Below are positions 1 to 64,000 of a DNA stretch of 64,000 nucleotides, one piece after another. Within the stretch, counting starts at the first letter, position 1. Each line of letters opens with the position of its first letter. The notes under the pieces are model-generated. The model worked only from the letters and a program-made list of their open reading frames with translations. It had not been told where the DNA came from and ran no database searches. The position numbers were made by a program, and so were the translations under genes. Source of the stretch: a bacterium (GTDB lineage: Bacteria; RBG-13-66-14); assembly GCA_035528375.1 (NCBI GenBank), contig DATKYS010000118.1, positions 7,824 to 71,823 on the forward strand, read 5' to 3'.

Positions 1-201
1 GAGGACACCCGGTCGGTCTCGCGGAAGGGCCTCCGAACGACCCGGAGGCTGGAGGCGGGTCACCGCCTGGCCCCGGGTGATTTAACCGCCAAGCGGCCGG
101 CGGTGGGCCTGGACCCCCGCGGGGTCGAACGCCTGTACGGGAGAAAACTGAAAGGGACGCTGGAGCCGGATCAACCCCTGACCAAAGACGATCTGGAATA
201 A
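1..201 (+). CDS. 3' end of N-acetylneuraminate synthase family gene (NeuB/LegI/PseI-like, SAF domain C-terminus), partial
   Basis: In-frame translation to the TAA at 199-201 reads ...GDLTAKRPAVGLDPRGVERLYGRKLKGTLEPDQPLTKDDLE. This matches the C-terminal SAF/antifreeze-like domain pattern of NeuB-family synthases. Partial only, so weak. Confidence 0.45.
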   Translation, partial: EDTRSVSRKGLRTTRRLEAGHRLAPGDLTAKRPAVGLDPRGVERLYGRKLKGTLEPDQPLTKDDLE

Positions 202-221
202 TCGAAGCCTTTTAAAGAGGG

Positions 222-1046
222 GTGAGCGTGGAGTACGAAATCTACGATACCGCGCCCGATTCGCTGCCCACCGAGGCCATCCGGAAGAGGAGCGTGGCCT
301 CGATCCACCGGCGCTTCGGAAACGCGGACCTCGCCGGTTGGACCATCGCCAACCTGGGGCTGGCCTCGGGGGAAAGGGTCATAGACATCGGCTGCGGGGT
401 GGGGCAAATAACGATCCCGCTCGCCCGGGCGGTGGCGCCGGACGGCCACGCCAAGGGGATAGACAACGAGCCGGACTACGCGGCGGCCTGGGACGCTCTC
501 GAAAAGGACGACCTGCCCGTCTCCTTCGACCTCTGGCGGTGGGAGGCTCCCTGGCCCTGGCCCGACGGCTCCTACGACGCGGCGGTGTCCAACTTCACCC
601 TCACCATCCTGCCCGATCTCGACCTCGCCCTGAGGGAAATCGGGCGTATCCTCCGCCCCAACGGTCGGTTGCTCGTCACCGGTTCCGCCCCCGACGACCA
701 GGCCGAGTTCATGCAGATGCACTGGGAGCTGGTGGGGGAGCACCCCACCGCCGAGATGGCCGCCCGGGGGAGGGACTTGACCGCCGAGGTCCTGCCGCTT
801 TTGGACGAAAGCCTCGGCCCCGGCAAACGGATCGAATTCGCCAACGACCTGAGCTTCCCCCGGCCCCAGGACGTGGCCGAGTTTTACGCGACCGGGAAGC
901 TCTACGGGCTCCTGGCCACCGATTCCCGCACGCGCGACGATCTCTTGGACCTGATTTTCCACGCCGCCGAGGCGCACATCGCCAAGTTCGGCACCTACGT
1001 CGTCAAGCGAAGGCTCCTGGGCGGGCTCTACATCAAGAAGCCCTGA
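222..1046 (+). CDS. class I SAM-dependent methyltransferase
   Basis: 274-aa ORF with glycine-rich SAM-binding motif VIDIGCGVGQITIPLA followed by acidic residue and LRPNGRLLV motif II-like segment. Confidence 0.75.
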   Translation: MSVEYEIYDTAPDSLPTEAIRKRSVASIHRRFGNADLAGWTIANLGLASGERVIDIGCGVGQITIPLARAVAPDGHAKGIDNEPDYAAAWDALEKDDLPVSFDLWRWEAPWPWPDGSYDAAVSNFTLTILPDLDLALREIGRILRPNGRLLVTGSAPDDQAEFMQMHWELVGEHPTAEMAARGRDLTAEVLPLLDESLGPGKRIEFANDLSFPRPQDVAEFYATGKLYGLLATDSRTRDDLLDLIFHAAEAHIAKFGTYVVKRRLLGGLYIKKP

Positions 1047-1047
1047 C

Positions 1048-2205
1048 TTGACGCACCGGCGGATAGCCATCCTCACCGGTTGCCGCTCCGATTACGGCCT
1101 GCTCCGCCCCTTCATCCGGCGGGTGAAGGGGGAACCGGGGGCGGAGCTGGTACTCTATGCGGCGGCCGGTCACCTCTCGCCCTCCCGCGGGATGACGGTG
1201 GAGGAGATACGCCGGGACGGGTTCGAGCCGGTGACCCTGGCCCCCGTGGTCGAGGATGACGACACTCCGGCGGGCATGGCGGAGCTGGCCTCCCGGGTGA
1301 CCGGGGAGCTGGCGCGCCTGTGGATCCGCGACCGGCCGGACTGGCTCGTTGTGCTGGGGGACCGGGTCGAGGTGCTGGGCGCCGCCGTTGCTGCTTGGTA
1401 CTGCCGCGTCCCCCTGGCCCAGTTCCACGCCGGGGACCTGTCACTGGTGGACGACGGGCCCCGGCACGCCGTCAGCCGTCTGGCCCATCTTCTATTCCCC
1501 GCCACCCGGTCCGCGGCCCAGAGGCTGCTCGGATGGGGGGAGGAGGCCTGGAGGGTGCACCCGGTGGGCTCCCTGGCGGCCGACCACGCCCTTTCCAGCC
1601 CACCCCTCGGCCCCGGGAAGCTCCGCGCCCTGGGCGAACGGGTGGGCCTGAACCTGGACGGCGATTTCCTGGTGCTGGTATACCACCCCCTCCCCGGGGA
1701 GCCGGAGAAGACGGCTAAGGGGCTTGCGGCGTGCCTGAAGGCGCTGGACGCCGCCTCGCTCCCCGCCCTCGTCCTCCACCCCAACGCCGACGCCGGGGGA
1801 CGGCCGATCGCCCTGGAACTGGAACGGTGGGTGGGACGTGGGCCGCACCGCGCTCTCCAGGCCAGCCTGGCGCCGGAGTCGTTCACCGAAATCCTGCGCC
1901 GGACGCGGGCCCTCGTGGGCAACTCCTCGGCGGGGCTCATCGAGTGCTCCGTCCTGGGAACGCCGGCAGTCAACGTAGGACCAAGACAGATGGGTCGCGA
2001 GCGCGGGGCCAACGTCCTCGACGCCGACGCGGACTCGGGAGAAGTGCGGGCGGCGCTCGAAAAAATCCTCGCCGAGGCGGGCATCCGCGAACGGCTCCTA
2101 CGGCAGCCCTCCCCTTACGGTGACGGCGGTGCGGCGCCCAGGGCGCTCAAGAAAATATTGGAAACACCGACCGACGATACCCTCCTGGATAAATCGCTGA
2201 GGTGA
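1048..2205 (+). CDS. UDP-N-acetylglucosamine 2-epimerase, hydrolysing type (NeuC/LegG-like)
   Basis: N-terminus RRIAILTGCRSDYGLL, GDRVEVLGAAVAA and HAGD motifs typical of the UDP-GlcNAc 2-epimerase family. TTG start overlaps upstream stop. Confidence 0.7.
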   Translation: MTHRRIAILTGCRSDYGLLRPFIRRVKGEPGAELVLYAAAGHLSPSRGMTVEEIRRDGFEPVTLAPVVEDDDTPAGMAELASRVTGELARLWIRDRPDWLVVLGDRVEVLGAAVAAWYCRVPLAQFHAGDLSLVDDGPRHAVSRLAHLLFPATRSAAQRLLGWGEEAWRVHPVGSLAADHALSSPPLGPGKLRALGERVGLNLDGDFLVLVYHPLPGEPEKTAKGLAACLKALDAASLPALVLHPNADAGGRPIALELERWVGRGPHRALQASLAPESFTEILRRTRALVGNSSAGLIECSVLGTPAVNVGPRQMGRERGANVLDADADSGEVRAALEKILAEAGIRERLLRQPSPYGDGGAAPRALKKILETPTDDTLLDKSLR

Positions 2206-2223
2206 AAACCCGAGAGGTGCGCG

Positions 2224-3846
2224 ATGGCCGGAAAGGAGACAACGGGGGGCGGAACAGGGGATTTAAACCCCTCGTCGAACCCCTTGCCCGTGAACAACCT
2301 CTTCCTATCCCCCACCGACGGGCTGCGTCGGGCGATGGAGGTGATAGACGCCGGACGGTTGGGGATGGCGCTGGTGGTGGATACCGACGGCCGGTTGCTG
2401 GGCACGCTCACCGACGGCGACGTTCGGCGCCACCTGCTCGGGGGAGGCGGCCGGGACGAGAGTGTGGAAAAGCTGTACTGCCGCAAGCCGCTGACGGCGA
2501 CGACGGGGTACGACCGCGCCGGGCTCGCCCGGATCGCCCGGGAACGCGGAATCAAGCTCATCCCCTTCATCGAGGACGGACGGCCTACGCGGCTCCTGAC
2601 CCCGGACGATAGGTCGGGGAAGGACCGGCCGGCGATACTGGGCGGCGCTCCGGCATTCCGGGAGCCCATACCGGTGGCCAGACCCACCCTGCCCAAGTTC
2701 GGGGAGATTTCCGACGAGCTGGAGCGCGTGCTCGCGAGCGGGATCATAACGAACGGTCCGCAGGTGGAGGCCTTCGAGCGGGAAGCGGCGGAGTGGATGG
2801 GGACGGAGCCGGAGAAGGTGGTCGCGGTCTCGAGCTGCACCACGGGGCTGGTCCTGGCACTCTCACGCATCGAAGCGCCCGGCGAGGTGGTGATGCCCAG
2901 CTTCACCTACTTCGCCACGGGGCTCGCGGCGACGTGGAACGCGCTGACACCGGTGTTCGTGGACGCAAGGCCGGACGACTTCAACGTGGACGCGGGGGCG
3001 GTGGAAAGGGCCGTCGTGGATAAAACGAACGGCGTGCCGAACGGCGCGCCGTTGGCCATCGTCGGCGTGTACGTCTTCGGCTGCCCGCCACCGGTCGTCG
3101 AACTGCGCAAGCTGGCCGACGCTCACGGGATACCGCTGATCCTCGACGCCGCACACGCCTTCGGCGCCGGACAGGACGGTACGCCGGCCGGGCGCTTCGG
3201 TGACATCGAAGTCTTCTCCCTCTCGCCCACCAAACCGGTCACCTCCGGGGAGGGCGGCCTGATCGTCTGTCGCGAAGAGGCGACCGCCGCCGACCTCAGG
3301 CGTCGCCGGAACCTCGGCCTCCTGGACTCGGCCACCGATCCCACCCGGGGCTTGAACGGCAGGATGAGCGAGTTCAACGCCGTGCTGGGAAGGGCCTCCC
3401 TGCGACACCTGGAGGAAAACCTCCAGACGCGCCACCGGCTGGTCCAGGTCTACCGCGACGAACTGGGGGACACACCCGGCCTGGGGTTCCAGAAGCTGCC
3501 GTCGGGCGCCGTCTCGACCTTCAAGGACCTCGCCCTCGTCGTGGATTCCGACACGTTGGGGATGACTCGCGACGACCTCGCCGAGGGGCTCGCCGCGGAG
3601 AACATCGGCACCAAGAAGTATTTCTCGCCGCCGCTGCACCTCCAGCGCCGCTTCGCCGGCCTATCCCGGACACAGGGACCGTTGAAGGTCACCGAGAAAC
3701 TCGCGGACGGCGTGCTCTGTCTCCCACTCTACTCCCACCAGGAGGAGGAGGACGTCCGGCGGGTGGCCGCGGCGTTGAAACGTCTCGTTGCGCACGGGGA
3801 AGAGGTCAACCGACGGCTGACCGAGTTACGTAGAGAATGGGAGTAA
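2224..3846 (+). CDS. CBS-domain / DegT-DnrJ-EryC1-StrS family PLP aminotransferase fusion (sugar aminotransferase)
   Basis: N-terminal CBS-like segment (MEVIDAGRLGMALVVDTDGRLLGTLTDGDVRRHLL) followed by DegT-type aminotransferase body (ILDAAHAFGAG, SLSPTKPVTSGEGG). True start is probably downstream of the palindromic element at 2231-2288 (GTG 2290 or ATG 2335). Confidence 0.7.
   Translation: MAGKETTGGGTGDLNPSSNPLPVNNLFLSPTDGLRRAMEVIDAGRLGMALVVDTDGRLLGTLTDGDVRRHLLGGGGRDESVEKLYCRKPLTATTGYDRAGLARIARERGIKLIPFIEDGRPTRLLTPDDRSGKDRPAILGGAPAFREPIPVARPTLPKFGEISDELERVLASGIITNGPQVEAFEREAAEWMGTEPEKVVAVSSCTTGLVLALSRIEAPGEVVMPSFTYFATGLAATWNALTPVFVDARPDDFNVDAGAVERAVVDKTNGVPNGAPLAIVGVYVFGCPPPVVELRKLADAHGIPLILDAAHAFGAGQDGTPAGRFGDIEVFSLSPTKPVTSGEGGLIVCREEATAADLRRRRNLGLLDSATDPTRGLNGRMSEFNAVLGRASLRHLEENLQTRHRLVQVYRDELGDTPGLGFQKLPSGAVSTFKDLALVVDSDTLGMTRDDLAEGLAAENIGTKKYFSPPLHLQRRFAGLSRTQGPLKVTEKLADGVLCLPLYSHQEEEDVRRVAAALKRLVAHGEEVNRRLTELRREWE
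2231..2288. repeat. palindromic element copy A: GAAAGGAGACAA-cgggg..-GGGGATTTAAACCCC-tcgtcg-AACCCCTTGCC at the 5' end of the CBS-aminotransferase gene
   Basis: Same left (GAAAGGAGACAA), core (GGGG(A)TTTAAACCCC) and right (AACCCCTTGCC) blocks as copies B and C. Confidence 0.7.
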
Positions 3847-3862
3847 CCATCAGCCTCTTTGA

Positions 3863-3897
3863 GCCGGAAGCCGGGAGACCGCTTTCGGCCGTTTTTT
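3863..3897 (+). terminator. intra-operon intrinsic terminator/attenuator hairpin (GCCGGAAGC...GCUUUCGGC stem incl. one G-U) followed by TTTTTT
   Basis: 9-bp stem with 9-nt loop then T6 run, located between the aminotransferase stop and the flippase start. Confidence 0.5.
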
Positions 3898-3931
3898 CCC
3901 CCAGGGACCCGTATTCCGGGGAACCCTACGA

Positions 3932-5488
3932 TTGAGGTCGGGATTGCCCACGGGTAAAGTCAAGGCGAGCCACCTCTGGAGCGACACGTTTTGGATGTCC
4001 ACCGCCGGTCTGGTCAGCGCCGGTCTGAGCATCCTGCGCGCCCTCCTTCTGCCGAAAATCATCGCCAATCCGGCACATTACGGGCTGTTCCTCGTCATCA
4101 ATCTCATCGTGGGCTACGGGGCCTACGCCCATCTCGGCGTGACGCTGGGCATCTACCGCCAGATTCCCTACCTGCGGGGGGCGGGGACCCCGGAGGAGGA
4201 AATCGCCGACCTACGAAACGCCTCCCTGGGCTTCATACTCCTGATGGGTCTCGTGGCCGTCATTGCCGCCTTCCTCCTCGGCTGGACCCAGATAGAAGAA
4301 GGCACGCTCCTCGGATTCGCCATCCTTGGCGCAGGAGCGGCCCTGGTCCCCATACGGAATCTGACGGCCATTTTAACGAACTTCTACCAGGCCGAGGGGC
4401 GGTTCCGCTTCCTGGCCATCCTGGAATTCTTCTACTTCCTGTCGTCCGTCGGCCTCAGCCTTCTGGGGGCGCAGCTCTACGGGGTTCTCGGCGCCGCCGG
4501 GGCCCTGATAATCGTGGAAATCGTCTTCGTCGTCATCTACTGGAGCCGAACCGGCTACCCCCGTCGGCTGCGGTTGGTTCCCCGTCTCGACTGGGCGAAA
4601 ATTTTCCGGGTGATGCGCGTCGGGCTGCCGCTGACCATCGTCGTATTCCTCCGTTTTTGCCTGGAAAGCGTGGACAAGCTGTTCATCGCCCGGTTCATCG
4701 GCGGGGTGGACCGGGGTTTTTTAAACCTCGCCGCCACCATCGGTATGCTCGTCATCCTGGTCCCGGGCAAGCTCGGCGTCGTCCTCAACCCGGAACTGGC
4801 CCGCAGCACCGGCGCCGGAGAAATCGGTGAGCTCCGGCGTCGTCTGGTAAGCTACACCGAGGCGGCCGCCTACGTCGGCGCCCTGGTGGCCGGACTGGCG
4901 GTCATGGGTTCGCGGACGGTTTTGGCGGCCTGGCTGCCGAATTACGCCCCGTCCCTGGCGCTCATAGACCTCTACGCGCCCCGGATGGCCTTCTACGCCA
5001 TCATTACCATCGCCGGAAACACCCTCATCAATCTCCTCATCGAACGCCGGCGCGTCGGGCTGTGGATCGGGATGCAGATCGGCATCCTGCTCCTGGCCGT
5101 CTGTGGTTGCACCCTGGCCCTGTTCCGCTTCGGCTCCAGCTGGTCCATCGTGCTGGCGAGCACGGGCGCCATCATCGTGAACTCCCTCATCATCAACCAC
5201 TTCGCCGCGAAAGAGGTGGGGATGAATCTGCGGGAGCGGCTGGGCTTCCTCCTGCGACTCCTCCTGCCTTTGGGCTACGTCGGCGCGCTCGTGGAAGGGT
5301 TGAAGTTTGGATTGACCTACATCGAACACTGGCCGCCCTTTTTACGCCTGATGGCCGGAACCGGTGCCTTTCTCGTCCTCGCGCTGCCCCTCATCGTTTA
5401 CGGTGAGCACCGGTTGGGGCTTTTCAAGATGCTGAAGACCCGGCTCCGTGAACGCCTCTTTCAATCCCGCGGTGAGTTGGATGATTAG
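3932..5488 (+). CDS. polysaccharide/O-unit flippase (Wzx, MOP/MATE-like superfamily)
   Basis: 518-aa polytopic membrane protein with ~12-14 hydrophobic helices. Position inside glycan cluster. Confidence 0.65.
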   Translation: MRSGLPTGKVKASHLWSDTFWMSTAGLVSAGLSILRALLLPKIIANPAHYGLFLVINLIVGYGAYAHLGVTLGIYRQIPYLRGAGTPEEEIADLRNASLGFILLMGLVAVIAAFLLGWTQIEEGTLLGFAILGAGAALVPIRNLTAILTNFYQAEGRFRFLAILEFFYFLSSVGLSLLGAQLYGVLGAAGALIIVEIVFVVIYWSRTGYPRRLRLVPRLDWAKIFRVMRVGLPLTIVVFLRFCLESVDKLFIARFIGGVDRGFLNLAATIGMLVILVPGKLGVVLNPELARSTGAGEIGELRRRLVSYTEAAAYVGALVAGLAVMGSRTVLAAWLPNYAPSLALIDLYAPRMAFYAIITIAGNTLINLLIERRRVGLWIGMQIGILLLAVCGCTLALFRFGSSWSIVLASTGAIIVNSLIINHFAAKEVGMNLRERLGFLLRLLLPLGYVGALVEGLKFGLTYIEHWPPFLRLMAGTGAFLVLALPLIVYGEHRLGLFKMLKTRLRERLFQSRGELDD

Positions 5489-7316
5489 GGCGCCATCTCT
5501 TCTGGGTCTGGCCGGATACGTCTCCCCGAAGGCACTCGAGCGGGAGATTGACCGCCAGAGGCGCATAAATCGCGAACCGACCGTGACGGACCTTCTCCCG
5601 GGCGTGCTCGGCGCGTCGTTGTTGAAGGTCTGCCGGGACAAAGGCGTCACCGTGACGACCTCCGAGGCGATTCTGGGGCGGGAGGGAATACGACGGGTGG
5701 ACGCCGAGTCCAAGGAGCTCACCGACCGCGCGCTCGAGACCCTCGGTCGGGACGACGTGACGCGGGTCATCTGGCACCTCTTCTACTGGTACCGCCTGCG
5801 CCGGGCATGCCTCGGCGCAGCGATTCTGGACTCGGCGCTGACGGAGAGCTTTTACGCGACGACCCTTCTGGGCGGGGAAGAGCTCCTGGCCGGGGTTCTC
5901 GACGAGGTTTGCCGGGGTAAAGGCGTCCGCCTCACCGCGCCCGGCATGGTCCCCACTTCCTTCACCCGCCGCCTGCGGACCTCCCGGGTCGGCGCTGGAC
6001 CGAGCATCACACTGAACGAAGGGCTGGCCCGCTGGCTCAAGCTGGCGGTGTCGCTCCTGCGTTCCTTAGGTAAAAGAGAGAGCCCCACCCCCGTGGATGG
6101 CCTGATTCTGACGACCCTTCCCTCCGAAAGGGCGACCTGGCGGTCCGTATTGGATGGGATACCCGAAGGGTTGCGGGTCGGGCTGGCGACGACATACCGG
6201 GTGAGGCCCCGCGATCTCCCTCCCGCCGTCCGCCGGTACAGCCTCGACGTGCGGGTCCGGTCGAAACGCCTCGACGAATGGATAGGGACCTACCGGAGTT
6301 ACTGGCGGATCGGACCGGAGTTGCCCCAAATCCTGCCCCGCCTGCCGTGGAGGGGGCTGGACCTGGGCGAGTACACCCGGGGCTGGCTCACGAGCGTGAT
6401 TCGGCAGCTCTTCTGGAGGTTGATTCCCCGGGCGTCGGCCCTCGAGGAACTGATCGAAGCGGTGAGGCCGCGGCTGCTCGTCAGCCTTACGGAGCGCAAC
6501 GATCTCGTCAACCTCGCCTTCCGGATGGCCGCCGCGAGGGGGATTCCCACCCTGGCGATCGAATCCCACGACATGGTCTGGGACTCGCCGCTCTTCGGAC
6601 GGGTGGAAGCGGACAGGCTGGCGGTGAGCGGCGCATACTCCGAAAACATTTACGCCAAGAACGGGGTCCCCCGGGAGAAGATGGTCGTCACCGGTCAACC
6701 CTCCTTCGACGGGCTGGTCCGGTACCGTGAAAAAGAGCCCGTTAAAAAAGAGACCGATGAACGCCTGCTGGTCGTCATCACCCAGCCGCCCGACGTCGCA
6801 CTCACCGATGACACGCGCCGAGAGATGCTGCGGGGGGCGTTCCTCGCCGCTCGGGAGATACCCCGGCTTCGGGTTTTAGTCAAACCGCACCCCCGCGAAA
6901 ACCTCGGGGACCTGCGCCTGATTTTGAGTGAACTTGGGGCGCCCCGGGATGCGCTCCTGCCGAAGAAGCTGGATCTATACGGTCTGCTCGCCTCCTCGGA
7001 CGTCATCCTCACGGCCTTCTCCACCGTGGGCGTGGAGGCGATCATGCTGGGGCGGCCGGTGGTGGTCTTCAGGACCGGTGAAGAGCCCCCGGTGCTGCCC
7101 TACGTGGATTCAGAGGCGGTCCTGGGGGCCAAAGACGCGGAGCAGATAGCGGAAAGGATAAAACTGGTAATCGAAGGTGAAGTCATCCATAAGCTGGCCC
7201 AAGGCCGCGACGAATACATCGCCCGCCACGAGTGCGCGGCGGACGGAGGCTCCGGGGCCAGGGTGGTCCGGCTCATCCTCGAGATGCTGAACGGAGAAGG
7301 TCGTGCCGGGATATAG
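5481..7316 (+). CDS. capsule/teichoic-acid-type polysaccharide biosynthesis protein (CDP-glycerol glycerophosphotransferase / KpsC-KpsS-like fold), function uncertain
   Basis: ~610-aa soluble protein. The C-terminal half (VKPHPRE...LLASSDVILTAFSTVGVEAIMLGRPVVVF) resembles TagB/TagF/capsule-synthesis transferases. Start taken at ATG 5481 (8-nt overlap with flippase stop). ATG 5448 is an alternative. Confidence 0.4.
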   Translation: MIRAPSLLGLAGYVSPKALEREIDRQRRINREPTVTDLLPGVLGASLLKVCRDKGVTVTTSEAILGREGIRRVDAESKELTDRALETLGRDDVTRVIWHLFYWYRLRRACLGAAILDSALTESFYATTLLGGEELLAGVLDEVCRGKGVRLTAPGMVPTSFTRRLRTSRVGAGPSITLNEGLARWLKLAVSLLRSLGKRESPTPVDGLILTTLPSERATWRSVLDGIPEGLRVGLATTYRVRPRDLPPAVRRYSLDVRVRSKRLDEWIGTYRSYWRIGPELPQILPRLPWRGLDLGEYTRGWLTSVIRQLFWRLIPRASALEELIEAVRPRLLVSLTERNDLVNLAFRMAAARGIPTLAIESHDMVWDSPLFGRVEADRLAVSGAYSENIYAKNGVPREKMVVTGQPSFDGLVRYREKEPVKKETDERLLVVITQPPDVALTDDTRREMLRGAFLAAREIPRLRVLVKPHPRENLGDLRLILSELGAPRDALLPKKLDLYGLLASSDVILTAFSTVGVEAIMLGRPVVVFRTGEEPPVLPYVDSEAVLGAKDAEQIAERIKLVIEGEVIHKLAQGRDEYIARHECAADGGSGARVVRLILEMLNGEGRAGI

Positions 7317-8514
7317 GGTGCTTTGCATTTCGATACTGATGCCCTACCCACCGGTGGGCGGGGGGGAGAGTAAATTTTTCCACCTCCTGCGCGAGGTTTC
7401 CAGGTTCCACGAGGTGGACCTCCTCCTCTTCCCACACGTCGCGCCCGAGCAAGGGGACATTGAAGGTTTACGCCCCCATGCCCGTAGTATCAGAATCGAA
7501 CCGTTCCGACACCGACCGGACTGCCGGGATAAACTACGCTCCCTCGTAAGTCCATTCCCCCTCCCCTTCTCCTTCTTCCGCAATTCACTCATCCGGGATG
7601 CAGTGAAGCGGGCTCTGAGTGATGGAATATATGATCTCCTGCACGTGGAGGGGTGTTTTCTCGGATACTCTATCGTGGGCCTGAGAACGCCGCCGCGGCT
7701 GATCGTCCCGCACGACGCCTATTACAGAAATTATATGGAGAACCTTAAAATGGCTCCCTGGCGCAAAAAGCCGCCCATTGCCATTGACTTTCTGAAGTTC
7801 CGACGTATCGAGCCGCGTCTGTACGGCTATTACGACGCCGTGGGGATGTGTACCAACCTGGATGCCCAGGCCGTGAAGAAACTGAACCCCGCCCTTCACG
7901 TGGGCGTCGTCTCCAACGGTGCCGACCCCTGTGCCACGGCTCCCGAACCGCATGCCGAGGAATTCCCCAGCCTCGTTTTCAGCGGCTCATTCGATTACCC
8001 CCCCAACGAACTGGCCGCGCTGAGGCTCATGGGGAGGATTGCCCCCCAGCTACGCAGGAGGTGGCCGAAGCTCGCGGTTTTCATCGTCGGAAACCGCCCC
8101 ACCCGACGCATGAAGAGGGCCGCCGCCGGTAATCCCGGGAACGTCATCACCGGTCGGGTGGAATCGGTGTCGGAGTGGATTGCCCGGGGATCGGTGTACT
8201 GCAGCCCTCTATCGTACGGCGTGGGTTTCAAGAACAAGGTGCCGGAGGCCTGGGCCGCCGCCAGACCCCTCGTGGCCACGCCCAAGACCATGGAGGGAAT
8301 CGAGTTCATCCCCGGTCGGGACGCCCTGGTGGCTGAAACCGATGCCGATTTGGTCCGCGCCTGTGCTATGCTTCTGGATGATGCGGACATGCGAAGGAAT
8401 ATCGGGGAATGGGGCAGGAAACGGGTTGACGAACGGTACAACTGGCCGCTTCTGGCCAAAGATCTCCTCGAGCTGTACGACTACGTAGCCGCCCAACCGG
8501 CCAATACGAGATGA
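7303..8514 (+). CDS. glycosyltransferase family 4 (GT-B, retaining)
   Basis: 403 aa. N-terminal PYPPVGGGE loop. C-terminal GT4 domain with VGNRP...GRV...YCSPLSYGVGFKNKVPEAWAAARPLVAT. Confidence 0.7.
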   Translation: MPGYRVLCISILMPYPPVGGGESKFFHLLREVSRFHEVDLLLFPHVAPEQGDIEGLRPHARSIRIEPFRHRPDCRDKLRSLVSPFPLPFSFFRNSLIRDAVKRALSDGIYDLLHVEGCFLGYSIVGLRTPPRLIVPHDAYYRNYMENLKMAPWRKKPPIAIDFLKFRRIEPRLYGYYDAVGMCTNLDAQAVKKLNPALHVGVVSNGADPCATAPEPHAEEFPSLVFSGSFDYPPNELAALRLMGRIAPQLRRRWPKLAVFIVGNRPTRRMKRAAAGNPGNVITGRVESVSEWIARGSVYCSPLSYGVGFKNKVPEAWAAARPLVATPKTMEGIEFIPGRDALVAETDADLVRACAMLLDDADMRRNIGEWGRKRVDERYNWPLLAKDLLELYDYVAAQPANTR

Positions 8515-9944
8515 ATTTTTCGCAACCGGGGATATTCCAAAGGTCCAACGAGAGATGGCTGGAATACGCCCGTCGGCACCGCGATCTCACCGCGTGCGCA
8601 CTGCTGGCGACGGCGTATCTGGTCGTCTGCGTATTTTTACGACTGCCCTACTACTACGTCTGCCTGGGTATAGTGGGCGTCATCGCCCTGGGCATCTCCC
8701 TGAAGTACCCCTTCACCGCGTTTCTCGGTTACATATTCCTCGTCAACTTCCTCCCCTACGGCTACATCGAGTCGAATACCTTCACCCTGGCCAAAATCGG
8801 GGGGGTTCTTCTCGTCGCCGTGACCCTCGCCGTAACGGCGATCAGGACACCGGAGTATGGGCAGCGGCTCAAACGGGCCTTCGACAAGCGGGGCATCGTG
8901 GTCCTCATCCTGATAGCGGCCGGCGCCTTCTCGACCATCATCAGCCACAACCCCCAGTCGGCCTTCGTCGAGCAGCACTTTCAATTCCTGGTCCTCTTCG
9001 TCCTGACGCGCGTGTACGTGGACACGGAGAAACGGTTATGGTGGTTGCTCGTGATCATCCTCCTGGCCCGAGGCATGGATGGCGCGCTGGGGCTGTACCA
9101 GTACATCACGGTACCGGAGGCCGGTAGAATCGCGGGAAATTTTCTCGATCCAAACGAGTACGCCTGCTACTCTGTGGTTGCGCTTCCCATCGCGGTTTAT
9201 CTCGCCCAATACCGGAAGAGCAAAGTAACCTGGGCCTTTTTTATCGCGCTGGGCCTCCTCACGTTCATCGCAGTCATCATCTCCTTCTCCCGCGCCGGTT
9301 TCGTAACTCTGGCGCTCATCCTCCTAGTCATCTTCTTCATACCGGTGATAAAACTGAGAAACCGCTTGATTCTGCTGCTCCTCACCGTCGTGCTCATCAT
9401 CGCGTTCATCCCTTTCGAATACTGGTCGCGGATCGAAACCCTGAACTCCCTCTTCGGGGATGAGGGCACGGATCAGTCCGTGATAATTAGAAAAAGACAG
9501 GTGGACACCTCCATCCGCCTGTTTTTGGAAAATCCGATCCTCGGTGTGGGGTACATGCGGTACCGAACCGCCCCCGAGAAGCTGCTGGGCGGTTACATCA
9601 TCAAACGAGGCCGCACCGGGGAACACTCGACGATGCTCCAGGTCCTCGTCGAGTTCGGCCTGATAGGATTCATCCCCTTCGTCGTTCTGATTATCCTCTC
9701 CTTCTGGTCGGGTATTCGCGCGGTGAAACTCGCCAAGCTGGCCGGTGACCAGGGGATTCGACTCCTGTCCACGGCAACGACGCTCTCCTTCACCTCTTTT
9801 ATAATATTCAGTTTCATGCTGGGAACTTACACCAAATATCTGTATCTCTATCTCGTGCTGCCCATGGTGGCTTACGATATAGCGATCGAAAAGCTGTCGG
9901 GCCCGTTGGCGGAGCGGGAGGTCTTACGAAGAGGACATCGGTAG
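8511..9944 (+). CDS. O-antigen ligase / Wzy-type polymerase family membrane protein
   Basis: 477-aa protein with >10 TM helices and a Wzy_C-like central loop (FSRAGFVTLALILLVIFF...). Start ATG overlaps upstream stop (ATGA). Confidence 0.65.
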   Translation: MNFSQPGIFQRSNERWLEYARRHRDLTACALLATAYLVVCVFLRLPYYYVCLGIVGVIALGISLKYPFTAFLGYIFLVNFLPYGYIESNTFTLAKIGGVLLVAVTLAVTAIRTPEYGQRLKRAFDKRGIVVLILIAAGAFSTIISHNPQSAFVEQHFQFLVLFVLTRVYVDTEKRLWWLLVIILLARGMDGALGLYQYITVPEAGRIAGNFLDPNEYACYSVVALPIAVYLAQYRKSKVTWAFFIALGLLTFIAVIISFSRAGFVTLALILLVIFFIPVIKLRNRLILLLLTVVLIIAFIPFEYWSRIETLNSLFGDEGTDQSVIIRKRQVDTSIRLFLENPILGVGYMRYRTAPEKLLGGYIIKRGRTGEHSTMLQVLVEFGLIGFIPFVVLIILSFWSGIRAVKLAKLAGDQGIRLLSTATTLSFTSFIIFSFMLGTYTKYLYLYLVLPMVAYDIAIEKLSGPLAEREVLRRGHR

Positions 9945-9994
9945 AAGCTTGGCGTGAGCATCCTTCGATTCTTCACGTCATCGGACCCTGGTAT

Positions 9995-11056
9995 ATGGCC
10001 GGCGCGGAGAAGCAGCTCTCCAACGTCGCCAGCCGCGCGGCGAAGGCGGGGTGGAGGGTGGAGATACTGGTTCTCGGCGACCAATGGGAAGAAACGCTCC
10101 TCCCGATAGCCGAGCCCTGCCCCGTGACGACCCTGCCGAACCGTCCCCGGGGGTTGGCCCGGCTCCGGGCCCTGGCACAGAAGTTGGAACGGGAAGACTG
10201 GCCGCTCGTGGCGGGCCAGCTCTTCTCGGGAAACCTCTACGCCGTGGCCGCGGCCCGCAAGACGGGGAGGAAGGCGCTCGTCTTCGAGGGGGGGCTGGAG
10301 CCCTGGAAGCGCTGGTATCACCTGACTGCCTGCCGGTGGTACTGGAGGAGGGCGGAGCTGATCGAGGTCAACTCCCGGGCGGTGGGGGAAATGGTTCTCT
10401 CGCGGGGCGGTCCGGAGCCCAAGCTCCGAATCATCTACAACGGCATAGAAGCCGGGCGACCAGTGACCGATGACGAGCGCAGGGAAGCCAGGCGGAAGCT
10501 CGGGGTGAGCTCGGGACCGGTGGTGGTGATGGTGGCCAACCTCCGGCACCCCAAGGACCCCCAGACCCTGGTGAAAGCGACCGCTCGCTTGAAAAACGCA
10601 TACCCCGGAATCCGGACCCTCCTCGCCGGAAAAGGCCACCTCCGCCCCGCGGTCGAGGAGCTCGTACGAGAGCTGGGACTCGGGGAAGAGGTGCGGCTTC
10701 TCGGTCGGACCTACGACGTGATGTGCGTGCTGGCCGCGGCGGACGTTTTCTGCCATTCGAGCCTCTCCGAGGGACTTCCCAACGCGGTGATCGAGGCTCA
10801 GGCCGCCGGAATCCCCTGTGTCGTTTCGAGGGCCGGGGGGAGCACGGAACTCATTACGGATGGCGACCGGGGGTTGGTTTTTGAGATAGGTGACGTGGAC
10901 GGCTGCGCCGCGGCCATCTCCCGCTTGCTGGAAGACCCCGGGGAGGCCCGACGGATGGCCGAAAATTCCCGCGACTGGGTCGTCCGGGAGCTCTCCTTCG
11001 AGCGGAACCTGGAACTGCACCGCCGTCTGTACGAGGAAGCCCTGGGCATCTCGTAA
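9995..11056 (+). CDS. glycosyltransferase family 4 (N-terminus possibly truncated or non-canonical start)
   Basis: GT4 C-terminal signature HSSLSEGLPNAVIEAQAAGIPCVVSRAGG...TGLLV. The conserved beta1 motif (PSILHVIGPWY) is encoded in-frame directly upstream of the first ATG, with no ATG/GTG/TTG available there. Confidence 0.65.
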   Translation: MAGAEKQLSNVASRAAKAGWRVEILVLGDQWEETLLPIAEPCPVTTLPNRPRGLARLRALAQKLEREDWPLVAGQLFSGNLYAVAAARKTGRKALVFEGGLEPWKRWYHLTACRWYWRRAELIEVNSRAVGEMVLSRGGPEPKLRIIYNGIEAGRPVTDDERREARRKLGVSSGPVVVMVANLRHPKDPQTLVKATARLKNAYPGIRTLLAGKGHLRPAVEELVRELGLGEEVRLLGRTYDVMCVLAAADVFCHSSLSEGLPNAVIEAQAAGIPCVVSRAGGSTELITDGDRGLVFEIGDVDGCAAAISRLLEDPGEARRMAENSRDWVVRELSFERNLELHRRLYEEALGIS

Positions 11057-11058
11057 AA

Positions 11059-12120
11059 ATGCGTCTTTTTCTCATCACCCCCCACCTCATCGCCGGCGGC
11101 GCCGAACGGGACACCATCGCGCTGGCGGGCGGGCTCGTACACCGCGGGCACCGGGTGACCCTGGTCTCGCACGGCGGCGCGCTCTCCCCCGAGGCCAAAG
11201 ACTGCGGAGTGGAGGTCGTGGAGCTGCGGACGCACAGCCGCACGCCACGGGGCCTCGCGCGGCTGTCCCGGGAACTGGCGGCGTTGATCGCCGAGAGGGG
11301 CTGCGACCTGGTCCACACCCAGGCGATTCTGCCGGCGGTCGCGGCGCGGAGGGGCCTCGGGCGAGGGGTGCCGGTCCTGGTGACCATCCACAACCTCCAC
11401 CGGCGCTGGTCCTACCCCCTGGCGGCGGGGCTGCTCCGGTGGGCCGCCGACCGGGTGCTGTTCGTATCCGATTACGAGCGGCGGAATTTTCGGCGGTGCG
11501 GTTTTCCCGACAATCTCGCCCTGACCGTGCAGACCGGCCTGCCGGACGCGTTCTTCGACATCGAGCCCGAGCGGACCGGGGATCGCTTCACCTTCCTGAT
11601 GCCGGCCCGCATTGACGGACGGAAGGGGCACGACGACCTCCTGCGGGCCGTATCCATTTGCGGAGACGCCCCCTTCGATGTGTGGATCGCCGGCGACGGC
11701 CCCGCCCGGCGTTCCCTGGAACGGATGGCCGCCCGTCTCGGCGTGACCGGCCGGGTCAAGTTCCTCGGCTTCCAGCGGGATATGCCGGCGCTGCTCGAGC
11801 GCGTGAACGCCCTGGTCCTTCCCAGCCTGCGCGAGTCGCTGCCGCTTTCCCTGCGCGAGGGTTTCGCCGCCGGGCTCCCGGCGGTCGCCACCGCCGTGGG
11901 CGGGATTCCCGAGCTCGTCGAGCACGGCCGGACGGGATTGTTGGTCCCCCGCCGCGACCACCGGAGGCTGGCCCGGGCGATGAGATGCCTCGCCGTCAGA
12001 CCGGGCCTGGTGGACAGCATGGGCGAAACCGCCCGGCGGACCGCCGAACGTCGCTGGAGGTTGAAGGGATACCTGGATCAGCTGGAAATGGTGTACCGGG
12101 AACTGCTGGAGGGTCGGTGA
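11059..12120 (+). CDS. glycosyltransferase family 4
   Basis: MRLFLITPHLIAGGAERD N-terminus and LPSLRESLPLSLREGFAAGLPAVATAVGGIPELVEHGRTGLLV C-terminal EX7E region. Confidence 0.75.
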   Translation: MRLFLITPHLIAGGAERDTIALAGGLVHRGHRVTLVSHGGALSPEAKDCGVEVVELRTHSRTPRGLARLSRELAALIAERGCDLVHTQAILPAVAARRGLGRGVPVLVTIHNLHRRWSYPLAAGLLRWAADRVLFVSDYERRNFRRCGFPDNLALTVQTGLPDAFFDIEPERTGDRFTFLMPARIDGRKGHDDLLRAVSICGDAPFDVWIAGDGPARRSLERMAARLGVTGRVKFLGFQRDMPALLERVNALVLPSLRESLPLSLREGFAAGLPAVATAVGGIPELVEHGRTGLLVPRRDHRRLARAMRCLAVRPGLVDSMGETARRTAERRWRLKGYLDQLEMVYRELLEGR

Positions 12121-12431
12121 GCCTTTACGAGTGGGCGCTTCTGGTCGGAGGGGTGGTGCTTCTATCCCTGGCGAATTACCGCTTTTACTTCGGTGGCCGG
12201 CGTTTTAGTTACGTGCTATTCGTTCTGGCCTCGGCGTTCTTCGTCGGCAGCTTCCTCCTGGCCGGGCTGGTGCGGGAGGATTACAACGCCGCGCTGACGC
12301 TGATGCTCATCTACCTCGCGGTCTACGTCGTCGAGCGGGTCGGCTTTATCCTGCTCACGGGCTTTCTGCGCAAGCGCGCCGCGAAGGGTCACGAGGACGA
12401 GGGGGACCAGACCGGCCAGAGCGGCGATTAA
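12117..12431 (+). CDS. small hydrophobic membrane protein (3 predicted TM helices), hypothetical
   Basis: GTG start overlaps the GT4 stop (GTGA coupling). High GC3 codon usage. It overlaps the convergent gene 12216..13010 by 216 nt, so one of the two may be misassigned. Confidence 0.35.
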   Translation: MSLYEWALLVGGVVLLSLANYRFYFGGRRFSYVLFVLASAFFVGSFLLAGLVREDYNAALTLMLIYLAVYVVERVGFILLTGFLRKRAAKGHEDEGDQTGQSGD

Positions 12432-13010
12432 CCAGGGTCCGGTCGAAGACAGCCCCTCCACGGACACACCGCAATCGAAGGTGTTAAACAGGGCGGTGAA
12501 GAGCACCGCGGCCGGCCAGAAGCTCCCCGCCGCCCAGGTCAGCATCCCCGCCAGACCGGCCGACACGACGCCGCGGGTCGTGGGCACGACGGCGAGCACC
12601 GCCAGCGCCCCCCAGATGATTCTCCCCATGAAACCGCCCGAGTCGAGAAAAACGGGCAGAAAGCGGTAGGCGAAATAGGCCACTCCCGCCGCGGCCACCG
12701 CATTGGAGACCCAGACCCAGACATCCGCCCAGCCTGCGGGAGCTTTCAGCTCGGGGAAGAGGAAGAACACCGCGACGGCGACCGCGCCCGCGACGAGAAG
12801 CTGCCGGTAGAGGCTCGCCCCCGATTCGGCGGGAATCCGATTGAGTCTGATCCAGACCAGGGGCGCGACGATGCCGACCGCGACGAAGGCGATCAGCCGG
12901 TAAAAAAGCTCGTAGGCCACGTTGGCTCCGCCCAGCCAGTGGGTCGCGGCCAGGAGAACGTAGGCGGTCACCAGGCCCAGGGCGTAAAAAAGACGTATCC
13001 TCGACGACAT
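12216..13010 (-). CDS. polytopic membrane protein, hypothetical
   Basis: 264-aa ORF, N-terminal 190 aa strongly hydrophobic with coding-like GC3. C-terminal charged tail overlaps + strand small ORF. Confidence 0.5.
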   Translation of the reverse strand: MSSRIRLFYALGLVTAYVLLAATHWLGGANVAYELFYRLIAFVAVGIVAPLVWIRLNRIPAESGASLYRQLLVAGAVAVAVFFLFPELKAPAGWADVWVWVSNAVAAAGVAYFAYRFLPVFLDSGGFMGRIIWGALAVLAVVPTTRGVVSAGLAGMLTWAAGSFWPAAVLFTALFNTFDCGVSVEGLSSTGPWLIAALAGLVPLVLVTLRGALAQKAREQDKADPLDDVDREVDEHQRQRGVVILPHQPGQEEAADEERRGQNE

Positions 13011-15363
13011 GACGTCACCTCGGCTTCACAAAATTATATGGGTCATCCTCCTGCTGGTCAAGCCGGCCGGGGCGGATGCCTGGTCCGAGGCCCAGTCCGC
13101 CGCCGGCTCCGGGGATTACGCGGAGGCGGTCGGTATTCTGACCCGGGCCGTGGACGCGGGTGAGGTCCGCCCGGACAATCTGGGCCGGTGCGAGACCCAG
13201 ATTTTCCTCTGGCGCCGGGAGCTGGGCGAGGGGCGGCAGGCTCTGGAGAGGCTTTTCGAGCTGCCCGATCGGGCGACGGGCGGACTGGACTCCGCCGCCC
13301 TGGCCCTGGGGGATTATTTCGCGCAGGCCCCCGCCGACCTCCATCTCTGGTTCGAGGCCGCGGAGAGCCGCGCCGCATGGAACGTCGTGGCGGACGTGCT
13401 GGCGAAGCGCCTCCTGGAAAAAAACGCCTTCGAAGCCGCCGCCCGGGTGGCCGGTTCCCAGCCCACCCGGTGCCGGAGCGTGCTCGACGACCTGACCCGC
13501 CGACCGGAAATCGCCGCGCTCGCCCTGGCCTCTTACGGGGGAGACCCCTACGGCTTCGACCTAGGCACCTGGAAGGTCTGGCTCCGCCTGACCGAATCCG
13601 CCCGGGGACCCGAGGTCGCGGTAACCGAGGCCCTGCGGAAGGTCGCGCTCGACCCGTACCGGGTGGATTTTCGCTGCGAGGCGAGTGAGCGGCTGCGCGG
13701 TCTGGGCCGCGCCGACGAGGCCCTCGGGCTCTGGGAGGGCCGGGACGGCTCCCGGGACGACCGGGTGTACGTCGAGCGGGGGGAGTGTCTCTACGCCCTG
13801 GGGCGCGTGGAAGAGGCGCTGGAAAACTGGCGGGCCAAGCTGGATCGGGCCGACCTGAGGCCGGGTGACGTGCGGACGGTGGCGCGAATTTTCTCCGACC
13901 ACGGGCTCAACGAAGAGGCGCTCCGGTTGCTGGAAAACCCGCCCACCGGCGATTTGGCGGATTACAGTCGGGACGTCGTCCGGCTCCTCTTCGCCCTCGG
14001 GCGCTACCGGGATGCCGCCGAAACCTGTGTCGAGGCCATTTCCCGGGAGGGTCCCGGCTCATGGGCCGTCGGGTTTTTCGGAAATTTCGGTGCGACGGAA
14101 GAGACGGCGCTCGTCGCCCTGGACACCCTCGAGGGCCGCGATGAGCCGGTGTTCGGCCGCATCCGCCTGGGCATCGCCCTCTCGCCCTGGGCGCTGGGCA
14201 CCGTGGAGGACGGTCCCGGGCCCCTGCCCCACCCCTGGGCACAGGGAAGACCGAGGCTAGTGCTGGATGAACGTGCCCATCGGATCGTCGAGGACGAAAT
14301 CCGCTCCTTGACCGCCTTCTTCGCCGAGCACGCCGACATCACCCCCTGGCTGACCGGCGCGGGCGGAATCCTCCCCCTCGAGGTGGTGAAAGCCCTGGGA
14401 CAGGTCGGGCTCCCGGAAGCGGCGCTGGAATCCGCCCTGCGACTGGCCTCCCTGGAGGGACTGACCGCCGACGCCCGGGGAGCGCTCGCGTCCGCCGGCC
14501 TGTCCTTCGCCTGCGCCTCCAACCTGAGCGCCCGCGGTATCGAGCCGGATAAAATCCTCGCCCTGAACCCCGCCGACCGTGAACTGACGTGGCGAACGGC
14601 CCTCTTCCTCCTGCGCGGCGGCCGGCCCGCCGAGGCGGAGGAACTGCTTGAGGAACTGACCGAAGGATACGGTTACGGTCCCGACGAGGAACAGCTCCTC
14701 GCCGCCCGCATCGAGGCCGCCCTACTCCGGGGCGAGCCGGAACGGGCCTGGAAGCTCTCCGGACGGACACCGGACGACCTCGTCGAGCCGACCGACCCGG
14801 AGCTCCACTACCAGTTGACACTTCTCCAACTCACGCGCCTGGCGGAAAGGCTCGAGGGGGACCCGTCCTTCGATCCGGCGCCGGTCATGGATTGGGTCCG
14901 GCGGTATATCGCGCGGAACGGGGACGACCCGCGGGCCACGGACCTCTTACGCCTGCTCCTGGCCTCGGGCTTCGCCGAGAGTTTTGAGGAAAAGGGGGCG
15001 TTCACCGACCTGGTGGAGGCCTATCTGGCCGGCATCCGGTGTGATTCGTCCGCGGAGGGACGTTGCCTTCGGGAAGCCCTGGCCGCCGGCGGTCCGCTGG
15101 GGGACGAGGCGGCCGTCCAACTGGCCGACCTCCTGGCCGGGGAGGGGGATTACGCCTCGGCCCGCGACGTTCTCGCGGACGTCATCGCCGCCGCCACCGA
15201 GGGCACGGGCGATCGGGCGTTGGCTCTGGCGGCCTGGCTCGACGCCGATTTTCTCGAGGACACCGAGGGCGCGACGGGTGACCTGACCGCGCTGATCAGC
15301 GACTACCCCGGGTCGGTGCTGCTTGAGTACGCCCGCCGCGGCCTGGCCGTCCTGAACCGATGA
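13009..15363 (+). CDS. secreted TPR-like helical repeat protein, hypothetical
   Basis: 784 aa. N-terminal signal-like segment IIWVILLLVKPAGADA. Multiple TPR-like G-[DR]-Y-x-x-A units. Ala/Leu/Glu/Arg-rich. Stop overlaps start of radical SAM gene (ATGA). Confidence 0.55.
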   Translation: MTSPRLHKIIWVILLLVKPAGADAWSEAQSAAGSGDYAEAVGILTRAVDAGEVRPDNLGRCETQIFLWRRELGEGRQALERLFELPDRATGGLDSAALALGDYFAQAPADLHLWFEAAESRAAWNVVADVLAKRLLEKNAFEAAARVAGSQPTRCRSVLDDLTRRPEIAALALASYGGDPYGFDLGTWKVWLRLTESARGPEVAVTEALRKVALDPYRVDFRCEASERLRGLGRADEALGLWEGRDGSRDDRVYVERGECLYALGRVEEALENWRAKLDRADLRPGDVRTVARIFSDHGLNEEALRLLENPPTGDLADYSRDVVRLLFALGRYRDAAETCVEAISREGPGSWAVGFFGNFGATEETALVALDTLEGRDEPVFGRIRLGIALSPWALGTVEDGPGPLPHPWAQGRPRLVLDERAHRIVEDEIRSLTAFFAEHADITPWLTGAGGILPLEVVKALGQVGLPEAALESALRLASLEGLTADARGALASAGLSFACASNLSARGIEPDKILALNPADRELTWRTALFLLRGGRPAEAEELLEELTEGYGYGPDEEQLLAARIEAALLRGEPERAWKLSGRTPDDLVEPTDPELHYQLTLLQLTRLAERLEGDPSFDPAPVMDWVRRYIARNGDDPRATDLLRLLLASGFAESFEEKGAFTDLVEAYLAGIRCDSSAEGRCLREALAAGGPLGDEAAVQLADLLAGEGDYASARDVLADVIAAATEGTGDRALALAAWLDADFLEDTEGATGDLTALISDYPGSVLLEYARRGLAVLNR

Positions 15364-16229
15364 CTGAGCGCAACGGCGCGTCGCTCCGACGTCTCGACGA
15401 GATTTACCGGAGCTGCGCCCTCTGCCCCCGGGCATGCGGGGTGGACCGGACGGCGGGGGAGAGGGGGTCCTGCGGCGTGGGACCGGTGCCGCCGGTCACC
15501 TCCGCCGGTCCCCACTTCGGAGAGGAGCCGGAGCTGGTCGGGGGCGGCGGTTCGGGGACCATCTTCTTCGGCGGCTGCAACCTCCACTGCCTCTTCTGCC
15601 AGAACGCCGACATCAGCCAGCGCGCGGTGGGGAGACCCGCGGGGCCCGAGGAACTGGCCCGATTGATGCTCACCCTGGAGGGGATGGACTGCCAGAACGT
15701 GAACCTGGTGACGCCGACCCACCTCGCCCCCCCGCTGGCCCGGGCGGTGAGCCTCGCCCGGGGGATGGGCCTGCGGGTGCCGCTGGTCTGGAACTGCGGG
15801 GGGTACGAGAGTCGGGAGGTCATCGCCCTGCTGGACGGTTTGGTTGAGATTTACATGCCCGACTTCAAGTACGGCCCCGACGCTCCCGCCGGGGAGCTCT
15901 CGGGGGCGCCGGACTACTTCGAGAAATGCTCCGAGGTTCTTTGCGAGATGCAGCGCCAGGTGGGGGTCCTGGAGACCGACGACCGCGGCGTAGCCCGGAA
16001 GGGGCTTTTAATCCGCCACCTGGTCCTCCCGGGCGGACTGGCCGACTCCCGGGGCGTCCTGCGGTTCATCGCCGAACTATCCACCGAAAGCTACGTCAAC
16101 GTCATGGACCAGTACCGCCCCTGCCACCGGGTGGGTGAGTACGGGGGCCTGAACCGGCGGCCGACCGCCGGCGAGGTGGAGGATGTCCGGGGGTACGCGC
16201 GGGGGCTGGGTCTTCACCGCGGATTTTGA
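15360..16229 (+). CDS. radical SAM protein, PflX/AmrS-like (pyruvate formate-lyase activating enzyme-like family)
   Basis: N-terminal CALCPRACGVDRTAGERGSCG motif plus canonical CxxxCxxC radical SAM cluster (GCNLHCLFCQNADIS). 289 aa, no SPASM extension. Confidence 0.7.
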   Translation: MTERNGASLRRLDEIYRSCALCPRACGVDRTAGERGSCGVGPVPPVTSAGPHFGEEPELVGGGGSGTIFFGGCNLHCLFCQNADISQRAVGRPAGPEELARLMLTLEGMDCQNVNLVTPTHLAPPLARAVSLARGMGLRVPLVWNCGGYESREVIALLDGLVEIYMPDFKYGPDAPAGELSGAPDYFEKCSEVLCEMQRQVGVLETDDRGVARKGLLIRHLVLPGGLADSRGVLRFIAELSTESYVNVMDQYRPCHRVGEYGGLNRRPTAGEVEDVRGYARGLGLHRGF

Positions 16230-16249
16230 AGACGCACCAAACCGGTCAA

Positions 16250-16278
16250 AAAAGAGGCCCCACGGTCTCCCCTTTTTA
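16250..16278 (+). terminator. rho-independent terminator (GAGGCC-CCAC-GGUCUC then T5)
   Basis: Hairpin 16254-16270 followed by ttttt, downstream of the radical SAM gene. A-run before it makes it bidirectional-capable. Confidence 0.6.
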
Positions 16279-16305
16279 TGACCTCCCAGGTGTTTTTTCT
16301 TCTTT

Positions 16306-16335
16306 CTTAAAAAAGGGAGGCCCCACGGCCTCCCC
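16306..16335 (-). terminator. rho-independent terminator for minus-strand gene 16358..17149 (GGGAGGCC-CCAC-GGCCUCCC, T-run on minus strand)
   Basis: Perfect 8-bp GC stem 16315-16334 with the A-run 16308-16314 on + strand (T-run in minus orientation). Near-identical direct copy of the hairpin at 16254-16270. Confidence 0.6.
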
Positions 16336-16357
16336 TCATTCAATCAAAACCGGCGGA

Positions 16358-17149
16358 TCACTGCGCGAAGACGCTCTTGAGGCTGCCCCAGGTTACCTCA
16401 GCCACACCCGATACGTTGTCGGTGAGGAAGTTCATCATGTTCTTGAACATGTTGACCGTAACGGGCGTTTGTGACATACGCCACCATTCGGCGGCGTCAC
16501 GGTTGCCGTTCCAGTACACCACGATGCCGCCTAGGGGCGGAACCACCTCCGTGACGAGGATTTTCGCCGGTCCCACGCCGTGGTCGCCGGTAACGGTGAC
16601 GGCCACCGCGTACGTCACCGGCAGCTTCGGTTCGGCCATGTCGTGGTCGGAGGCATAGGCTATGATATCGTAGGTTCCGTCGTAAAAACCGGCCTCGCCG
16701 TCGGCGACCCAGTTGTTCGGATTGGTGACGGTGAACTGTTCGCAGAAGGGGCAGTCGCCGTAGATTGCGGAGCCGACCAGTTCGGCCATCAGCGGGTCGT
16801 TGGGGCTGCCCAGGGAATCCTCCCCGGTCACCACCAGGAAGTTGCCCTCGCCGACCCACTTCTGCATGACCTGGTACTCGCTTTCCAGGATGGCCCGGTT
16901 GTCGTTGTACCAGAGGATGATGTCGTAATCCAAGAGGAATCTTAAATCCGCCGATTTATTCATAATCCAGTTGTTGTGCCAGTGATCGAAACTGATGCCC
17001 ATGTCGGTGAGGACCTGCTCCACACTGTCCAGATTGTTGTTGTCGTCGGGCATGCCGTAATCGGGGGAGGAGTCGTCCAGGAGTAAAAGATTGTAAGCCG
17101 ACGCACCGAGGACCATCGCGAAGCAAAGAGTGATAGCGGTAAGTTTCAT
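16358..17149 (-). CDS. secreted protein of unknown function, paralog 1 (LLLDD...DYDIILWYNDNRAI...VVTGEDSLG...GGIVVYWNGN family)
   Basis: 263 aa, signal peptide. ~50% identical over full length to the adjacent gene 17243..18034. Alternating beta-alpha pattern suggests a flavodoxin-like/class I GATase-like fold (speculative). Confidence 0.6.
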   Translation of the reverse strand: MKLTAITLCFAMVLGASAYNLLLLDDSSPDYGMPDDNNNLDSVEQVLTDMGISFDHWHNNWIMNKSADLRFLLDYDIILWYNDNRAILESEYQVMQKWVGEGNFLVVTGEDSLGSPNDPLMAELVGSAIYGDCPFCEQFTVTNPNNWVADGEAGFYDGTYDIIAYASDHDMAEPKLPVTYAVAVTVTGDHGVGPAKILVTEVVPPLGGIVVYWNGNRDAAEWWRMSQTPVTVNMFKNMMNFLTDNVSGVAEVTWGSLKSVFAQ

Positions 17150-17242
17150 CTCTCGTCCCCCCGATCAGAGGTTACTTTTTGTTGAAAAAATCTAATCCCG
17201 AGAAAAACAGAACATACCGGAGATATTGTACACCAACCAGGG

Positions 17243-18034
17243 TTACGGTGTAAACACTCCCTTAATCCCGCCCCAGCTCATCTCCTGAACGGGCACCAGG
17301 GCGACGAAGTAATCCATCATGTTCCGGAACATGTTGACCGTCTCGGGCGACTGGGTAAAACGCCACCACTCGATGGAATCCCAGTTTCCGTTCCAGTAGA
17401 CGATTATCCCCCCGTTGCCCACGCCCTCGGTGAGCAGAATCTTCGCCGGTCCCATGACGTGACCGGTGAATGAGGTGGCGATTTTTCGCGTGCCGGGCGC
17501 CGGCTGGGCCCAGTCGTGGTCCGCGCCATCGGGGAGGATGTCGTAGCTACCGGAGAAATAACCCCAATCCCCGTCCATGATGAAGTTGTCCGATTCACCG
17601 ACGGTGAAGGAATCGCAGAAGGGGTAGTCACCGCAGGTCGAAGAGCCCACCAGTTGGGCCATGATGGGGTCGTTGGGGTTCCCCAGGGAGTCGTAGCCGG
17701 TGACGATGAGGATGTTGCCCTCCTCGACCCAGGCGTGAACCGCGTCGTACTCGGTCTGGTCTATGGCCCGGTTGTCGTTGTACCAGATAATGATCCGGTA
17801 GTCGTTCAGAAAATCGAGATCGGCGGTGATACCCGGATAGCGGAGTCGGTCGTTCCACTCGTGGTCGAAGGGGATGCCCATGTTTGTTAAAATATTCTCA
17901 ACTCGGTCCAGATTGACGATGTTTGGATACCCATCAGGTCCGTCCTGGATGTTGTCGTCTACAAGCAGGACATCCACCGCCCCCGCCGCGGTGAAACCGA
18001 GGAAGAGCAACGCTAGAAGCATCCGTTTCATGAC
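17243..18034 (-). CDS. secreted protein of unknown function, paralog 2 (same family as 16358..17149)
   Basis: Start taken at internal ATG (MKRMLLALLFLGFTAAGA signal peptide). The ORF-track N-terminal extension is unlikely to be coding. Collinear conserved blocks VLLVDD, YRIIIWYNDNRAI, ILIVTGYDSLGNPNDP, GGIIVYWNGNWD. Confidence 0.6.
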   Translation of the reverse strand, partial: VMKRMLLALLFLGFTAAGAVDVLLVDDNIQDGPDGYPNIVNLDRVENILTNMGIPFDHEWNDRLRYPGITADLDFLNDYRIIIWYNDNRAIDQTEYDAVHAWVEEGNILIVTGYDSLGNPNDPIMAQLVGSSTCGDYPFCDSFTVGESDNFIMDGDWGYFSGSYDILPDGADHDWAQPAPGTRKIATSFTGHVMGPAKILLTEGVGNGGIIVYWNGNWDSIEWWRFTQSPETVNMFRNMMDYFVALVPVQEMSWGGIKGVFTP

Positions 18035-18207
18035 TCGCCCCCTTCCCTCAGCCTCCGGCAGACCGTTTCCACCCCTGAAACCGCCGGGGCGCGTCGGGAA
18101 ACCTGGTTGATTCCTCCAAGCCATTTTAAATATAGCACCGGAGTTCCTCTGCGTCAAGAAAATGTACGGCTTGACTAATCGGGGCGCCCCATGCAGAATC
18201 CGAACAG

Positions 18208-19089
18208 ATGGACGAGACTCGGTCTTTACTTCTCAGATGCCCCGCCAAGGTCAACCTCGGTCTCGCCGTTCTCGGTCGGCGCGACGACGGCTACCACGAC
18301 GTGGAAACAATCCTGGCGGCCATCTCCCTGGGGGACAACCTGACCGTGCACCGGGCGGACCGGCTCTCACTCGCGGTACACGGTCAGCCGGGCGTCCCGA
18401 CCGACCGGCGCAACCTGGTTTGGCGGGCCGCCGAAGCCTTCGCCGCGGCCACCGGAACCACGCCGGATACGCGGATCGAGATATCCAAGCATATCCCCCC
18501 CGGAAGCGGGCTGGGTGGCGGATCCAGCGACACCGCGGGGACCCTGGCGGCCCTGAACCGGCTCCACGGCGACCCCCTCGACCGGGAGCGGCTGCACGGG
18601 CTGGCCGCCGGGCTTGGGGCCGACGTGCCGTTCTTTCTGGAGGGGGGAATCGCGTTGGCCGAGGGGCGCGGCGAGCGGTTGACGAGGCTCGCGCAAAAGA
18701 AAATCCACATCGTCCTGGCCTTCCCCAAGGCCGCCGTTTCGACGGCCTGGGCCTACAAGCAGCTCACGGAGGAGGATTTCGCAAAACTCCCCCGGGAGGA
18801 AATCGAGGGCTGGCTCTCGGGCGGAGCCTCGCCGCCGGAGCTGCCCAACGCATTCTCCACCAAAATCATCCGCTTCTTCCACGAAATCGGCCGCACTCTG
18901 GACGCCCTCCGCGCCAGCGGCCTGAAACCGGTCAGCCTGTCCGGCTCCGGGGCCTGCTGCTTCGGCGTCGCCCGGGATGAAAAAGAGGCTTTTCAGCTCA
19001 CCAGCGAGCTGGAATCGAGAGGAATAGCCTCGATTCCGACGGAAGTTATTGACAAAGGCGTCTCGATGGTCGAAAATAAAATAGCCTGA
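18208..19089 (+). CDS. ispE: 4-(cytidine 5'-diphospho)-2-C-methyl-D-erythritol kinase
   Basis: N-terminal PAKVNLGLAVLGRRDDGYH and GHMP-kinase motif PPGSGLGGGSSD. Confidence 0.85.
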   Translation: MDETRSLLLRCPAKVNLGLAVLGRRDDGYHDVETILAAISLGDNLTVHRADRLSLAVHGQPGVPTDRRNLVWRAAEAFAAATGTTPDTRIEISKHIPPGSGLGGGSSDTAGTLAALNRLHGDPLDRERLHGLAAGLGADVPFFLEGGIALAEGRGERLTRLAQKKIHIVLAFPKAAVSTAWAYKQLTEEDFAKLPREEIEGWLSGGASPPELPNAFSTKIIRFFHEIGRTLDALRASGLKPVSLSGSGACCFGVARDEKEAFQLTSELESRGIASIPTEVIDKGVSMVENKIA

Positions 19090-19117
19090 AGCTTTGTCAC
19101 CCACGAGGAGGCAAATT

Positions 19118-19495
19118 GTGGAAATCACCGAGGTGAGGGTCAGCCTGCGCGATGAGGAAAAGCTAAAGGCTTACGCCTCCATCGTATTCGACAACTGTTT
19201 CATCGTCAAAGACCTGCGCGTCATTGACGGCAACGACCGTCTCTGGGTGGCCATGCCGAACAAGAAGCGCCGCGATGGTACGCGTCGCGACGTCTGCCAC
19301 CCCCTGAACGCCGAGACGCGGTCCAAGATCGAGGAAGCGGTTTTGGCGAAGTACGATGAGCTCATGCGGGAGGGCCTCTACGACAGTTCCCCCGAAGCCG
19401 GAGGAACCGAGGTCCCCTCCGAGGTCCCCTCCGAGGTCCCCTCCGAGGACCCCTCCGAGGACCCCCCCGAGGAGTTCGAAGAAGGCGAAGCATAG
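19118..19495 (+). CDS. spoVG: septation protein SpoVG with C-terminal acidic tandem-repeat tail
   Basis: VEITEVRVSLRDEEKLKAYASIVFDNCFIVKDLRVIDGNDRLWVAMP matches the SpoVG family. GTG start chosen. Tail (EVPS)x3-EDPS-EDPP encoded by a 12-bp tandem repeat. Confidence 0.8.
   Translation: MEITEVRVSLRDEEKLKAYASIVFDNCFIVKDLRVIDGNDRLWVAMPNKKRRDGTRRDVCHPLNAETRSKIEEAVLAKYDELMREGLYDSSPEAGGTEVPSEVPSEVPSEDPSEDPPEEFEEGEA
19407..19466 (+). repeat. in-frame 12-bp tandem repeat GAGGTCCCCTCC x3 plus two diverged copies inside spoVG 3' end
   Basis: Direct reading of sequence: gaggtcccctcc gaggtcccctcc gaggtcccctcc gaggacccctcc gaggaccccccc. Confidence 0.85.
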
Positions 19496-19596
19496 CCTCA
19501 GCGTTCACGCACGGAACGAACGACCGTTCAACGGCAGCCGTCCGACGCACCAGCCCCGCACCCGGCCGTCGGGGAAGGGGTGATCCGGAATAGCCC

Positions 19597-19670
19597 TGGG
19601 GCGTCGACAAGCGGTAAGTCAACGGCCTTTGGAGCCGTCATCGTAGGTTCGAATCCTACCGCCCCAGCCA
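19597..19670 (+). tRNA. tRNA-Gln (anticodon TTG)
   Basis: Cloverleaf by hand: acceptor UGGGGCG/CGCCCCA (U1-A72 as in bacterial tRNA-Gln), anticodon stem ACGGC/GCCGU with loop CUUUGGA (anticodon UUG), T-arm GUAGG-UUCGAAU-CCUAC, discriminator G, encoded CCA. Confidence 0.85.
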
Positions 19671-19700
19671 GGGGATTGGAAAATCGTCCCGATCGGGATA

Positions 19701-19727
19701 GAAAAAGCCGTGCCGAACGGCTTTTTC
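19701..19727. terminator. bidirectional rho-independent terminator (AAAAGCCG-UGCCGAA-CGGCUUUUU)
   Basis: 5-bp GC stem flanked by A-run and T-run, between tRNA-Gln (+) and convergent gene 19931..20842 (-). A further palindrome TCCCGATCGGGA at 19687-19698. Confidence 0.6.
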
Positions 19728-19930
19728 CACTTCTTTAAAATCCCCCCGACCACGACAATACGTAAAAAACCGGGGCCGCCGACCCCGGTAAACCTCGTTC
19801 GCGCCCATACCCTACCTGTGACGCGTCGGCCCGAAAGCCATAGTCGGGCACTCATGAGGACAACAAATCTTTTTCGCGCCTGTACTCTTTTTATCGGACC
19901 CAACCCGGAACCCGGACCCGAAAGATAAGC

Positions 19931-20842
19931 TCAGGGGAAACGGGTCAGGACGACGCCGGTCAGGGCGTCCACCACGAACTCGGTGAAAGCGGCCTCGTCG
20001 TCGGGGTTCATCCGCACGGCGAGCCTCTGAAAGATCCGGTAGGTGACGTTGTTGAGCCAGGGGTCACCGAGATTCTCCGGGTCGCCCTGGTGCACGAGGA
20101 AGATGCGGAAAAGCTCCCACCGGCTCTTTTCCTTATCACTCCGGTCGTCGGAGGCCCACGCGGCCTCCAGAGCGGCGGGGGAATCCACGGCGGGACGGCC
20201 CAGGGCGAGTCTCGCCGAACCCAGGGGCCAGTTCGCGAAATCGTCGGCGGGCAAATCCGGGGGGGAATCCTCCTGAACCGCCGGTTGGGCCCCCGTGCTG
20301 AGCGCCACGCGCAGAATCCGCTTCAGCCCGTTGGAGTAGAAGGCGACCACCCATTCCCGGCTCCGGCCCCCCGAGGGCTCATCGCCGGAGGCGGCGGCGT
20401 AGGCAATTGCGTCGTGGGACCAGCCGCGTCCCAGCGGTTCGGCAAGATCGAGGGCCTCCAGGACGGTCCAGTCGTCCTTCGCGTAGAGCTCGACCAGCCC
20501 GCCGGTCGCCCGTTCAAAGAACCCGCGGAACCCGTCCTTCCACGCCAGCTCGCCCGCGGTTCCGTCCGACACCAGCTCGACCTCGGCCACGTCCTCCCGC
20601 ACCCCGGTCACCTCGAGGAGGCTGCCCGGCGGCAGCGGGGTCTCACCGGTGGAGGTTTTCAACATGGAGGAGATGCCCGGCTTGAGCTGAACCACGTCGC
20701 CGACCCGGGGTGGCTGGAGGTGGGGGGGCGGGGCGGTGCGCTGGCACTGAAAAATCTCACCGAAGACGACCAGAAGAAGAAAGCCGACGCCGACGACACT
20801 CAGGATGGACCACATCAGTAACCTCTGACTCCGACTCGCCAT
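19931..20842 (-). CDS. membrane-anchored hypothetical protein
   Basis: Start taken at MASRSQRLLMWSILSVVGVGFLLLVVF (single N-terminal TM). No recognisable catalytic motifs. Confidence 0.5.
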   Translation of the reverse strand: MASRSQRLLMWSILSVVGVGFLLLVVFGEIFQCQRTAPPPHLQPPRVGDVVQLKPGISSMLKTSTGETPLPPGSLLEVTGVREDVAEVELVSDGTAGELAWKDGFRGFFERATGGLVELYAKDDWTVLEALDLAEPLGRGWSHDAIAYAAASGDEPSGGRSREWVVAFYSNGLKRILRVALSTGAQPAVQEDSPPDLPADDFANWPLGSARLALGRPAVDSPAALEAAWASDDRSDKEKSRWELFRIFLVHQGDPENLGDPWLNNVTYRIFQRLAVRMNPDDEAAFTEFVVDALTGVVLTRFP

Positions 20843-21064
20843 CGCCGCACCGGCCTTTTCACTTAACGCGGGGTTTCGACATCCGTACATATATTACCCC
20901 AGATGACCGGGTAAGGCAAGTTGTAATGAAAAGGGAACTTATCCCTTCCTAACGCGTGGGGCGCGGAACAAAGCGATTCGGTGTAACGTATAAGCGGAAT
21001 GTAAGCGCGTATTCAACACGGTACCGCGGGACTTGCGCGCAAGGCCCGCGGGGGAGGTACATCC

Positions 21065-22273
<1,209 letters not shown>

Positions 22274-22411
22274 CGTTAAAGGCCGGGATTTGAGGTGAAA
22301 AGGCGGGTGGAACGACCCGCCTTTTTTCACTGCGGATGGAAAATCTACTTCTCCTTGGCCCTCACCGTCTTGTATGGTAGGATAGGGGTGAGTCGTTTAA
22401 AAAGACCGCCC

Positions 22412-23707
22412 ATGATCCACCGGTACGAAATCCCCGAAATCCGGAAAATCTTCTCCGACGAGGGCCGGTTCAACACCTGGCTGGAGGTGGAGCTGGCGGC
22501 GGCGGCGGCCATGGCCGAGCTGGGGCTCGTTCCGGCGGAGGCCGTCCGCGTCTGCCGGGAGAGGGCCCGGATAGACCCGAAGCGGATCGAAGAGATCGAG
22601 AAAATCACCCGTCACGACGTCATCGCCTTCCTGGAGCACCTCGAGGAGACCGTCGGTCCCGAGGCCCGGCACCTGCACCTGGGGATGACCTCCTCCGACG
22701 TGCTGGATACCGCCCTCGCCCTCCAGATAAACCGTGCGCACCGCGTGCTCCTGGACGATCTGGAACAGCTCCTCTCGGCGGTGCGCGAACAAGCCTTGAA
22801 GTACAAAGACACCCCGTGCATCGGTCGCAGCCACGGCGTCCACGCCGAACCGACCACCTTCGGCCTCAAGCTCGCCGTCTCCTACGCCCAGTTCAAGCGT
22901 GACCACGAGCGGCTCTCCGCGACGGCCGAGGGCCTGCGCGTCGGCCAGATATCCGGGGCGGTCGGCACCTACACCTCGCTCTCCCCGGAAATCGAGGAGC
23001 GTACGTGCGCCAAGCTGGGCCTCAAGCCGGCGCCGATCTCCACCCAGATTCTGCAGCGGGACCGCCACGCGGCCTACCTCTCGGCCCTGGCGATTCTGGG
23101 GGCGGACCTGGAGCGTCTGGCCCTCGAAATCCGACACCTGCAGAGAACCGAGGTCGCCGAGGCCTTCGAGCCCTTCACCAAGGGGCAGAAGGGCTCCTCG
23201 GCCATGCCCCACAAACGGAACCCCATCATCACCGAGCGCGTCGCCGGCATGGCGCGCCTGCTGCGCTCAAACGCCCACGCCGCCCTGGAGAACGTCGCCC
23301 TCTGGCACGAGCGGGACATCAGCCACTCCTCCGTGGAGCGGGTGATAATCCCCGACGGCTTCCACCTGGCGGTGTACATGCTGCGCAAGATGGTCTTCGT
23401 CGTGCGGGGCCTGGTGGTGGACGAAAAGCGCATGGCGGAGAACCTCGCCCTCACCGGTGGGCTGACGGCCAGCTCCGGCCTGCTGGTCGAGCTGATTCGG
23501 GCCGGCCTCGAGCGCAAGGCGGCCTACGAGCTCGTCCAGAGGCACGCCCTGGCCGCCTGGGAGGGGAGGGGCGATTTCAGGACCGCCGTCGAAAGTGACC
23601 CCGTAGTCGCCGAAAACCTCGACCGGGAGGTCGTCGAACGCTGCTTCGAACAAAAACCGAGATTCATTGACGTGACTTACCGTCGTCTGGGTATAATAGG
23701 GGACTGA
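22412..23707 (+). CDS. purB: adenylosuccinate lyase
   Basis: MIHRYEIPEIRKIFSDEGRFNTWLEVELAA N-terminus and fumarate-lyase signature GSSAMPHKRNP. Start placed at ATG 22412, since the ORF-track N-extension is not homologous. Confidence 0.85.
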   Translation: MIHRYEIPEIRKIFSDEGRFNTWLEVELAAAAAMAELGLVPAEAVRVCRERARIDPKRIEEIEKITRHDVIAFLEHLEETVGPEARHLHLGMTSSDVLDTALALQINRAHRVLLDDLEQLLSAVREQALKYKDTPCIGRSHGVHAEPTTFGLKLAVSYAQFKRDHERLSATAEGLRVGQISGAVGTYTSLSPEIEERTCAKLGLKPAPISTQILQRDRHAAYLSALAILGADLERLALEIRHLQRTEVAEAFEPFTKGQKGSSAMPHKRNPIITERVAGMARLLRSNAHAALENVALWHERDISHSSVERVIIPDGFHLAVYMLRKMVFVVRGLVVDEKRMAENLALTGGLTASSGLLVELIRAGLERKAAYELVQRHALAAWEGRGDFRTAVESDPVVAENLDREVVERCFEQKPRFIDVTYRRLGIIGD

Positions 23708-23742
23708 CTGGAGCTTTATCTTATTCCGAGAAGGGGACCACC

Positions 23743-24450
23743 ATGGCCGAAGAGCGCGTTCTTTACGAGGGCAAGGCCAAGATAACCTACGCCACCGAAG
23801 ACCCCAACGTCGTGCGCCTCTACTACAAAGACTCGGCCACCGCCTTCGACGGCAAGAAAAAGGGCACCATCAAGGACAAGGGGCCCATCAACAACGCCAT
23901 CACCGAGGTGTTCTTCAAGCTCCTGGAAGAGGCCGGCGTGGCCACCCACTACATTGACCGCCCGTCGGATCGTGATATGCGCGTCAAGATGCTGCGCATG
24001 ATACCCCTGGAGATCGTGGTGCGCAACGTGACCGCGGGCTCGCTCTCGAAAAGGATGGGCATCCCAGAGGGCACCGCCCTTTCGAGCACCATCCTCGAGT
24101 ACTACTACAAGGACGACTCCCTGGGCGACCCGATGCTGTGCGAGAGCCACGTCCACGCGCTCGAAATCTGCTCCAAGGAAAACCTCGCAAAAATCGCCAA
24201 GACGGCGTTCAAGGTCAACGAGGTGCTCACCCCCTTCCTCTCCCAGCGGGACATCAAGCTGATAGACTTCAAGCTCGAGTTCGGCTACGACTCCGAGGGC
24301 AAAATCCTCCTGGGGGATGAGATAAGCCCCGACTCCTGCCGCTTCTGGGACGCCAAGACCAACGAGAAGATGGACAAGGACCGCTTCCGGCGAGACCTGG
24401 GACAGGTGGAAGATTTCTACGCCGAGCTTCTGCGGCGCATCACCTCGTGA
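23743..24450 (+). CDS. purC: phosphoribosylaminoimidazole-succinocarboxamide synthase (SAICAR synthetase)
   Basis: LYEGKAKITYATEDPNVVRLYYKDSATAFDGKKKGTIKDKG and overall 235-aa PurC architecture. Confidence 0.85.
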   Translation: MAEERVLYEGKAKITYATEDPNVVRLYYKDSATAFDGKKKGTIKDKGPINNAITEVFFKLLEEAGVATHYIDRPSDRDMRVKMLRMIPLEIVVRNVTAGSLSKRMGIPEGTALSSTILEYYYKDDSLGDPMLCESHVHALEICSKENLAKIAKTAFKVNEVLTPFLSQRDIKLIDFKLEFGYDSEGKILLGDEISPDSCRFWDAKTNEKMDKDRFRRDLGQVEDFYAELLRRITS

Positions 24451-24508
24451 GCTGACGGTGGATGAAACGAGGGGTCGTGGGGACCCCGGATAAAACTGCC
24501 AACCATAA

Positions 24509-24538
24509 AGGGACGCCTGCGCGGCGTCCCCTTTTTCA
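24509..24538. terminator. bidirectional rho-independent terminator (GGGACGCC-UGCG-CGGCGUCCC, A-run/T-run flanks)
   Basis: Between convergent purC (+) and dus (-). Confidence 0.6.
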
Positions 24539-24566
24539 TATCAACGGCGACCGGCTTCACGCGGTA

Positions 24567-25592
24567 TCAGAGGGCCAGGGCCTCGTTCAGAAGGCGCTCG
24601 AACTCGGCCGAATCGGCGACCACGGCCATCCGGCGACGCAGCTCCCCCGCTCCCTCCACCCCGCGGAGGTAGTGCAGGGCGAAGCGCCGCACCCGGAACA
24701 TCGCCCGCTTCTCGCCGTAGAAATCGCAGAGCAGCCGCCCGTGCCTGCGCGTCCACCCGACCCGCTCCGGCCAGTCCGCCTCGGGTCCGACCTCCTCCCC
24801 CCCCAGCACCTGCGCCATGCGCCGCGCCTGCCAGGGCTCACCGATGAGCGCCCGACCCGCCATCACCGCGTGGCACCCCGTGGATTCCAGCATACGGCGC
24901 GCGTCCTCGGGGTTCTTCACGTCGCCGTTGCCGATGACGGGACAACGCACCGCTCCCACGAGCTCGGCGATGGCCGACCAGTCGGAGACGCCGGAGAAAC
25001 CATCCTCCCACGTGCGGGGATGGAGCGTGAGGGCGGTGATTCCCAGCCCGTCCAGCTCCGTCGCCAGGCGCAGGAAAATCCTCGGGTCCGAGGCGAAGCC
25101 CAGGCGCAGCTTGGCGGTGACCGGTAGAGAGGTGGACTCCAGGGTCGCCGACGCAATCTCGACGGCCAGCGGCAGGTCGCGCATGAGTGCCACCCCGTTC
25201 CCCGATCGCACGACCTTCTTCGCCGGGCAGCCGAAGTTCAGGTCGAGGGCGTCGTAGCCGCAGAGCTCGACGAACCGGGCAGCGTAGGCGAAGGCTTCCG
25301 GGAGGTGGCCGAAGAGCTGGCAGACCACCGGCACGCCCAGGTCGGGGTGCAGGCGGGGGAGGGGGCGGGGCGGATCTCCGGGCCGCCCGGGTTCCGGGGT
25401 CAGCATGGCCCGCGTCTTACGGCCCCCCCGGAAAAGCCCGTCGGCGGTGGTCATCTCCGTCCAGAAGGCGCTAATCCCCTCCCCGGCGAGGAGACGGTAC
25501 CAGGGTACGTCGCTGGTGCCGGCCAGGGGGGCGGAGACGAGCCCGCCGGTAATCCGCTCCCGGAATGTTTTTACGAGGTCCGGTTTGGACAT
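24567..25592 (-). CDS. tRNA-dihydrouridine synthase (Dus family, FMN-dependent TIM barrel)
   Basis: DALDLNFGCPAKKVV, catalytic-Cys region, and RCPVIGNGDV...EDARRML...GCHAVMAGRALIGEPW C-terminal Dus signature. Confidence 0.8.
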   Translation of the reverse strand: MSKPDLVKTFRERITGGLVSAPLAGTSDVPWYRLLAGEGISAFWTEMTTADGLFRGGRKTRAMLTPEPGRPGDPPRPLPRLHPDLGVPVVCQLFGHLPEAFAYAARFVELCGYDALDLNFGCPAKKVVRSGNGVALMRDLPLAVEIASATLESTSLPVTAKLRLGFASDPRIFLRLATELDGLGITALTLHPRTWEDGFSGVSDWSAIAELVGAVRCPVIGNGDVKNPEDARRMLESTGCHAVMAGRALIGEPWQARRMAQVLGGEEVGPEADWPERVGWTRRHGRLLCDFYGEKRAMFRVRRFALHYLRGVEGAGELRRRMAVVADSAEFERLLNEALAL

Positions 25593-25655
25593 GGGCGTTA
25601 AATGGAGGGCAAGGTCCGGGCCCCTTGCCTGTTCAGTACATCGGATTGAATTCGT

Positions 25656-26756
25656 CTACCCGCCGACGAGCCACCGGATGCTCCGTCCCAGGAACGCCAG
25701 CGCCTCGGTCTCGGAGGAGATGTTCTCCCAGGCGAAGGAGAGGAAGACCGAGCGGTGATTCCCGCTCTCGGAGGCCACGCCGCAGACGTCGCCGCGGGTG
25801 CGGTTCGTGAAAAGGACCTGCGCCCCGGCGGAGGCGGTGAAGCCGTCGCTCCAGTTCCCCACGATTTGCCTGTCACCGAAGAGGGACAGGGAGAGACCGG
25901 CGTTCAGCTCCCCCTCGGGCTCGGCGATGGCCACGAGGGTCTTGGCGTCGGCGCGCCAGTCCTTGACCCCCAACGCCTCCTCCAGGGAACCCGACGAGGC
26001 CGTCCCGCTCCGGGAGACCTGGCCCAGGTAGTTCTGGCTCACGAGGAGGAGCCGACCGCCGTCGTCCAGGTACCGCCGCAGCGCCCGGCGGTCGCTCTCG
26101 CTCAGGCAGACCTTGAGCGCGTCCAGGCCGGTGAAGTAGATGACCAGCCGGTAAGGTTCCAGCTCGGCGTAGGTGGGGCCGCTGGAGTTGTGGCTGACCA
26201 CGCGGGTGTCGTAGTTCACCCCGAGCGCGTCCAGCGCCGCGGTGTACCGTTCGTGGACGTCCACCCCGTAGGGGTTGCCGTTGTTCACGCCGTCGTCGTC
26301 GTCCACCAGGAGCACCGGCCCGACATCCAGCCCCGAAAGGTCCGGCGGGCCCTTGGGCTCGACGGTGACCGGCGTCTCGACCACCGCGGTCCGCGCCGAG
26401 ATTTCGAGCACGGCCCGCAGCGGGTCGCGGGCCAGGTAGGCCTTGTACGACCCGGCCGTGGCCGCGGGGTAAACCAGGAAGACGGCGTCCGCGCCGGACT
26501 GGTAAAAATTCCCCCCGACGACGTGCCCCACGGGACCGCCCAGACGTCCCCCGCTGTCGAGGTGCGCCGCGCGCGCGATGAGCCCCAGGCTGGCCTCCCC
26601 GGCGGTCAGCGAGTCGGACACCTGCACCGTGCACTCCTCGTCCAGGTAGAGCACGACGTAGGTCACGTCCTCCTGGGCGTAGCAGCGGACGTTGGTCACG
26701 CGCGCCCCGAAGGCCGCGACCGCCAGCGCGAGAAAGATGAAAACCGCTCTTTTCAC
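25656..26756 (-). CDS. secreted protein of unknown function, distant third member of the 16358/17243 family
   Basis: GTG start with GGGGAG SD. Signal peptide VKRAVFIFLALAVAAFG. Collinear blocks VLLVDDDDGVNNGNPYGVD, YRLVIYFTGLDA, DDGGRLLLVSQNY mirror the paralog family pattern. Confidence 0.5.
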   Translation of the reverse strand: MKRAVFIFLALAVAAFGARVTNVRCYAQEDVTYVVLYLDEECTVQVSDSLTAGEASLGLIARAAHLDSGGRLGGPVGHVVGGNFYQSGADAVFLVYPAATAGSYKAYLARDPLRAVLEISARTAVVETPVTVEPKGPPDLSGLDVGPVLLVDDDDGVNNGNPYGVDVHERYTAALDALGVNYDTRVVSHNSSGPTYAELEPYRLVIYFTGLDALKVCLSESDRRALRRYLDDGGRLLLVSQNYLGQVSRSGTASSGSLEEALGVKDWRADAKTLVAIAEPEGELNAGLSLSLFGDRQIVGNWSDGFTASAGAQVLFTNRTRGDVCGVASESGNHRSVFLSFAWENISSETEALAFLGRSIRWLVGG

Positions 26757-26786
26757 CGACTCCCCTTTTTCCAACCATTCTACCAG

Positions 26787-26817
26787 AAAGGAGACAAGGG
26801 GTTTAAACCCCTTGTCC
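26787..26817. repeat. palindromic element copy B: GAAAGGAGACAAGGGGTTTAAACCCCTTGTCC (perfect 22-bp palindrome ACAAGGGGTTTAAACCCCTTGT)
   Basis: Seen directly. Lies in the recG / secreted-protein intergenic region, just upstream of a TGGTAGAAT extended -10-like motif (minus strand, 26777-26785). Confidence 0.8.
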
Positions 26818-26843
26818 TTTGTCAAGGGCTGATTCGGTCCCGC

Positions 26844-29123
26844 CTACGCCACGACCCCCAGGTCGCCGGAGCCGTAAACCGATTCCAGGCGCCGTTTGAG
26901 CCGGGGGTGTTTTTCCAGCTCCGGGTCGTCCTCGAGCAGGCGCCGGGCCGCTTCCCGGGCCTCCTCGAGCATCCTCCGGTCGGTGACCAGCGTGGCCAGG
27001 GCCACGTCGGGCAGACCGTGCTGCCGCGTCCCGAGGAGCTCACCTGGGCCGCGCAGCTCGAGGTCCAGCTCGGCCAGGCGGAAGCCGTCGTCGGTCTCGG
27101 TCATCGCCCGCAGGCGCCGTTTGGCCGCGTCGGTCAGCCCCCTCCCCGAGACGAGGTAACAGCGGGCGGAGTGCGGGCTTCTCGCCACCCGGCCCCGGAG
27201 CTGGTGCAGCTGCGACAGGCCGAACTGCTGGGCCTCCTCCACCACCATCACCGTGGCGTTGGGCACGTCTATCCCCACCTCCACCACCGTGGTGGCGACC
27301 AAGACGTCCAGTTTGCCGGTGGCGAAGGAGCGCATCGTCCTCTCCTTCTCCAAAGAATCCAGGCGACCGTGGACCAGCCCGAGCCTCAACTCGGCCAGGG
27401 GGCCCTCCCGGAGTTCGTCGTAGCGCGCGGTGGCGGCGGCGAGGCCTTTTTCCAAAGATTCCTCCACCAGCGGGCAGACGACGAAGGCCTGACGCCCGCG
27501 GGCGGCCTCCTCCCGGATGAAATCGAAGGCCTCCCGGGCGTTCCTCCCCGAGAGCCACCGGGTCTCCACGGGGCGGCGACCGGGGGGGAGCTCGTCAATG
27601 ACCGAGGAATCCAGGTCGCCGTAAACGGTGAGCGCCAGGGAGCGGGGGATGGGTGTGGCCGTCATCACCAGGACGTTGGTCGAGGGCGGGCAGAGCCTGC
27701 CGCGTTGGGCCACGCCGAAGCGGTGCTGCTCGTCAACCACGGCCAGACCCAGGCGGGGGAAAACGACTCCCTCCTGGATGAGCGCGGTGGTACCGATGGT
27801 TACGCCGGGCTCGCCGGCAGCAATCGCCTCGAGTGCCGGCCTCCGGGCGCGGTCCTTCACGCCGCCCGTGACGAGATGGCAGGGCACGCCGAGCGGATCG
27901 AGAACGCGGCGGAAGGTGCGGTGGTGCTGTCGGGCGAGCACCTCGGTGGGCGCCATGAGCGCCGCCTGCCACCCGGCTTCCACCGCCAGGAGCATCGCCA
28001 GGAGGGCCACGACCGTCTTCCCCGACCCAACGTCGCCCTGGAGGAGACGGTTCATGGGTCTCGACTGGGCCAGGTCGTGGCGGATGCGTTCCAGGACGCG
28101 TTTCTGCGCTCCGGTGAGCTCGAAGCCCAGCTTGTCGAGGGCGCGGCGGACCAACTCGCCCCCGGCCTCGATCCTGCCGCCCGAGGTTTTATCAAGGCGC
28201 ATCCGCTCGCGCAGGACCGCCAACTGCAAGAGGAACAGGCCGTCGAAGGCCAGGCGCCGGCGGGCTCTCTCGGGGGCGTCGAGGTCGGGCGGGTAGTGGA
28301 GGTGCTCGAACGCCTCGGCCAGCCCCGGCAGCCCCCGGGGCGCCCACACCTCTTCGGGAACGTGGTCCTGGAGTTTCGGCAGGTACCGGTCGAGAACGCG
28401 GCGGACGAGCGTGCGGAGGTAGCGCTGACCGAGCCCCTCCGTCAGGCCGTAGGTGGGCACGATGCGTCCGAAGGCCAGGGGGTCCTCGCCCGCGTCCAGG
28501 AACTCGAAATCGGGGTTGATGAGAGCGCCGCCGTCCTGAGGGCTGACCTTGCCGAAGGCCACCAGGCGGCGGCCGGGCCTGAGCTTTTCCGCCAGGTACA
28601 GCGCGTTGAACCAGGTGAGGACGAGGCTCCCGCCCTCTCCGGTCAAAATCGCGCTCAGGCGCGGTTTTCGACCCCTGAAACCGCGGATGAGCTCCACGCT
28701 CCTGAGCTCGCCGACCACGGTGACCTCCTCCCCCGCCCGCAGCCGGTCCAGCGGGACCAGGCGCGACCGGTCCTGGTAACCGCGGGGCTCGCAGGCGAAG
28801 AGATCGTCCACGGTGAAGAGGCCGAGCCTCTTCAGGCGCTCGTACCGGGCGGGACCGACGCCCTTCTCGTAGAGCAGGGGACGCCCGGCCAGATCGTCCA
28901 CACTCCACCCATCTTTCGGCAGGGGAGGTTCGGACGGCTTCGGGCACGCCTTTTGCTTCAGATATTCACGCCATTCCCGGGTGAATTTACGCAGGCGGTC
29001 CGCCCGCCGGTCGGCGGGCAGGGAATCCAGACCGAGGACGAGATCCCGGCAACGCCCCAGGGCGTCGGAGTCCGATTCCAACTCGTCCAGCCAGCCCAGG
29101 AGCCGCGCCCCCAGGTCCGGCAT
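26844..29123 (-). CDS. recG: ATP-dependent DNA helicase RecG
   Basis: Walker A GDVGSGKT, DEQHRFG (DExH), helicase C region and wedge-domain N-terminus. The start is uncertain. The ORF-track start at 29306 overlaps a +strand promoter-like region, so an internal ATG at 29123 was used. Confidence 0.8.
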   Translation of the reverse strand: MPDLGARLLGWLDELESDSDALGRCRDLVLGLDSLPADRRADRLRKFTREWREYLKQKACPKPSEPPLPKDGWSVDDLAGRPLLYEKGVGPARYERLKRLGLFTVDDLFACEPRGYQDRSRLVPLDRLRAGEEVTVVGELRSVELIRGFRGRKPRLSAILTGEGGSLVLTWFNALYLAEKLRPGRRLVAFGKVSPQDGGALINPDFEFLDAGEDPLAFGRIVPTYGLTEGLGQRYLRTLVRRVLDRYLPKLQDHVPEEVWAPRGLPGLAEAFEHLHYPPDLDAPERARRRLAFDGLFLLQLAVLRERMRLDKTSGGRIEAGGELVRRALDKLGFELTGAQKRVLERIRHDLAQSRPMNRLLQGDVGSGKTVVALLAMLLAVEAGWQAALMAPTEVLARQHHRTFRRVLDPLGVPCHLVTGGVKDRARRPALEAIAAGEPGVTIGTTALIQEGVVFPRLGLAVVDEQHRFGVAQRGRLCPPSTNVLVMTATPIPRSLALTVYGDLDSSVIDELPPGRRPVETRWLSGRNAREAFDFIREEAARGRQAFVVCPLVEESLEKGLAAATARYDELREGPLAELRLGLVHGRLDSLEKERTMRSFATGKLDVLVATTVVEVGIDVPNATVMVVEEAQQFGLSQLHQLRGRVARSPHSARCYLVSGRGLTDAAKRRLRAMTETDDGFRLAELDLELRGPGELLGTRQHGLPDVALATLVTDRRMLEEAREAARRLLEDDPELEKHPRLKRRLESVYGSGDLGVVA

Positions 29124-29253
29124 CCGGTCGGCCAGGGCGTATCCGCTCCGCTCGAGGGCCTCCAACGGGCGGGCTATCCGGCGGGCGACGCTTTCAAGTC
29201 CGGTCTCCACGCTCCCTAGTCTACCAACCCCGGCGCATCCCGACAATGTTTCT

Positions 29254-29288
29254 AATAAATTGACAGTCGGGATTTTTTCCGCTAGATT
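29254..29288 (+). promoter_or_regulatory. candidate sigma70-type promoter for 29360 gene: TTGACA - 17 nt - TAGATT
   Basis: ttgacagtcgggattttttccgctagatt in an AT-rich island about 70 nt upstream of the ATG at 29360. Confidence 0.4.
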
Positions 29289-29359
29289 GTTGGTGGATTG
29301 GTACATTTTACGGCGTAGACCCTTTTGACATTTTTTATTTCAGACAAAGGAGCCCGTAA

Positions 29360-31882
29360 ATGAAGAAGCTGATGTTGGTCCTCATCCTCCTGACGCTGCC
29401 CCTGGCTGCGCTGGCCGAGTCCTGGACCGTCATGGTATGGCTCAACAACCAGAACAACCTGAAAACCTACGGCTGGGACGACGTCAACGAGATGGAGGAC
29501 TGCAACTACAGCGCCTACCCCGACGGGGTGGACGTTATCGTGATGGTTGGATGGGACCCCGACAACCAAACCAAGCTTTTCCACATAGAAACCGACCCCG
29601 GCGGCTACGCCTCGGGCGGCTACGGGGACATCGTCTCCACTGAGATCACCGGCCACGGCATCTGGACCGGCAACGTGGCCAACATGGACGATCCCCAAAT
29701 CTTCGAGAACTTCATCCAGTGGGTCACCGACAACTACCCCGCCGACAACTACCTCCTCGACGCCTGGGACCACGGCAGCGGCATCTTCCTGGAGGACGAG
29801 ACCAAGGACTGGATAGACCGCGGGATGTGCAGCAACCTGAAAATCTGGCAGATCGAGGAGGCCCTGGAGAACGTCGGCGAGTTCATAGACGTCATCGGCT
29901 TCGACGTCTGTCTGGGCGGGCAGATAGAGAACGGCTACCAGTATCTGGGCGACGTGGGCATCTGCATCTGCAGCGAGGACTCGGAACCCGGCGACGGGTG
30001 GGATTACCAGGCGTTCAACATTTTCGAGGAGGACTCGAGCGTCACCCCGGAGGAGATAGCCGCCCGCATCGTCAACGATTACCTGGACTTCTACGGTTCC
30101 GGCGTGACCCAGGCCGCCCAGAACGTGAAGAACTGGTCCACCGTCATGGAAGGCGATTGGGCGGACCTCTGCCAGTCGCTCTTCGACAACTGCTACACCT
30201 ACCAGGACCGGATAACCGTCGCCCGGAACTCCGCCGACTACTGGAACACGCCCGACGACCGCGACCTGTACCAGTTCGTGGAAGCCCTGGCGGGAGACGG
30301 TTCCCTGCCCGGCGATCTGCACACCAAGGCCGCGCAGGTCGTCGCCGACCTCGAGGACTACGTTCTCGCCGGCGGGATGCACAACCCCATTGACTCCGGC
30401 GACGGGATGGCCGTCTACTTCCCCGCGAACGGATCGGACCACCCGAACTGGGCCACCTACACCACCCTCATCAACTTCTCCGACACGCTGTGGGACGAAT
30501 TTTTGGAAATGTACGCCGATCCCTACCCCGTGCAGCCGGTTTCCATCGCCTTCGATTCCGTCGTCTACGACGATTCCGCAGGCGGCAACGGCGACGGAAA
30601 GCTCGACCCCGGCGAGGCGATTGAAGCGACCATAACCCTGCTCAACGACGGCACGGACACCGCGACGAGCGTCGCCGCCACCCTCATCATTGATGACGCC
30701 TACTTCACCGTCACGGATGCGTCCGGCGACTTCGGCCCCATCCCCCCCGGTGGAACCGCCTCCGACACGTTCAGGTTCAGCATCGGCAGCTTCTGCCCCG
30801 ACCACTACTACACCTACGCCGACCTGGCCATCACCGCCGACGGCGGCTACGCCACCGAGGCCACCTTCGGCATCGTCGTCGGGGTGGGCTTCGAGGACGA
30901 CGTGGAGTCGGGCGAGGACTTCTGGACCCACGGCGGCACCGGCGACCAGTGGCACGTCTCCACCGAGGACGCGCACTCCCCCACCCACTCCTGGAAGTGC
31001 GGAGACACCGGCTCCGGCGGCTACGGCAACGGCCAGAATTCCTGGATCAAGACCTGCCCCATCTTCGTGGACGCGGACCACGACGAGCTGAGCTTCTGGA
31101 CCAGATACGACATGGAATCGGGCTACGACTTCGTCTACCTCGACGTTTCGGTGGACGGGGGTGCCTGGGTCCAGAAGGACGTCTTCAGCGGGACGAACCT
31201 GGAATGGACCAGGAAGAGTTACGATTTCTCCCCCTACACGGACGATATCGTCGAGGTGCGGTTCCGCTTCTCCTCCGACGGCGGTCTTACCTTAGAGGGC
31301 TTCTACTTTGACGACGTCTGTGTGGAAGAGCAGACCTCGGACATCGGCTCCGTGGCCTTCTCCGGCGAGGCCGTGGACGAGGGGATCCTGCTCGCCTGGA
31401 GACCGGACAACCCGGCGGAAATCACGGGGGTGAACGTACTCCGCGAGGAAAAGGATGGCTACGTCCGGCTGAACGAAACTCCCCTGACCGGCGGACGCTA
31501 CCTGGACCTCGATGTCTCACCCGGTTCGAGCTACCGCTACGAGCTGGAGGCGCTGGGCGCCGACGGCTCCAGGAACTTGTACGGCCCCATCGAGGTGGCC
31601 GGTTCGGGCGCCGGGGCGCGGGTCACGAGACTGGAGCCGTGCTACCCCTGCCCGGCCGTAACCTTCACCACGGTTCCCTTCACCCTGGCCACCGACGGGT
31701 CCGTCCGGATAGACGTGTACGACCTGGCCGGCCGCCTGGTACAGACCGTCGCCCGCGGTGAATTCGCGGCGGGTCGCCACGAGGTCTCCTGGGGGACCGA
31801 CGGCGTCGCCAACGGCGTTTACCTGATCCGCCTGGCGGGCGGAGGGACGACGGCGACGCAGCGGGTAGTCGTCTCCCGGTAA
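29360..31882 (+). CDS. secreted clostripain-like (peptidase C11 family) cysteine protease with T9SS/FlgD-Ig-like C-terminal sorting domain
   Basis: Signal peptide. His/Cys dyad context LLDAWDHGSG and IGFDVCLGG typical of C11. C-terminal ~80 aa (VRIDVYDLAGRLVQTV...NGVYLIRLAGGGTTATQRVVV) matches the T9SS-type CTD and is shared with the 38913 gene. Confidence 0.6.
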   Translation: MKKLMLVLILLTLPLAALAESWTVMVWLNNQNNLKTYGWDDVNEMEDCNYSAYPDGVDVIVMVGWDPDNQTKLFHIETDPGGYASGGYGDIVSTEITGHGIWTGNVANMDDPQIFENFIQWVTDNYPADNYLLDAWDHGSGIFLEDETKDWIDRGMCSNLKIWQIEEALENVGEFIDVIGFDVCLGGQIENGYQYLGDVGICICSEDSEPGDGWDYQAFNIFEEDSSVTPEEIAARIVNDYLDFYGSGVTQAAQNVKNWSTVMEGDWADLCQSLFDNCYTYQDRITVARNSADYWNTPDDRDLYQFVEALAGDGSLPGDLHTKAAQVVADLEDYVLAGGMHNPIDSGDGMAVYFPANGSDHPNWATYTTLINFSDTLWDEFLEMYADPYPVQPVSIAFDSVVYDDSAGGNGDGKLDPGEAIEATITLLNDGTDTATSVAATLIIDDAYFTVTDASGDFGPIPPGGTASDTFRFSIGSFCPDHYYTYADLAITADGGYATEATFGIVVGVGFEDDVESGEDFWTHGGTGDQWHVSTEDAHSPTHSWKCGDTGSGGYGNGQNSWIKTCPIFVDADHDELSFWTRYDMESGYDFVYLDVSVDGGAWVQKDVFSGTNLEWTRKSYDFSPYTDDIVEVRFRFSSDGGLTLEGFYFDDVCVEEQTSDIGSVAFSGEAVDEGILLAWRPDNPAEITGVNVLREEKDGYVRLNETPLTGGRYLDLDVSPGSSYRYELEALGADGSRNLYGPIEVAGSGAGARVTRLEPCYPCPAVTFTTVPFTLATDGSVRIDVYDLAGRLVQTVARGEFAAGRHEVSWGTDGVANGVYLIRLAGGGTTATQRVVVSR

Positions 31883-31904
31883 GCGATTCCCCTACGCAAA
31901 CGAG

Positions 31905-31935
31905 GGGGACCCGCGGGTCCCCCTTTCCGCTGCGA
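31905..31935 (+). terminator. rho-independent terminator (GGGGGACCCG-CGGGUCCCCC then UUUCC)
   Basis: Perfect 10-bp GC palindrome immediately downstream of the C11 protease gene. Confidence 0.55.
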
Positions 31936-32040
31936 AGTTTTTTCCACCTCGCCTCTTCCGGCGAATTGACACGACGGGTGGGCCTTGGTAAGCTAGCGCC
32001 TCCCAAGGCCGAATACTAAAAAAACATCCGGGGTGAGAAA

Positions 32041-32550
32041 ATGAAGGTCGCTCTCTTCGTGGACGGCGTCAACATGTTCTACGCCCAGAAGAAGCTGGGC
32101 TGGCACCTGGACTATAAACGCATCCTCCACTACTTCATCCCCGATCCCGAGGACCTGTACAACGCCTTTTACTACACCGGCGTGCAGAACCCCACCGAAG
32201 CCAAGGAGGAAAACTTCCTCAACGCGCTGACCATGATGGGTTACACCGTGCGGCGCAAGAAGGTGAAGGTCATCTTCGACCTGGATTCCGGGGAGGAGAT
32301 ACGCAAGGCCAACCTTGACACCGAGATGGTCGTGGACATGTTCAACACGGTGGAGAACTACCAGCGCGCGATCATCTTCTCGGGCGACTCCGACTTCGAG
32401 CGGGCCCTGGAGCTGTTGCGCACCCGGGGCAAGGAGGTCATCGTCGTCTCGACCCGCGGGATGGTGGCCATCGAGCTCATCAACTCGGCGGACCGCTACT
32501 ACGACCTGCAGTACCTGCGCGAGGAGTTCGAGAAGCTGCCGGGCACCTAG
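32041..32550 (+). CDS. NYN-domain (LabA-like, PIN-like nuclease fold) protein
   Basis: MKVALFVDGVNMFYAQKKLGW...IIFSGDSDFERALELLRTRGKEVIVVS matches the NYN/LabA family pattern (acidic D-x-x-N and SGDSDF motifs). Confidence 0.7.
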   Translation: MKVALFVDGVNMFYAQKKLGWHLDYKRILHYFIPDPEDLYNAFYYTGVQNPTEAKEENFLNALTMMGYTVRRKKVKVIFDLDSGEEIRKANLDTEMVVDMFNTVENYQRAIIFSGDSDFERALELLRTRGKEVIVVSTRGMVAIELINSADRYYDLQYLREEFEKLPGT

Positions 32551-32567
32551 CCGGTCCGACCCGTGAA

Positions 32568-32593
32568 CGGCCATAAAAGAAAGGCGCTTCGGC
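32568..32593. terminator. bidirectional rho-independent terminator (AGGCGC-UUCG-GCGCCU with A/T-run flanks)
   Basis: UUCG tetraloop hairpin between convergent NYN gene (+) and ABC-2 permease (-). Confidence 0.6.
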
Positions 32594-32669
32594 GCCTTTT
32601 TCGCTGGCGGCCCGCGAAGGACCCCGGACACAAAACGACTCGCCTTCACGGGGTCGGTGTCCGCTCACA

Positions 32670-33404
32670 TCAGAGTATCCACCTGCGGCGGATGTTGCGC
32701 AGGCTCAGGAGGAAGAGGAGGGTACAGAAGCCGGCCAGGGCGGTGAAATCCAACCAGAGTGGGATGTAGGCCGCACCGCCCAGGCCGTCGCGCAGGGCGT
32801 CGACCCCATAGGTTACCGGCAGGGTGTAGGAAAGCGGCCGCAGCCAGCCGGGCAGACTGCTGAGCGGGATGAAGAGGCCGCAGAGAAAGACCATGGGGAA
32901 GCGCAGGAAGTTTGAGAAGGTTTGGGCCTCGAAGACCTCGCTCACGCTGACGGCGACGAAGAGGCCGACCAGGGCGGAACCGAAGGCGGTGAGGAGCACC
33001 GCAGGGACGACGACGAGCCATCGCACCGGACCGACGTCGGCCAGAAGCAGCCCTGCGGTCAACGGGACGGCGGAGTTTAGCACACCGAATAGGACCGCCC
33101 CACCCAGCTTGGCCAACATCAGCGTCTCCAAGGTAAGCGGGGCCATGAGCAGGCGGTCGAAGGAGGCGGACCTGCGCTCGAAGGTGATGGTGACGGCCAG
33201 CATCGAGGTGGTGCCGAAGAGCACGCTCATCGCCGTGACCCCCGGCAGAAGGTGGGCGATGTCCACATCGCCGCCGGAGCGCAGGAAGAACATGAGCGTC
33301 CAGGCCAGGGGGAAGATCAGGCCCCAGCTTATGTTAGGCGGTTTGAAGTAGTAGGCCCGCAGGTCCTTCCGCAGGACCGCCCAGAAAGCTACGGCCTCAG
33401 TCAC
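32670..33404 (-). CDS. ABC-2 family transporter permease
   Basis: 244 aa, 6 TM helices, ABC-2 type signature region. Overlaps upstream ATPase gene stop. Confidence 0.7.
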   Translation of the reverse strand: MTEAVAFWAVLRKDLRAYYFKPPNISWGLIFPLAWTLMFFLRSGGDVDIAHLLPGVTAMSVLFGTTSMLAVTITFERRSASFDRLLMAPLTLETLMLAKLGGAVLFGVLNSAVPLTAGLLLADVGPVRWLVVVPAVLLTAFGSALVGLFVAVSVSEVFEAQTFSNFLRFPMVFLCGLFIPLSSLPGWLRPLSYTLPVTYGVDALRDGLGGAAYIPLWLDFTALAGFCTLLFLLSLRNIRRRWIL

Positions 33405-34371
33405 GGCGACCTCCCTTCTCGAGTCGCAGCCGCCCGGCCTCGACGCCGGTGACCCGGACGAAGACCTCCTCCAGGCTCCGGCGTAACCGCTGCGCCTCGA
33501 GCAGCCTTCGGCCGTGCTCGGCGAGGAAGGCCGCCAGGGGCGTCAGGTCCATTTCGTCGGTGGAGTGCAGGCAAAGGCGGTTGCCCGCCCTGGACTCCCA
33601 TTCCAGACCGGGGAACCGCCTGCGCAGTTTCTCCACCAGACCCGCCGGCACGGTGTCCAGCTCCAGCTCCAGGCTGCGGCGCCCCCGCAGCTCCTCCAGT
33701 AGCTTGTCCACGGTGTCGCACCGCACGATACGCCCCTCGACGATGAAGGCCACCCGGTCGCAGAGGCGTTCGGCTTCTTCAATGTAGTGTGTGGTGAGGA
33801 AGATGGTCGTCCCCATCTGGGAGAGCCCGGAGAGGAGGCGGCGGATTTCACGGGCGTTGGGCACGTCGACGCCGGTGGTGGGCTCGTCTAAAAAGAGCAG
33901 CCTCGGCCTGTGGATGAGGGCGGCGGCGATGGCGAGCCGGCGGCCCATCCCGCGGGAGTAACCGGAGAAACGCCGGTCGGCGGCCTTCTCGAGGTCGAAG
34001 GCCGCCAGGAGCTCGCCGGCCCTGCGACGCCGCTCTTCACGCTCGACGCCGTAGAGGGCGGCGCAGAACTCCAGGTTGTCACGTCCGGTCAGCTCGGGGT
34101 AGAGGCTGCTCGTGTCGGGCACGACGCCGAAAAGGTGCTGGGCGGCCTTGATGCGCCTTGTGTATTCCTCCCCATAATAATGAATGCGCCCGGCGTCGGG
34201 TCGCGCCAGGCCGGTGAGCATCTTTATTGTGGTCGTCTTGCCGGCGCCGTTGGGCCCCAGAAAACCGAAGACCTCTCCGGGGAACACGTCGAAATCCGCG
34301 CCGTCGACGGCGGTAACGTCGCCGAAGCGTTTGACGAGGCCCCGGACCCGGACTGCGGGGACGTCAGTCAT
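33397..34371 (-). CDS. ABC transporter ATP-binding protein
   Basis: Walker A GFLGPNGAGKTT, signature LSGGMxR-like YSRGMGRRLAIA, Walker B LLFLDEPTTGVD. Start set to ATG overlapping the upstream stop (ATGA). Confidence 0.8.
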   Translation of the reverse strand: MTDVPAVRVRGLVKRFGDVTAVDGADFDVFPGEVFGFLGPNGAGKTTTIKMLTGLARPDAGRIHYYGEEYTRRIKAAQHLFGVVPDTSSLYPELTGRDNLEFCAALYGVEREERRRRAGELLAAFDLEKAADRRFSGYSRGMGRRLAIAAALIHRPRLLFLDEPTTGVDVPNAREIRRLLSGLSQMGTTIFLTTHYIEEAERLCDRVAFIVEGRIVRCDTVDKLLEELRGRRSLELELDTVPAGLVEKLRRRFPGLEWESRAGNRLCLHSTDEMDLTPLAAFLAEHGRRLLEAQRLRRSLEEVFVRVTGVEAGRLRLEKGGRRD

Positions 34372-35462
34372 CGGACGGGTTCCGGCTCCACCGACTCGAG
34401 ACCCGTCCGGGGCGGTCGGCCCGTGTACGGATCCAGCCCCAGGTAGTCCAGCACCTCGCGCAGGGTGAAACCGGGCAGGCTGCACCGGATTCTCGTGGTC
34501 GCCTTCCACTTAGGCCCCTCCTGGGAACGGGCCGCGGCCAGCGCCTCCTCGATCAGCGCGCGCTCGCTCTCGGAAAGACCCGCGAAGGGATCGTCCAGGG
34601 TCTCCGCCTCCGGCTCCTCTCCGGCGAGGGACTCGCCCTCCAGGCTGCGTTTCTCCTCCGCCTGCGTCAGCTCCGTCTCCAGAATCTCGTAGACGACGCG
34701 CTCGGCGAACTGCAGGTACTCGCCCAGTTTGACCTCGGACACCAGGGGGGCGTCCTCCAGGGGGGGAGGACCGAGCTCAATCCGTTCGTCCAGGAGCGCG
34801 GCCAGCTCACCCGGTGCGCGGCGCTCGGCCTCCATCTCCGCCGCCCCGACGTCGCGCTCGGCCGTCCGGGGGTCCTGGTAGGCCATCTGTTTCTCGTACT
34901 CCAGAACCCAATCCACGTCGTAGGAACGGTCCAGCTCGCGGTCGAAGACGACGTCCACGGCGTCCAGGGAGTCGGAGCCGACCTGCGCGCAGTACCCACG
35001 CAGCTTCACCGCCGTGGCGTACCGGAAGCCTTCTTCCATAACGAGGTTCCGATCTAACTGGTCCAGCACCATCTCGCCCAGCCGGTCCCACTCGAAGACG
35101 TCCCCCGAAGGGAAAAGGGCGACCAGCTCATCGAGCACCCGGCAGCCGTCGGAGCACTTCCCCTGGTCCAGCAAAAGGGTGCTCCAGAGCAGGAGCAGGT
35201 CGTCCTTGTGCTCCCCGTCGTTGTAGGTGTAGGCGAAGGTGACCAGGGTCAAGGCCCCCTCGTAATCGCCCTCCCGGTAAGCCTCCTCGGCCAGGCCCAG
35301 CAGGCGCTCCGTCTCGGCGTCGGAGAGGTTCCCGAAGAAGACGGTGGCGGTCACGTCCCCGTAAACCCCCACCGTTTTGACGTTCAACACAACGGCCAGC
35401 ACCGCGGCCCCCAGTGTGACGACCACCAGAATCACGATGATGAGGGTGCGTTTTCCGGCCAT
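34368..35462 (-). CDS. membrane-anchored hypothetical protein with acidic C-terminal region, first gene of ABC exporter operon
   Basis: N-terminal TM (LIIVILVVVTLGAAVLAVVL), no recognisable domain. Translationally coupled to the ABC ATPase. Confidence 0.45.
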   Translation of the reverse strand: MAGKRTLIIVILVVVTLGAAVLAVVLNVKTVGVYGDVTATVFFGNLSDAETERLLGLAEEAYREGDYEGALTLVTFAYTYNDGEHKDDLLLLWSTLLLDQGKCSDGCRVLDELVALFPSGDVFEWDRLGEMVLDQLDRNLVMEEGFRYATAVKLRGYCAQVGSDSLDAVDVVFDRELDRSYDVDWVLEYEKQMAYQDPRTAERDVGAAEMEAERRAPGELAALLDERIELGPPPLEDAPLVSEVKLGEYLQFAERVVYEILETELTQAEEKRSLEGESLAGEEPEAETLDDPFAGLSESERALIEEALAAARSQEGPKWKATTRIRCSLPGFTLREVLDYLGLDPYTGRPPRTGLESVEPEPVR

Positions 35463-35558
35463 TTTACCCGCGCTTTGACCCGTCGTTTATACCGTTGCAT
35501 AATCTACCAGACCGGAGGGGGAGGGGTCAACTCGGAAACGGACGGGGGACGGACGCCG

Positions 35559-37982
35559 ATGGGCACCGATGACGGACAGCTCTACGTCGAGGTCGCGCTG
35601 AACCTGGAGCTCCGGCGGACCCTCACCTACTCCCTGCCGCCGGGGATGCGGGCCGAACCGGGCGCGCGGGTTCACGTTCCGCTCCGGGGCGCGACAGCCC
35701 TGGGTTTCGTCGTGGAAGTCCTTGACCAACCACCGGGGGGAATGGACCCCGCCGCGATCCAGCCCGTGAAAGGGGTGTTGGACGACCGGTCGCTCTTCGA
35801 CGAAAAGCGGCTCACCCTGGGCCGCTGGCTGGCCGATTACTACTCGGAGCCCCCGGGCGTCACGCTGGACGCCATGCTCCCCGTCGGGTCCCGCACGCGC
35901 CGGATGTACGGCTACGGCCCGACCGGGCCGCCACTGGACCTGGGGGGGACCGTCGCCGAAATCTGGAATCGGCTCCAGGACGGCCCCATCAACAGACGCA
36001 GGTTGATCCACGGTCTGGGGAAGGGGGCGGGGGCGGAGTTGGACCGCCTGGTCGCCGAGGGCCATCTGCGTACCTGGGACGAGCCGGCGGCGCCGCCGGT
36101 CACCGCGAAGGAGGGCCTCGCCGTCCGATTGATCGCCGACCCGCCGGAGCTGGGGGATTTTGGGAAAAAGTCACCCGCCGGGGCCCGCGCCCTGGCGTAC
36201 CTCATCTCCCACACCGCGGGCCGGGACGCCGTCTGGGCCGCCGACGCCTGCCGGTCGGCCGAGGTCGGCTACTCCACCCTCCACGCCCTGGAAAAGAAAA
36301 AACTGGTGGAGCTCTTCCCCGTGGAGCGGTTGGATGAGGGGGACCCCGCCCCGCCGCCGCGCCACCGGCTCACCGACGAGCAGGACCGGGCCCTGGAGAG
36401 GATTACCGCCTCGCTGGGCGGCTACAGCGCCTTCCTCCTCGACGGCGTGACCGGCTCCGGGAAGACCGAGGTTTACCTCCGGGCGACGGAGGCGTGCCTG
36501 GCCGGGGACCGGAGCGTCATCGTGCTGGTGCCCGAGATAGCCCTGACGGCCCAACTGATGCGCCTGTTCCGCCGGTGGTTCGGGGACGGGGTCGCCCTGT
36601 TGCACTCGCGGCAGGGGTTCGCCCAGCGCCGCTCGGAGTGGCTGCGTCTTTACGAGGGAAAGGCCAGGGTGGCCCTGGGGCCGCGCTCCGCCGTGTTCGC
36701 CCCGGTGAGGAACCTCGGCCTGGTGGTGATGGACGAGGAGCACGAGGACGCCTACAAGCAGCAGGAGCAGCCCCGGTACCACGCCCGGGAGGTCGCGGCC
36801 AAGCGGTGCCGGATCGAGGGGGCGACACTGGTGCTGGGCAGCGCCACCCCCAGCGTCTGGACGGCACAGTTGGTTCTGGAGGAGAGGATCGAGCGGCTCC
36901 GGCTCACGGAGCGGGTGGACGGGGCGAGCTTCCCCACGGTCCAACTGGTGGACGTGCGCGGCCGGCCCCGCGACCAGCTCGTGCCGACCGAGCTACTGGA
37001 GGCGCTCAACCACGAGATAGGGAAGGGGCGGCAGGCGATAATCCTCCTCAACCGCCGCGGTTTCGCCACACAGGTCCGGTGTGAGACCTGCGGCTACATC
37101 CCCCTCTGCCCGGGCTGCGGCATACCCCTTGTGCTCCACGAGCCGGGCGGCGAGCTGCGCTGCCACCACTGCGGGCACCGGGAGGTCAAACCGAAGGCAT
37201 GCCCCTCCTGCGGCGATCCGGACGCCCTGGGGATATTCGGCGCGGGCACCCAGCGGGTGGAACATGAGCTGGTCCGCCAGCTTCCCTTCGCCCGGGTGGT
37301 CCGGCTGGACACGGACGCCGCGACCGGGGCCGCGGGCCACGAGAAGGTGCTCTCCCGCTTCGCCTCCGGTCAGGCCGATATCCTGTTGGGCACGCAGATG
37401 GTGGCCAAGGGGCTGCACTTCCCGAAAGTGACGCTGGTGGGCGTCCTGCGGGCCGACGCCGGACTGGCCGTCCCCGATTTCCGCGCCGCCGAGCGAACCT
37501 TCAACCTTCTCTCCCAGGTCATCGGCCGGGCCGGACGGGGGGTCTGGCCGGGGAGGGCGATTCTGGCCGCCCACGCGCCCGAGCACTACGCCGTACGGGC
37601 CGCGGTTCGGAGCGATTACGACCTCTTCCTCACCGAGGAGCTGAGGCAGCGCCGCATCGGCAACTGGCCCCCCTTCGTCCGCCTGGCTTCGCTCGTATTC
37701 TCGGCGGAGAAGCCGGACGCCGCCCTGGCAACGGCGGAGAAAACGAAACACGCCGTCCTGTCCGCATTCGTGGAGAGCGGCTACGACGAGCGGCTGGTGC
37801 AGCTCCTCGGCCCGGCCCCGGCGCCGTTGCAGCGGCTGGCGGGGCGCTGGCGGTTCCAGCTTCTGGTCAAGGCCTCAAGCGGGGCGGCGCTCTCCCGGGG
37901 GGTGGAGACGGCCTTGCGGACGGGTGGGGGCGGCGGCGCGGTACGGCTGACCGTGGACGTGGACCCGGTATCCCTGATGTAG
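35559..37982 (+). CDS. priA: primosomal protein N' (replication restart helicase PriA)
   Basis: Walker A GVTGSGKTEVYL, DEEH box and Cys4 zinc-binding cluster CETCGY...CPGCG...CHHCGH...CPSCG. Start at ATG 35559. Confidence 0.85.
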   Translation: MGTDDGQLYVEVALNLELRRTLTYSLPPGMRAEPGARVHVPLRGATALGFVVEVLDQPPGGMDPAAIQPVKGVLDDRSLFDEKRLTLGRWLADYYSEPPGVTLDAMLPVGSRTRRMYGYGPTGPPLDLGGTVAEIWNRLQDGPINRRRLIHGLGKGAGAELDRLVAEGHLRTWDEPAAPPVTAKEGLAVRLIADPPELGDFGKKSPAGARALAYLISHTAGRDAVWAADACRSAEVGYSTLHALEKKKLVELFPVERLDEGDPAPPPRHRLTDEQDRALERITASLGGYSAFLLDGVTGSGKTEVYLRATEACLAGDRSVIVLVPEIALTAQLMRLFRRWFGDGVALLHSRQGFAQRRSEWLRLYEGKARVALGPRSAVFAPVRNLGLVVMDEEHEDAYKQQEQPRYHAREVAAKRCRIEGATLVLGSATPSVWTAQLVLEERIERLRLTERVDGASFPTVQLVDVRGRPRDQLVPTELLEALNHEIGKGRQAIILLNRRGFATQVRCETCGYIPLCPGCGIPLVLHEPGGELRCHHCGHREVKPKACPSCGDPDALGIFGAGTQRVEHELVRQLPFARVVRLDTDAATGAAGHEKVLSRFASGQADILLGTQMVAKGLHFPKVTLVGVLRADAGLAVPDFRAAERTFNLLSQVIGRAGRGVWPGRAILAAHAPEHYAVRAAVRSDYDLFLTEELRQRRIGNWPPFVRLASLVFSAEKPDAALATAEKTKHAVLSAFVESGYDERLVQLLGPAPAPLQRLAGRWRFQLLVKASSGAALSRGVETALRTGGGGGAVRLTVDVDPVSLM

Positions 37983-38045
37983 CGCCTTGACCGGTGGACG
38001 AGCCGCCGGTATACTTGGGGCGCGTCCACAGTCCACCGAGGAATT

Positions 38046-38564
38046 TTGATGAAGAGCCCCTTCGACCGCATCCGAGAGCGTCTGGCGGCAATTATGGCCG
38101 CGCCGTCGCGGATATTCGGCATCCGCGGCCTGACCCTCATCGAGCTGATGATCGTCCTGGCCATCATCGCCATCCTCATCGCCATCGCCGTGCCCAACAT
38201 CATTGACTACATCTCCGACGCCAACCGTACCGCCTGCATCACCAACCAGTCGAACCTAGAGGTCGAGATAGCGCGGTACAAGTCCACCCACCCCGGCGCC
38301 CGGATAGGCCCGGCCGGGGCGCGGCTCTCCGACCCCAACGCCCACCCCAACGCCCAGGAGCTGATGGCCAACTCCTCCAACCCGGAAAACATCCGCCGGA
38401 TGCTCACCTGTCCCGAGGCCGGGCAGGACGGCTCGGCGCCCGGCTACCACTACGCCTATTCCGACGACCAGGGGCACATCGAGTGCGCCATGGACAACGC
38501 GGGATTAGTGCGCGCCGAGGGCGCTGACTTCAACCACGACCGCTTCAACGTTGGAGAAGAGTAG
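38046..38564 (+). CDS. prepilin-type N-terminal cleavage/methylation domain protein (type IV pilin/pseudopilin-like)
   Basis: G-LTLIELMIVLAIIAILIAIAVPN class III signal region. Unusually long leader and Leu instead of Phe at +1. Confidence 0.7.
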   Translation: MMKSPFDRIRERLAAIMAAPSRIFGIRGLTLIELMIVLAIIAILIAIAVPNIIDYISDANRTACITNQSNLEVEIARYKSTHPGARIGPAGARLSDPNAHPNAQELMANSSNPENIRRMLTCPEAGQDGSAPGYHYAYSDDQGHIECAMDNAGLVRAEGADFNHDRFNVGEE

Positions 38565-38709
38565 CCTTTCTGTGGCTTCACTTCACCCTTTTTCTCTCCC
38601 GCTCATACCGTTAATTTTCCCTGCCATGCTCCGGGACAAGAATATCGGGCGCTGACACCCCTCTTTAGCCTGAATCCCGGGCAAAACGACACCCTCGCCT
38701 CATCATTAG

Positions 38710-38741
38710 AATTTCGTGATATTGAGGTCTATAATCCGCGC
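38710..38741 (+). promoter_or_regulatory. candidate promoter with perfect TATAAT -10 (38736-38741) and TTAGAA -35-like, heading a ~170-nt leader upstream of 38913
   Basis: ttagaatttcgtgatattgaggtctataat in a 348-bp relatively AT-rich intergenic region. Confidence 0.4.
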
Positions 38742-38912
38742 GAAACGTCCGTGGCAAAAAAAAAAGACGGTCTGACCGCCTCTTAAGATTAAGATTGTCG
38801 AAGAGCAGCAACCTCCAAACCGACCGTTTCCACCGCTGATAACCCTCACGAAAACCCGCCCCGCGCGAGGCCGGCCCCTCCGGCGACGCGGGCTGACAAT
38901 CGAGGAGTAATC

Positions 38913-40808
38913 ATGAGAAGCGCGATTGCGATGCTTTTGATCATCACCGCCGCGGCCCTGGCCATCACCGAGGCCCCGCTCTTTTTCTCCGAGATGCAGA
39001 GAGCCGACGCGGACAGGCCCCGGGTCGGCCCCGCGCCGCCCGGAACCGCCGAGTACAACATTGGAGACCACCTCCAGCTCTGGAAGTGGAACCTTTCCGG
39101 CTACCCGACTCAGGACCTCGTGGACTGCACCATCCGCGGAAAAAGAGACCACGGCTACGTCGTCGTGGACGACACGGTCTGGGGAAGTCAGGTGAACCAG
39201 ACCGACGTCAACCAGATTCTCGAGGCCTGGGAGAACTCCTCGGACGGCCCCCGCCCCGGCGACGGCATCTACGAGATAAACACCACGACCTTCGGGCCGT
39301 GCCCCGACGAGATTGACGGGGACCCGCGCGTGTTCCCTTTCTACTACGACCTGGACATCTCCGCCGACGGCTTCTGGATGTTCTACGACGAGTACCCCGA
39401 CGGCGAGTACGAATGGCACTCCAACGAGCGGGAAATCGTCTACCTGAACAGCTCGGACAACGACCCCGGCGGGGACTACATGATAGCCGTCGCCGCCCAC
39501 GAGTGCCAGCACATGCTCCACTGGTACCAGGACTCCGACGAGCTCGCCTGGGTGGACGAGGGCTGCGCCGAGCTGGCCATGTTCCTCTACGGGCATCCCG
39601 ACTCCATCAGCGGCTTCAACGGCAACTCGGACAACGACCTGACGGCCTGGAACGGCGCCTGGGCTGACTACATCAAGACCTACCTCTGGACGCTCTACCT
39701 CTACGAGCACTACGGCGAGGGCTCCGCCGACCCGGTGGACCTCGTATGGGAGCTGGTCCACGAGCAGGCGAACTCCATCACCGGGGTGAACAACGCCCTG
39801 GACACCGTGGACGCCGGGACCACCTTCGAGGATATCCTGCCCGACTGGGTCGCCGCGAACTTCCTCGACCTGGCGGACTCCGACCTCTTCGATGGCCGGT
39901 ACAGCTATTTCGGCGAAGACTTGCCGCTCTTCACCCCCGCCTCGATCCACAACAACTACCCCGCCTCGGGCTCCAACAGCCTCTCCCGCTACGCCGGGGA
40001 GTACGTGCTCTTCGTGGAGCCCGGACGCGGGCCTGAAATCACCGAATGGCTCTACGGAACCTTCGACGGCCACGACGCCTCCGACTTCACCGTGGACGTC
40101 CTGCGCATAGACTCGGGCGACGAGTCGGCCACCGAGGTCGCGCGCCTCGACCTGGACTCGGAGAACTGGTCCACCTTCGACGCGCCGGAATTCCCGTACA
40201 CCCACGACCGGGTGGTGCTCGTGACGACGAGGCCGACCGCGGCGGGGCCCGGAACCTACGACTACCACGCTGACGTGAGCGAAACCGGCGTCGGGGACGC
40301 GGAATTCAGCGCCGCGCGCACCGGGGACGGCGTCCTGACCCGGTGGAGCTCGCCAGAGGCGCGGACGGTCGTCCTTCTGCGCGAGGACGGGGCGGAGGAG
40401 ACAACGGTAGTCCGGCTGGATTCCACCGAGGGTCGCTATCTCGACCGGGAGGCCCCGGATGCCGGCTGTTACTACGTTCTCGAAGTGACGGACCTCTCCG
40501 GGCGGCGGACGCGCCTCGGACCGGTGGAGGTGGGTCCCGCCGAGAGCGACCGCGCCGGTCTCACTCTCAGCGCGCCTTACCCCTCGCCCTCCTCCGACCG
40601 GGTGACCTTCGAATTCACCGTCCCCGGCGATGGAGCGGCCCGATTCGTCATTTACGACCTCGCCGGTCGCGAGCTGTTCTCGACGGCGGTGACGCCGGCG
40701 GAGGGACGCGTGGTGTGGGATTCCTCGGCCGCGGCTCCGGGGGTGTACCTGGCACGGCTCGCCGGTGACGGGTGGACGGTCGGCCGCCGGCTGGTCATCG
40801 TCCGCTGA
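38913..40808 (+). CDS. secreted HExxH zinc metalloprotease (M6/InhA-like) with T9SS/FlgD-Ig-like C-terminal sorting domain
   Basis: Signal peptide. Zinc site AAHECQHMLHW plus downstream DEGCAE. The C-terminal FVIYDLAGRELFST...PGVYLARLAGDGWTVGRRLVIVR domain is homologous to the C-terminus of the 29360 gene. Confidence 0.6.
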   Translation: MRSAIAMLLIITAAALAITEAPLFFSEMQRADADRPRVGPAPPGTAEYNIGDHLQLWKWNLSGYPTQDLVDCTIRGKRDHGYVVVDDTVWGSQVNQTDVNQILEAWENSSDGPRPGDGIYEINTTTFGPCPDEIDGDPRVFPFYYDLDISADGFWMFYDEYPDGEYEWHSNEREIVYLNSSDNDPGGDYMIAVAAHECQHMLHWYQDSDELAWVDEGCAELAMFLYGHPDSISGFNGNSDNDLTAWNGAWADYIKTYLWTLYLYEHYGEGSADPVDLVWELVHEQANSITGVNNALDTVDAGTTFEDILPDWVAANFLDLADSDLFDGRYSYFGEDLPLFTPASIHNNYPASGSNSLSRYAGEYVLFVEPGRGPEITEWLYGTFDGHDASDFTVDVLRIDSGDESATEVARLDLDSENWSTFDAPEFPYTHDRVVLVTTRPTAAGPGTYDYHADVSETGVGDAEFSAARTGDGVLTRWSSPEARTVVLLREDGAEETTVVRLDSTEGRYLDREAPDAGCYYVLEVTDLSGRRTRLGPVEVGPAESDRAGLTLSAPYPSPSSDRVTFEFTVPGDGAARFVIYDLAGRELFSTAVTPAEGRVVWDSSAAAPGVYLARLAGDGWTVGRRLVIVR

Positions 40809-40847
40809 ACCGGCGAAGCGCCACTTTAAAAGTAAGGTTCTTCACGG

Positions 40848-40876
40848 GGATGGCGAAAGTCATCCCCTTTTCGCGC
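40848..40876 (+). terminator. rho-independent terminator (GGGGAUG-GCGAAAGU-CAUCCCC then UUUU)
   Basis: Perfect 7-bp stem immediately after the metalloprotease gene. An extended -10-like TGGTAGAAT follows at ~40903-40911 upstream of prs. Confidence 0.55.
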
Positions 40877-40983
40877 CGGGGACGCCCGGCGACCGGGGCG
40901 GCTGTGGTAGAATAAACGTCGAGAAAATCCGACGGCCCCGCACGTCCGAACCGACCCACCACCCGACTCCCGGGAGTCACGCC

Positions 40984-41928
<945 letters not shown>

Positions 41929-41932
41929 CTCT

Positions 41933-42865
41933 ATGCGCAAAAGACTGATTCTCACGGCCGCCGCGCTTCTCATGGCGGCGGCCTGCTCAGACATAGACCT
42001 GGCGCCCTTCTGGAGCGAGTACGAGCTGCCGGAAGGCCCGGCGCTGGGCCTGCGCGACATCGCGGCCACCCCGACGGGAGAGGTGTGGGTCGTGGGCCAG
42101 GTTGGGGAGGCGTGGTACTGCGACGGGGACTCTTGGATAAACATAAACAGCGGTCATGACGACTACGAGCTGACCGGCGTGGCCCCGGACGAGGGCGGCG
42201 GCTGCTGGGCGGTGGGCGCCGACTCCGAGGAGAAGGGTTGCATCCTCCGCTATGACCCCGCCGAAGGATGGAGTGAGGTCGGCCCGCCCGGGACGCCGGC
42301 CTTCCTCGCCGACGTGGCCGCGAGAAGCGATGGCTCGGTGGTAACAGTGGGCTCCGAGGGCCAGGTCTGGCGGCGGCGGACGGACTGGGAATTGGTCTGG
42401 AGTGACGCCGACTACATCTGGCGGGCGGTGGACGTTCACGCCTCCGGCGAGGCGCTCGTTGTCGGCGTGAGAATTTCCACGGGCAACGGCGCCTACCTGC
42501 ATTTCAACTACACCGACGACGATTATACCGTTGAAGATATAGACGGTGGGCGGCTGGAGGATTGCGCCCTGACGGATTCCGACGCCGGCTGGGCCGTGGA
42601 CGCCGACGGCTGCATCTACCGTTACGATGCCGGGACGATGGATACGGTCGCCGACACCGGCGTTCTCCTGCGCGGGCTGGCCGTCGAGCCGGACCGCGAC
42701 GACGCCCTCTGGCTCTGCGGTCCCGGCGGAACGCTGGTTCACTACGTCAACGGCGAGCTGGAGTACCCCGATTCACACACCGATGAGAACCTGCACGACC
42801 TGGTGCTGGTCAACGCCGACGAGGGTTGGGCCGCGGCCCAGACACTCCTTTTGGAGTACCGCTGA
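41933..42865 (+). CDS. lipoprotein with beta-propeller-like W-x-V-G repeats (Ycf48/BNR-like), hypothetical
   Basis: Lipobox LLMAAAC. Five to six repeats of the form GxxW(A)VGxxGxxxxYD. Confidence 0.5.
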   Translation: MRKRLILTAAALLMAAACSDIDLAPFWSEYELPEGPALGLRDIAATPTGEVWVVGQVGEAWYCDGDSWININSGHDDYELTGVAPDEGGGCWAVGADSEEKGCILRYDPAEGWSEVGPPGTPAFLADVAARSDGSVVTVGSEGQVWRRRTDWELVWSDADYIWRAVDVHASGEALVVGVRISTGNGAYLHFNYTDDDYTVEDIDGGRLEDCALTDSDAGWAVDADGCIYRYDAGTMDTVADTGVLLRGLAVEPDRDDALWLCGPGGTLVHYVNGELEYPDSHTDENLHDLVLVNADEGWAAAQTLLLEYR

Positions 42866-44565
42866 TGCGCGACCTCGTCATAGACTTCAACTACCCCGAG
42901 GGGGCCCGGTGGCCCCCGGCCGACGAGCGCATCCGCCTCGACGACCTCCCCCCGACGGGAGGTTTCGGCCTCTTCCGCGCGGTGCGCGCCGCGGCTAGGT
43001 ATCCGCACTACCGGCGCGTCTACCTCGCGTGCAAGGACCAGCGCCACGTGAAAACCTGGCTCCTCCTCGCTGCCCTTTCCCTGGCCGAGGAGGTCTGGTA
43101 TGTCATGCTCTTCACGCCGGTTCAGCGGATCACCAAGGGCGGGCTCCTCTGGACGCTGCCCTTTTTTCGGAAAATCCCGTCCCGCGTGGCGGCGCGGGAA
43201 TTCACCCGACGTCTCCGGGCGACCGTCCCCCGCGGCGCACCGCTCAAGACGGGGGGCGTCCTCCTGCTGGCCCACTCGTACCCGCCCTCCGCGGGGGGAA
43301 TCCAGACCTCGATGGTCCACGCCGCCGAGGGTTTTACCGAACGCGGCCTCCCCGTCCGCGTGCTTGACTGTTACCGCACGGGCTGGCGTTCCTACGACGC
43401 GGACAGCCCGGTGCCCATCCGGCGCGTCTACACCGGGAGGCGCTTCCGGCTGGGAGAGTGCCGTAGATTGGCGCGCCGTGCCGCCGAGGCCGCCCGCCCC
43501 CTCCCCGGCCGGCCGCCGTCCCGGGAAGTGGTAGGGACGATCGGAAAATTCCTCACCGCCTGCCCCGCGTGGAAGGCCGCCGAGTTTCTGGGAAATTTCG
43601 AGGCCGCCTGCCGGCTCATCTCCGAGGGCTCGCCGGACACCATCCACGTAGGGTACTGCCACCCGGATTCCCTGGCGGCGATGCTTCTGGCGGCGATCGG
43701 CGGCTGGCCATACCTCATCTACGCCCACGGCACCGAGACCCTCCGCTTCTCCAAGGATAAGCGCCTGGCACCCTTCTTCGCCAAAGGTTTCCGAGCGGCG
43801 GCGGCGGTGCTCGCCAACGCACATTACTGCGCCGAGATAGTGGAGCGGGGCCACGGCGTACCCCCCGACCGGATAGAAATCATCCACCCCGGGGTGGATT
43901 TTGGCCACTTCGACGCCCCGCCGCCCGAGGTCCTTCTCGACGAGCTCCGCCGGCGCCACGACATCTCGCCCGTCAACAGGGTGCTCTTCATCGTCGGGCG
44001 GGTGATCCCGCTCAAGGGGTTCGACACCGTTCTGCGGGCCCTGCCCCGGGTTCTGGAAGAATTCCCCGAGACCGTGCTCCTCCTGGGCGGCGACGGCTTC
44101 TACCTTCCGCGCATTCGCGGGATGGTCGGGGAGCTGGGCTTGACGGACGCGGTGCGCCTCCTGGGGCGGATTCCCGACGACGAGCTGGCGGCCTGTTATC
44201 ACCTGGCCGACCTGTACGTGATGCCCAGCCGAGACGACCCGCCGGGCTCCTTCGAGGGATTCGGCATCGTTTTCATGGAGGCCGGGGCGGCGGGGACGCC
44301 GCAGATCGGCGGCCGGTCCGGGGGGATTCCCGACGCCGTGCGCGACGGGGAGACGGGCCTTCTTTGCGACCCGTGGGACCCGGACGACCTGGCGGAAAAA
44401 ATCCTCCGCCTCTGGCGTGACCCGGACCTCTTGAAAAAGTTGGGCGAGGGGGCCCGGCGATGGGCCGCGGAGCAGGACTGGGAGCTGGTGATCGGGAGGA
44501 AGATGGCCCTGGATGAGCGGATGCGGAAATCGGCGGCCACCGGGGAGTGGACGCCGCCGGGTTAG
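42865..44565 (+). CDS. membrane-associated glycosyltransferase family 4
   Basis: ATG overlaps upstream stop (TGATG). N-terminal hydrophobic segment, then GT4 domain ending with FEGFGIVFMEAGAAGTPQIGGRSGGIPDAVRDGETGLL. Confidence 0.65.
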   Translation: MRDLVIDFNYPEGARWPPADERIRLDDLPPTGGFGLFRAVRAAARYPHYRRVYLACKDQRHVKTWLLLAALSLAEEVWYVMLFTPVQRITKGGLLWTLPFFRKIPSRVAAREFTRRLRATVPRGAPLKTGGVLLLAHSYPPSAGGIQTSMVHAAEGFTERGLPVRVLDCYRTGWRSYDADSPVPIRRVYTGRRFRLGECRRLARRAAEAARPLPGRPPSREVVGTIGKFLTACPAWKAAEFLGNFEAACRLISEGSPDTIHVGYCHPDSLAAMLLAAIGGWPYLIYAHGTETLRFSKDKRLAPFFAKGFRAAAAVLANAHYCAEIVERGHGVPPDRIEIIHPGVDFGHFDAPPPEVLLDELRRRHDISPVNRVLFIVGRVIPLKGFDTVLRALPRVLEEFPETVLLLGGDGFYLPRIRGMVGELGLTDAVRLLGRIPDDELAACYHLADLYVMPSRDDPPGSFEGFGIVFMEAGAAGTPQIGGRSGGIPDAVRDGETGLLCDPWDPDDLAEKILRLWRDPDLLKKLGEGARRWAAEQDWELVIGRKMALDERMRKSAATGEWTPPG

Positions 44566-45875
44566 CGCAGGGCGCCGTCCATGAGGGAACGGTGCTCGAT
44601 CGAGCCACAGACCGAGACGTCGGGCGGGTCGTCCAGCAGCAGCCTCCACTCGAGGGGGTCAAGCCCCAGGCGCAGACAGAGCTCCCCGAAGGCGCGGTCG
44701 TAATCGCCGAACCCGGGCAGCGGCAGCCCCAGGGCCAGCTTAAAGAGCCACACCCGCAGAACGTGGCGGCGGAGCGAATCGCGCTCCAGGCCGCCTTCTT
44801 TCAACGCCGCCAGGACGGTGTCCCGGGCCTCGGTCATCCGGGCGGCCGTGTGGCAGATGAGCACCAGATCGGCCCCGGCCCCGAGCGCCATCACCGCCGC
44901 CTCGGGAAGCCCGTAGTTCTTCACTATCGCACCCATCTCCAGGTCGTCGGTCACCGCCACGCCGTCGAAGCCTATTTCGCCCCGCAGGGCGTCGTAGGCC
45001 GCCGGGGAGAGGCTGGCGGGCAGGTCGGGGTCCAGAGTAGGGACGACCACGTGGCTGACCATCGCCGCCTTGAGCCACTGACCGTCGGTCAAAAGCGCGC
45101 GGAAGGGTGGCCACTCGTAAGCCTCGAGGTGCTCCCGGTCCACGCCGATGACCGGCAGGTCGTAGTGGGCGTCCACGGCGGCCTCGCCCTTTCCGGGGAA
45201 GTGCTTGGCGCAGACGGCGACGCCGGACGCGAGAATCCCCCGGGCCACGGCGGCGGCGTACTCGCACACCACCTGCGGGTCCGAGGAAAAGGATCGGTCT
45301 CCGATGCCCGGGTTGGCCGGGTTCGTCAAAACGTCCACCACCGGGGCCAGGTTCCAGTTGCAACCCACCGCGGCCAGCTCCCGGCCGACGACCTCCCCCA
45401 CCGTCTCGGCACCCGCGGGGTCCGTCCTCCCCGGCAGCTCGCCCATGGCCGGGATTGCGGTGAAGCCGTCCTTCAGCCGACGGACCCTTCCCCCCTCCTG
45501 GTCCACGGCGATGAGAAGGCCGGGCAGGCCCAGTTCCGCAGCCTCCGCCTGCAGGGCGCCGGTCAGCCCCCGGAGCCGGTCGGCGTCGGCGATGTTCCGG
45601 GTGAAGAGGATGACCCCGGCGGGCCGGAGCCCGGCGAGCCTCTCCACCGTCGCGTCGTTCAGGTCGAGGCCGTCCACCCCGACCACGAAGAGCTGCCCGA
45701 CCAGCTCCTCGTCGGAGAGCTCCCCGATGCGCTCTAAAAGCGCGTTCCGCACGTCGTAATGCTCCAGGGCGATTTCCTCGGCGAAGGGGCCGAAACCCAG
45801 CCGGTTCGGCAGGAAGGCCAGGACGAGCGCGGCCGCCAGAAGGATCGGTACGGCTGTGAAGAGGACGACCTTCAA
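44562..45875 (-). CDS. nagZ: beta-N-acetylhexosaminidase (glycoside hydrolase family 3, NagZ-like) with signal/anchor
   Basis: GH3 N-terminal domain motifs AVDQEGGRVRRL and AKHFPGKGEAAVDAHYDLPV. Confidence 0.8.
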   Translation of the reverse strand: MKVVLFTAVPILLAAALVLAFLPNRLGFGPFAEEIALEHYDVRNALLERIGELSDEELVGQLFVVGVDGLDLNDATVERLAGLRPAGVILFTRNIADADRLRGLTGALQAEAAELGLPGLLIAVDQEGGRVRRLKDGFTAIPAMGELPGRTDPAGAETVGEVVGRELAAVGCNWNLAPVVDVLTNPANPGIGDRSFSSDPQVVCEYAAAVARGILASGVAVCAKHFPGKGEAAVDAHYDLPVIGVDREHLEAYEWPPFRALLTDGQWLKAAMVSHVVVPTLDPDLPASLSPAAYDALRGEIGFDGVAVTDDLEMGAIVKNYGLPEAAVMALGAGADLVLICHTAARMTEARDTVLAALKEGGLERDSLRRHVLRVWLFKLALGLPLPGFGDYDRAFGELCLRLGLDPLEWRLLLDDPPDVSVCGSIEHRSLMDGALR

Positions 45876-46098
45876 CGTTCCGCCTTTTTTCGGGTCACGG
45901 CGACGCCGTCTCGGAACGCCGTCGCGTTCATACCGATCACACCACCCAACGGGGGTCGGTCGTTCCGCCGCGGCGAAATGACTTCCCTGTAATGAAGAGG
46001 GCTCTCACGCCCTCCGGCATCAAATACCGCACCACAGTGTGCCGATGAATCCAAGACGCGCCGTCGCAGACAATCGCAGAAAAAGCGGCCCACCGACC

Positions 46099-46548
46099 TC
46101 AGTGCTTGATGTCCAGCATCTCGACGACGGCATCGGCCCGCTTCACCAGTTCCACCGGCGCCCTGCGGCCGGTGAGGACCAGCTCCAAGGGGAATCCCAC
46201 ACGGAACACCGTCTCGACGTCCGCGAGGGGGATAAAACCGGCCTCCACCGCGTCCAGGAGCCCGTCCAGCACCAGCAGGTCATGGCCCCGGGCCTCGATT
46301 AGGTCGAGAGCCGTCCGCCAGCCCTTTTCCGCCGAGCTCCGCCCGCCCTCGCCGAGGTCGCAGGGAAAAACCTCGATTCCCAGCTTGACCGCCGACTCGG
46401 CCTCCCCGGACGTTTCCGGCCTCAGAAACCGCACCACCGCCACCCGTCCACCATTACCGCGCCGGCCCATCGCCAGGCCGAAAGCGGCGGCGCTGCCGGT
46501 CTCGACCTCGCCGGAATAGATCCTGACCCTGCGATCCGTATCAGCCAC
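46099..46548 (-). CDS. CobA/CobO/BtuR-family (cob(I)alamin adenosyltransferase-like) protein with degenerate P-loop
   Basis: Aligns to CobA along its length (VVRFLRP, LLVLDGLLDAVEAGFIPLADV, LVLTGRRAPVELVKRADAVVEMLDIKH). The GNGKGKTT P-loop is replaced by GEVETGSA. Confidence 0.6.
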   Translation of the reverse strand: MADTDRRVRIYSGEVETGSAAAFGLAMGRRGNGGRVAVVRFLRPETSGEAESAVKLGIEVFPCDLGEGGRSSAEKGWRTALDLIEARGHDLLVLDGLLDAVEAGFIPLADVETVFRVGFPLELVLTGRRAPVELVKRADAVVEMLDIKH

Positions 46549-46578
46549 TCCATGCTCCTTGAAGCGGGATAAATCCGG

Positions 46579-48624
46579 TCAGACCTCGTCGCCGTGCTTG
46601 GCGGTGATCAGCCGGACGAAGAGGGACACCACCTTCGGGTCGTAGCGCGAGCCGGCCTCGGCCTCGAGCTCGGCCAGGGCCGACCGGGCGGTTTTGGGCT
46701 GCTGGTACCGTCGTCCCGAGATCATCGCGTCGTAGGAGTCCGCGACCGCCACCAGGCGTGCGCCGACGTAAACCTCCTCGCCCGCGAGCCCCAGGGTGTA
46801 ACCCTTCCCGTCCCAGCGCTCGTGATGCTGGCGGACGGTCTTGATGCACTCCTCGTCGAAACCGAGGAGCTTGAGGATGTCCGCGCCGACCTCGGGGTGC
46901 GCCTCCACCTGTCTCTGCTCCTCCTCGGAGAGCTGCACCGTGTCCTGGATGGTGGCGTCGGCCAGGGTGGCTATCATGCCGACGTCGTGCAGAATGGCGC
47001 CGTAGACGATCTGGTGGATCTCCTGCCGGGGAAGGTCCATCATCTGCGCGAGCTTGGCCACGTAACGGCTGACGCGCTCGGAGTGACCGCGGGTGTAGGG
47101 ATCGCGGGAGTCTATGGCGGCGATGAGACGGCCGACGGTGTCGCGGTCGTGCTTGTGCAGGCGCTGGAACAGGCGGGCGTTCTCCAGGTGGACGGACACC
47201 TGCTTGGAGAGGCTCCAGATGAGGTGCAGATCCTCGGCGTCGTAATCCAGTTGCCCGACCTTGGGCCCCAGGGCCAGGATGCCGAGGAACTCGCGCGTAG
47301 AGACGAGCCCGCAGACCATCGTAAAACCCAGCTCGGTCAGCTTCTGCTTCAGGCTGCCCGAGCCGTCCTCGGTCAGGGCGTCCAGCGGCAACGGCTTCTT
47401 CGTCGTCAAGAGCTCACGGCGGACGTCCTCGGAGAGAACCTGGGAGTAGGTCAGGTCGAGCTCGTCGGTGATGCCCTTGGCGAGCTTGAGGTTCAGGTGG
47501 TCGCCCTCCATCAGGAAGACCGCCGTGCGGCTGACGCCGAGCTGGCCGATGACGATGACCAGGAAGGTGTTCAACAGCTCGTGAACGGCGAATTGGCCGC
47601 TGAAATCACGGGCGGCCTGGAACATGGTCTTGAGCTCGAGGGTCTTGCGGGTGAGCTTTTTACCGGCAAGGGTCAGCTCCTCGTCCGCCTGCGTCAGCCG
47701 CTCCGAAGCAGCCGCCAGTTCACCGACTAAAGGCTCGACCGAGAGGTGGTAGAGGATGAACCAGTTGAGCTGGCGGCCCAGGAGGGCGAGGGCTTCGACC
47801 TCACCCTCGATGATGGGGCTGGGACCGAAACAGATGAACGCGTGGAGACCCTCGCCCGAGCGGATGCGGAGAATGCCCTGCGTGCCCGCCATCTGTAGCG
47901 TCTCAAGCTCCTCCGACGAGGGGAACGTACGGCGCCAGCGCGGGAAGAGGAGGAAGTCGCTCTTCGCGCCGCGCAGACGGTCCACGAAATCCCCGTCCAC
48001 GGGCAGGCGAAAGCCCGGGCCGATGCCGATCCCCTGGCCCGCGACGACCAGGGGCGCGAAAAATCCGTCGCCCGTCTGGTTGAAGAGCGCCATCCACGGG
48101 ATGCCGAAGACGTCAACGGCGGCGCTGAGGGCCAGCGCGATGGGCTGATCAGAGCTCCTGAGACGGACCAGGATGTCTGAAAACTCGAGCACGTCCTTGG
48201 GGGTGGCCAGGGAGCGAAGGGGGACCTCGATGGGGGACTCGGGCACCAGGACTTCGGACGTCGTGGGGGTCAGGTGGGAAAAATGGTCCAGGGCCTCGTC
48301 AACCGAGTCGTAAATTTTAAAGTAATCCAGAAGGTCCAGGGATTCCAGCACGCGACGGATGCGGGGGGGGATGAGCGCGAAAACGATGTCGCCGTCCGAG
48401 GCCCGGACCTCCTTGGCCACGGAGATAAAGGCGCCCACGCCCGCGCTGGAGATGAACTCGAGCTTATCGAGGATGAAGACGGTGTTGTACACACCCTCGC
48501 CCAGGCAGACCTCGAAGAGTTTCTGGATGTCCGTCGAGCCCTCGATGCCGAGCATGCCGGAAATTTCGTAGACGCGGACGCCGTCCGGGGTGGTGCGGTT
48601 GAGGGTTATGGAGAGCTCGTGCAT
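46579..48624 (-). CDS. STAS (anti-sigma-factor antagonist) - GAF - HD-GYP-type phosphodiesterase multidomain protein
   Basis: N-terminal STAS with phosphorylatable-serine context LEFISSAGVGAFI. Central GAF-like region. C-terminal HD domain (HSERVSRY, ILHDVGM, HPEVGAD) with HHERWDGKGYTLGL (GYP motif present as GYT). Confidence 0.7.
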   Translation of the reverse strand: MHELSITLNRTTPDGVRVYEISGMLGIEGSTDIQKLFEVCLGEGVYNTVFILDKLEFISSAGVGAFISVAKEVRASDGDIVFALIPPRIRRVLESLDLLDYFKIYDSVDEALDHFSHLTPTTSEVLVPESPIEVPLRSLATPKDVLEFSDILVRLRSSDQPIALALSAAVDVFGIPWMALFNQTGDGFFAPLVVAGQGIGIGPGFRLPVDGDFVDRLRGAKSDFLLFPRWRRTFPSSEELETLQMAGTQGILRIRSGEGLHAFICFGPSPIIEGEVEALALLGRQLNWFILYHLSVEPLVGELAAASERLTQADEELTLAGKKLTRKTLELKTMFQAARDFSGQFAVHELLNTFLVIVIGQLGVSRTAVFLMEGDHLNLKLAKGITDELDLTYSQVLSEDVRRELLTTKKPLPLDALTEDGSGSLKQKLTELGFTMVCGLVSTREFLGILALGPKVGQLDYDAEDLHLIWSLSKQVSVHLENARLFQRLHKHDRDTVGRLIAAIDSRDPYTRGHSERVSRYVAKLAQMMDLPRQEIHQIVYGAILHDVGMIATLADATIQDTVQLSEEEQRQVEAHPEVGADILKLLGFDEECIKTVRQHHERWDGKGYTLGLAGEEVYVGARLVAVADSYDAMISGRRYQQPKTARSALAELEAEAGSRYDPKVVSLFVRLITAKHGDEV

Positions 48625-48809
48625 GGCCGTGGGTGCCCCGGTTAATAGGAAACGAAATTACGTCCCCGGTAAAACGGACGTGGAGGGGTGGTTATCTTCT
48701 TTAATAGCCAATCACAAACCGTGCCAGCTCCGTAGAGGCGTGCCGAGGTGGTGAATCCACGAGCCGCCATCCGGATCGAAACCGCAAAACTACTGCGGGT
48801 CGGGGCTTT

Positions 48810-49292
48810 TCAAGGCGTAGGTCGCACCTTGAACCCCTTCTTCATCTCCAGAACGTTCAGGCCGTCCCGGTTGTAGAAGTTGACCTCGTCCATCAGGTTG
48901 TGGATCATCCAGAGGCCCAGCCCTCCGTCGGCCCCCCTGTCAATGAGCTCCCACACGTCGGGCGAGGTGCGACCTCCGGTGCGACCTCCGGTGCGACCCA
49001 CGTCGTCGGGAGGCCGGAAGGGGGGTCCCGAATCGTAGATGAAGATGATTGCCGCGGATTCCTGTATCTCCAGCTCCACCTTGATGTCGAGCTTCGGGGA
49101 GTCTTTGTAGGCGTGCTCGATGACGTTGGCGCAGCCCTCGTAAACCGCCAGGGTTATGTCGTCGCGCACGGTTCCCGGTACGCCGTGCAGGGAAGCCACC
49201 CGGTTGACGAACCGCTTGATACCCGCCAGGGCCTCGAGGTCGGATTTCAACCGGATGCTGTACTTGTTGTGCTTCATCCTCGCCGGGTTCAC
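48810..49292 (-). CDS. anti-sigma regulatory factor-type serine protein kinase (RsbW/SpoIIAB-like GHKL ATPase) with in-frame GRTGGRTGGRT repeat insert
   Basis: N-box EGCANVIEHAY, G-boxes DSGPPF and GGLGLWMI. 160 aa. Confidence 0.7.
   Translation of the reverse strand: MNPARMKHNKYSIRLKSDLEALAGIKRFVNRVASLHGVPGTVRDDITLAVYEGCANVIEHAYKDSPKLDIKVELEIQESAAIIFIYDSGPPFRPPDDVGRTGGRTGGRTSPDVWELIDRGADGGLGLWMIHNLMDEVNFYNRDGLNVLEMKKGFKVRPTP
48962..48997. repeat. 12-bp tandem repeat GGTGCGACCTCC x3 within the kinase gene
   Basis: ggtgcgacctccggtgcgacctccggtgcgaccc read directly. Encodes GRTGGRTGGRT on the minus strand. Confidence 0.85.
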
Positions 49293-49504
49293 GGGACCCC
49301 CGAAACCCGCGTTCGGAGGGTAATTACGGCCCTATCAGCAAGCAATGATAGGGCTTGGCGTAAAAAAAGTCAACGCAGCCGATTTTAAAGCTCACGCTCG
49401 ATAACTATTTGATATACAACGAATTAGGCTCTATGAACCCCGGGGCGGGTGGGGCTTTATCCCTCTAAAAGGGCTGATGGAGCGGTTTTTTCGTAAATTT
49501 TTTC

Positions 49505-49534
49505 TTGACAAGCCTTGGAAAGCCTGTTTATAGT
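49505..49534 (+). promoter_or_regulatory. strong candidate sigma70 promoter for hup: TTGACA - 18 nt - TATAGT, followed by ~145-nt structured leader
   Basis: ttgacaagccttggaaagcctgtttatagt. Leader contains hairpins AAGCG-uaaacg-CGCUU, CAGUUUAAACUG palindrome and GGCGC-GAAA-GCGCC. Confidence 0.55.
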
Positions 49535-49681
49535 AGCTTCGTCGGTTGCAGAAAAGCGTAAACGCGCTTTAAACAACGCTTCACATGTAGTGACCCCCGG
49601 TTTCAGTTTAAACTGAGCCGGCAAGCAGAAGTTCCATAAAACGAGACAGGCGCGAAAGCGCCGCTACCCCAAGGGGGAAAA

Positions 49682-49954
49682 ATGACCAAGCAAGACCTCA
49701 TCGATCGCATCGCCAGCCAGACCGGACTCACCAAGCGCCAGGCTGGCCAGGCCCTCAATGCCGTTGTTGACGGCATCAAGGGCGCCATGAAGAAGGGCGA
49801 GCGCGTGACCCTCGTCGGCTTCGGCACCTTCTTCGTCGCCCAGCGGAAGTCCCGCACCGGCCGCAACCCGCGGACACAGCAGAAAATCAACATCCCGGCC
49901 CGCAAGGTTCCGAACTTCCGTGCCGGCAAAGAGCTCAAGCACCTGGTTCGGTAA
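49682..49954 (+). CDS. hup: DNA-binding protein HU
   Basis: MTKQDLIDRIASQTGLTKRQAGQALNAVVDGIKGAMKKGERVTLVGFGTF..R.GRNPRT 90-aa canonical HU. Confidence 0.9.
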   Translation: MTKQDLIDRIASQTGLTKRQAGQALNAVVDGIKGAMKKGERVTLVGFGTFFVAQRKSRTGRNPRTQQKINIPARKVPNFRAGKELKHLVR

Positions 49955-50150
49955 CGGGATAACCCGTTCGCAAAAAGGGCCCCCCAAAGGGGCCCTTTTT
50001 AAAGCGGAGATACACGGCTTCACCGACCGCATTCCACTTCTTCGTGAGAAGGATCCCCCGAAGGGGCCCCATTTTAACGGGTGTCGAGGATAAAGAAAAG
50101 CCCGCGAAGGTAGACCGAGACGGGTCCTCGAAGGGGCCCTTTTTAACGCT
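49953..50150. repeat. array of hairpin repeats downstream of hup: AACGGG-AUAA-CCCGUU, then three spaced copies of (A/G)AAGGGGCCC(C)(A)UUUUAA(A/C) GC-hairpin/terminator units (~49972-50005, ~50048-50080, ~50119-50149)
   Basis: Read directly. First unit is a canonical bidirectional terminator (AAAAAGGGCCCC CCAAA GGGGCCCUUUUU). The minus-strand 81-aa ORF 49935..50180 with repeated KKGPF is an artefact of these repeats. Confidence 0.7.
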
Positions 50151-50334
50151 CAAGAAGCCCGCGAAAAATCCACGCCGCACCTCGTAGGCCGGAGATTACC
50201 ATCCCCGCCGAATAAGACCGATCCACCAGTCGGCGCACAGGAACGTTATAGAACGGGCGGGTCAGGAGACCCGCCTCTACGTTAAAAAAACCACCCCAGG
50301 CCGGCCCCCGAAGTCCCCGTAGGTCGTACCTGCC

Positions 50335-51441
50335 CTACACCGGGTTCTCCGCCACCCGAGCTCGCGATACAGCGGCGGGTCGTTCGGCTGGTCGTTTACG
50401 CCAGAGCATGTCCACGAAGGCCTCGAGCCTCGTCTGCAATCCCGCCCGCCCCGTGGACTCGTCAATGTCCAGCGACAGCACCGCCATGCCGGTCTGGGCG
50501 CCGATGCGCGGCAGTATGCTCTTGGCAACAATCTCCGGGATGCAGGTGAACGGCGACAACTGTATGACGCCGTCGAAGCCTTCCCGCGCGTAAATGACGC
50601 TCTCTCCGACGCTCTCCCGCCCATCCCCCCCGACCCAGAACTCCAGGAACAGCCTCGACGCCCGGGCAATCCGGTGTTTGGTCCATCGCCGGTAGATTCC
50701 GCCCAGCAGCCACTTGGTGACGTAAAGGCTCCGGTGGACCTCGACGCCAAGGTAGCCCAGGGTCCGTTCTACGTCGCAGTTGGCGAAGGCGTCCAGGACG
50801 ACGAAAATTTCCCCGACGATGCCGACGCGGAGCGGCTCGAAGTCGCGCCTGGTGGGCACGTGGTGGGAGAAGAAACGCCCTATACACTCCACCAGGTCGT
50901 CGTAGCGGTGGATGGTGGGTATCTTCGCTACGCGCGCGAGCGCCAGGGCCATGGCCTGGTCCGTCGAGCCGGGGTGGAGCTCGCGCGGACGGTAGAAATG
51001 GGACAGGCGCTCGATCTCCTCCACCACCTTGAGCAAGCGCCACGCATACACGGTCTGGGTAATCCGCTCCGCCCAGGTCATGCCCGGGCTCATCCGCTTG
51101 ATGTTGGCGATGACGGGCGGCTCGAGGAGGTAGAGCTCCAGGGGGTGGCCGTGCTCGGCCAGTATCTGGCGGTGCAGCACGCCGTAGAGCCCGGCGCGGC
51201 AAGGGCCTCTGCCCCCCGAGGTGAAGATGGCCTGAATCTCGGGGTGCTGCGCCAGCGCCTGGAAGTACTGACCCGTGATTATCTTGAAGGGGAAGCAGAC
51301 GAACTCGGGGCTGTAGCGCGTGCCCAGGGAGAGGGTGTGCTTGGTCGTGGGGGGCGGGATGAAGACCCGGTGCCCGAATCCCTCCAGAAAGCGCCGGTAG
51401 CCGAGGTGGCAGAGCCCCATGCGGGGGGTGGTGATGTTCAT
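50335..51441 (-). CDS. CoA-enzyme-activase-associated domain protein (DUF2229-like), no adjacent activase ATPase
   Basis: GYRRFLEGFGHRVFIPPPTTKHTLSLGTRYSPEFVCFPFKIITGQYFQAL resembles the conserved N-terminal block of DUF2229 proteins usually found with BadF/BcrA-type activases. Confidence 0.45.
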   Translation of the reverse strand: MNITTPRMGLCHLGYRRFLEGFGHRVFIPPPTTKHTLSLGTRYSPEFVCFPFKIITGQYFQALAQHPEIQAIFTSGGRGPCRAGLYGVLHRQILAEHGHPLELYLLEPPVIANIKRMSPGMTWAERITQTVYAWRLLKVVEEIERLSHFYRPRELHPGSTDQAMALALARVAKIPTIHRYDDLVECIGRFFSHHVPTRRDFEPLRVGIVGEIFVVLDAFANCDVERTLGYLGVEVHRSLYVTKWLLGGIYRRWTKHRIARASRLFLEFWVGGDGRESVGESVIYAREGFDGVIQLSPFTCIPEIVAKSILPRIGAQTGMAVLSLDIDESTGRAGLQTRLEAFVDMLWRKRPAERPAAVSRARVAENPV

Positions 51442-51548
51442 GCTCCCGCCAAACTGCGGCGAACTGCGCCGTCGGCTGCTATAATAGCCCCGGAAGCACC
51501 CCGATGTCTACCGGTTCCCGGGACTGCCCGCCCGGGGGTGCGGACAGG

Positions 51549-52034
51549 ATGAGCGACTTGCAGCGTTCAATCGCAGTCTTCGCCCTACTCGCCCTTGCCG
51601 CATCCGCCTCCGGCGCGGGCACCGCCGTGTTCCCCCTCGACCCCGGCGAGTGGCTCTCCGGCGGTTTGGCGGCGTGGCTCGGCCGGGCGCTGGACGCCGC
51701 GGGGTACGGGGCGGAGATGGCGGACCCGACGATAGCGCCGGGCGACCTGGCGGGGATGAACCGGGCGGCCGCCGCGGGCGGCTTTGAGCGTCTCCTCGTC
51801 GTCAACTGCGGCTACCTCGGGGACCGGGTCACCGTCGAGCTCCTCCTCTTCGACACCGCCGGGGAAACGCTGGTCGGCTCCTGGCGGGGATTGATCAGTT
51901 ACGACGCCCTCCAAAGAGAGCTACCCTCCGGCCTGAGGGCGATTTTCGGGGATATCCGCCTCCCCGAGGCCGAGGATCCCGCCACTTTCCTGGACGACCG
52001 CCGGGCGGACTTCACCGCCTCCCTCGGAGGGTGA
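51549..52034 (+). CDS. secreted hypothetical protein
   Basis: Signal peptide MSDLQRSIAVFALLALAASASGAG. No recognisable motifs. Stop overlaps rnhA start. Confidence 0.45.
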   Translation: MSDLQRSIAVFALLALAASASGAGTAVFPLDPGEWLSGGLAAWLGRALDAAGYGAEMADPTIAPGDLAGMNRAAAAGGFERLLVVNCGYLGDRVTVELLLFDTAGETLVGSWRGLISYDALQRELPSGLRAIFGDIRLPEAEDPATFLDDRRADFTASLGG

Positions 52035-52456
52035 TGGAAGAGGTGCAGGCCAGGCTCTTCACCGACGGGGGGGCCCGGGGAAACCCCGGCCCCGCGGCCT
52101 ACGGGCTCGTGCTCTACGATGCGGACGGAAACGAGCTTCTCCGTCGCGCGAAAGAGATAGGCCGCGCCACGAACAACGTCGCCGAGTACTCCGCCGTCAT
52201 CGCCGGCCTGGAGCTCGCCCGCCGACTCGGGCTCACCGGGCTGGACGTTTACCTGGACGCCCAGCTCGTCGTCCGCCAGCTCACCGGCGAGTACAGGACG
52301 AAAGACCCCCGCCTCGCCGAGCTGAAGGCCCGGGCGCTCGCCCTCGCTCGGGAACTGACCCGAGTCCGCTTTCACTTCATCCCCCGGGAGAAGAACCGCC
52401 TCGCCGATTCCCTCGTCAACGCGGCCCTCGACGGCCGGGACCCCGACACCCTATGA
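52031..52456 (+). CDS. rnhA: ribonuclease HI-type RNase H
   Basis: LFTDGGARGNPGPAAYGLVL...NNVAEYSAVIAGLELA...D.QLVV RNase H fold catalytic motif pattern (D-E-D-D). Confidence 0.75.
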   Translation: MMEEVQARLFTDGGARGNPGPAAYGLVLYDADGNELLRRAKEIGRATNNVAEYSAVIAGLELARRLGLTGLDVYLDAQLVVRQLTGEYRTKDPRLAELKARALALARELTRVRFHFIPREKNRLADSLVNAALDGRDPDTL

Positions 52457-53436
52457 GAAAAATCCTCCGAGCCGCGCCCCTCCTCCTCCCGCTGATAGTG
52501 TCCTGCGCCGCCGAGGAGCGGGACGGCTTCTTCGCCATGGACACCGTGGTGGAGCTCTGCGCCGTGGGCGGGGAGAGCGCCCTGGACGCGGCCCGACGAG
52601 CGGTGGAGGACGTGGAGGGCTGGGCCGACTGCTACGACCCCGAGGCGGAGTTGTACCGGCTCAACCTGTCGGCGGGCGGGGGACCGGTGCGGGTCTCTAA
52701 GGGTCTGGCGGAGGTCCTGGAGGTGTCACTCCGGGTCGCCGAGAAATCCGGCGGCGCCTTCGACCCCACCGTCCTGCCCCTCGTAGAAGCCTACGGGTTC
52801 AACGGGGAGAAACGGAGGGTGCCCGGCGACGAGGAAATTTCGAGGATACTCCCCCGCGTGGATTACCGGCGGGTCGGGCTCGCCGGGGACGGCGTGGATA
52901 TTCCGGAAGGAGTCGCCCTGGACCTGGGCGGCGTAGCCAAGGGGTACGCCGCAGACCGGGCCCTTGAGGCGATGAAAGAAGCCGGCGCCGAGGCGGGACT
53001 GGTCAACATCGGCGGGGACATCGCCGTGTTCGGGGAAAGGGCCGGCGGCGGTTCGTGGACCATCGGGGTCCAGCACCCCCGTGCGCCGGGGGAGCTCTTC
53101 GCCGTCCTGGAGCTACAGAGCGGGGCGGTGGCCACCTCGGGGGATTACGAGCGCTACTTCATCGAGGACGGCGTGCGCTACCACCACATCCTCGATCCGA
53201 GGACGGGCCGGCCCGCGCGTGGGCTCGTCTCGGTGACCGTCACCGCGCCCGTGTGCGTCCTGGCCGACGCCTACGCCACCGCCGTGTTCGTCCTGGGGCC
53301 GGAGGAAGGGCTGAGGCTCCTGGAGGCCGACGACGACCTGGAGGGGCTGCTCATTTTCGCCAAGACCGACGGGGGGCTCGATTTCACCGTCACGGACGGT
53401 CTCGAGGGAAGGCTGGAGCTCCTGAGCGGTAAATAA
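52453..53436 (+). CDS. apbE: FAD:protein FMN transferase (ApbE family) lipoprotein
   Basis: FFAMDTVVEL, DLGGVAKGYAADRA, GGGSWTIGVQHP motifs. Lipobox LIVSC. Confidence 0.8.
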   Translation: MRKILRAAPLLLPLIVSCAAEERDGFFAMDTVVELCAVGGESALDAARRAVEDVEGWADCYDPEAELYRLNLSAGGGPVRVSKGLAEVLEVSLRVAEKSGGAFDPTVLPLVEAYGFNGEKRRVPGDEEISRILPRVDYRRVGLAGDGVDIPEGVALDLGGVAKGYAADRALEAMKEAGAEAGLVNIGGDIAVFGERAGGGSWTIGVQHPRAPGELFAVLELQSGAVATSGDYERYFIEDGVRYHHILDPRTGRPARGLVSVTVTAPVCVLADAYATAVFVLGPEEGLRLLEADDDLEGLLIFAKTDGGLDFTVTDGLEGRLELLSGK

Positions 53437-53443
53437 AAAAGGG

Positions 53444-53466
53444 CTCCGAGAGCCCCGTCGTATAGT
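53444..53466. terminator. bidirectional terminator hairpin (AAAAAGGGCUC-CGA-GAGCCC)
   Basis: Between convergent apbE (+) and MscS-family gene (-). Confidence 0.5.
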
Positions 53467-53473
53467 CCGCGCG

Positions 53474-55327
53474 CTAGAACCCGAAGAACTCCCGCATCTG
53501 ACCGAGAATCGCCCGGCGGATGCGGTCCGTTTTTTCCTTATCCGCCATCGTTTTCTGCTCGTCCTGGGTGAGGTATTTCGACAGCAGGGCCAGGTTCTGG
53601 GTCACCCTCTCGCTGGCGGCCGCGGCCAATTGCGCGCTCACCTCGGGGTGTCCCTGCAGGATTTCCCTGAAGTCCTCCTTGCCCAGGGCGTAAACCTCGC
53701 TCTCCTCGGTGGCGACGACGGTGGCGGTCCTCGCCTCGCCCGTCAGCAGGCTCATCTCGCCGAAGAAGTTGCCCGGCCCCAGCTCGGCCACCTTGACCCC
53801 GAAGCGGTGCTTCGCCTTCGCTTTCTTTACGAAGACCTCGAACCGGCCGCTCCCGATGAGGTAGAAGGTGTCGCCCTGTTCCCCCTGCTCGATGACGACC
53901 TCCCTCCGGGCGAACATCAGGGTCTTGAAGGCTCGGGCCAGCGTATCGAACACTGCAGGCGAAAGAGGCGAGAAGAGCTCCACCTTGCGGAGCATCTCGA
54001 TCCGGCGGTTGAGCGCCCGTCGAGCGCCCTCCTCCAGAACCCGCTCATCTACCTGGCGGAGGTAAACGTCGCGGATGGGGAAGGGAATCGTAATGCCCGC
54101 GCGCTTGAAAGCGTACCAGAGCCGGTTCATCACCTCGGCCCGCACGTTGCGCAACCTCGAGTAATCGAAGATGAAGAAACGGACCCGGTACTCGATGGAA
54201 AAGTCCTTGTAATCCATGAGATAGAGGCATTGCTGAGCCGGTTCGATCCCCTCCACGTCATCCAGCACTTCGTGGACGATGCGGCGGACCTTCTCGGGCG
54301 GGTCCTGGTAGCTGGTGCCGATGAGCAGATCGGCCACGTGCTTCGTCGTGGGGTGGGAGTAGTTGCACAGGTCCGTGGAGGCGACGACGCTGTTCGGCAG
54401 GATGACGTCGTCCCCGTCGAAGGTGCGGATGCGCACCTCGCGCCAGTTCATCTGCACCACCTGGCCCTCGAACTCCTTGAATGCCACCCAGTCGCCGATT
54501 TCGAAGGGCTTGCTGGCCTGGATGCTCATCCCGGCGAAGACGTTCCCCAGTGTGTCCTGGAGCGCCAGGCCCAAAACCAGGGAGAGCACCGCCGACGAGG
54601 CCAGGAGCGCCGAGAGGTCCAGGCTCGTCGCGGTCCCGACGACGGCCACGACCGCGACTATGTACGCGATTCCGCGGACGACCTGCTGGAACAGGGCGGG
54701 CATCGTCTTGCCCTGCTTTTTCTTCCGGCTACGCTCCAGGATGAAGTAGCTGAAGATGTTTATAACGAGGAAGGCCGCCGAGAGGCTGGCGATGGACGTG
54801 ACCACGCTGTAGAACCAGCCTTTGGTCGCGTCCACCCAGACCAGGGCGCCCAGGACGCCTATGGACAGCATGAGGATGCGGAGGAAGAAGTTGTACCGAC
54901 GGGCCAGACGCCAATCGGGCTTCCCCCTCTTGCGCATGATGCCCTTCACGCCGAGCATCACCAGGCCGTAGAGGATGAAGAGGCCGACGAGTAACACGGC
55001 GCCGACCAGGAAGGCCTCCCAATAACCCGGCAGGGCGGAGAGCCAGGCGAAGAGCTGGCTGATGGGCCCCAGCGCCTTGCCCACCTCCTCGGTGGCCTTC
55101 TCTATCTTCTCCTCGGTGTCGGGCTCGACCTCGGCGGCGTGGGTCTCGGCGCAGGTCCGGGCCTTCTCCTCGATCAGGGCGGGTAGCTCGGTCCCCTTGG
55201 GGTGGGGCAGCTTGAACCCGGCCTCCCGGAGCACCTCCTCCGCCTGTAATGGCGGCGCTTCCACCGGAGTCTGCGCCGCGGCGGGGAGGAGGAACACGAG
55301 CACTGCGATGAAGAGCATCCGTTTCAA
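53474..55327 (-). CDS. mechanosensitive channel (MscS family) fused to C-terminal cyclic-nucleotide-binding domain
   Basis: MscS beta-domain IGDWVAFKEFEGQVVQMNWREVRIRTFDGDDVILPNSVV. cNMP-binding FGEMSLLTGEARTATVVATEESEVYAL at the C-terminus. N-terminal signal plus 4-5 TM helices. Confidence 0.75.
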   Translation of the reverse strand: MKRMLFIAVLVFLLPAAAQTPVEAPPLQAEEVLREAGFKLPHPKGTELPALIEEKARTCAETHAAEVEPDTEEKIEKATEEVGKALGPISQLFAWLSALPGYWEAFLVGAVLLVGLFILYGLVMLGVKGIMRKRGKPDWRLARRYNFFLRILMLSIGVLGALVWVDATKGWFYSVVTSIASLSAAFLVINIFSYFILERSRKKKQGKTMPALFQQVVRGIAYIVAVVAVVGTATSLDLSALLASSAVLSLVLGLALQDTLGNVFAGMSIQASKPFEIGDWVAFKEFEGQVVQMNWREVRIRTFDGDDVILPNSVVASTDLCNYSHPTTKHVADLLIGTSYQDPPEKVRRIVHEVLDDVEGIEPAQQCLYLMDYKDFSIEYRVRFFIFDYSRLRNVRAEVMNRLWYAFKRAGITIPFPIRDVYLRQVDERVLEEGARRALNRRIEMLRKVELFSPLSPAVFDTLARAFKTLMFARREVVIEQGEQGDTFYLIGSGRFEVFVKKAKAKHRFGVKVAELGPGNFFGEMSLLTGEARTATVVATEESEVYALGKEDFREILQGHPEVSAQLAAAASERVTQNLALLSKYLTQDEQKTMADKEKTDRIRRAILGQMREFFGF

Positions 55328-55429
55328 ATCAACATCCCATTCATCCCGGGCGATTTTAACACATGTGCGTCAGGTAACCTCCGGGCATAGATGACCACAG
55401 GTCCCGAACCACCCCGGCGGACCCGGGAC

Positions 55430-56656
55430 TTAACCGCCCTCCGGGCGGTACTTCGCGACCCAGGCGGTGAGGCGGTCAACGAAGCTGTGCAGGTTGACCA
55501 GGCTGTTGGCGAAGCTGAAACGGATGTAGCCCTCGCCGGCGGCGCCGAAGGCGGTACCGTGGAGCGCGGCGATGTGGGCCTCGTTGAGAAGGCGGTCGTT
55601 AATTTCCTTGGACGGCATCCCCAGGCTCGAGAGGTCGGCGAAGGCGTAGAAGGCGCCCTTGGGCTCGCTTACCTTGAGGCAGTCGAGCCGGCGCAGGGCG
55701 GGGATGAGGTATGCTCGGCGCGCGGTGAATTCCCGGCGCATCCGCTCCACGGCGTTCCAGCTCTCGGGGTTCTTTATCGCCTCCAGCGCCCCGTACTGGT
55801 TGAAGGTGCAGGTGCAGGAGTTGGAGTTGGTGGTCAGGGTCGCCAGCTTCTTGGCCAGGGATTCGGGGACGACGCCGTACCCCAGGCGCCAGCCGGTCAT
55901 GGCGAAGGTCTTGCTCCAGCCGTCCACCATTATCAGGCGGGGCTTGAGGGCGGGAGAGGCGAGCGCCGAGACGTGGGGCTCGTCGTAGACGATGGAGGAG
56001 TACACCTCGTCGGAGAGGACCCAGAACCCGTACTTCTCGGACAATTCGGCGATCCGGGAGTAATCCTCCGCGGCGAACATCCCGCCGGTGGGGTTGTGGG
56101 GGCTGTTGGTGACGAGTATCCGGATTTTGTCGGAGGCCGCTTTGTCGGCGAGCCAGTCCAGGTCGGGCCGGAACCCCGTCTCCGGGAGGAGGGGGTAGGT
56201 CTCTATCCGCGCTCCGACTATCATTGCCGCAGCCTCGTAGGCCGGGAAGTTGATGTCGGGGATGAGCACAAGCTCCCCGGGGTTGACCAGCGCCTGGATA
56301 CTGAAGAAGATGAGCGGCTTGGCCCCGGGGGCGATGACGACCTCGGCGGGGCGCACGGGGGTGTGGTACGCGCCGGTGACGTGCTCGGCCACCGCCTCGC
56401 GCAGGGCCGGCAGGCCGGCGCTGGGGGCGTAGTGGGTCTGTCCGGCGTCCAGGGCGCTCTTGGCGGCGGAGATGATGTTCGGCGGCGTGGGGAAATCGGG
56501 CTCCCCCACCTCCAGGTGCACCACGTCAATCCCCCGGGACTCCAGGGCCATGGCCTTCTGCTTTATCTCGAAGCCGGTCTCACGACCGAAGCCGGTCAGG
56601 CGGTCGGCGAAACGGATGTCATCTGCGGCCACGTTCTCTCCTTTATTTGATTTCAA
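55430..56656 (-). CDS. pyridoxal-phosphate-dependent aminotransferase class I/II (aspartate aminotransferase-like)
   Basis: NSPHNPTGG, SDEVYSSIVYD, catalytic lysine context SKTFAMTGWRLGY. Confidence 0.8.
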   Translation of the reverse strand: MKSNKGENVAADDIRFADRLTGFGRETGFEIKQKAMALESRGIDVVHLEVGEPDFPTPPNIISAAKSALDAGQTHYAPSAGLPALREAVAEHVTGAYHTPVRPAEVVIAPGAKPLIFFSIQALVNPGELVLIPDINFPAYEAAAMIVGARIETYPLLPETGFRPDLDWLADKAASDKIRILVTNSPHNPTGGMFAAEDYSRIAELSEKYGFWVLSDEVYSSIVYDEPHVSALASPALKPRLIMVDGWSKTFAMTGWRLGYGVVPESLAKKLATLTTNSNSCTCTFNQYGALEAIKNPESWNAVERMRREFTARRAYLIPALRRLDCLKVSEPKGAFYAFADLSSLGMPSKEINDRLLNEAHIAALHGTAFGAAGEGYIRFSFANSLVNLHSFVDRLTAWVAKYRPEGG

Positions 56657-57429
56657 AGTCCCCGGCGCTGGCGGAGCGCCTCGAAGGCGGCCACCCCGAA
56701 GGCCACGCTGGCGTTGAGCGACTCCACCTCGCCGAAGAGCGGGATGCAGACGAGGAAATCGCAGGCCAGCTCCACGGCGTGCCCGACCCCCCGGCTCTCG
56801 GCGCCCACGACGAGCGCCAGCGGACCCGTCAGGTCGGTGGAGTAGATGGTCTCACCGGCGTCCCCGGAAAGCCCCACGCACCAGACGCCCAGTTCTTTCA
56901 AACGCCGGAGCGCCTGGGCGACGTTCGAGACAACGGCCAGCGGCAGGTGGGCCGTCGCCCCGGCCGAGGCCCGCACCACGGTCCCGGTGACCGGCGAGGC
57001 GCGGCGGACGGGTATGACCGCGCCGTGGCACCCGGCGCACTCGGCGGTCCGCAGCACCGCGCCCAGGTTGTGCGGGTCCTCCAGGTGGTCGGTCACCGCG
57101 AGGAAGGGCTTCTCACCGCGCTCTTCGGCAATCCAGACCAGGTCCTCCACCGTGAACGCCCGCCGGTCAACCTCGGCCGCCACGCCCTGGTGCCTCTGCG
57201 AGCGGCAGATCTGAACCAGTTCCCTCTCCGGGATGACCGAAACCGTGATGCCGCACTTCCGGGCGCCGTCGGCCAGGACGGAGACCTTCCGACCGCACTC
57301 GCGCGCTACGTACAGCCGCTTCACGCCGACGCCGGCGCGCAGCGCCTCCTGGACGGGCCTGTAACCGTAGATAAGCTCCAAAGTGGATAGCTCAACGCCA
57401 GCAGGCGTAGGTGATTTCGGCGTCCTCAC
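56653..57429 (-). CDS. rlmB: SpoU/TrmH-family RNA 2'-O-methyltransferase (23S rRNA Gm2251 methyltransferase RlmB-like)
   Basis: LVLEDPHNLGAVLRTAECAG, VRASAGA, SPOUT knot motifs. Start may be the internal GTG at 57396 to avoid a 38-nt overlap with the upstream gene. Confidence 0.75.
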   Translation of the reverse strand: MRTPKSPTPAGVELSTLELIYGYRPVQEALRAGVGVKRLYVARECGRKVSVLADGARKCGITVSVIPERELVQICRSQRHQGVAAEVDRRAFTVEDLVWIAEERGEKPFLAVTDHLEDPHNLGAVLRTAECAGCHGAVIPVRRASPVTGTVVRASAGATAHLPLAVVSNVAQALRRLKELGVWCVGLSGDAGETIYSTDLTGPLALVVGAESRGVGHAVELACDFLVCIPLFGEVESLNASVAFGVAAFEALRQRRGL

Positions 57430-58354
57430 CGGCCAGGGGCCGGCTCTCCAGGGTTTCCAGATTAACGATGCGGCTCATCCAGCGTGGATCGTCGTAAACC
57501 GTGATGAGAAGCCATTCCCCGTCGGGACTGGGCCGGGGGAAGAGGACCAGGCCCTCGATGCCGGCCACGCGCTCCGCGGTCGGCGAACCCTTGGATTCCG
57601 CCGGGTCGTCGAGGCGCCGGATGGAGCCGACGGGCACCTCCCCGACATACTCGAAGCTGTCGAAGTAGAGCGCGCCGTCGGGTGCGAACCAGGGCGAGCC
57701 CTCGTCGGACGGAGTGTCGTAAACCGCGAACAGCGACTCGGTGGCTATCTCGCAGCCCCAGAGGCCCCAGTCCATTTTGGCGCCGCCGGCGCCGTCCCGG
57801 TTGCTGGAAAAAACGACCACCGACCCGTCCGGCGAGAGTGTCGGGGATTGGTAGTCGGCCTCCCCCGGGGTCAGTTGCCGGAGACCTCCGTCGTCGAGAA
57901 TGAAAATCTGCCAGCGTCCGGTTACCGGCTCCAGGGCGTCGAAGACGACCCCATCGGCCCGGGGGGCCGCCGCCGAGGACAGTCCGGCGGGATAGGACGC
58001 CAGGTCGAACCGCCGCTCCGGCTCGCCGAAACGGTCCCCCGAGAAGGCGAGGGACCAGAGGGCGGGCTCACCAACGTCGGCCCCGGCCCAGGCCCAGAGC
58101 TCCCGGCCGTCCGGGGTGAAGACCAGCTGGTCCACCGGCCCGGTGAAGGGCAGCTCCACCGGATCGCCGAACCGGAGCCCCGTAGGTTGCACCTCGTCGC
58201 CCAGAACCGGCATGTAGAAGGCCCGGCTCGTATCGGCCTTCGGCGAGCCGTCCCGGAGGACGAAAGCCACGCCCATCGGCCGCCGCCCGATTTTGCAGGA
58301 CGCGACCATCAACAAACCGAGAATCAACAATATACGCAGAGCGGTTTTCACCAA
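57392..58354 (-). CDS. TolB-like beta-propeller lipoprotein (PD40 repeats)
   Basis: Lipobox LLMVASC. PD40-like repeats (YQSPTLSPDGSVVVFSSNRDG, SPWFAPDGALYF, RPSPDGEWLLI). Confidence 0.6.
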   Translation of the reverse strand: MVKTALRILLILGLLMVASCKIGRRPMGVAFVLRDGSPKADTSRAFYMPVLGDEVQPTGLRFGDPVELPFTGPVDQLVFTPDGRELWAWAGADVGEPALWSLAFSGDRFGEPERRFDLASYPAGLSSAAAPRADGVVFDALEPVTGRWQIFILDDGGLRQLTPGEADYQSPTLSPDGSVVVFSSNRDGAGGAKMDWGLWGCEIATESLFAVYDTPSDEGSPWFAPDGALYFDSFEYVGEVPVGSIRRLDDPAESKGSPTAERVAGIEGLVLFPRPSPDGEWLLITVYDDPRWMSRIVNLETLESRPLAGEDAEITYACWR

Positions 58355-58428
58355 AGCCCTCGCTTTCGGACCGCGAAACCGGAAAGGAATGGGGGCTTGA
58401 GCGCCTCGTCAACCCCTCACGCGCTCGT

Positions 58429-58896
58429 TCATTCGACCAGCGCAACCGCCCAAGCCGCGATGCCCTCGCCCCGACCGGTGCAGCCGAGCCCCTCGGTGGT
58501 GGTGGCCTTGATGGAGACCCCGGCCGCGTGAGGCCCGAGAATCCGCCCCAGCCTCTCGCGCATCGCCGGGACGTGGGGCGCCAGCTTCGGCCGCTCGCAG
58601 GCGACGACCGCGTCCACGTTGATTACCCGCAATCCCGACCCGGCGAGCATCCCCGCCACCTCGGCCAGAAGGGCGCAGGAATCGGCCCCGGCGTAGCGGG
58701 GATCGTCGTCGGGAAACTGTTGGCCGATGTCGGGCAGCCCCGCCGCCCCCAACAGGGCGTCCATCACCGCGTGGACCAGCACGTCGGCGTCGGAGTGCCC
58801 GGCGAGCCCCAGCTCGAAGGGAATCTCGATCCCGCCCAGGACCAGCCGCCGGTCGGGCGTCAGCCGGTGCACGTCGAACCCGATTCCGACCCTCAT
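58429..58896 (-). CDS. ispF: 2-C-methyl-D-erythritol 2,4-cyclodiphosphate synthase
   Basis: MRVGIGFDVHRL...GHSDADVLVHAVMDALLGAAGLPDIGQQFP canonical IspF. The upstream part of the ORF-track entry (58897..59967) is antisense to the deacetylase gene and not coding. Confidence 0.85.
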   Translation of the reverse strand: MRVGIGFDVHRLTPDRRLVLGGIEIPFELGLAGHSDADVLVHAVMDALLGAAGLPDIGQQFPDDDPRYAGADSCALLAEVAGMLAGSGLRVINVDAVVACERPKLAPHVPAMRERLGRILGPHAAGVSIKATTTEGLGCTGRGEGIAAWAVALVE

Positions 58897-59052
58897 GGGA
58901 GAAAACCGCCTAAGCCGTTGCACGGTGTGGATTTTAGGTTTATCCCGCCGGGGTGTCAACACGGTCGGCTCAAGAGGTCTCATCCGCGGCGGACCGGGAT
59001 TCACCGGACGGAACCGCCGGCGTGTGCTATACTTGCGGCGACGCACCGCGAT

Positions 59053-60183
59053 ATGCCAAGATACATCCTCATCGTTCTGACGGTTATCTCCTCGCTCGCC
59101 GCGGCCGGCGACCTCCGCCCGGACCTCTCGAGCCTGGACGACTACACCCGCCGGGTGGAGTTCGACCCGCTCGAGTCCGTGGCGCTCAAGCCCGACCTCA
59201 CCAGCCTCACCGATTACCGCGCCCCGGAGACATTCCGCATCGAGGCGAAGCTGCGCGGCGAGCCCTCGCCGGGTGAATCCGCCGCGGTGTGGGAGGAGAT
59301 AAGCCACGCCCAGGCGACCGGTGAATCTCTCCTGCGGCGCGAGCCCGTCGTCTGGGAAACCCTCGCCGACTACCACCCCTACGAGAAGGTGGGGCAGTGG
59401 CGTCTTCTGTACGACGTGGCCCGGGCGGACGAGTGGGCCGACCCTCGGCGCGAGCGCGGCGAGAGGCCTAAGGTCTCCATTTTGATGTACCACGACCTCC
59501 GCGACGTCTCCCGGTACTCCACCGTCATCACCCCCTGGCAGTTCGAGGAGGAGGTCCGCTGGCTGACGGAGTCGGGATACGAGTTCATCACCATCGGTCA
59601 GTTGCTGGACGCCGTCTATTCCGGAGGCGGAGACCTGCCGCCCCGCTGCGTGGCGCTGACCTTCGACGACGGCTGGAGCGGCGTTTACCGTTACGCCTAC
59701 CCGATTCTGAAGCGGTACGGCGCCACGGCCACCCTCTACCTCTACACCAACTACATCGGCGTCGGCGGCCGGTCCAACACCTGGGACCAGTACCGGGAGA
59801 TGCTGGCCAACGGCTTCGAGATCGGCAGCCACACGGTTTCCCACTGCGACCTGACCAACCGGGGCGCGTGGCGCGGCCGGGGCTCCAAGCCCCCGTCGGG
59901 ACATGGAACCTACACCCAACGGCTGATGCACGAGCTGGTGGACTCGAGGATGATCCTCGAGGAGCACCTGGGAGTGCCCGTCCGGAGCCTGGCCCTGCCC
60001 TATGGCGCCTACGACGACTACGTGCTCAAGAGCGCGCTCCTGGCCGGCTACGAGGGCATCCTTACCATCAAGGCCGGCAACACCTACGTGGACGCAGACA
60101 CGAACGAGATAGAGCTCCGGCGCTGGAACGTCGTTCCGTCCATGGGTCTGGCGACCTTCATCGAACGCCTGGACAGGGAATGA
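59053..60183 (+). CDS. secreted polysaccharide deacetylase (NodB homology domain, CE4)
   Basis: Signal peptide MPRYILIVLTVISSLAAAG. NodB motifs LTFDDGW, HTVSH, LPYGAYD. Confidence 0.75.
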   Translation: MPRYILIVLTVISSLAAAGDLRPDLSSLDDYTRRVEFDPLESVALKPDLTSLTDYRAPETFRIEAKLRGEPSPGESAAVWEEISHAQATGESLLRREPVVWETLADYHPYEKVGQWRLLYDVARADEWADPRRERGERPKVSILMYHDLRDVSRYSTVITPWQFEEEVRWLTESGYEFITIGQLLDAVYSGGGDLPPRCVALTFDDGWSGVYRYAYPILKRYGATATLYLYTNYIGVGGRSNTWDQYREMLANGFEIGSHTVSHCDLTNRGAWRGRGSKPPSGHGTYTQRLMHELVDSRMILEEHLGVPVRSLALPYGAYDDYVLKSALLAGYEGILTIKAGNTYVDADTNEIELRRWNVVPSMGLATFIERLDRE

Positions 60184-61517
60184 CGGCGCGACCCGACGCC
60201 CGATCGGCGGCTTGGGAGGCGCTCCGGGGCGTGGCCGCCGGGAAGGGGGACGCCGAGCCCCTGCTGCGCAAGCTGCTGGCCGGTACCGCGCTGCCGTCCG
60301 TGGAGAGGCGGCTGGCCTTCGAGCTGACCCTGGGAACCCTGCGCAAGCGGGGTTGTCTCGACTACGGGCTGGAACGGTATCTGACCCGGCCCCTGCGGGA
60401 GCTGCACCCCGACCTGCGCGAGCTCCTGCGCCTGGGGGCCTACCAGCTCCTTGAGCTGGACCGGGTCCCGGCCTACGCCGCCGTGGACCGGACGGTGGAG
60501 CTGGCCCGAAACTTCAGCACGACGCGGAAGGCCGCGGGGCTGGTCAACGCCGTCCTGCGGCGCCTGAGCGAGGGCCGCCCCGAACCGCCCGATCGCGAAG
60601 CGGACCCCGTCGGTCACCTGACCGTCACCGGCAGCCACCCCCGCTGGCTGGTGAAACGGTGGCTGGAACGGTACGGATTCGAGGAGACCGCGCGGCTCTG
60701 CGCCGTGGACAACGAGCCGCCCGACACCTTCGTTTTCCTCAACCCCTTCCGGACGGCCGGGGAGGTTTCTGGGGAAATAATCCCGGACGCCGAGGCGGTG
60801 CAGGGGTTCTCCGGTTGTTACCGACTCGCCCGCGGGGCGGACCTGACCTCGACCGGGGCGTACGCGGAAGGAAAGGTGTACGCCGCCGACCCGGCGACGG
60901 CGCTGGCGGCGACGGCGCTGGACCCCCGACCCGGCGAAATTATTTTAGACGCCTGCTCGGCCCCCGGGGGCAAACTTTTCCACCTGCACCGGTTGGCCGG
61001 CGGGGGCTTAAAAACCGTGGCGCTGGAGGTTTCACCCCGGCGGTGCGCCGTCCTGACCGAAAATATAAACCGGCTCGGCCTGCCCGCGGCGGTGGTCAAC
61101 GGAGACCTGTCCCTCCCGCCACTCGCCAAACACAGCTTCGATAAAATTCTTCTCGACGCACCCTGTTCGAACACCGGGGTGCTCCGGCGCCGGGTCGAAG
61201 CGCGGTGGCGGCGCAAGCCGGAGGATTTGAAGGGGTTGGCGCGCCTGCAACTCGACCTGCTTACCTCGGCCTCCCGTTTGGTAAAATCGGGGGGACTCGT
61301 GGCCTACTCCACCTGCTCCCTGGAACCCGAGGAGAACGAGGGGGTGGTGGGCAGGTTTTTGAGCGGACGGGGCGATTTTCAACGGGTGCCCGCCGCCCTC
61401 GGGCTGGACGACGACCTGCGGGGACGCTTCGGCGATTCCGAGGGCGACATCCGCGCCCTGCCGCACCTGACAGGAACCGACGGAGCCTTCGTGGCGCTCG
61501 TGCGGAGGGTGAGGTAG
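60180..61517 (+). CDS. rsmB: 16S rRNA (cytosine967-C5)-methyltransferase RsmB/Sun
   Basis: NusB-like N-terminus, SAM-binding DACSAPGGK, catalytic PCSNTGVLRRR and TCS motifs. ATG overlaps upstream stop (ATGA). Confidence 0.8.
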   Translation: MTARPDARSAAWEALRGVAAGKGDAEPLLRKLLAGTALPSVERRLAFELTLGTLRKRGCLDYGLERYLTRPLRELHPDLRELLRLGAYQLLELDRVPAYAAVDRTVELARNFSTTRKAAGLVNAVLRRLSEGRPEPPDREADPVGHLTVTGSHPRWLVKRWLERYGFEETARLCAVDNEPPDTFVFLNPFRTAGEVSGEIIPDAEAVQGFSGCYRLARGADLTSTGAYAEGKVYAADPATALAATALDPRPGEIILDACSAPGGKLFHLHRLAGGGLKTVALEVSPRRCAVLTENINRLGLPAAVVNGDLSLPPLAKHSFDKILLDAPCSNTGVLRRRVEARWRRKPEDLKGLARLQLDLLTSASRLVKSGGLVAYSTCSLEPEENEGVVGRFLSGRGDFQRVPAALGLDDDLRGRFGDSEGDIRALPHLTGTDGAFVALVRRVR

Positions 61518-61532
61518 CCTTTCCGGCGGCGG

Positions 61533-62498
61533 ATGGGGTATGATTGGAAGACTCGAAACAAACGGTGGCGGATGAACGACCAGAAAGACAGCGGTACCGG
61601 TTACGGTTCGCAACCCCAGGACCGGCCCAAGTTCGAGGGGTTCGGCTTCGGTGATCCGGCCCGGCAACCGACCCCCCGTTCCGAGAGGCCGAAATCCCCG
61701 AAACTCGCCCGCCTGGGGACCGTGCTGCTCTACATCGCCCTGGCCGTGGGCGCCCTCGTCGTCGGCATGCTTCTGGCCAATTTCATCATCATGCCGTTGT
61801 TGGTCGGTGGCGAGGAGGTCGAGGTCCCCGACCTGACGAACATGAGCTTCGAGGCGGCGACCGCCCTCTTGGTCGAGATGGGTCTCAACTACGAGAAGGT
61901 GGCCGAGGAGTACTCGGCGGACGTGCCGGCCGGTTACGTCGTCAGCCAGCGTCAGGAACCGGGGATGAACGTGCGTCCGGACCGGATCATCGAGCTCACC
62001 GTCTCCGCCGGTTCCGAGGATGTCCGCATTCCCAACGTGACCAAAATGAGCCAGCGCCAAGCCGAGGACGTCCTCCGCCGCGCCGGGCTGGTGGTGGGAA
62101 AGGTCCGCGAGAGCTACGACCCCAACGTCCCCGAGAGCTCGGTCATCGGCCAGAACCCCGAACCGGGGCGCGAGGTGCCGCGCGGAACCAGAATAGACCT
62201 CCTCGTCTCCCTGGGCTCCGAGGAAACCACCTTCAAGATGCCCAACCTGGTCGGCGCCGACTACCGCACCGCCGTCAGCCGTGTCTCCACCTGGGAATTG
62301 GTGATGGGGGACACCACCTTCGAGTTTTCCGCGAGTATCCCGCCGGGCCACATCATCCGCCAGCACCCCGAGGTCGGCGCGACGGTGGCCCGGGGCGACA
62401 CGGTCACGGTCGTAATAAGCAAGGGCCCGCCCACCGGCGGTGAGACGGTCCCGACGCCGGAGGGTGGCGGGGAAACGCCGCCGCCGGACACCTTCTAA
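61533..62498 (+). CDS. membrane protein with three extracellular PASTA domains and Pro/Gly/Thr-rich C-terminal tail (no kinase or transpeptidase domain)
   Basis: Single TM LGTVLLYIALAVGALVVGMLLANFII. Three ~65-aa repeats starting VPDLTNMSF..., IPNVTKMSQ..., MPNLVGADY... typical of PASTA. Confidence 0.65.
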   Translation: MGYDWKTRNKRWRMNDQKDSGTGYGSQPQDRPKFEGFGFGDPARQPTPRSERPKSPKLARLGTVLLYIALAVGALVVGMLLANFIIMPLLVGGEEVEVPDLTNMSFEAATALLVEMGLNYEKVAEEYSADVPAGYVVSQRQEPGMNVRPDRIIELTVSAGSEDVRIPNVTKMSQRQAEDVLRRAGLVVGKVRESYDPNVPESSVIGQNPEPGREVPRGTRIDLLVSLGSEETTFKMPNLVGADYRTAVSRVSTWELVMGDTTFEFSASIPPGHIIRQHPEVGATVARGDTVTVVISKGPPTGGETVPTPEGGGETPPPDTF

Positions 62499-62559
62499 GG
62501 AAGGAGACAAGGGGTTTAACCGAGCGAAGCGAGCTATGCCCCTGGCAAAACCCCTTGCC
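62499..62559. repeat. palindromic element copy C: GGAAGGAGACAAGGGGTTTAACC - 25-nt insert - AAAACCCCTTGCC, immediately upstream of rpe start
   Basis: Shares GGAGACAAGGGGTTTAA and AACCCCTTG(C/T)C with copies at 2231-2288 and 26787-26817. Confidence 0.75.
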
Positions 62560-62563
62560 TGAG

Positions 62564-63208
62564 ATGGCCGTAAAAATCGTTCCCAGCATCCTCTCGGCCG
62601 ACCAGGCCGACCTGGGCGCCGTCGTCCGCCGGCTCCTGGCCGCCGGGTTGGAGACAATCCACCTCGACGTCATGGACGGCAACTTCGTGCCGCCCATAAC
62701 CTTCGGCGCCAAGCTCCTGGCCGATTTGAAGGGCGCGGTGGGGGGCGTTTACGACGCGCACCTCATGGTCGCCCGCCCCGGGGAGCAGCTCGAGCTCTTC
62801 GCCGAGGCGGGGGCGGACTGGATAACGGTGCACCAGGAGGCCGCGCCCCACGTACACCGACTCCTCGACCGCATCAAAGCCCTCGGCAAAAAGGCCGGCG
62901 TCTCCATCAACCCCGGCACCCCGGTCGTCCAGCTCGAACCGCTCCTGGAATCGGCCGACCTCTTCCTGATCATGACGGTCAACCCCGGCTGGGGGGGGCA
63001 GGGGATGATAGAGTCCTGCCTGGACAAGGTCCGCTGGCTGAAGGAGCGCGTGGATACGCCGGTGATTGTGGACGGGGGGGTCAACGAGCGGACGATGGCG
63101 AAGGTGGCCGCCAGCGGCGCGGACCTGGCCGTGGTCGGAAGCGCCCTCTTCAAGGGCGACCTGGGCGAAATCCTGTCCCGCCTACGGGCGGAGGGCGCGG
63201 CCTCCTGA
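62564..63208 (+). CDS. rpe: ribulose-phosphate 3-epimerase
   Basis: IVPSILSADQADLGAVVRRL...IHLDVMDGNFVPPITFG...PGWGGQG canonical Rpe. ATG 62564 preferred over upstream TTG. Confidence 0.85.
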   Translation: MAVKIVPSILSADQADLGAVVRRLLAAGLETIHLDVMDGNFVPPITFGAKLLADLKGAVGGVYDAHLMVARPGEQLELFAEAGADWITVHQEAAPHVHRLLDRIKALGKKAGVSINPGTPVVQLEPLLESADLFLIMTVNPGWGGQGMIESCLDKVRWLKERVDTPVIVDGGVNERTMAKVAASGADLAVVGSALFKGDLGEILSRLRAEGAAS

Positions 63209-63241
63209 ACCACGGCGACCACAGGTTTTTTGAGTAATCCC

Positions 63242-63267
63242 CGGGGCTGACGCGTCAGCCCCTTTCC
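63242..63267 (+). terminator. rho-independent terminator (GGGGCUGACG-CGUCAGCCCC then UUUCC)
   Basis: Perfect 10-bp palindrome between rpe and ffh. Confidence 0.55.
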
Positions 63268-63278
63268 GAGCCGACGCC

Positions 63279-64000
63279 ATGTTCGACCGCATAACCGACC
63301 GACTCTCCGCCGTCTTCAAGAAGCTCACCGGGCGGGGGAAGCTCACCGAACCGAATGTCGCCGACGCCCTGCGGGAGGTGCGCGTCGCCCTCCTGGAGGC
63401 CGACGTGAACCTCGCCGTGGTGAAGGAATTCCTGGAGGATGTGCGGGAGGGTGCGCTGGGCGGGGCCGTGCTGGGCTCGCTGACGCCGGGGCAGCAGTTC
63501 GTCGGCGTGGTGCAGCGGGAACTGACCACCCTCTTGGGGAAAAATTCCGGCGAGTTCAACCTCCCGCTGCCGGCCACGGTGATGCTGGTGGGCCTGCAGG
63601 GGTCGGGGAAGACGACCACGGCGGCCAAGCTGGCCCGCTGGTACACTAGGCACGGCAACCGGCGCTCGCTCCTGGCGGCCTGCGACGTCCAGCGACCCGC
63701 GGCCCGGGAGCAGTTGGAGGTACTGGCCGAGCGCGTCGGCGCCGAGGCGTTCCCCGGGAAAGATTTCACCGAGGACGCCATGGGCACGGCGCTGGCCGCC
63801 ATGCGCCAGGCCGACCGGCGTAACCTGGACCTGACGGTGGTGGACACGGCGGGCCGGCTGCAGATTGACGAGCCACTGATGGCCGAGCTGGCGGAGATGA
63901 AGGGGAAGCTCCGGCCCCAGGCGGTTTTCCTGGTCGTGGACGCCGCGTCGGGCCAGGAGGCGCTCAACGTCGCCAACGTCTTCCACGGGCGCCTGGGGCT
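63279..64000 (+). CDS. ffh: signal recognition particle protein Ffh (5' part; continues beyond window)
   Basis: MFDRITDRLSAVFKKLTGRGKLTE N-domain and GTPase Walker A LVGLQGSGKTTTAAKLA. Confidence 0.85.
   Translation, partial: MFDRITDRLSAVFKKLTGRGKLTEPNVADALREVRVALLEADVNLAVVKEFLEDVREGALGGAVLGSLTPGQQFVGVVQRELTTLLGKNSGEFNLPLPATVMLVGLQGSGKTTTAAKLARWYTRHGNRRSLLAACDVQRPAAREQLEVLAERVGAEAFPGKDFTEDAMGTALAAMRQADRRNLDLTVVDTAGRLQIDEPLMAELAEMKGKLRPQAVFLVVDAASGQEALNVANVFHGRLG

Follow-up and report, generated by a model that had tools for sequence, protein, structure and literature searches.

A probable REP-type hairpin repeat, most likely copied by a RayT transposase, in Coatesbacteria-like DNA

RAYT genes are present in single copy and are flanked by repetitive extragenic palindromes (REPs) that the encoded enzymes disperse (PMC5581495). 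Binding and cleavage of single-stranded DNA by RayT require a hairpin plus a 5′ tetranucleotide (PMC3479197). In the REPIN-RAYT system of Pseudomonas, described by Bertels and Rainey, dispersal is carried out by a single-copy domesticated transposase (PMC3116915, PMC5581495), and the REPINs are doublets of two REPs located about 70–100 nt apart. Members of the IS200/IS605 family, such as IS608 and ISDra2, transpose as single-stranded DNA without target duplication (PMC3479197); their ends carry subterminal imperfect hairpins with a 5′ guide tetranucleotide, which are recognised by a Y1 HUH transposase. Rickettsia palindromic elements (RPE) are palindromic repeats that are tolerated in frame in unrelated protein-coding genes (PMC10969869); they are about 100–150 bp long and restricted to Rickettsia.

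The repeat described here shares several properties with the REP/BIME elements of E. coli and their RayT (TnpA-REP, YafM), namely a short imperfect palindrome whose hairpin foot carries a conserved head on one side, a large number of mainly extragenic copies, no consistent target duplication, and the same hairpin flanking an IS200-like Y1 transposase gene, in this case in other phyla. However, the head is GGAG(A) and not GTAG as in E. coli, the associated RayT clade has a signature of its own, no BIME-type mosaic is formed and some copies lie in frame inside genes. Like the Pseudomonas REPINs, the copies are non-autonomous hairpin repeats that show insertion polymorphism between relatives, but they are mostly single 27-nt hairpins or forms nested within the loop; the two 12–15-nt arms could correspond to a REP and an inverted REP without a spacer. 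The hairpins of IS200/IS605 bound a transposase-carrying element, whereas here the hairpin alone is the repeat and there is no element-internal gene. RPE-like in-frame insertions of the repeat were found in several genes, lipA among them, and the 30-nt unit described below is inserted likewise in recG; unlike RPE, the copies are mostly intergenic, and the two have no sequence relationship.

The analysed DNA was a stretch of 64,000 nt (the window), for which an earlier note had reported three copies of a palindromic element, A, B and C. All three were confirmed at their positions. The features of these copies and their immediate surroundings are as follows:

2214–2226, + strand: Shine-Dalgarno sequence GAGG(T) and ATG (2224–2226) upstream of copy A, conserved in four genomes
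2231–2288, + strand: copy A, a nested, partly decayed element of 54 nt from head to tail, composed of a purine-rich flank gaaa, outer left arm GGAGACAACGGGG (2235–2247), inner hairpin CAGGGGATTTAAACCCCTCG (2255–2274) and outer right arm AACCCCTTGCC (2278–2288)
26771–26779, − strand: TGGTAGAAT, an extended −10-like box that adjoins copy B and lies outside the repeat
26786–26820, + strand: copy B, short form, gaaa-GGAGA-CAAGGGGTTTAAACCCCTTG-TCC-ttt
62503–62559, + strand: copy C, long form of 57 nt, GGAGACAAGGGGTTT + 30-nt unit + AAACCCCTTGCC
62518–62547, + strand: nested 30-nt unit AACCGAGCGAAGCGAGCTATGCCCCTGGCA of copy C, located at the apex TTT^AAA

Copy B indeed contains a perfect palindrome (GACAAGGGGTTTAAACCCCTTGTC, 26793–26816), although the palindrome's length is 24 bp and not the 22 bp noted previously. 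Inserts of 6 nt and 25 nt had been proposed to separate the half-sites of A and C, respectively; in both copies the half-sites are in fact 30 nt wider apart than in B. In copy A, the 30 nt at 2248–2277 include the second, inner hairpin, and the left arm has one additional base (C) relative to the consensus GGAGACAAGGGG. The supposedly common prefix GAAAGGAGACAA is present in A and B, whereas C has GGAAGGAGACAA. Copy B is located between recG (26844–29210, − strand) and an unannotated secreted-type gene (25656–26756, − strand). Copy C starts 4 nt past the stop codon of a gene with a PASTA domain, and its end is 4 nt from the ATG of rpe (62564). A position immediately 5′ of a gene start holds for C and for B (33 nt) but most likely not for A, and the gene that precedes B or C ends equally close to it (27 nt away by coordinates for B and 4 nt for C).

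The 12-nt half-site alone is only weakly above chance in the window (three matches against 0.70 expected; 5 of 100 shuffles reach three). The full hairpin is expected 0.00 and 0.02 times and its pattern recurs in two related genomes, in agreement with the earlier view that chance does not explain it. The family core is GGAGA + CAAGGGG-TTTAAA-CCCCTTG + YC (27 nt), a hairpin with a one-sided head. The whole element comprises about 27–35 nt, with GGAGA at the foot of the stem CAAGGGG(T/C)T...A(A/G)CCCCTTG. The head GGAG(A) is conserved and preceded by purines, its GG is paired in the fold, and the consensus 3′ flank is pyrimidine-rich (YYYY) and not a T-run. RNA folding gave −20.1 kcal/mol (z = −4.2) for copy B, −22.1 kcal/mol (z = −2.2) for copy C, and −18.7 to −20.1 kcal/mol with z of about −4 for short forms. 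Covariation was found among 206 hairpins, in which the closing pair is T:A in 161, C:G in 39 and a non-pair in 6, and the two central bases vary freely. The unit lengths are multiples of three (27, 30, 54 and 57 nt), four of the six frames are open and the third reading frame provides a TAA that is the stop codon of several upstream genes. At the gathering threshold, the Rfam 15 scan of the window revealed tRNA-Gln alone and no match for the repeat. A second hairpin family, GGCGGGG...CCCCGCC, searched for in the window with a loose pattern, turned out to be GC-rich noise only.

The pattern GGAGACAAGGGG-N4-34-AACCCCTTG had 23 matches in Ca. Coatesbacteria RBG_13_66_14 and 32 matches in the MAG SRP214966_co4_317, these being exact-pattern matches in the visible fraction of draft MAGs. 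The exact 25-mer was found in 92 metagenome stretches. The genomic context was surveyed for 158 copies obtained with a relaxed pattern, and 114 of the 130 copies located away from a sequence edge were intergenic. The head was oriented with the flanking genes in 42 cases and against them in 47, while 13 copies were in divergent and 12 in convergent spacers. The resulting ratio of co-directional, divergent and convergent spacers (89/13/12) has the same proportions as the background (490/65/57). In the co-directional spacers, the median distance was 33 nt to the upstream stop and 35 nt to the downstream start, and 34 of the 89 copies were within 15 nt of the upstream stop. The suggested tie to gene starts was not borne out, since the head orientation is random, the spacer classes are those of the background, and stop and start are equally near. 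The repeat is thus both random with respect to gene starts and orientation and a mobile dispersed element, the two outcomes that the earlier note had set against its own regulatory proposal; the REP-like element that it offered as another option was the correct one.

Parts of the window have orthologues in five loci from related genomes (L015, L024, L011, L029 and L043), with about 85–90% identity. At five orthologous sites, namely four loci and the site of copy A itself, one genome carries the element and a relative lacks it. The window contains three of these empty sites:

19690–19694: empty site that follows tRNA-Gln after about 20 nt; a long form occupies it in the related genome (L029 285–339)
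25597–25603: empty site just upstream of the dus start codon; filled by a short form in L011 (2268–2292) and by a long form in L015 (5842–5895)
41929–41932: empty site between two genes that flank an element of about 41 nt in a related genome (L043 4536–4560)

The orthologous site of copy A is empty in L174 and filled with a long form in L172 and L173. Orthologues of copy B were found in L015 at 7096 (short form) and in L011 at 322–406 (two tandem 30-nt units in the loop), and an orthologue of copy C was found in L024 at 1309–1363. The arms of B and C have stayed the same in genomes whose flanking sequences diverge by about 10%, which could indicate a host function; this comparison is biased by the retrieval of the related loci through exact matches to the arms, and purifying selection on the arms is therefore not claimed. 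No target-site duplication was consistent across the five filled/empty pairs. Several insertions carry AT-rich outer flanks. One filled site departs from a pure Y1 mechanism by a possible duplication of 3 bp (CGT) and by additional AT-rich flanks.

Some copies are located in frame within genes, for example in lipA. Copy A had been described as lying just 5′ of the start of the CBS-aminotransferase gene, and the source record places the start of the product at GTG 2290 (P0122, 518 aa). However, the open reading frame from the conserved ATG at 2224 passes in frame through copy A into the CBS/DegT aminotransferase, and the repeat would be translated in it as KETTGGGTGDLNPSSNPLP. Given the conserved Shine-Dalgarno sequence and ATG upstream, copy A is probably part of the aminotransferase reading frame, and this is a case in which such a hairpin affects the call of a start codon.

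These data bear on the proposal that the element is an operator of a dimeric transcription factor or another double-stranded DNA-binding protein, the downstream genes being its regulon. The palindromic half-sites are conserved in sequence, all three window copies are near gene starts, and copy B overlaps the −35 position of the TGGTAGAAT box, which was also found in the orthologous flank of two related genomes. Nevertheless, the half-site spacing is not fixed but takes values of 4, 34 or 64 nt (a variation of 30 to 60 nt), even at one orthologous site, and compensatory changes preserve the pairing. In addition, orientation and spacer class correspond to the background, the sites can be filled or empty between close relatives, and some copies are within coding sequence. 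The flanking genes (sugar aminotransferase; recG and the secreted protein; rpe) are unrelated in function. An operator is extremely improbable. Promoter scans around A, B and C called no sigma-70-type promoter.

In E. coli, REPs stabilise upstream mRNA. A host-maintained RNA element, that is, an intergenic mRNA hairpin serving as a terminator, 3′-end stabiliser, processing site or translational-coupling device, would agree with the stable RNA folds, with the location of most copies in short co-directional spacers, often close to the upstream stop, and with the stop codons supplied by the third frame. Copy B was flagged as terminator-like on the − strand, and a T-rich run follows it on the transcribed strand, but neither A nor C received this flag. 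Ordinary A/T-tailed terminators are present elsewhere in the organism, and the repeat shows no strand bias relative to transcription and has no counterpart in Rfam. Since the presence/absence between relatives and the RayT association described below explain the distribution without a host function, an RNA element maintained by the host is very unlikely, and an RNA role is more plausibly a secondary function that some copies may have taken on. The three window copies are independent insertions, and effects on neighbouring genes would be secondary and copy-specific. The idea that GGAGA acts as a Shine-Dalgarno sequence brought near the start codon by folding was rejected as a general role, because half of the copies have the opposite orientation, many downstream genes have their own Shine-Dalgarno sequence and the GG of the head is paired.

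Hairpins of the type AAGGGG-N6-CCCCTT were found on both sides of a RayT gene at all eight loci inspected (L031, L072 and L074–L079; GC 0.42–0.63). These loci belong to other phyla and represent one distinct clade of IS200-like Y1 (RayT) transposases. The open reading frame flanked by the hairpins in L031 matched Pfam Y1_Tnp with 57.5 bits, and its homologues bear the JGI name "REP element-mobilizing transposase RayT". The clade is characterised by the signature WxVTFVTHNxRxSxRM, PDHVH, WAQKFN and YxxxNHxKH and aligns weakly with E. coli RayT (E = 0.005). The heads beside the RayT genes vary (GGAGA, TTAGA, TAGGA and AGAGG), the upstream copy in L079 is just within the called reading frame, and L074 contains a tandem run of GGAGACAAGGGGCTT.

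Neither phmmer, queried with E. coli RayT and with two proteins from L031, nor hmmsearch, run with A1, the profile of the clade, revealed a RayT of any clade or a Y1_Tnp domain in about 0.9 Mb of Coatesbacteria-like DNA, consisting of draft MAG fragments (the window plus 51 loci from genomes and 59 from metagenomes). P0054, a RayT homologue that looked high in GC, proved to be from a contig (L079) outside the lineage, and the homologues found only in NCBI have a low-GC composition. Genes bracketed by inverted copies (L044, L050, L061, L025 and L033) encode hydrogenase, Mfd-like, outer-membrane and UvrC-like proteins and not transposases. The hairpin type is thus RayT-associated at eight of eight loci in other phyla. 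As no RayT was found in the 0.9 Mb searched, we infer the link for this lineage: the repeat would be the REP partner of that RayT clade.

Most copies are single hairpins, and one adjacent inverted pair was found (L034, 5549/5619). The loop can take up nested material: a second hairpin, or the 30-nt unit, which occurs both ways round and as tandem copies. One orthologous site occurs in three states, with TTTAAA, one 30-nt unit or two tandem units, and the site of copy A contains the inner hairpin in the window versus the 30-nt unit in L172 and L173. A recurrent nested form is GACAAGG-GGAGACAAGGGGTTTAAACCCCTTG-TTCCA-CCCCTTGCC. The long form can also be read as arm, spacer and arm. The 30-nt unit has no inverted repeats, is oriented with the head in 8 cases and against it in 13, and is also found in frame inside recG, a response regulator gene and other genes. 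It is conceivable, albeit doubtful, that this unit is a separate ultra-small mobile insertion that lands at the apex of REP hairpins and in frame in genes.

The variable internal content and the arms, which are inverted repeats, would also suit a conventional MITE, i.e., a deletion derivative of a DDE-type insertion sequence that moves by cut and paste and has terminal inverted repeats and target-site duplications, and so would the possible CGT duplication at one insertion and the AT-rich outer flanks at several. However, duplication is not consistent in the filled/empty pairs, the element is only about 27–35 nt long with an asymmetric head, no parent insertion sequence was seen, and the sole transposase seen beside the hairpin, at each of the eight loci, is a Y1/HUH enzyme. 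A MITE of this kind is therefore very unlikely. The motif is, with good confidence, a REP-type element, a non-autonomous mobile DNA hairpin that has many copies in this Coatesbacteria-type genome and is most likely copied by RayT. What the data show directly is a family of repeats whose stems covary and whose heads face either way at random, which differs between relatives in its sites of insertion without a consistent target duplication and has some copies in frame within genes, while in other phyla hairpins of this type are associated with RayT.

In this lineage, RayT, a Y1/HUH tyrosine transposase of the IS200-like type, would most likely copy the element as single-stranded DNA, recognising the folded hairpin together with the 5′ head, as E. 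coli RayT does for GTAG-REP. The hairpin apex TTT^AAA may be a preferred landing site, which would lead to the nesting of a second hairpin in copy A or of the 30-nt unit in copy C. With lengths that are multiples of three and with open frames, insertions would be tolerated at the ends of genes, in the narrow gaps between them and, now and then, within them. Any effect on expression would depend on the copy: at B, the RNA hairpin may act as a 3′ stabiliser or weak terminator, and A may be a translated or start-shifting insertion.

The element is of an ordinary kind, and this REP family is new within it. The finding extends REP-type repeats to an uncultured candidate phylum, where these hairpins should be masked as mobile repeats and not treated as operators or leaders. 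It also connects one particular REP sequence with one particular RayT clade in Cyanobacteria, WOR-3 and further phyla. If the 30-nt unit is a separate mobile insertion, it could have arisen as a side product when a RayT-type enzyme cleaves single strands and transfers them at hairpin loops. The family and the unit would then form a "coding-compatible" repeat system, with lengths in multiples of three and most frames open, and one REP sequence would be common to distant phyla together with one RayT clade. The copies show that insertion into hairpin loops, and in-frame insertion into genes of an essential type, occur in nature; both bear on how RayTs disseminate REPs.

The earlier note had described three copies of a palindromic motif, and all three were confirmed where it had placed them. 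Their structures and neighbouring genes are as follows.

Copies of the element in the window
2235–2288, copy A: left arm GGAGACAACGGGG, slightly damaged; right arm AACCCCTTGCC; 30 bases between the arms; neighbours UDP-GlcNAc 2-epimerase and CBS-DegT aminotransferase
26793–26816, palindrome of copy B; the copy reads gaaa-GGAGA-CAAGGGGTTTAAACCCCTTG-TCC; neighbours recG and an unannotated secreted-type protein
62503–62559, copy C: arms as in copy B, loop longer by 30 bases; neighbours a PASTA-domain protein and rpe

The palindrome of copy B is indeed perfect, but its length is 24 bp and not 22 bp, and the half-site inserts described as 6 nt (copy A) and 25 nt (copy C) are instead 30 extra bases in each loop. 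In copy A, these bases correspond to a second, inner hairpin (2255–2274). The Rfam scan of the window gave no match at the copies, and the functions of the genes flanking them are unrelated. Chance alone would not be expected to produce the full hairpin, whereas the half-site of 12 nt, taken by itself, shows only a mild excess in the window (3 matches vs. 0.70 expected). Strong RNA and DNA folds were obtained for copies B and C (z from −2.2 to −4.2), but the fold of copy A was at the level of shuffled sequences (z = −0.8 for RNA and +0.1 for DNA). Among 206 hairpins, the loop-closing pair covaries (T:A in 161, C:G in 39, non-pairs in 6) and the two central bases are free to vary. These patterns and the variable distance between the arms fit a folded single strand better than a fixed double-stranded DNA operator.

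A pattern scan (GGAGACAAGGGG-N4-34-AACCCCTTG, one genome per species) gave 70 loci. A dispersed repeat family was found in two related genomes, namely Candidatus Coatesbacteria RBG_13_66_14 (23 matches in 22 loci) and the MAG SRP214966_co4_317 (32 matches in 29 loci). Several loci were orthologous to parts of the window with an identity of roughly 85–90%, and thus the window comes from a third, related genome. The exact 25-mer was found in 92 further metagenome stretches. In the aligned copies, the short form with the loop TTTAAA is by far the commonest; others have one 30-nt insert (the long form), two inserts or different loop contents, and a nested form, GACAAGG-GGAGACAAGGGGTTTAAACCCCTTG-TTCCA-CCCCTTGCC, recurs. 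On the head side the flanks are rich in purines (RARA) and on the other side in pyrimidines (YYYY), and they lengthen the stem around an AGA bulge. REP doublets are rare.

The identical 25-mer was also present on contigs of 32–41% GC (loci L098, L102, L105, L108, L112, L115, L151, L153, L154 and L167), in some of them as tandem arrays with a spacing of 37 nt (L151) or about 140–150 nt (L112 and L154). A Prochloron locus (L021) contains a 148-bp tandem array of a TTGAAA-loop variant. The examined pieces of these low-GC contigs and of L021 showed no RayT. Locus L019 (2600–3350) lies on a contig that has a GC content of 63% and is binned as "Chloroflexi RBG_13_51_18". Its two long-form elements are identical, as are their flanks, and they are inverted around an N run; the contig is probably a Coatesbacteria-like scaffold that was binned wrongly and contains a scaffolding artefact. 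A second hairpin family, with arms GGGCGGGG...CCCCGCCC followed by TAC, which on the opposite strand is a GTAG-type head, was observed at L044 (~735–770), L052 (7230–7384), L033 (3400–3560) and L046 (2440–2580). Chimeras have one arm from each family and unit arrays between them.

The position of 158 copies relative to genes was classified using a simple codon-bias gene caller. Co-directional spacers contained 89 copies, of which 42 had the head in the direction of the genes and 47 in the opposite direction, and divergent and convergent spacers contained 13 and 12, the same proportions as in the background (490/65/57 co-directional, divergent and convergent spacers). In co-directional spacers, copies lay a median of 33 nt from the upstream stop and 35 nt from the downstream start; the stop was within 15 nt of 34 copies and the start within 15 nt of 20. 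The element therefore has no relation to gene starts or gene direction. The copies simply occupy the short spacers of a compact genome, which is why all three in the window seem to lie just upstream of a gene.

Four orthologous comparisons revealed sites filled in one genome and cleanly empty in another.

Empty sites and their filled counterparts
Window 41929–41932: only 4 nt; relative L043 has the element between the two genes
Window about 19693: empty; relative L029 has the element downstream of tRNA-Gln
Window 25597–25603: empty; relatives L011 and L015 have the element upstream of dus
Locus L010: overlapping GTGA stop/start intact; in locus L020 the element is inserted exactly into GTGA

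Thus, the repeat family moves. No consistent target duplication was found across the four comparisons, with a possible CGT in one. The site of copy B was occupied in all three genomes compared; two of them have the loop TTTAAA there, and the other has a tandem pair of 30-nt units. Background-like placement, filled and empty sites, and variable spacing speak against a gene-start regulatory site, which had been wrongly suspected. Next to the empty dus site, a hairpin (window 25607–25629, GGCAAGG-tccgggcc-CCTTGCC) with arms resembling those of the repeat is kept in all three genomes; it may represent the decayed remains of an old copy or a terminator of the upstream gene.

The 30-nt unit (AACCGAGCGAAGCGAGCTATGCCCCTGGCA; window 62518–62547) is non-palindromic, contains a GCGAAGC mini-hairpin motif and was found in 41 copies in the lineage, for example at L011 332–391, L022 6181–6240, L016 4722–4781 and L052 7281–7384. 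It lies at the hairpin apex in both orientations (8 with the head, 13 against), in tandem arrays with slipped variants of 9 and 21 nt, alone in spacers and in the loop of the second hairpin family. Among the sequences examined, it is confined to high-GC Coatesbacteria-like DNA. The unit also occurs in frame in recG of L015 (7761–7790, VEESPEPSNPSYAPGKKDL), where the window is empty (27443–27462, VEESLEKGL). Similar in-frame copies closely follow the start ATG of a response-regulator-like gene (L062 1983, L024 7864) or are located within large genes at L016 and L119.

The core, the insert, the nested form and the long form measure 27, 30, 54 and 57 nt, respectively. Four of the six core frames are open (ARGLNPLSP is among the translations), and the other two, one per strand, stop at TAA. 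Sixteen copies overlap gene calls, and some of them are clean in-frame internal insertions in strongly coding genes, for example at L090 (2307–2331), L056 (1721–1745), L080 (754–778) and L143 (8398–8422). The first lies in a lipoyl-synthase-like lipA, in the stretch that separates the radical-SAM cysteine motif from the conserved block after it. In several genes, the TAA of the element serves as the stop codon, and their products terminate with ...RQGV*.

Judging from the sequence comparison, copy A is probably located inside the aminotransferase gene. A GAGGT Shine–Dalgarno sequence and an ATG (window 2224) are common to four genomes. In L174, the gene runs straight on from this ATG (MVASLKKLF...) with no element; L172 and L173 have the long form after codon 3, and the window has the nested form at the same place. 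Each of the three filled genomes keeps an open frame that reaches into the CBS domain. The aminotransferase is matched most closely by a protein of 100% identity. The source record (P0122) starts the product at GTG 2290, and a related record (P0124) starts at a TTG within the repeat. Either ATG 2224 or GTG 2290 is a possible start; the conserved ribosome-binding site with ATG and the retained frame make it more likely that the repeat is translated. These alternative starts indicate that the repeat disturbs start-codon calling.

Secondary effects at copies B and C are possible. On the strand of its flanking genes, copy B precedes a T-rich run; it was flagged as terminator-like and may terminate recG transcripts. 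Apart from the partly paired GGAGA of copy C, rpe has no Shine–Dalgarno sequence of its own. A conserved TGGTAGAAT box just downstream of copy B (window 26771–26779, minus strand) looks like a local extended −10 consensus independent of the repeat. The same box recurs upstream of other genes in the lineage (window 40905–40913, plus strand; L028 ~270).

A phmmer search of all six-frame ORFs with E. coli RayT gave a sole match, locus L031 of a WOR-3 bacterium, itself a match of the pattern scan. The ORF contains the Pfam domain Y1_Tnp (57.5 bits) and is flanked on one side by nested GACAAGGGGCTT...GGCAAGGGGCTTAAGCCCCTTGCC...AAGCCCCTTGTC and on the other by GACAAGGGGTTTAAACCCCTTGTC...CCCCTTGTCTCC. 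The homologues of this ORF group in one clade and share a characteristic N-terminus (WxVTFVTHNxRxSxRM); several of them bear the JGI name "REP element-mobilizing transposase RayT". AAGGGG-N6-CCCCTT hairpins were present on both sides of the gene in all eight loci inspected (L031, L072, L074, L075–L078 and L079), among them those of a Symploca cyanobacterium and of metagenome contigs with 42–63% GC; in L079, the upstream hairpin lies just within the called ORF, and L074 has GGAGACAAGGGGCTT in a tandem run. By simple arithmetic, about 0.002 such hairpins are expected by chance in the roughly 31 kb of these loci. This association across phyla accounts for the head-plus-hairpin scan matches in Nitrospiraceae, Prochloron, Hydrogenedentes and others.

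At L031 2182–5037, the RayT-like domain and its hairpins lie in frame in an ORF for an Eco57I-type N6-adenine methylase, a short way ahead of the GNPPY motif, and PF07669 and PF01797 occur together in two further database proteins (P0018 and P0027), so the arrangement recurs. The RayT-clade proteins P0015, P0016, P0019, P0053 and P0054 contain peptides of the GLKPVV, GLQPIA, KGLRPLV and DKGLPPLAP type, which are hairpin translations; the repeat thus appears to be inserted in frame in its own presumed transposase gene. A second, canonical RayT (L031 1500–2123; Y1_Tnp, 25.9 bits) is flanked by GTAGGGGCAGTTCATGAACTGCCCCTAC-type REPs, and the WOR-3 genome therefore has two adjacent RayT/REP pairs.

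RAYTs are single-copy Y1 transposases flanked by the REPs that they disperse (PMC5581495, PMC3116915), and single-stranded DNA binding and cleavage by E. coli RayT need the hairpin plus a 5′ tetranucleotide (PMC3479197). The canonical REP head is GTAG, whereas that of the present element is GGAG(A). The search of Coatesbacteria-like DNA (pieces of about 8 kb around exact matches) did not turn up a RayT; that such an enzyme mobilises the element in this lineage is accordingly what we infer. The earlier suggestion of a REP-like element is borne out by the dispersed copies, their mobility, the hairpin and the RayT association in other phyla. Thus, the element is a REP-type mobile hairpin family, new within a known kind, and its less ordinary features are the nested 30-nt unit and the in-frame insertions.

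What the first reader, a model, noticed from the sequence alone, without database searches (positions are those of the whole stretch)
16358..18034. Tandem pair of paralogous secreted proteins of unknown family, with a distant third copy at 25656..26756
The two ~260-aa signal-peptide proteins are about 50% identical over their full length. Shared blocks include LL(L/V)DD, FDHxWN, Y(D/R)IIxWYNDNRAI, VVTGxDSLGxPNDP, CPFC/YPFC, GGI(V/I)VYWNGN(R/W)D, WW(R)(M/F)(S/T)Q(T/S)P.TVNMF(K/R)NMM. They sit head-to-tail with separate promoters.

A 366-aa secreted protein 8 kb away repeats the LLVDDD / Y.L(V)IY.TG.D / GG.LL pattern. I cannot place the family. The beta-alpha-beta periodicity hints at a flavodoxin-like / class I GATase-like (ThuA/GldG-type) fold. 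Expansion of secreted paralogs suggests a niche-facing function.
Basis: partly seen in the sequence, partly recalled or inferred. Interest (0 to 1): 0.55.

Follow-up and report, generated by a model that had tools for sequence, protein, structure and literature searches.

The report
Secreted paralog pair with novel C-terminal tag
Two neighbouring genes of an uncultured Coatesbacteria-type bacterium encode secreted proteins from an unannotated branch of the glutamine-amidotransferase-like fold that has lost the catalytic residues, and both end in a short tail that also closes many unrelated secreted proteins and looks like an undescribed sorting tag.

Summary
ORFs A (16358-17149, minus strand) and B (17243-18031, minus strand) are 52% identical (E 2e-87), and each has a Sec-type signal peptide. 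The "third copy" (25656-26756) is a true but remote homolog (hhalign 97%, E 1e-10).

No Pfam or NCBIfam model reaches threshold. A confident AlphaFold model (pLDDT 89.7) matches only class I glutamine-amidotransferase-like folds (ThuA-like 4JQS, IFT52 GIFT, SpuA). No Cys or His is conserved, so these proteins are not amidotransferases.

The close family is confined to Coatesbacteria MAGs, always as the same tandem pair. In archaea and Myxococcota the domain sits inside giant surface proteins next to CARDB/PKD modules and S8/M6 peptidases.

The unexpected part is the tail. Both proteins end in a ~17-residue tail, [VT]-P-V-E-E-[ST]-[ST]-W-G-x-I-K-x-x-[YF]-(R). A metagenome scan that did not require a stop codon found the motif at the extreme C-terminus in 97 of 125 hits (3.8 expected). 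Ninety-five of those are unrelated proteins, mostly with signal peptides. I found no model or paper describing it.

Best reading: envelope-targeted, non-catalytic ligand-binding proteins carrying an undescribed C-terminal tag.

The parts
16358..17149 (-). Gene A: 263-aa secreted single-domain protein (NCBI locus tag VM054_09370, 'hypothetical protein')
   Evidence: ORF; exact match to P0001; orthologs at 61-81% identity in six Coatesbacteria-type genomes.
17243..18031 (-). Gene B: 262-aa paralog of A (VM054_09375). The ATG is at 18031, not 18034.
   Evidence: exact match to P0014.
17096..17149 (-). Signal peptide of A (MKLTAITLCFAMVLGASA, predicted cleavage ASA|YN)
   Evidence: Read from the sequence: n-h-c organisation and the -3/-1 Ala rule. 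Inference only; no predictor was run.
17978..18031 (-). Signal peptide of B (MKRMLLALLFLGFTAAGA, predicted cleavage AGA|VD)
   Evidence: Read from the sequence; inference.
16415..17092 (-). Class I GATase-like (ThuA/GIFT-like) domain of A, residues ~20-245, without the Cys-His-Glu triad
   Evidence: AF2 model pLDDT 89.7, pTM 0.86. Foldseek gave 47 hits at E<1e-3, all GATase1-like. Conserved columns are listed.
17300..17977 (-). Class I GATase-like domain of B, residues ~19-244
   Evidence: 52% identical to A across the domain. B keeps every family-invariant column.
16361..16411 (-). C-terminal tag of A: SGVAEVTWGSLKSVFAQ
   Evidence: The tail is conserved in all standalone family members. The same motif sits at the C-terminus of 95 unrelated proteins.
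17246..17296 (-). C-terminal tag of B: LVPVQEMSWGGIKGVFTP
   Evidence: The search pattern was written so that B's own DNA sequence (read) fits it.
18129..18157 (-). Sigma70-like promoter consensus upstream of B (TTGACG-17-TATATT, with extended TG)
   Evidence: a consensus match only.
17225..17254 (-). Sigma70-like promoter consensus in the B-A junction (TTTACA-18-TACAAT)
   Evidence: a consensus match only.
16309..16334 (-). GC hairpin (GGGAGGCC-GTGG-GGCCTCCC) followed by T6: likely terminator of the B-A unit
   Evidence: Read from the sequence. The scan did not list it; it listed only the neighbouring hairpin at 16254-16269 in plus orientation, which faces the convergent radical-SAM gene.
25656..26756 (-). 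Gene C: 366-aa secreted remote homolog with a GTG start and no WGxIK tag, sitting between recG and dus
   Evidence: Its position is conserved in the relative L003.
25659..26321 (-). GATase-like domain of C (residues 146-366), homologous to the A/B domain
   Evidence: hhalign A2 vs A3: 97% probability, E 1e-10, 189 aligned columns.

Best explanation
A and B are exported through the Sec pathway as single-domain proteins of about 245 residues. They belong to an unmodelled family of the class I glutamine-amidotransferase-like superfamily, of the ThuA / GIFT / DUF4350 type. The catalytic Cys-His-Glu triad is absent, so they are not amidotransferases. The family-wide conserved residues are D25/D26 after strand 1, W80..N84-R85 after strand 3, T108-G109-x-D111 and P116-x-D118 after strand 4, D170, K196, and Y212-W213-N214-G215-N216 with W222. 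All lie at the C-terminal edge of the central sheet. They most likely form an acidic and aromatic pocket that binds a ligand: a glycan, perhaps with Ca2+, or a partner protein. Non-catalytic relatives work this way (the Agd3 carbohydrate-binding module, the S1P GIFT subdomain). Each protein ends in a ~17-residue tag, [VT]-P-V-E-E-[ST]-[ST]-W-G-x-[IL]-K-x-x-[FY]-x(0-2). The same tag closes many unrelated signal-peptide proteins, several of them in this lineage. It most likely acts after export as a sorting or retention signal that places its carriers at the cell envelope. The pair arose by one duplication inside the Coatesbacteria lineage. Both copies keep every invariant residue, which suggests two specificities or a heteromer. 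Shown here: paralogy, fold, loss of the triad, lineage restriction, the fixed tandem arrangement, and the C-terminal placement and breadth of the tag. Inferred: signal-peptide cleavage, the pocket, the kind of ligand, and what the tag does.
For: Paralogy: 52% identity, E 2e-87. No family model passes threshold. Only 24 close homologs exist among 5.8 billion clusters, all unnamed.

Fold: model pLDDT 89.7. All 47 Foldseek hits at E<1e-3 are GATase1-like: 4JQS at 1.7e-7, IFT52 GIFT at TM 0.58/0.66, plus SpuA, GH42, DMFase and S1P. Sub-threshold Pfam hits agree: DUF4350 in 18 of 40 members and ThuA in 17 of 40.

No triad: no Cys or His appears among invariant or near-invariant columns in 40 diverse members or in 50 large homologs.

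Extracellular module: the profile finds 196 representatives. Partner domains in 50 large homologs are CARDB 17, PKD 9, Peptidase_S8 6, DUF4215 5, plus dockerin, VWA, M6 and MBTPS1_4th.

Precedents: the Agd3 ThuA-like domain lacks the triad and uses conserved aromatics at the same sheet edge as a carbohydrate-binding module (PMC7229062). The S1P GIFT subdomain holds a Ca2+ in an acidic pocket and makes protein contacts (PMC11231238).

Duplication: all six Coatesbacteria-type genomes have the B->A tandem. The A and B clades are sisters, with single-copy outgroups. The single-copy L009 gene is also next to the GHMP kinase gene.

Tag: it is kept at the extreme C-terminus even when an Ig domain is inserted before it (P0094). 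97 of 125 motif hits are within 3 codons of a stop, against 3.8 expected (p 6e-120), and 95 of them are outside the family. 73 of 97 have signal-peptide-like N-termini. Positions the search did not fix are also conserved. Two of nine tagged proteins carry choice-of-anchor J or X domains. Several tagged genes sit on contigs whose composition matches the window.
Against: There is no experimental or localisation evidence. The model's coordinates could not be inspected, so the clustering of conserved residues into one pocket is inferred from topology only.

The very strict conservation of T-G-x-D...P-x-D and Y-W-N-G-N across archaea and bacteria at about 25% identity is more typical of an enzyme than of a binding module.

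The tag has no transmembrane segment and no basic cluster, unlike every established small C-terminal sorting signal. No candidate sorting enzyme was found. AF2 models the tail as a low-confidence helix (pLDDT 65-71). Gene neighbourhoods are housekeeping and give no functional hint.
Confidence: 0.55

Rival explanations
1. A and B are secreted enzymes, for example glycan- or peptide-modifying hydrolases. They would use the invariant carboxylates (D25, D111, D118, D170, E91) in the canonical GATase-site crevice, as a new catalytic solution on the ThuA-like scaffold.
For: The motifs TGxD..PxD and YWNGN are near-invariant across 196 representatives from bacteria and archaea. The fold superfamily contains many hydrolases, including SpuA/PuuD, gamma-glutamyl peptidase, DMFase and an acylase. 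ThuA itself belongs to a sugar-utilisation pathway (Pfam description of PF06283).
Against: There is no conserved Cys, His or Ser nucleophile. S112 becomes V/L/I in distant members. The nearest structural neighbours (4JQS, IFT52 GIFT) have no known catalysis. The domain is usually embedded among adhesion-type Ig modules.
Confidence: 0.25
2. The domain is a protease-accessory module. Like the GIFT subdomain of site-1 protease, it would dock on and stabilise or gate a secreted peptidase. In Coatesbacteria it would have become a free-standing pair of subunits.
For: 6 of 50 large homologs carry Peptidase_S8, 1 carries M6, and others carry InhA-MAM or PPC. One homolog hits PF23090 MBTPS1_4th at 3e-7. 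S1P is among the Foldseek hits. The role of the S1P GIFT subdomain is described in PMC11231238. The window encodes secreted peptidases: C11 at 29360-31882 and HtrA at 21065-22273.
Against: About 85% of the large homologs scanned have no peptidase domain. A and B are not adjacent to a peptidase gene. I did not locate the MBTPS1_4th hit within its protein, so its overlap with this domain is unverified.
Confidence: 0.1
3. The WGxIK tail is not a sorting signal. It would instead be a short interaction or anchoring peptide: an interfacial amphipathic membrane anchor, a strand that docks onto a common envelope receptor, or a degron or PDZ ligand for HtrA/Ctp-type proteases.
For: The tail lacks the TM helix and Arg cluster of known sorting signals. 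The consensus SWGRIKALYR is amphipathic, more so with beta than with helical periodicity (muH 0.67 vs 0.40). An HtrA with PDZ domains is encoded 3 kb away.
Against: The residues after the aromatic vary (R, E, K, H, AQ, TP or none), which argues against strict recognition of a C-terminal carboxylate. The conserved upstream [VT]-P-V-E-E-[ST]-[ST] segment looks like a processing or recognition site. Choice-of-anchor domains occur upstream of the tag.
Confidence: 0.3

Closest known systems
ThuA-like proteins (Pfam PF06283; structures 4JQS, 4E5V)
   Same: Same three-layer class I GATase-like fold without the catalytic triad. 4JQS is the top Foldseek hit (E 1.7e-7, TM 0.54-0.58). 17 of 40 family members give sub-threshold ThuA hits.
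   Different: No member reaches the ThuA gathering score, and A itself gives no hit. Identity to 4JQS is 10%. A and B are secreted and carry a C-terminal tag. The TGxDSLG and YWNGN motifs are specific to this family.
GIFT domains: IFT52 N-terminal domain, GldG / ABC_transp_aux, OST48, and the GIFT (fourth GATase-like) subdomain of site-1 protease (PF23355, PF09822, PF23090)
   Same: Best TM-scores relative to the target (0.66 to 5FMS). These are non-catalytic, extracytoplasmic or trafficking-related scaffolds. Fusion to a subtilase, as in S1P, recurs in archaeal and bacterial homologs.
   Different: Only sporadic sub-threshold HMM hits. The PDB sequence search finds nothing.
DUF4350 / DUF4159 (class I GATase-like clan domains of unknown function)
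   Same: The most frequent weak Pfam match (DUF4350 in 18 of 40 members, best 2e-5). B and C gave marginal DUF4350 and DUF4159 hits.
   Different: The hits are below the gathering threshold. P0042 and P0044 contain a bona fide DUF4350 domain elsewhere in the same protein in addition to this domain, so the two are distinct families.
Agd3 N-terminal carbohydrate-binding module (ThuA/GATase1-like fold)
   Same: Same nearest structure (4JQS). It has no Cys-His-Glu triad and has conserved surface aromatics at the C-terminal edge of the sheet, used for glycan binding (PMC7229062). This is the model for the proposed mechanism.
   Different: No detectable sequence relationship was tested or found. Agd3's module is part of a deacetylase, whereas A and B are free-standing.
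Small C-terminal protein-sorting domains (LPXTG, PEP-CTERM, PGF-CTERM, GlyGly-CTERM, MYXO-CTERM)
   Same: The tag sits at the extreme C-terminus of signal-peptide proteins, occurs several times per genome, has at least three near-invariant residues, and occurs downstream of choice-of-anchor domains.
   Different: The tag has no hydrophobic TM segment and no Arg cluster. It ends 0-3 residues after the aromatic. No NCBIfam or Pfam model matches it.
T9SS type-A C-terminal domain (Por_Secre_tail / FlgD_ig)
   Same: A C-terminal signal on secreted proteins of diderm bacteria. It is present in the same window on other proteins, at 29360-31882 and 38913-40808.
   Different: The T9SS CTD is a folded beta-sandwich of about 75 residues. 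The WGxIK tag is about 17 residues and has no similarity to it. A and B have no CTD.

Membership tests
Class I glutamine amidotransferase (catalytic GATase1) | Three-layer alpha/beta/alpha GATase1 fold | tested here: met
   AF2 pLDDT 89.7. All 47 Foldseek hits at E<1e-3 have this fold, including SpuA, PuuD and the CTP synthase glutaminase domain.
Class I glutamine amidotransferase (catalytic GATase1) | Conserved Cys-His-Glu catalytic triad (Cys at the elbow after strand 4) | tested here: not met
   No Cys or His appears among invariant or near-invariant columns. The elbow reads T-G-[EYF]-D-S.
ThuA (PF06283) | HMM score at or above the gathering threshold (33.4 bits) | tested here: not met
   A gives no hit and B gives no ThuA hit. 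The best score among relatives is 29.1 bits. 17 of 40 members hit only below threshold.
DUF4350 (PF14258) / GldG-type GIFT | HMM score at or above the gathering threshold (30.4 bits) over this domain | tested here: not met
   B scores 14.2 bits. Passing DUF4350 hits in P0042 and P0044 lie in a different region of those proteins.
SGNH/GDSL or alpha/beta-hydrolase-type serine hydrolase | Invariant nucleophilic Ser in a GDSL or G-x-S-x-G motif | tested here: not met
   S112 of 'EDSLG' follows strand 4, not strand 1, and is V/L/I in distant members.
Tripartite C-terminal sorting signals (PEP-CTERM, LPXTG and similar) | Location at the extreme C-terminus of secreted proteins | tested here: met
   97 of 125 hits are within 3 codons of a stop, against 3.8 expected. 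73 of 97 have signal-peptide-like N-termini.
Tripartite C-terminal sorting signals (PEP-CTERM, LPXTG and similar) | Multiple occurrences in one genome | tested here: inconclusive
   The window has 2. L032 has 3 and L146 has 2, on contigs that match the window in composition and come from the same assembly as the A/B orthologs. No complete genome could be censused.
Tripartite C-terminal sorting signals (PEP-CTERM, LPXTG and similar) | Signature motif followed by a TM helix and an Arg-rich cluster | tested here: not met
   The tag ends 0-3 residues after the aromatic, and the most common ending is a single R. The definition is from 10.1101/2023.06.07.544157.
Tripartite C-terminal sorting signals (PEP-CTERM, LPXTG and similar) | A cognate sorting enzyme that co-occurs with the signal | not testable with these tools
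   This needs phylogenetic profiling over complete genomes. The neighbourhoods seen here are housekeeping.
T9SS C-terminal domain | A folded CTD of about 75-100 aa that matches Por_Secre_tail or TIGR04183 | tested here: not met
   A and B give no such hit. Other proteins in the window do have it.

The most novel reading that the evidence does not exclude
The [VT]-P-V-E-E-[ST]-[ST]-W-G-x-I-K-x-x-[YF]-(R)-COOH tail is the recognition signal of a previously unrecognised protein-sorting or surface-attachment system of uncultured diderm bacteria, including Coatesbacteria. It would be mechanistically unlike the sortase, exosortase, rhombosortase and T9SS systems, because it has no TM helix and no folded CTD, and it would have its own still-unknown machinery. 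A and B would be two of its cargo proteins.
Probability: 0.35. Interest if true: 0.8.

Novelty: new variant of a known kind. Interest (0 to 1): 0.62.

Why it matters
The result has two layers. First, it defines an unannotated, widely dispersed extracellular domain family with about 200 representatives at 50% identity, found in Coatesbacteria, Myxococcota, Phycisphaerae and Thermoplasmata. The family belongs to the GATase1/ThuA/GIFT superfamily. That gives a fold-level handle on many "hypothetical" surface proteins, and it extends the subtilase-plus-GIFT architecture known from eukaryotic site-1 protease to prokaryotes.

Second, and more important, the pair led to a short, sharply conserved C-terminal motif shared by many unrelated secreted proteins of uncultured bacteria. 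No curated model and no searchable paper describes it. If it is a sorting signal, it would define the surface or secreted proteome of these candidate phyla directly from sequence. It would also point to unknown envelope machinery. Phylogenetic profiling and metaproteomics can test this directly.

Tried and rejected
- **PDB by sequence:** the single protein and the 40-sequence profile gave only noise.
- **First AF2 model:** 20 close sequences gave pLDDT 63.9 and weak TM scores of about 0.4. It was replaced by a model from a 40-sequence diverse alignment.
- **The search for related loci with A2:** The tighter alignment A1 was used instead.
- **Tail-only search of the 5.8-billion-protein set:** impossible, because the tool needs at least 40 aa and caps E at 10. 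The first DNA pattern had too few plain bases. It was reformulated so that B's own sequence fits it.
- **Conserved disulfide (CPFC/YPFC):** rejected, since the Cys positions are not conserved.
- **GDSL-like or nucleophile-elbow Ser:** rejected.
- **Recent horizontal transfer as the cause of the GC dip** (0.58 vs 0.66): rejected. GC3 is 0.78-0.81, within the range of neighbouring genes. The dip lies in GC1 and GC2 and comes from a composition that is 36-39% N/D/Y/I/K/F/M.
- **Functional hints from neighbourhood:** none. A and B lie between ispE and a radical-SAM gene; C lies between recG and dus.
- **Literature:** nothing relevant for Coatesbacteria, the domain family or the motif strings.
- **Taxonomy of tagged proteins by cluster look-up:** all are unnamed or labelled '[bacterium]'.
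- **MBTPS1_4th hit:** I did not identify which of the 50 large homologs gave it.
Full report
**Observation**

The window carries two minus-strand ORFs. A is 16358..17149 (263 aa). They lie head-to-tail, 93 nt apart. Each begins with a typical n-h-c signal peptide ending in ASA|Y (A) or AGA|V (B); I read this from the sequence and ran no predictor. Consensus sigma70-like sites lie upstream of B (18157-18129) and in the B-A junction (17254-17225), and there is no terminator between the genes. A GC hairpin followed by T6 comes after A (16334-16309). "Separate promoters" is therefore possible, but it rests on consensus matches only.

**The third copy**

By BLASTP, protein C (25656..26756, GTG start) is only marginal against A (E 0.037). 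A profile built from 40 diverse family members picks C as the only other hit among all 558 window ORFs of at least 60 aa (E 2.7e-5). Comparing that profile with an alignment of C's own 11 homologs gives 97% probability and E 1e-10 over 189 columns. The match covers the whole domain, C residues 146-366. C is therefore a genuine remote homolog. It has an extra N-terminal region of about 130 residues, different residues at the equivalent motif positions (SQNYLG in place of TGxDSLG), and no C-terminal tag. Its position between recG and dus is conserved in a diverged relative.

**Family placement**

Neither Pfam nor NCBIfam has a model that reaches threshold. The only traces are DUF4350 (B, 14 bits) and DUF4159 (C, 13 bits). 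The word-indexed search of 5.8 billion clusters returned 24 proteins. All are "hypothetical", all come from MAGs, and one is named Candidatus Coatesbacteria. The exhaustive profile search of 1.84 billion representatives found 196 proteins at E<=1e-3. Most are large multidomain proteins of up to 6819 aa in which profile positions ~35-243 form one domain.

The first AlphaFold model, from 20 close sequences, was poor (pLDDT 63.9). Adding short distant members raised it to pLDDT 89.7 and pTM 0.86. Foldseek against the PDB then gave 47 hits at E<1e-3, and every one has the class I glutamine-amidotransferase-like fold. They include:
- ThuA-like 4JQS (1.7e-7)
- the IFT52 GIFT domain (TM 0.58/0.66)
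- SpuA/PuuD
- the accessory domains of Op5Man5 and GH42
- dimethylformamidase and an acylase
- NDST1
- site-1 protease
- the CTP synthase glutaminase domain

Sequence identity never exceeds 14%. Sub-threshold Pfam hits across members point to the same clan: DUF4350 in 18 of 40, ThuA in 17 of 40, plus ABC_transp_aux, DMFA2_C and IFT52_GIFT.

**Not an amidotransferase**

Across 40 diverse members the invariant columns are G102, T108, G109 and N237. The near-invariant columns are D25, R85, E91, L105, D111, P116, D118, A122, G131, G151, D170, K196, G208, W213, G215, N216 and W222. The same set recurs in 50 large homologs. No Cys or His is conserved, so the Cys-His-Glu triad is absent. The elbow after strand 4 reads T-G-[E/Y/F]-D-S-L-G. 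The Ser is V/L/I in distant members, which rules out a serine nucleophile. The CPFC/YPFC cysteines are not conserved.

In the model's secondary structure, the conserved polar and aromatic residues follow strands 1, 3 and 4 and the strand at 208-215. In doubly wound alpha/beta folds that is the ligand-binding edge, and it is where the GATase active site lies. I infer this from topology, because the coordinates could not be inspected.

**Distribution and evolution**

A scan of one genome per GTDB species found close relatives (63-81% identity) only in Coatesbacteria-type MAGs. It also found one lineage at 36% identity, and more distant domain copies in Thermoplasmata archaea, Myxococcota (Sandaracinaceae, Polyangiaceae) and Bradymonadia. 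Phycisphaerae relatives carry thrombospondin type 3 repeats.

All six distinct Coatesbacteria-type loci carry the same B->A tandem between the GHMP-kinase (ispE-like) gene and a radical-SAM gene. The 36% lineage has a single copy, also divergent from the GHMP-kinase gene. In a neighbour-joining tree the A and B clades are sisters and the single-copy proteins are outgroups. This is one old, stable duplication, not an expansion. Both copies retain every invariant residue. The GC dip over the genes (0.58 vs 0.66) is explained by amino-acid composition, not by foreign origin.

**Context in other proteins**

Partner domains among 50 large homologs:

| Partner domain | Proteins (of 50) |
|---|---|
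| CARDB | 17 |
| PKD | 9 |
| Peptidase_S8 | 6 |
| DUF4215 | 5 |
| CarboxypepD_reg | 5 |
| A2M | 3 |
| Dockerin | 2 |
| Peptidase_M6 | 1 |
| VWA | 1 |
| MBTPS1_4th (GATase-like domain of site-1 protease), 3e-7 | 1 |

Their C-termini carry assorted anchors: a TM segment with a basic tail, dockerin-like tails, T9SS-like tails, or YLPxI(V/F)K tails. The domain is therefore a module of extracellular or surface proteins.

Two papers give mechanistic precedents. The ThuA/GATase1-like domain of Agd3 has the same nearest structure (4JQS), lacks the triad, and uses conserved aromatics at the same sheet edge as a carbohydrate-binding module (PMC7229062). The GIFT subdomain of S1P packs on the subtilase domain, holds a putative Ca2+ in an acidic pocket, and contacts SPRING (PMC11231238).

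**The C-terminal tag**

All standalone members end in (S/T)WGx(I/L)Kxx(F/Y) plus 0-2 residues, including members only about 26% identical to A. In P0094 a Big_5-type Ig domain is inserted after the GATase-like domain, yet the tail is still at the extreme C-terminus. The tail is therefore autonomous.

I scanned the metagenome collection with a degenerate DNA pattern encoding E-x-[S/T..]-W-G-x-I-K-x-x-[F/Y]. The pattern did not require a stop codon and was written so that B's own sequence fits it. Results:
- In 97 of 125 matches a stop codon follows within three codons. If the position were uniform within the ORF, 3.8 would be expected (binomial p 6e-120).
- 95 of the 97 do not belong to the A/B family by hmmsearch.
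- 73 of the 97 have signal-peptide-like N-termini by a crude hydropathy test. Most of the rest are truncated by contig ends.
- Positions not fixed by the pattern are also conserved: -7 V/T, -6 P/A, -5 V/T, -4 E, -2 and -1 S/T, +5 A/S, +6 L/M, and a final R in 40 of 96.

The tag is [VT]-P-V-E-E-[ST]-[ST]-W-G-x-I-K-[AS]-[LM]-[YF]-(R)-COOH, and A (SGVAEVTWGSLKSVFAQ) and B (LVPVQEMSWGGIKGVFTP) are variants of it.

Ten tagged proteins looked up by exact sequence are all called genes in public assemblies, and none carries an informative name. NCBIfam has no model for the tail, but two of nine tagged proteins contain choice-of-anchor J or X domains. NCBIfam gave those families that name because, to my knowledge, they occur upstream of interchangeable C-terminal anchors.

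Tagged non-family genes also occur in this lineage. P0206 lies on scaffold_6 of the assembly whose scaffold_5 carries the A/B orthologs. Loci L146, L032 (three tagged genes) and L028 (three tagged genes, one of them a family member) correlate with the window in tetranucleotide composition at 0.96-0.97. Bona fide Coatesbacteria loci reach 0.99, and other taxa reach 0.8 or less.

The tag does not fit the established small sorting signals, which consist of a signature motif, a TM helix and an Arg cluster (10.1101/2023.06.07.544157). It is also unrelated to the ~75-residue T9SS-type CTDs that other proteins in this same window carry (29360-31882 and 38913-40808). Searches of 8 million full texts for the motif strings found nothing relevant.

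**Interpretation**

The best-supported reading is that A and B are exported, non-catalytic (or at least non-amidotransferase) ligand-binding proteins with a ThuA/GIFT-type fold, directed to or held at the cell envelope by a shared C-terminal tag. The ligand (glycan or protein) and the action of the tag are inferences. Three rivals remain open: an enzymatic role for the invariant carboxylates, a protease-accessory role like that of the S1P GIFT subdomain, and a tail that serves as an anchor or interaction peptide and not as a processed sorting signal.

**Novelty**

The domain is a new, unmodelled family of a known superfamily. The tag appears to be undescribed and is the more interesting part.

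Noticed in passing
window 29360-31882 (+) and 38913-40808 (+): The first is an 840-aa secreted clostripain-family (Peptidase_C11) protein with an InhA-like MAM domain. The second is a 631-aa protein with no Pfam domain. Both end in a classical T9SS type-A / FlgD-like C-terminal domain (Por_Secre_tail 26.5 bits against a cutoff of 27). The organism therefore seems to use at least two different C-terminal signals.
   Followed up: partly
L028 1-3748; L032 1212-2804, 11373-13851; L146 7923-9515: These loci encode a second family of WGxIK-tagged secreted proteins (about 365-505 aa, N-terminal 'GYYFWDS...VYVGSNG' domain, some with a Big_5 Ig domain). In L028, two of them flank a member of the A/B family. 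No Pfam or NCBIfam annotation exists beyond a weak Big_5 hit.
   Followed up: partly
L054, L065, L087, L130 (metagenome contigs): Two or three adjacent genes each end in ...E(E/T)(S/T)(S/T)WGxIKALYR, often preceded by Cys-rich stretches. The contigs come from organisms that differ in composition from the window (tetranucleotide r about 0.8 for L065), so the tag is not confined to Coatesbacteria.
   Followed up: partly
window 16245-16340: Two similar GC hairpins (core GGCC-GTGG-GGCC), each followed by a T-run, lie between the convergent A gene and the radical-SAM gene. The distal one (16254-16269) reads as a terminator on the plus strand. Together they look like a bidirectional terminator pair.
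   Followed up: no
window 1048-12120: A long plus-strand polysaccharide-biosynthesis cluster: DegT-type aminotransferase with a CBS domain, Polysacc_synt flippase, UDP-GlcNAc 2-epimerase-like gene, three or four GT4 glycosyltransferases, and Wzy_C polymerase/ligase. It lies 4 kb from the A/B pair and is conserved in the relative L003.
   Followed up: no
window 19094-19495 (+): The SpoVG homolog carries an acidic C-terminal extension with short PSE(V/D) repeats (PSEVPSEVPSEDPSEDPPEE). The ortholog in L003 is longer and gives a weak Extensin_1 hit.
   Followed up: no
window 19931-20890 (-) and the 251-aa called gene (in L001, 14179-14934) that lies beyond the 784-aa TPR gene (window 13009-15363): Two further conserved proteins with no Pfam family sit in the same syntenic block (319 aa and 251 aa). 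Both are retained in the diverged relative L003.
   Followed up: no
P0042, P0044 (large homologs from the profile search): These proteins combine this domain with a separate bona fide DUF4350/GldG-like domain, PPC and an InhA-like MAM domain. P0042 also has a subtilase and cohesin domains. That puts two different GATase1-like modules in one surface protein.
   Followed up: no
P0039, P0042, P0044, P0045, P0048, P0052, P0070, P0076, P0134 (C-termini): Many large homologs end in a short '(V)YLP(L/F/M)(I/V)(V/F)(K/R)' tail. This may be another unannotated C-terminal motif.
   Followed up: no

Follow-up and report, generated by a model that had tools for sequence, protein, structure and literature searches.

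The analysed stretch of DNA (hereafter the window, 64 kb in total length) comes from a member of the lineage Candidatus Coatesbacteria and carries on its minus strand three ORFs, encoding an RsbW-like kinase, a 681-aa STAS fusion protein and a CobA-like protein, all of which had been listed in an earlier note on this sequence and are indeed present (Table 1). The profile searches proposed in that note recovered STAS, HD_5 and HATPase_c_2 domains, with GAF_3 slightly below its cut-off.

Table 1. Features of the kinase and STAS-fusion locus, with positions in the window.
Feature	Position	Strand	Basis
HU-family DNA-binding protein	49682..49954	+	Pfam; divergent from kinase
Sigma-70-like promoter match, TTGACT-17-TATCAT	49345..49373	-	consensus match alone
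RsbW/SpoIIAB-like serine protein kinase (HATPase_c_2)	48810..49292	-	Pfam HATPase_c_2, E 4.6e-25
Kinase N-box, E52..N56..H60	49113-49139	-	alignment with SpoIIAB/RsbW and orthologues
Kinase G1 box, D87-S-G	49017-49034	-	alignment with SpoIIAB/RsbW and orthologues
In-frame 12-bp tandem repeat (GRTGGRTGGRT)	48966..48998	-	sequence comparison
Kinase G2 box, GGLGL	48912-48926	-	alignment with SpoIIAB/RsbW and orthologues
Spacer, kinase gene to STAS-fusion gene, 185 bp	48625..48809	-	comparison with relatives; no Rfam match
681-aa STAS-GAF-coiled coil-GAF-HD-GYP protein	46579..48624	-	Pfam, PDB matches, AF2
STAS domain, anti-sigma-antagonist-type, residues 1-115	48280..48624	-	Pfam STAS residues 10-111, E 3.5e-14
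Predicted phospho-acceptor S60	codon 48445-48447	-	within FISSAGVG, 48433-48456
GAF-like domain 1, residues ~140-297	47734..48207	-	AF2, homologue Pfam matches, fold matches
Long helical/coiled-coil connector, residues 298-345	47590..47733	-	AF2 helix H273-343; heptad-like sequence
GAF domain 2, residues 346-485	47170..47589	-	Pfam GAF_3
HD-GYP-type phosphodiesterase domain, residues 486-681 + stop	46579..47169	-	Pfam HD_5 residues 501-665, E 4.2e-33
HDVGM, variant of HDxGK	46975-46989	-	residue-by-residue alignment
DTV replacing KPG	46936-46944	-	residue-by-residue alignment
HHERWDGKGYT	46795-46827	-	residue-by-residue alignment
RRYQ replacing RxxK	46702-46713	-	residue-by-residue alignment
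CobA/BtuR-like protein	46099..46548	-	Pfam CobA_CobO_BtuR, E 1.1e-23

The kinase, and its flanking sequence

The assignment of the first gene to the RsbW/SpoIIAB-type kinases was borne out by its Pfam match and by its best PDB match, B. subtilis RsbW (6M36). Its best NCBIfam match is also RsbW; at 63.5 bits it stays below the equivalog cut-off (145), and the protein is therefore described here as RsbW-like rather than as an RsbW orthologue. The N, G1 and G2 boxes are all retained in the alignment, and the G1-box aspartate is missing in one orthologous kinase (L008). The true start is likely the ATG at 49277, as in public gene calls, which gives a protein of 155 aa. The tandem repeat interrupts the ATP-lid loop and is present in 3, 2, 0 and 0 copies in close relatives.

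The intergenic region from which the kinase and HU genes diverge holds a sigma-70-like promoter match on the kinase side. The position of the HU gene is kept in all Coatesbacteria loci with a flank reaching that far (lineage synteny), and the gene was not seen in distant family loci. The 185-bp spacer between the kinase and STAS-fusion genes is specific to the sub-clade, the corresponding distances in distant orthologues being -4 to +20 bp. It holds a conserved block, CTGGCACGGTTTGTG, at 48711-48727, that resembles a sigma-54 -24/-12 element, and neither a consensus terminator nor an Rfam match was found within it.

Downstream, the CobA-like gene starts 30 bp after the STAS-fusion gene and is probably co-transcribed with it. 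The earlier note had recorded a degenerate P-loop, and YSGEVETGSAAAFG is found there in place of the GDGKGKTT of relatives; the motif is intact in the 57% clade. Among the loci compared, L006, L009 and L013 have it intact, and L010 and L011 have a degenerate form, as does the window. Since the gene is missing from the 48%-identity orthologues (L004/L008) and from all distant loci and is decayed here (Walker-A lysine lost, C-terminus truncated), it is an unrelated neighbour outside the conserved module, with which the earlier note had listed it. Its dN/dS is 0.27-0.44, compared with 0.15-0.25 across the kinase and STAS-fusion genes (0.17-0.25 for the kinase), which indicates purifying selection on the latter.

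The STAS fusion and its conservation among relatives

The description of the 681-aa protein as STAS-GAF-HD-GYP stands for the STAS and HD-GYP domains, both detected by Pfam, and has to be amended in between, where there are two GAF domains and not one. GAF-like domain 1 is too divergent for a Pfam match here, and its identification comes from homologues (P0087, P0088, P0090) that match GAF/GAF_2, from an AF2 model with a confident GAF topology (pLDDT about 80-87) and from fold matches to GAF-HD-GYP and tandem-GAF proteins. GAF domain 2 matches GAF_3 at residues 349-482 with 26.1 bits, slightly below the cut-off of 27, which its homologues exceed. The linker between STAS and the first GAF-like domain (residues 116-139) varies in length and has low AF2 confidence, both of which fit a tethered docking domain. 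The best PDB matches of the fusion are the HD-GYP enzymes PmGH (4MCW), V-cGAP3 (5Z7C) and PA4781 (4R8Z). Both the kinase and the STAS domain score far under NCBIfam equivalog cut-offs.

FISSAGVG and HHERWDGKGYT both read as the earlier note gave them. Within the former, alignments with 1AUZ/1TH8, TM1442 and TM1081 place S60 opposite S58, the phospho-serine of SpoIIAA, and opposite the DS-serine of TM1442. S60 is invariant in A1, A2 and 36 further family members, and the surrounding F[IV]SSAG[MV]G is likewise invariant over the whole range of identities, 100% to 25%.

None of the Coatesbacteria loci examined, which reach down to 48% identity, lacks the kinase-fusion pair, with the kinase directly upstream of the fusion in those of the loci L001-L015 that have upstream sequence and in all nine metagenome loci (gaps of -4 to +250 bp). 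In the wider family the same fusion recurs at 25-29% identity. Of the 23 loci that could be assessed there, 22 have a HAMP-SpoIIE (PP2C) gene and the kinase gene ahead of it in a compact operon: L038, L039/L040, L042, L043, the P0088 contig and 17 of the 18 non-Coatesbacteria metagenome loci with upstream sequence. The gaps in these operons are -14 to 85 bp in genomes of 33-64% GC, their SpoIIE proteins carry GGDYFD, DVSGKG, TDG and DD motifs by direct reading, and they also hold TPR and polysaccharide-deacetylase genes. Overall, a survey of genomic context, as the earlier note had suggested, found the kinase next to the STAS-HD-GYP fusion in all assessable loci among more than 40, except two that encode a single protein type (P0085; L041/L057) and have neither kinase nor phosphatase nearby. 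Because this adjacency recurs in related loci, the arrangement goes beyond chance, and the pairing marks a small family with members in several uncultured lineages.

These observations bear on whether the adjacency might be incidental, the kinase serving a STAS/sigma pair elsewhere and the fused STAS being a non-phosphorylated dimerisation or ligand-binding domain. STAS domains of SLC26/SulP transporters are not phosphorylated, and the spacer of the window clade may hold its own promoter. Nevertheless, linkage from 100% to 25% identity through genomes of such different GC content, with genes often overlapping or nearly abutting, the invariant SpoIIAA-type acceptor-serine context and a sister arrangement in which the same STAS subfamily is fused straight to a kinase make this explanation very unlikely.

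A Pfam scan of all coding-like ORFs in the 64-kb window detected no sigma factor, in agreement with the earlier note, and no STAS gene besides the fusion. Neither was a SpoIIE/PP2C phosphatase found, tblastn with SpoIIE queries over the window was negative, and the Coatesbacteria flanks examined (262 kb) contained no PP2C phosphatase. Signal flow could in principle run in reverse, with the fusion acting as a large anti-anti-sigma input in which a GAF ligand or an HD-GYP-bound dinucleotide decides whether STAS captures the kinase, thereby freeing a sigma factor or other target encoded elsewhere. Multidomain STAS proteins such as RsbR work upstream of kinases, sequestration of a sigma factor is a further classical role of RsbW-type proteins, and the top family matches of the kinase are the anti-sigma factors RsbW and SpoIIAB. 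A sigma factor may also sit outside the window, and in two of the four sequenced distant loci (L039 and L042) an ECF sigma gene is found at a distance of 4-7 kb from the cluster, the two genes being orthologous with 46% identity. However, each of these is accompanied by its own co-transcribed anti-sigma factor, their position and orientation differ, and none occurs within 8 kb in L038 and L043. Moreover, no sigma factor adjoins the kinase or fusion in any of the more than 40 loci, the operon partners mentioned above are not transcription factors, and the strict conservation of the HD-GYP metal ligands suggests that selection maintains catalysis. We regard this reversal as unlikely.

The HD-GYP active site and its possible substrates

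Alignments to PmGH, V-cGAP3 and PA4781 indicated that the metal ligands are intact (H514, H546/D547, H576, H600/H601 and D629), all seven being invariant across the family members compared, and that Tyr609 of the GYP motif is kept. The GYT in place of GYP, to which the earlier note drew attention, is present; it is private to the window genome (one relative has GYS, all others GYP) and therefore says little. More telling deviations are RRYQ, DTV and HDVGM. The changes to HDVGM, from KPG to DTV and from IPD to LAD are invariant throughout the Coatesbacteria clade, and RxxQ replaces RxxR in the window clade and in the one at 57% identity, the family elsewhere having RRYR. RRYQ corresponds to a published 3'3'-cGAMP signature, as RxxQ/N moves HD-GYP preference to cGAMP (Wright et al., bioRxiv 600031). 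Judged by these three motifs, either c-di-GMP or 3'3'-cGAMP could be the substrate; given the diverged nucleotide-binding motifs, the Coatesbacteria enzymes may thus act on 3'3'-cGAMP or on both dinucleotides, not on c-di-GMP alone.

Without KPG and the HDxGK lysine, catalysis could also be lowered, and the domain might have been crippled in Coatesbacteria, serving as a dinucleotide receptor or interaction scaffold with hydrolysis no longer controlled. The clade-wide substitutions, the RxxQ of most members, the GYT of the window and the absence of a linked phosphatase speak for such a role, and inactive HD-GYPs that signal by protein-protein interaction are known (Galperin & Chou). Against it, the metal ligands and Tyr609 are kept, the HDxGK lysine position holds K, R or Y in the rest of the family and has M even in HD-GYPs, canonical in other respects, from Geobacter and further lineages, KPG touches the base via main-chain atoms (Galperin & Chou), RxxQ enzymes are active on cGAMP (Wright et al., bioRxiv 600031) and a dN/dS of 0.15-0.20 points to strong constraint. 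A crippled enzyme therefore seems unlikely.

A candidate phospho-switch and its known counterparts

The reading we favour, with a probability of roughly 0.6, is a sigma-independent phospho-switch of the partner-switching type in which the output enzyme carries the STAS domain itself. The RsbW-like kinase (155-160 aa) would dock on the N-terminal STAS domain and phosphorylate S60, and phosphorylation of the flexibly tethered STAS domain and/or kinase occupancy would alter the activity of a dimeric GAF-GAF-HD-GYP cyclic-dinucleotide phosphodiesterase. That the kinase has its cognate STAS in the HD-GYP fusion, as initially proposed, is supported at the sequence level by synteny, by S60, by the intact kinase boxes, by the lack of an adjacent sigma factor in all loci and by the phosphatase of the wider family. 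Weighing against the switch are the L008 kinase with its missing G1-box aspartate, the repeat in the ATP lid of the window kinase and the P0085 loci. In the presumed ancestral module, which persists in other uncultured lineages and whose operon runs on into genes for TPR proteins and for a polysaccharide deacetylase, the phosphate would be stripped by a membrane HAMP (or sCache-HAMP)-SpoIIE PP2C encoded just upstream, and an envelope or extracellular signal would therefore set second-messenger hydrolysis. Coatesbacteria have the kinase and the fusion and no linked phosphatase; as no PP2C occurs in the window or the flanks, the switch may lack classical reversal, or the kinase may act chiefly by binding. 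Since the pair is kept together and relatives have a matching phosphatase, the system is apparently genuine, a form of a known phospho-switch that has so far gone undescribed and one that would target a second-messenger enzyme rather than a sigma factor.

The earlier note held that this pairing is not a standard described module, and STAS is indeed absent from the census of HD-GYP architectures (Galperin & Chou 2021); the pairing is nonetheless not unique to the window, and the principle has precedents, in cis with a glycosyltransferase and in trans with diguanylate cyclases. RsbU/V/W-SigB and SpoIIE/AA/AB-SigF resemble the present locus in the fold and boxes of the kinase and in the context of the acceptor serine, and they share a PP2C partner with its distant relatives, but these classical switches include a sigma factor and a free single-domain STAS protein, neither of which is found here. 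SiaABCD and HptB-HsbR-HsbA-HsbD of P. aeruginosa and BgrSTUWV-BgrR of S. meliloti likewise set c-di-GMP without a sigma factor, by means of a PP2C, a kinase resembling RsbW and a protein that is STAS or STAS-like, although their STAS is a separate polypeptide acting in trans and they control synthesis, through a diguanylate cyclase, and not degradation by a phosphodiesterase.

In terms of enzyme architecture, STAS would here play the role of REC in REC-GAF-HD-GYP response regulators. The REC-GAF/PAS-HD-GYP regulators RpfX/RpfY and GAF-HD-GYP proteins such as PmGH, whose GAF-HD-GYP part is similar in sequence and fold, also combine an acceptor domain, a GAF-type relay and a C-terminal HD-GYP (Galperin & Chou 2021; Bellini et al. 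2014), whereas the REC aspartate and histidine kinase are replaced here by a predicted STAS serine, GHKL serine kinase and PP2C. The cGAMP-selective RxxQ/N-type HD-GYPs PmxA, Bd2325 and the G. metallireducens candidate GAP (Wright et al., bioRxiv 600031), the latter named Gmet_3476 in Galperin & Chou, differ in N-terminal architecture. In the present family the predicted counterpart comes with additional KPG and HDxGK changes, and RxxQ is confined to Coatesbacteria sub-clades of an otherwise RRYR family.

The counterpart in cis is All4160 of Anabaena PCC 7120, a glycosyltransferase with a fused STAS domain that is under the control of the PP2C HenR and of the kinase Alr3423, with an architecture that its authors regard as cyanobacteria-specific and a paralogous all2284-all2285 pair in which the kinase gene adjoins the STAS-enzyme gene (Harada et al. 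2026, PMC13555669). Its output is a sugar transferase instead of an HD-GYP enzyme, it is without a tandem GAF relay, and its phosphatase has a REC input where the STAS-HD-GYP family has HAMP/Cache. Both systems, however, place an N-terminal STAS in cis on an enzyme that is itself the output in Anabaena and would be so here, with an RsbW-type kinase, a SpoIIE-type PP2C (here in the wider family) and no sigma factor.

The kinase and the STAS-GAF-GAF-HD-GYP protein

The earlier note had described three minus-strand ORFs, whose positions proved exact (see table), and had taken the first for an RsbW/SpoIIAB-type anti-sigma kinase, an assignment that agrees with the full-length HATPase_c_2 match and with RsbW being the closest entry in both NCBIfam and PDB (6M36). 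Since the NCBIfam score of 63.5 bits is under the equivalog cut-off of 145, the protein is regarded here as RsbW-like and not as an RsbW orthologue. Public gene calls place the start at the ATG at 49277, which gives a product of 155 aa. The N-box (E52/N56/H60), the G1 box (D87-S-G, fitting D87-x-G) and the G2 box (GGLGL) are all intact, and the gene is under purifying selection (dN/dS 0.17-0.25). The ATP-lid loop carries an in-frame repeat that is present in three copies in the window, in two in the close relative L010 and in none in L011 and L012, and that represents a recent expansion, apparently a tolerated one.

The second ORF had been described as a STAS-GAF-HD-GYP protein; profile searches against Pfam recovered the STAS and HD-GYP domains, but two GAF domains were found instead of one. 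The second of these matches GAF_3 at 26.1 bits against a cut-off of 27, and the C-terminal third of the protein can be aligned to three HD-GYP enzymes of known structure, PmGH (4MCW), V-cGAP3 (5Z7C) and PA4781 (4R8Z). The first GAF domain (GAF1, residues ~140-297) shows a GAF-type α/β topology in the AlphaFold2 model (pLDDT about 80-87), and distant homologues have Pfam GAF/GAF_2 matches at the equivalent regions. The best structural matches of the whole model were, in descending order, PmGH (GAF-HD-GYP), HD-GYP domains and tandem-GAF proteins (phytochromes, PDE6). Taken together, these observations give the order STAS, linker, GAF1, long helix, GAF2 and HD-GYP, in which the STAS-GAF1 linker (residues 116-139) is variable and modeled with low confidence. 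The full-length model is of moderate confidence (mean pLDDT 63) and served as a basis for domain topology alone, not for interdomain contacts.

The motifs FISSAGVG and HHERWDGKGYT are present as the earlier note quoted them. Within the former, S60 aligns with the phospho-serine S58 of SpoIIAA from B. subtilis and G. stearothermophilus and with the acceptor position of TM1442 from T. maritima, and S59 stands where Asp is usual; in the model both residues lie where strand 3 meets helix 2, which is also their place in SpoIIAA. This SpoIIAA-type acceptor-serine motif is invariant throughout the fusion family, and the fusion gene is under purifying selection (dN/dS 0.15-0.20).

Coordinates of the features discussed in the window and in the loci compared
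Feature	Locus	Position	Strand	Remarks
Kinase, HATPase_c_2	window	48810-49292	minus	Pfam E 4.6e-25, full-length match
12-bp in-frame tandem repeat GGTCGCACCGGA, ~2.75 copies	window	48966-48998	minus	Encodes GRTGGRTGGRT in the kinase ATP-lid loop
Conserved block CTGGCACGGTTTGTG(A/T)	window	48711-48727	minus	In 185-bp spacer 48625-48809; ~87 nt 5' of fusion start codon
Fusion ORF, 681 aa	window	46579-48624	minus	Pfam: STAS 10-111, E 3.5e-14; GAF_3 349-482; HD_5 501-665, E 4.2e-33
CobA/BtuR-like ORF, 149 aa	window	46099-46548	minus	CobA_CobO_BtuR E 1.1e-23
Polysaccharide deacetylase	window	58528-60183	plus	
PD40-repeat neighbor	window	57392-58354	minus	
Secreted protein, weak Por_Secre_tail match	window	29360-31882	plus	
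Secreted protein, weak Por_Secre_tail match	window	38913-40808	plus	
Polysaccharide/O-antigen-type island	window	1-16229		
Single tRNA gene	window	19597-19667	plus	Rfam 61.8 bits; directly 3' of SpoVG homologue (19094-19495)
Kinase with altered G1 box	L008	7332-7745		
CobA homologue, 57% clade	L006	12211-12738		
CobA homologue, 57% clade	L009	2933-3442		
Seven-gene cluster	L038	3759-11801		
Seven-gene cluster	L039	3879-11905		
Seven-gene cluster	L042	1339-9414		
Seven-gene cluster	L043	3751-11797		
Seven-gene cluster	L054-L071			
Kinase-STAS sister arrangement	L072	310-4478		
Kinase-STAS sister arrangement	L074	125-2712		
Kinase-STAS sister arrangement	L076	5116-6303		
Kinase-STAS sister arrangement	L077	3250-4356		
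ECF sigma gene	L039	116-1581	plus	
ECF sigma gene	L042	10234-11903	minus	

Gene order in Coatesbacteria and linkage with a phosphatase in other lineages

The source lineage is Candidatus Coatesbacteria, to our knowledge a phylum without cultured members, and the nearest species-representative genome, RBG_13_66_14, encodes a fusion protein 92% identical to that of the window. Matches to the fusion were found in six Coatesbacteria species genomes, one of them (L015) ending at residue 301 with the contig. The loci compared come from public assemblies, from species genomes and from nine metagenome contigs; a divergently oriented HU gene, the kinase and the STAS-fusion follow one another in all Coatesbacteria loci, at 48-100% identity. 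In L008, whose fusion is one of the 48%-identity orthologues, the G1-box Asp of the kinase is replaced by Ser (ILSGGLAF vs ILDSGSAF in its sister L004), and this kinase may be a non-catalytic, binding-only protein.

The gap between kinase and STAS genes is -4 to +20 bp in distant orthologues, which have no spacer, and about 185-250 bp in the window sub-clade, where the spacer contains a block kept in all five close relatives despite divergence of the remaining spacer. The block may be an internal promoter and is similar to a sigma-54 -24/-12 element, departing from TGGCAC-N5-TTGCW at 2 positions. The sigma-54 reading was set aside: such matches occur at chance level (15 in the window vs 15.4 in shuffles), and the sole point in its favor is cross-species conservation. 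The window also showed no gene for a sigma-54 activator. No consensus match to an intrinsic terminator lies between the two genes, and Rfam gave neither a riboswitch nor any other RNA family for the kinase/STAS/HU intergenic regions; its lone match in the window was a tRNA.

The third ORF, for which a degenerate P-loop had been noted, indeed reads YSGEVETGSAAAFG (GEVETGSA) where the 57%-identity clade (L006, L009, L013) has GDGKGKTT, and scores far under the NCBIfam equivalog cut-offs. A CobA-like gene is found 3' of the fusion solely in orthologues at least 57% identical; in the 57% clade it is full length with an intact P-loop, and in the window sub-clade it has lost the Walker lysine, ~9 internal residues and ~14 C-terminal residues. 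Constraint is relaxed (dN/dS 0.27-0.44) and the ORF remains, so that, judged by its sequence, the gene is a decaying or repurposed pseudo-enzyme. Its restricted distribution and its decay led us to reject it as a part of the module.

Beyond Coatesbacteria, an exhaustive HMMER search with residues 1-300 of the fusion yielded six further 50%-identity clusters (P0085-P0090, 661-682 aa), all of STAS-GAF-GAF-HD-GYP architecture with an overall identity to the window protein of only 25-29%. Of two word-indexed protein searches, one with just the STAS domain gave a single match from 10 candidates, and one with the broad-family alignment led back to the initial candidate pool without P0085-P0090; these clusters came from the exhaustive search of representatives, and further loci from a metagenome scan with the family STAS signature F[IV]SSAG[MV]G[AVT][FL], which returned 36 loci. 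The fusion is preceded by a SpoIIE-type PP2C phosphatase and then a HATPase_c_2 kinase in five of the six clusters: the phosphatase is HAMP-SpoIIE in P0086 (L042), P0089 (L043) and P0090 (L039/L040), sCache-HAMP-SpoIIE in P0087 (L038), and SpoIIE in P0088, where the 156-aa gene call lies at a contig end and HAMP is unrecorded. Neither gene is found upstream in P0085 (L041/L057). Among the metagenome loci, the kinase lies upstream in all nine of Coatesbacteria type, and phosphatase plus kinase in 17 of the 18 from other lineages with upstream sequence, the exception being of P0085 type. When the five cluster representatives (P0086-P0090) are added, phosphatase and kinase precede the fusion in 22 of 23 assessable non-Coatesbacteria loci.

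In four sequenced loci the trio is embedded in a seven-gene cluster consisting of a small ORF, a TPR gene (~560 aa), HAMP-SpoIIE, kinase, STAS-fusion, a second TPR gene (~190 aa) and a polysaccharide deacetylase, with gaps of -14 to 85 bp in genomes of 33-64% GC; this cluster appears to be undescribed so far. In a sister arrangement (L072-L077), the same STAS subfamily is located at the C-terminus of the kinase itself, in a single X-HATPase_c_2-STAS protein, preceded by HAMP-SpoIIE where sequence suffices (L072, L076, L077) and followed by a HisKA/HATPase_c histidine kinase where scanned (L072, L074). The fusion of STAS to the kinase in these loci indicates that the parts are modular.

The window itself has a polysaccharide deacetylase 35% identical (E 1e-40) to that of the seven-gene cluster, ~10 kb from the kinase/STAS pair and next to a PD40-repeat gene; a PD40 gene is also found near the L038 cluster. 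The two window genes may have been left over from an ancestral form of the cluster. In the left part of the window there is a polysaccharide/O-antigen-type biosynthesis island with UDP-GlcNAc 2-epimerases, a DegT aminotransferase with a CBS domain, a flippase, a Wzy-like ligase and several GT4 glycosyltransferases, and GC falls to 58% in two stretches, 8-10 kb and 16-18 kb. Two large secreted proteins, one of them a C11 peptidase of the clostripain family that also has a MAM-like domain, have weak matches to Por_Secre_tail, the C-terminal sorting domain of type IX secretion; one match is slightly below cut-off (8.2e-06 at 26.5 bits) and the other is a precomputed match flagged 'weak'. Such matches would fit an FCB-type envelope in Coatesbacteria.

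Pfam searches of every coding-like ORF and tblastn with SpoIIE queries found no sigma factor, PP2C/SpoIIE phosphatase or second STAS protein in the 64-kb window, in keeping with the earlier remark that no sigma factor is present nearby, and the related loci have no adjacent sigma factor. PP2C was also absent from the Coatesbacteria flanks examined, and SpoIIE from all nine Coatesbacteria-type metagenome loci. The earlier note had proposed that the cognate target of the kinase is the STAS domain fused to the HD-GYP enzyme and had suggested a survey of their co-occurrence. The pairing recurs in all Coatesbacteria loci and, with a phosphatase, in nearly all other assessable ones; a linked trio with no adjacent sigma factor is what that proposal predicts, is hard to explain otherwise, and effectively excludes an incidental adjacency of kinase and fusion. 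Signal flow could instead run in reverse, the fusion acting as a large anti-anti-sigma protein for a sigma factor encoded elsewhere, and orthologous ECF sigma genes (46% identical) do lie 7 kb upstream of the cluster in L039 and 4 kb downstream in L042. However, each has its own downstream anti-sigma gene, their position is variable, and none occurs within 8 kb in L038 and L043; the strict conservation of catalytic residues in the fusion also argues that hydrolysis matters, and we consider this reverse flow unlikely.

Phosphodiesterase domain and substrate motifs

The HD-superfamily metal ligands H514, H546/D547, H576, H600/H601 and D629 correspond to those of PmGH and are invariant in the family. 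The third-metal Glu position is occupied by Tyr (DPYT), as in V-cGAP3, and this assigns the domain to the binuclear subgroup. In the HHExxDGxGYP motif, GYT is seen in this genome alone, GYS in one relative and GYP in the rest; the Tyr of the motif, which hydrogen-bonds a phosphate, is retained. An active binuclear phosphodiesterase is the probable reading of the domain, and a catalytically dead receptor in Coatesbacteria, although possible, is disfavored by the intact metal site.

KPG and Rxx(K/R) are regarded as c-di-GMP-binding motifs, the latter reading one guanine of the dinucleotide (Galperin and Chou, 2021). KPG is replaced by DTV in the window and is non-canonical family-wide, usually xPxG. 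Rxx(K/R) has become RRYQ (residues 638-641) in the window clade and the 57% clade; deeper Coatesbacteria branches have RRYR, but RRYL is found in L008, and all other lineages keep RxxR (RRYR, RRHR, RHYR). RxxQ/N re-programs HD-GYPs towards 3'3'-cGAMP, three of five active candidates being cGAMP-selective (Wright et al., bioRxiv 600031), and at this rate RRYQ is at most suggestive of a cGAMP preference. A shift of substrate towards cGAMP in the lineage of the window is nevertheless a reasonable hypothesis.

At the Lys of HDxGK, Coatesbacteria have Met, and the remainder of the fusion family has K, R or Y. HDVGM also occurs in HD-GYPs of Geobacter, Trichlorobacter, Gammaproteobacteria, Chloroflexota and Planctomycetota (L016-L036), none of which has a STAS domain or a nearby kinase. 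These proteins mostly have Lys at or near the KPG position (the full KPG in few) and Rxx(K/R), with GYP in most, and HDVGM was rejected on these grounds as a marker of a cGAMP subgroup. Its presence in several unrelated lineages suggests that the Lys is less essential than its conservation implies.

Proposed mechanism and relation to known partner switches

In the mechanism that we propose, the kinase would bind the STAS domain and phosphorylate S60, and the PP2C, where present, would reverse this modification. The state of the STAS domain, tethered by a variable and apparently flexible linker, would then alter HD-GYP activity, either by direct docking or with the tandem GAF domains and the helix as a relay, so that STAS would play the role of REC in REC-GAF/PAS-HD-GYP response regulators. 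If All4160 and SiaC are a guide, the output would be inactivated by phosphorylation. For Coatesbacteria, one possibility is that the phosphatase is encoded elsewhere, another that the switch is reset through protein turnover, and a third that the real input is kinase binding or the ATP/ADP state, which acts as an input in RsbW and SpoIIAB.

To a joint reading of all these elements we assign a probability of about one in five. In it, kinase, HAMP-SpoIIE and fusion would constitute a conserved, undescribed signaling module that uncultured FCB-type lineages share and that is coupled to genes for TPR proteins and a polysaccharide deacetylase; in this module an envelope sensor phosphatase would toggle dinucleotide hydrolysis via Ser phosphorylation of the enzyme-borne STAS domain. 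Coatesbacteria would be a phosphatase-less, cGAMP-re-specified branch, where loss of the linked phosphatase would leave kinase occupancy or ATP/ADP state as the input and where specificity would have moved from c-di-GMP to 3'3'-cGAMP via RxxR to RxxQ and the loss of KPG.

The known outputs of partner switches are sigma factors, diguanylate cyclases, which are controlled in trans, and one glycosyltransferase, known since 2026 and controlled in cis. A phosphodiesterase with its own N-terminal STAS domain as the kinase substrate would extend them to the breakdown of cyclic dinucleotides. A system this compact, of two or three genes with a single serine, kinase and phosphatase, could reveal how phosphorylation of STAS reaches a catalytic domain, and the RxxQ sub-clade offers a natural contrast for c-di-GMP versus cGAMP re-specification within one orthologous family. 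These are also among the first concrete signaling predictions for Candidatus Coatesbacteria.

Partner-switch control of c-di-GMP synthesis in trans is established for SiaABCD, HsbA-HsbD and BgrV-BgrR, and has been predicted from gene clusters of Campylobacterota. A census of HD-GYP architectures records REC, GAF, PAS, Cache and other inputs, and never STAS (Galperin and Chou, 2021); a review of STAS proteins gives transporters and All4160 as the sole multidomain examples. Full-text literature searches for STAS-HD-GYP, STAS-GAF and RsbW with HD-GYP returned nothing relevant, in agreement with the earlier view that the pairing is not a standard described module. The closest counterpart is the Anabaena PCC 7120 glycosyltransferase All4160, for which control in cis through the STAS domain that it carries was shown, HenR being the PP2C and Alr3423 the kinase, and which its authors considered lineage-specific (Harada et al., 2026; PMC13555669). 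The window shares with it an N-terminal STAS domain with acceptor Ser on an enzyme and an RsbW-like kinase, here encoded next to the fusion, whereas a PP2C is found only in relatives of the window locus. Since the output of All4160 is a glycosyltransferase and that of the present family an HD-GYP domain, the two are analogues and not members of one homologous family; the principle of the switch is not new, and what is new is the output domain and the wiring of a known kind of switch.
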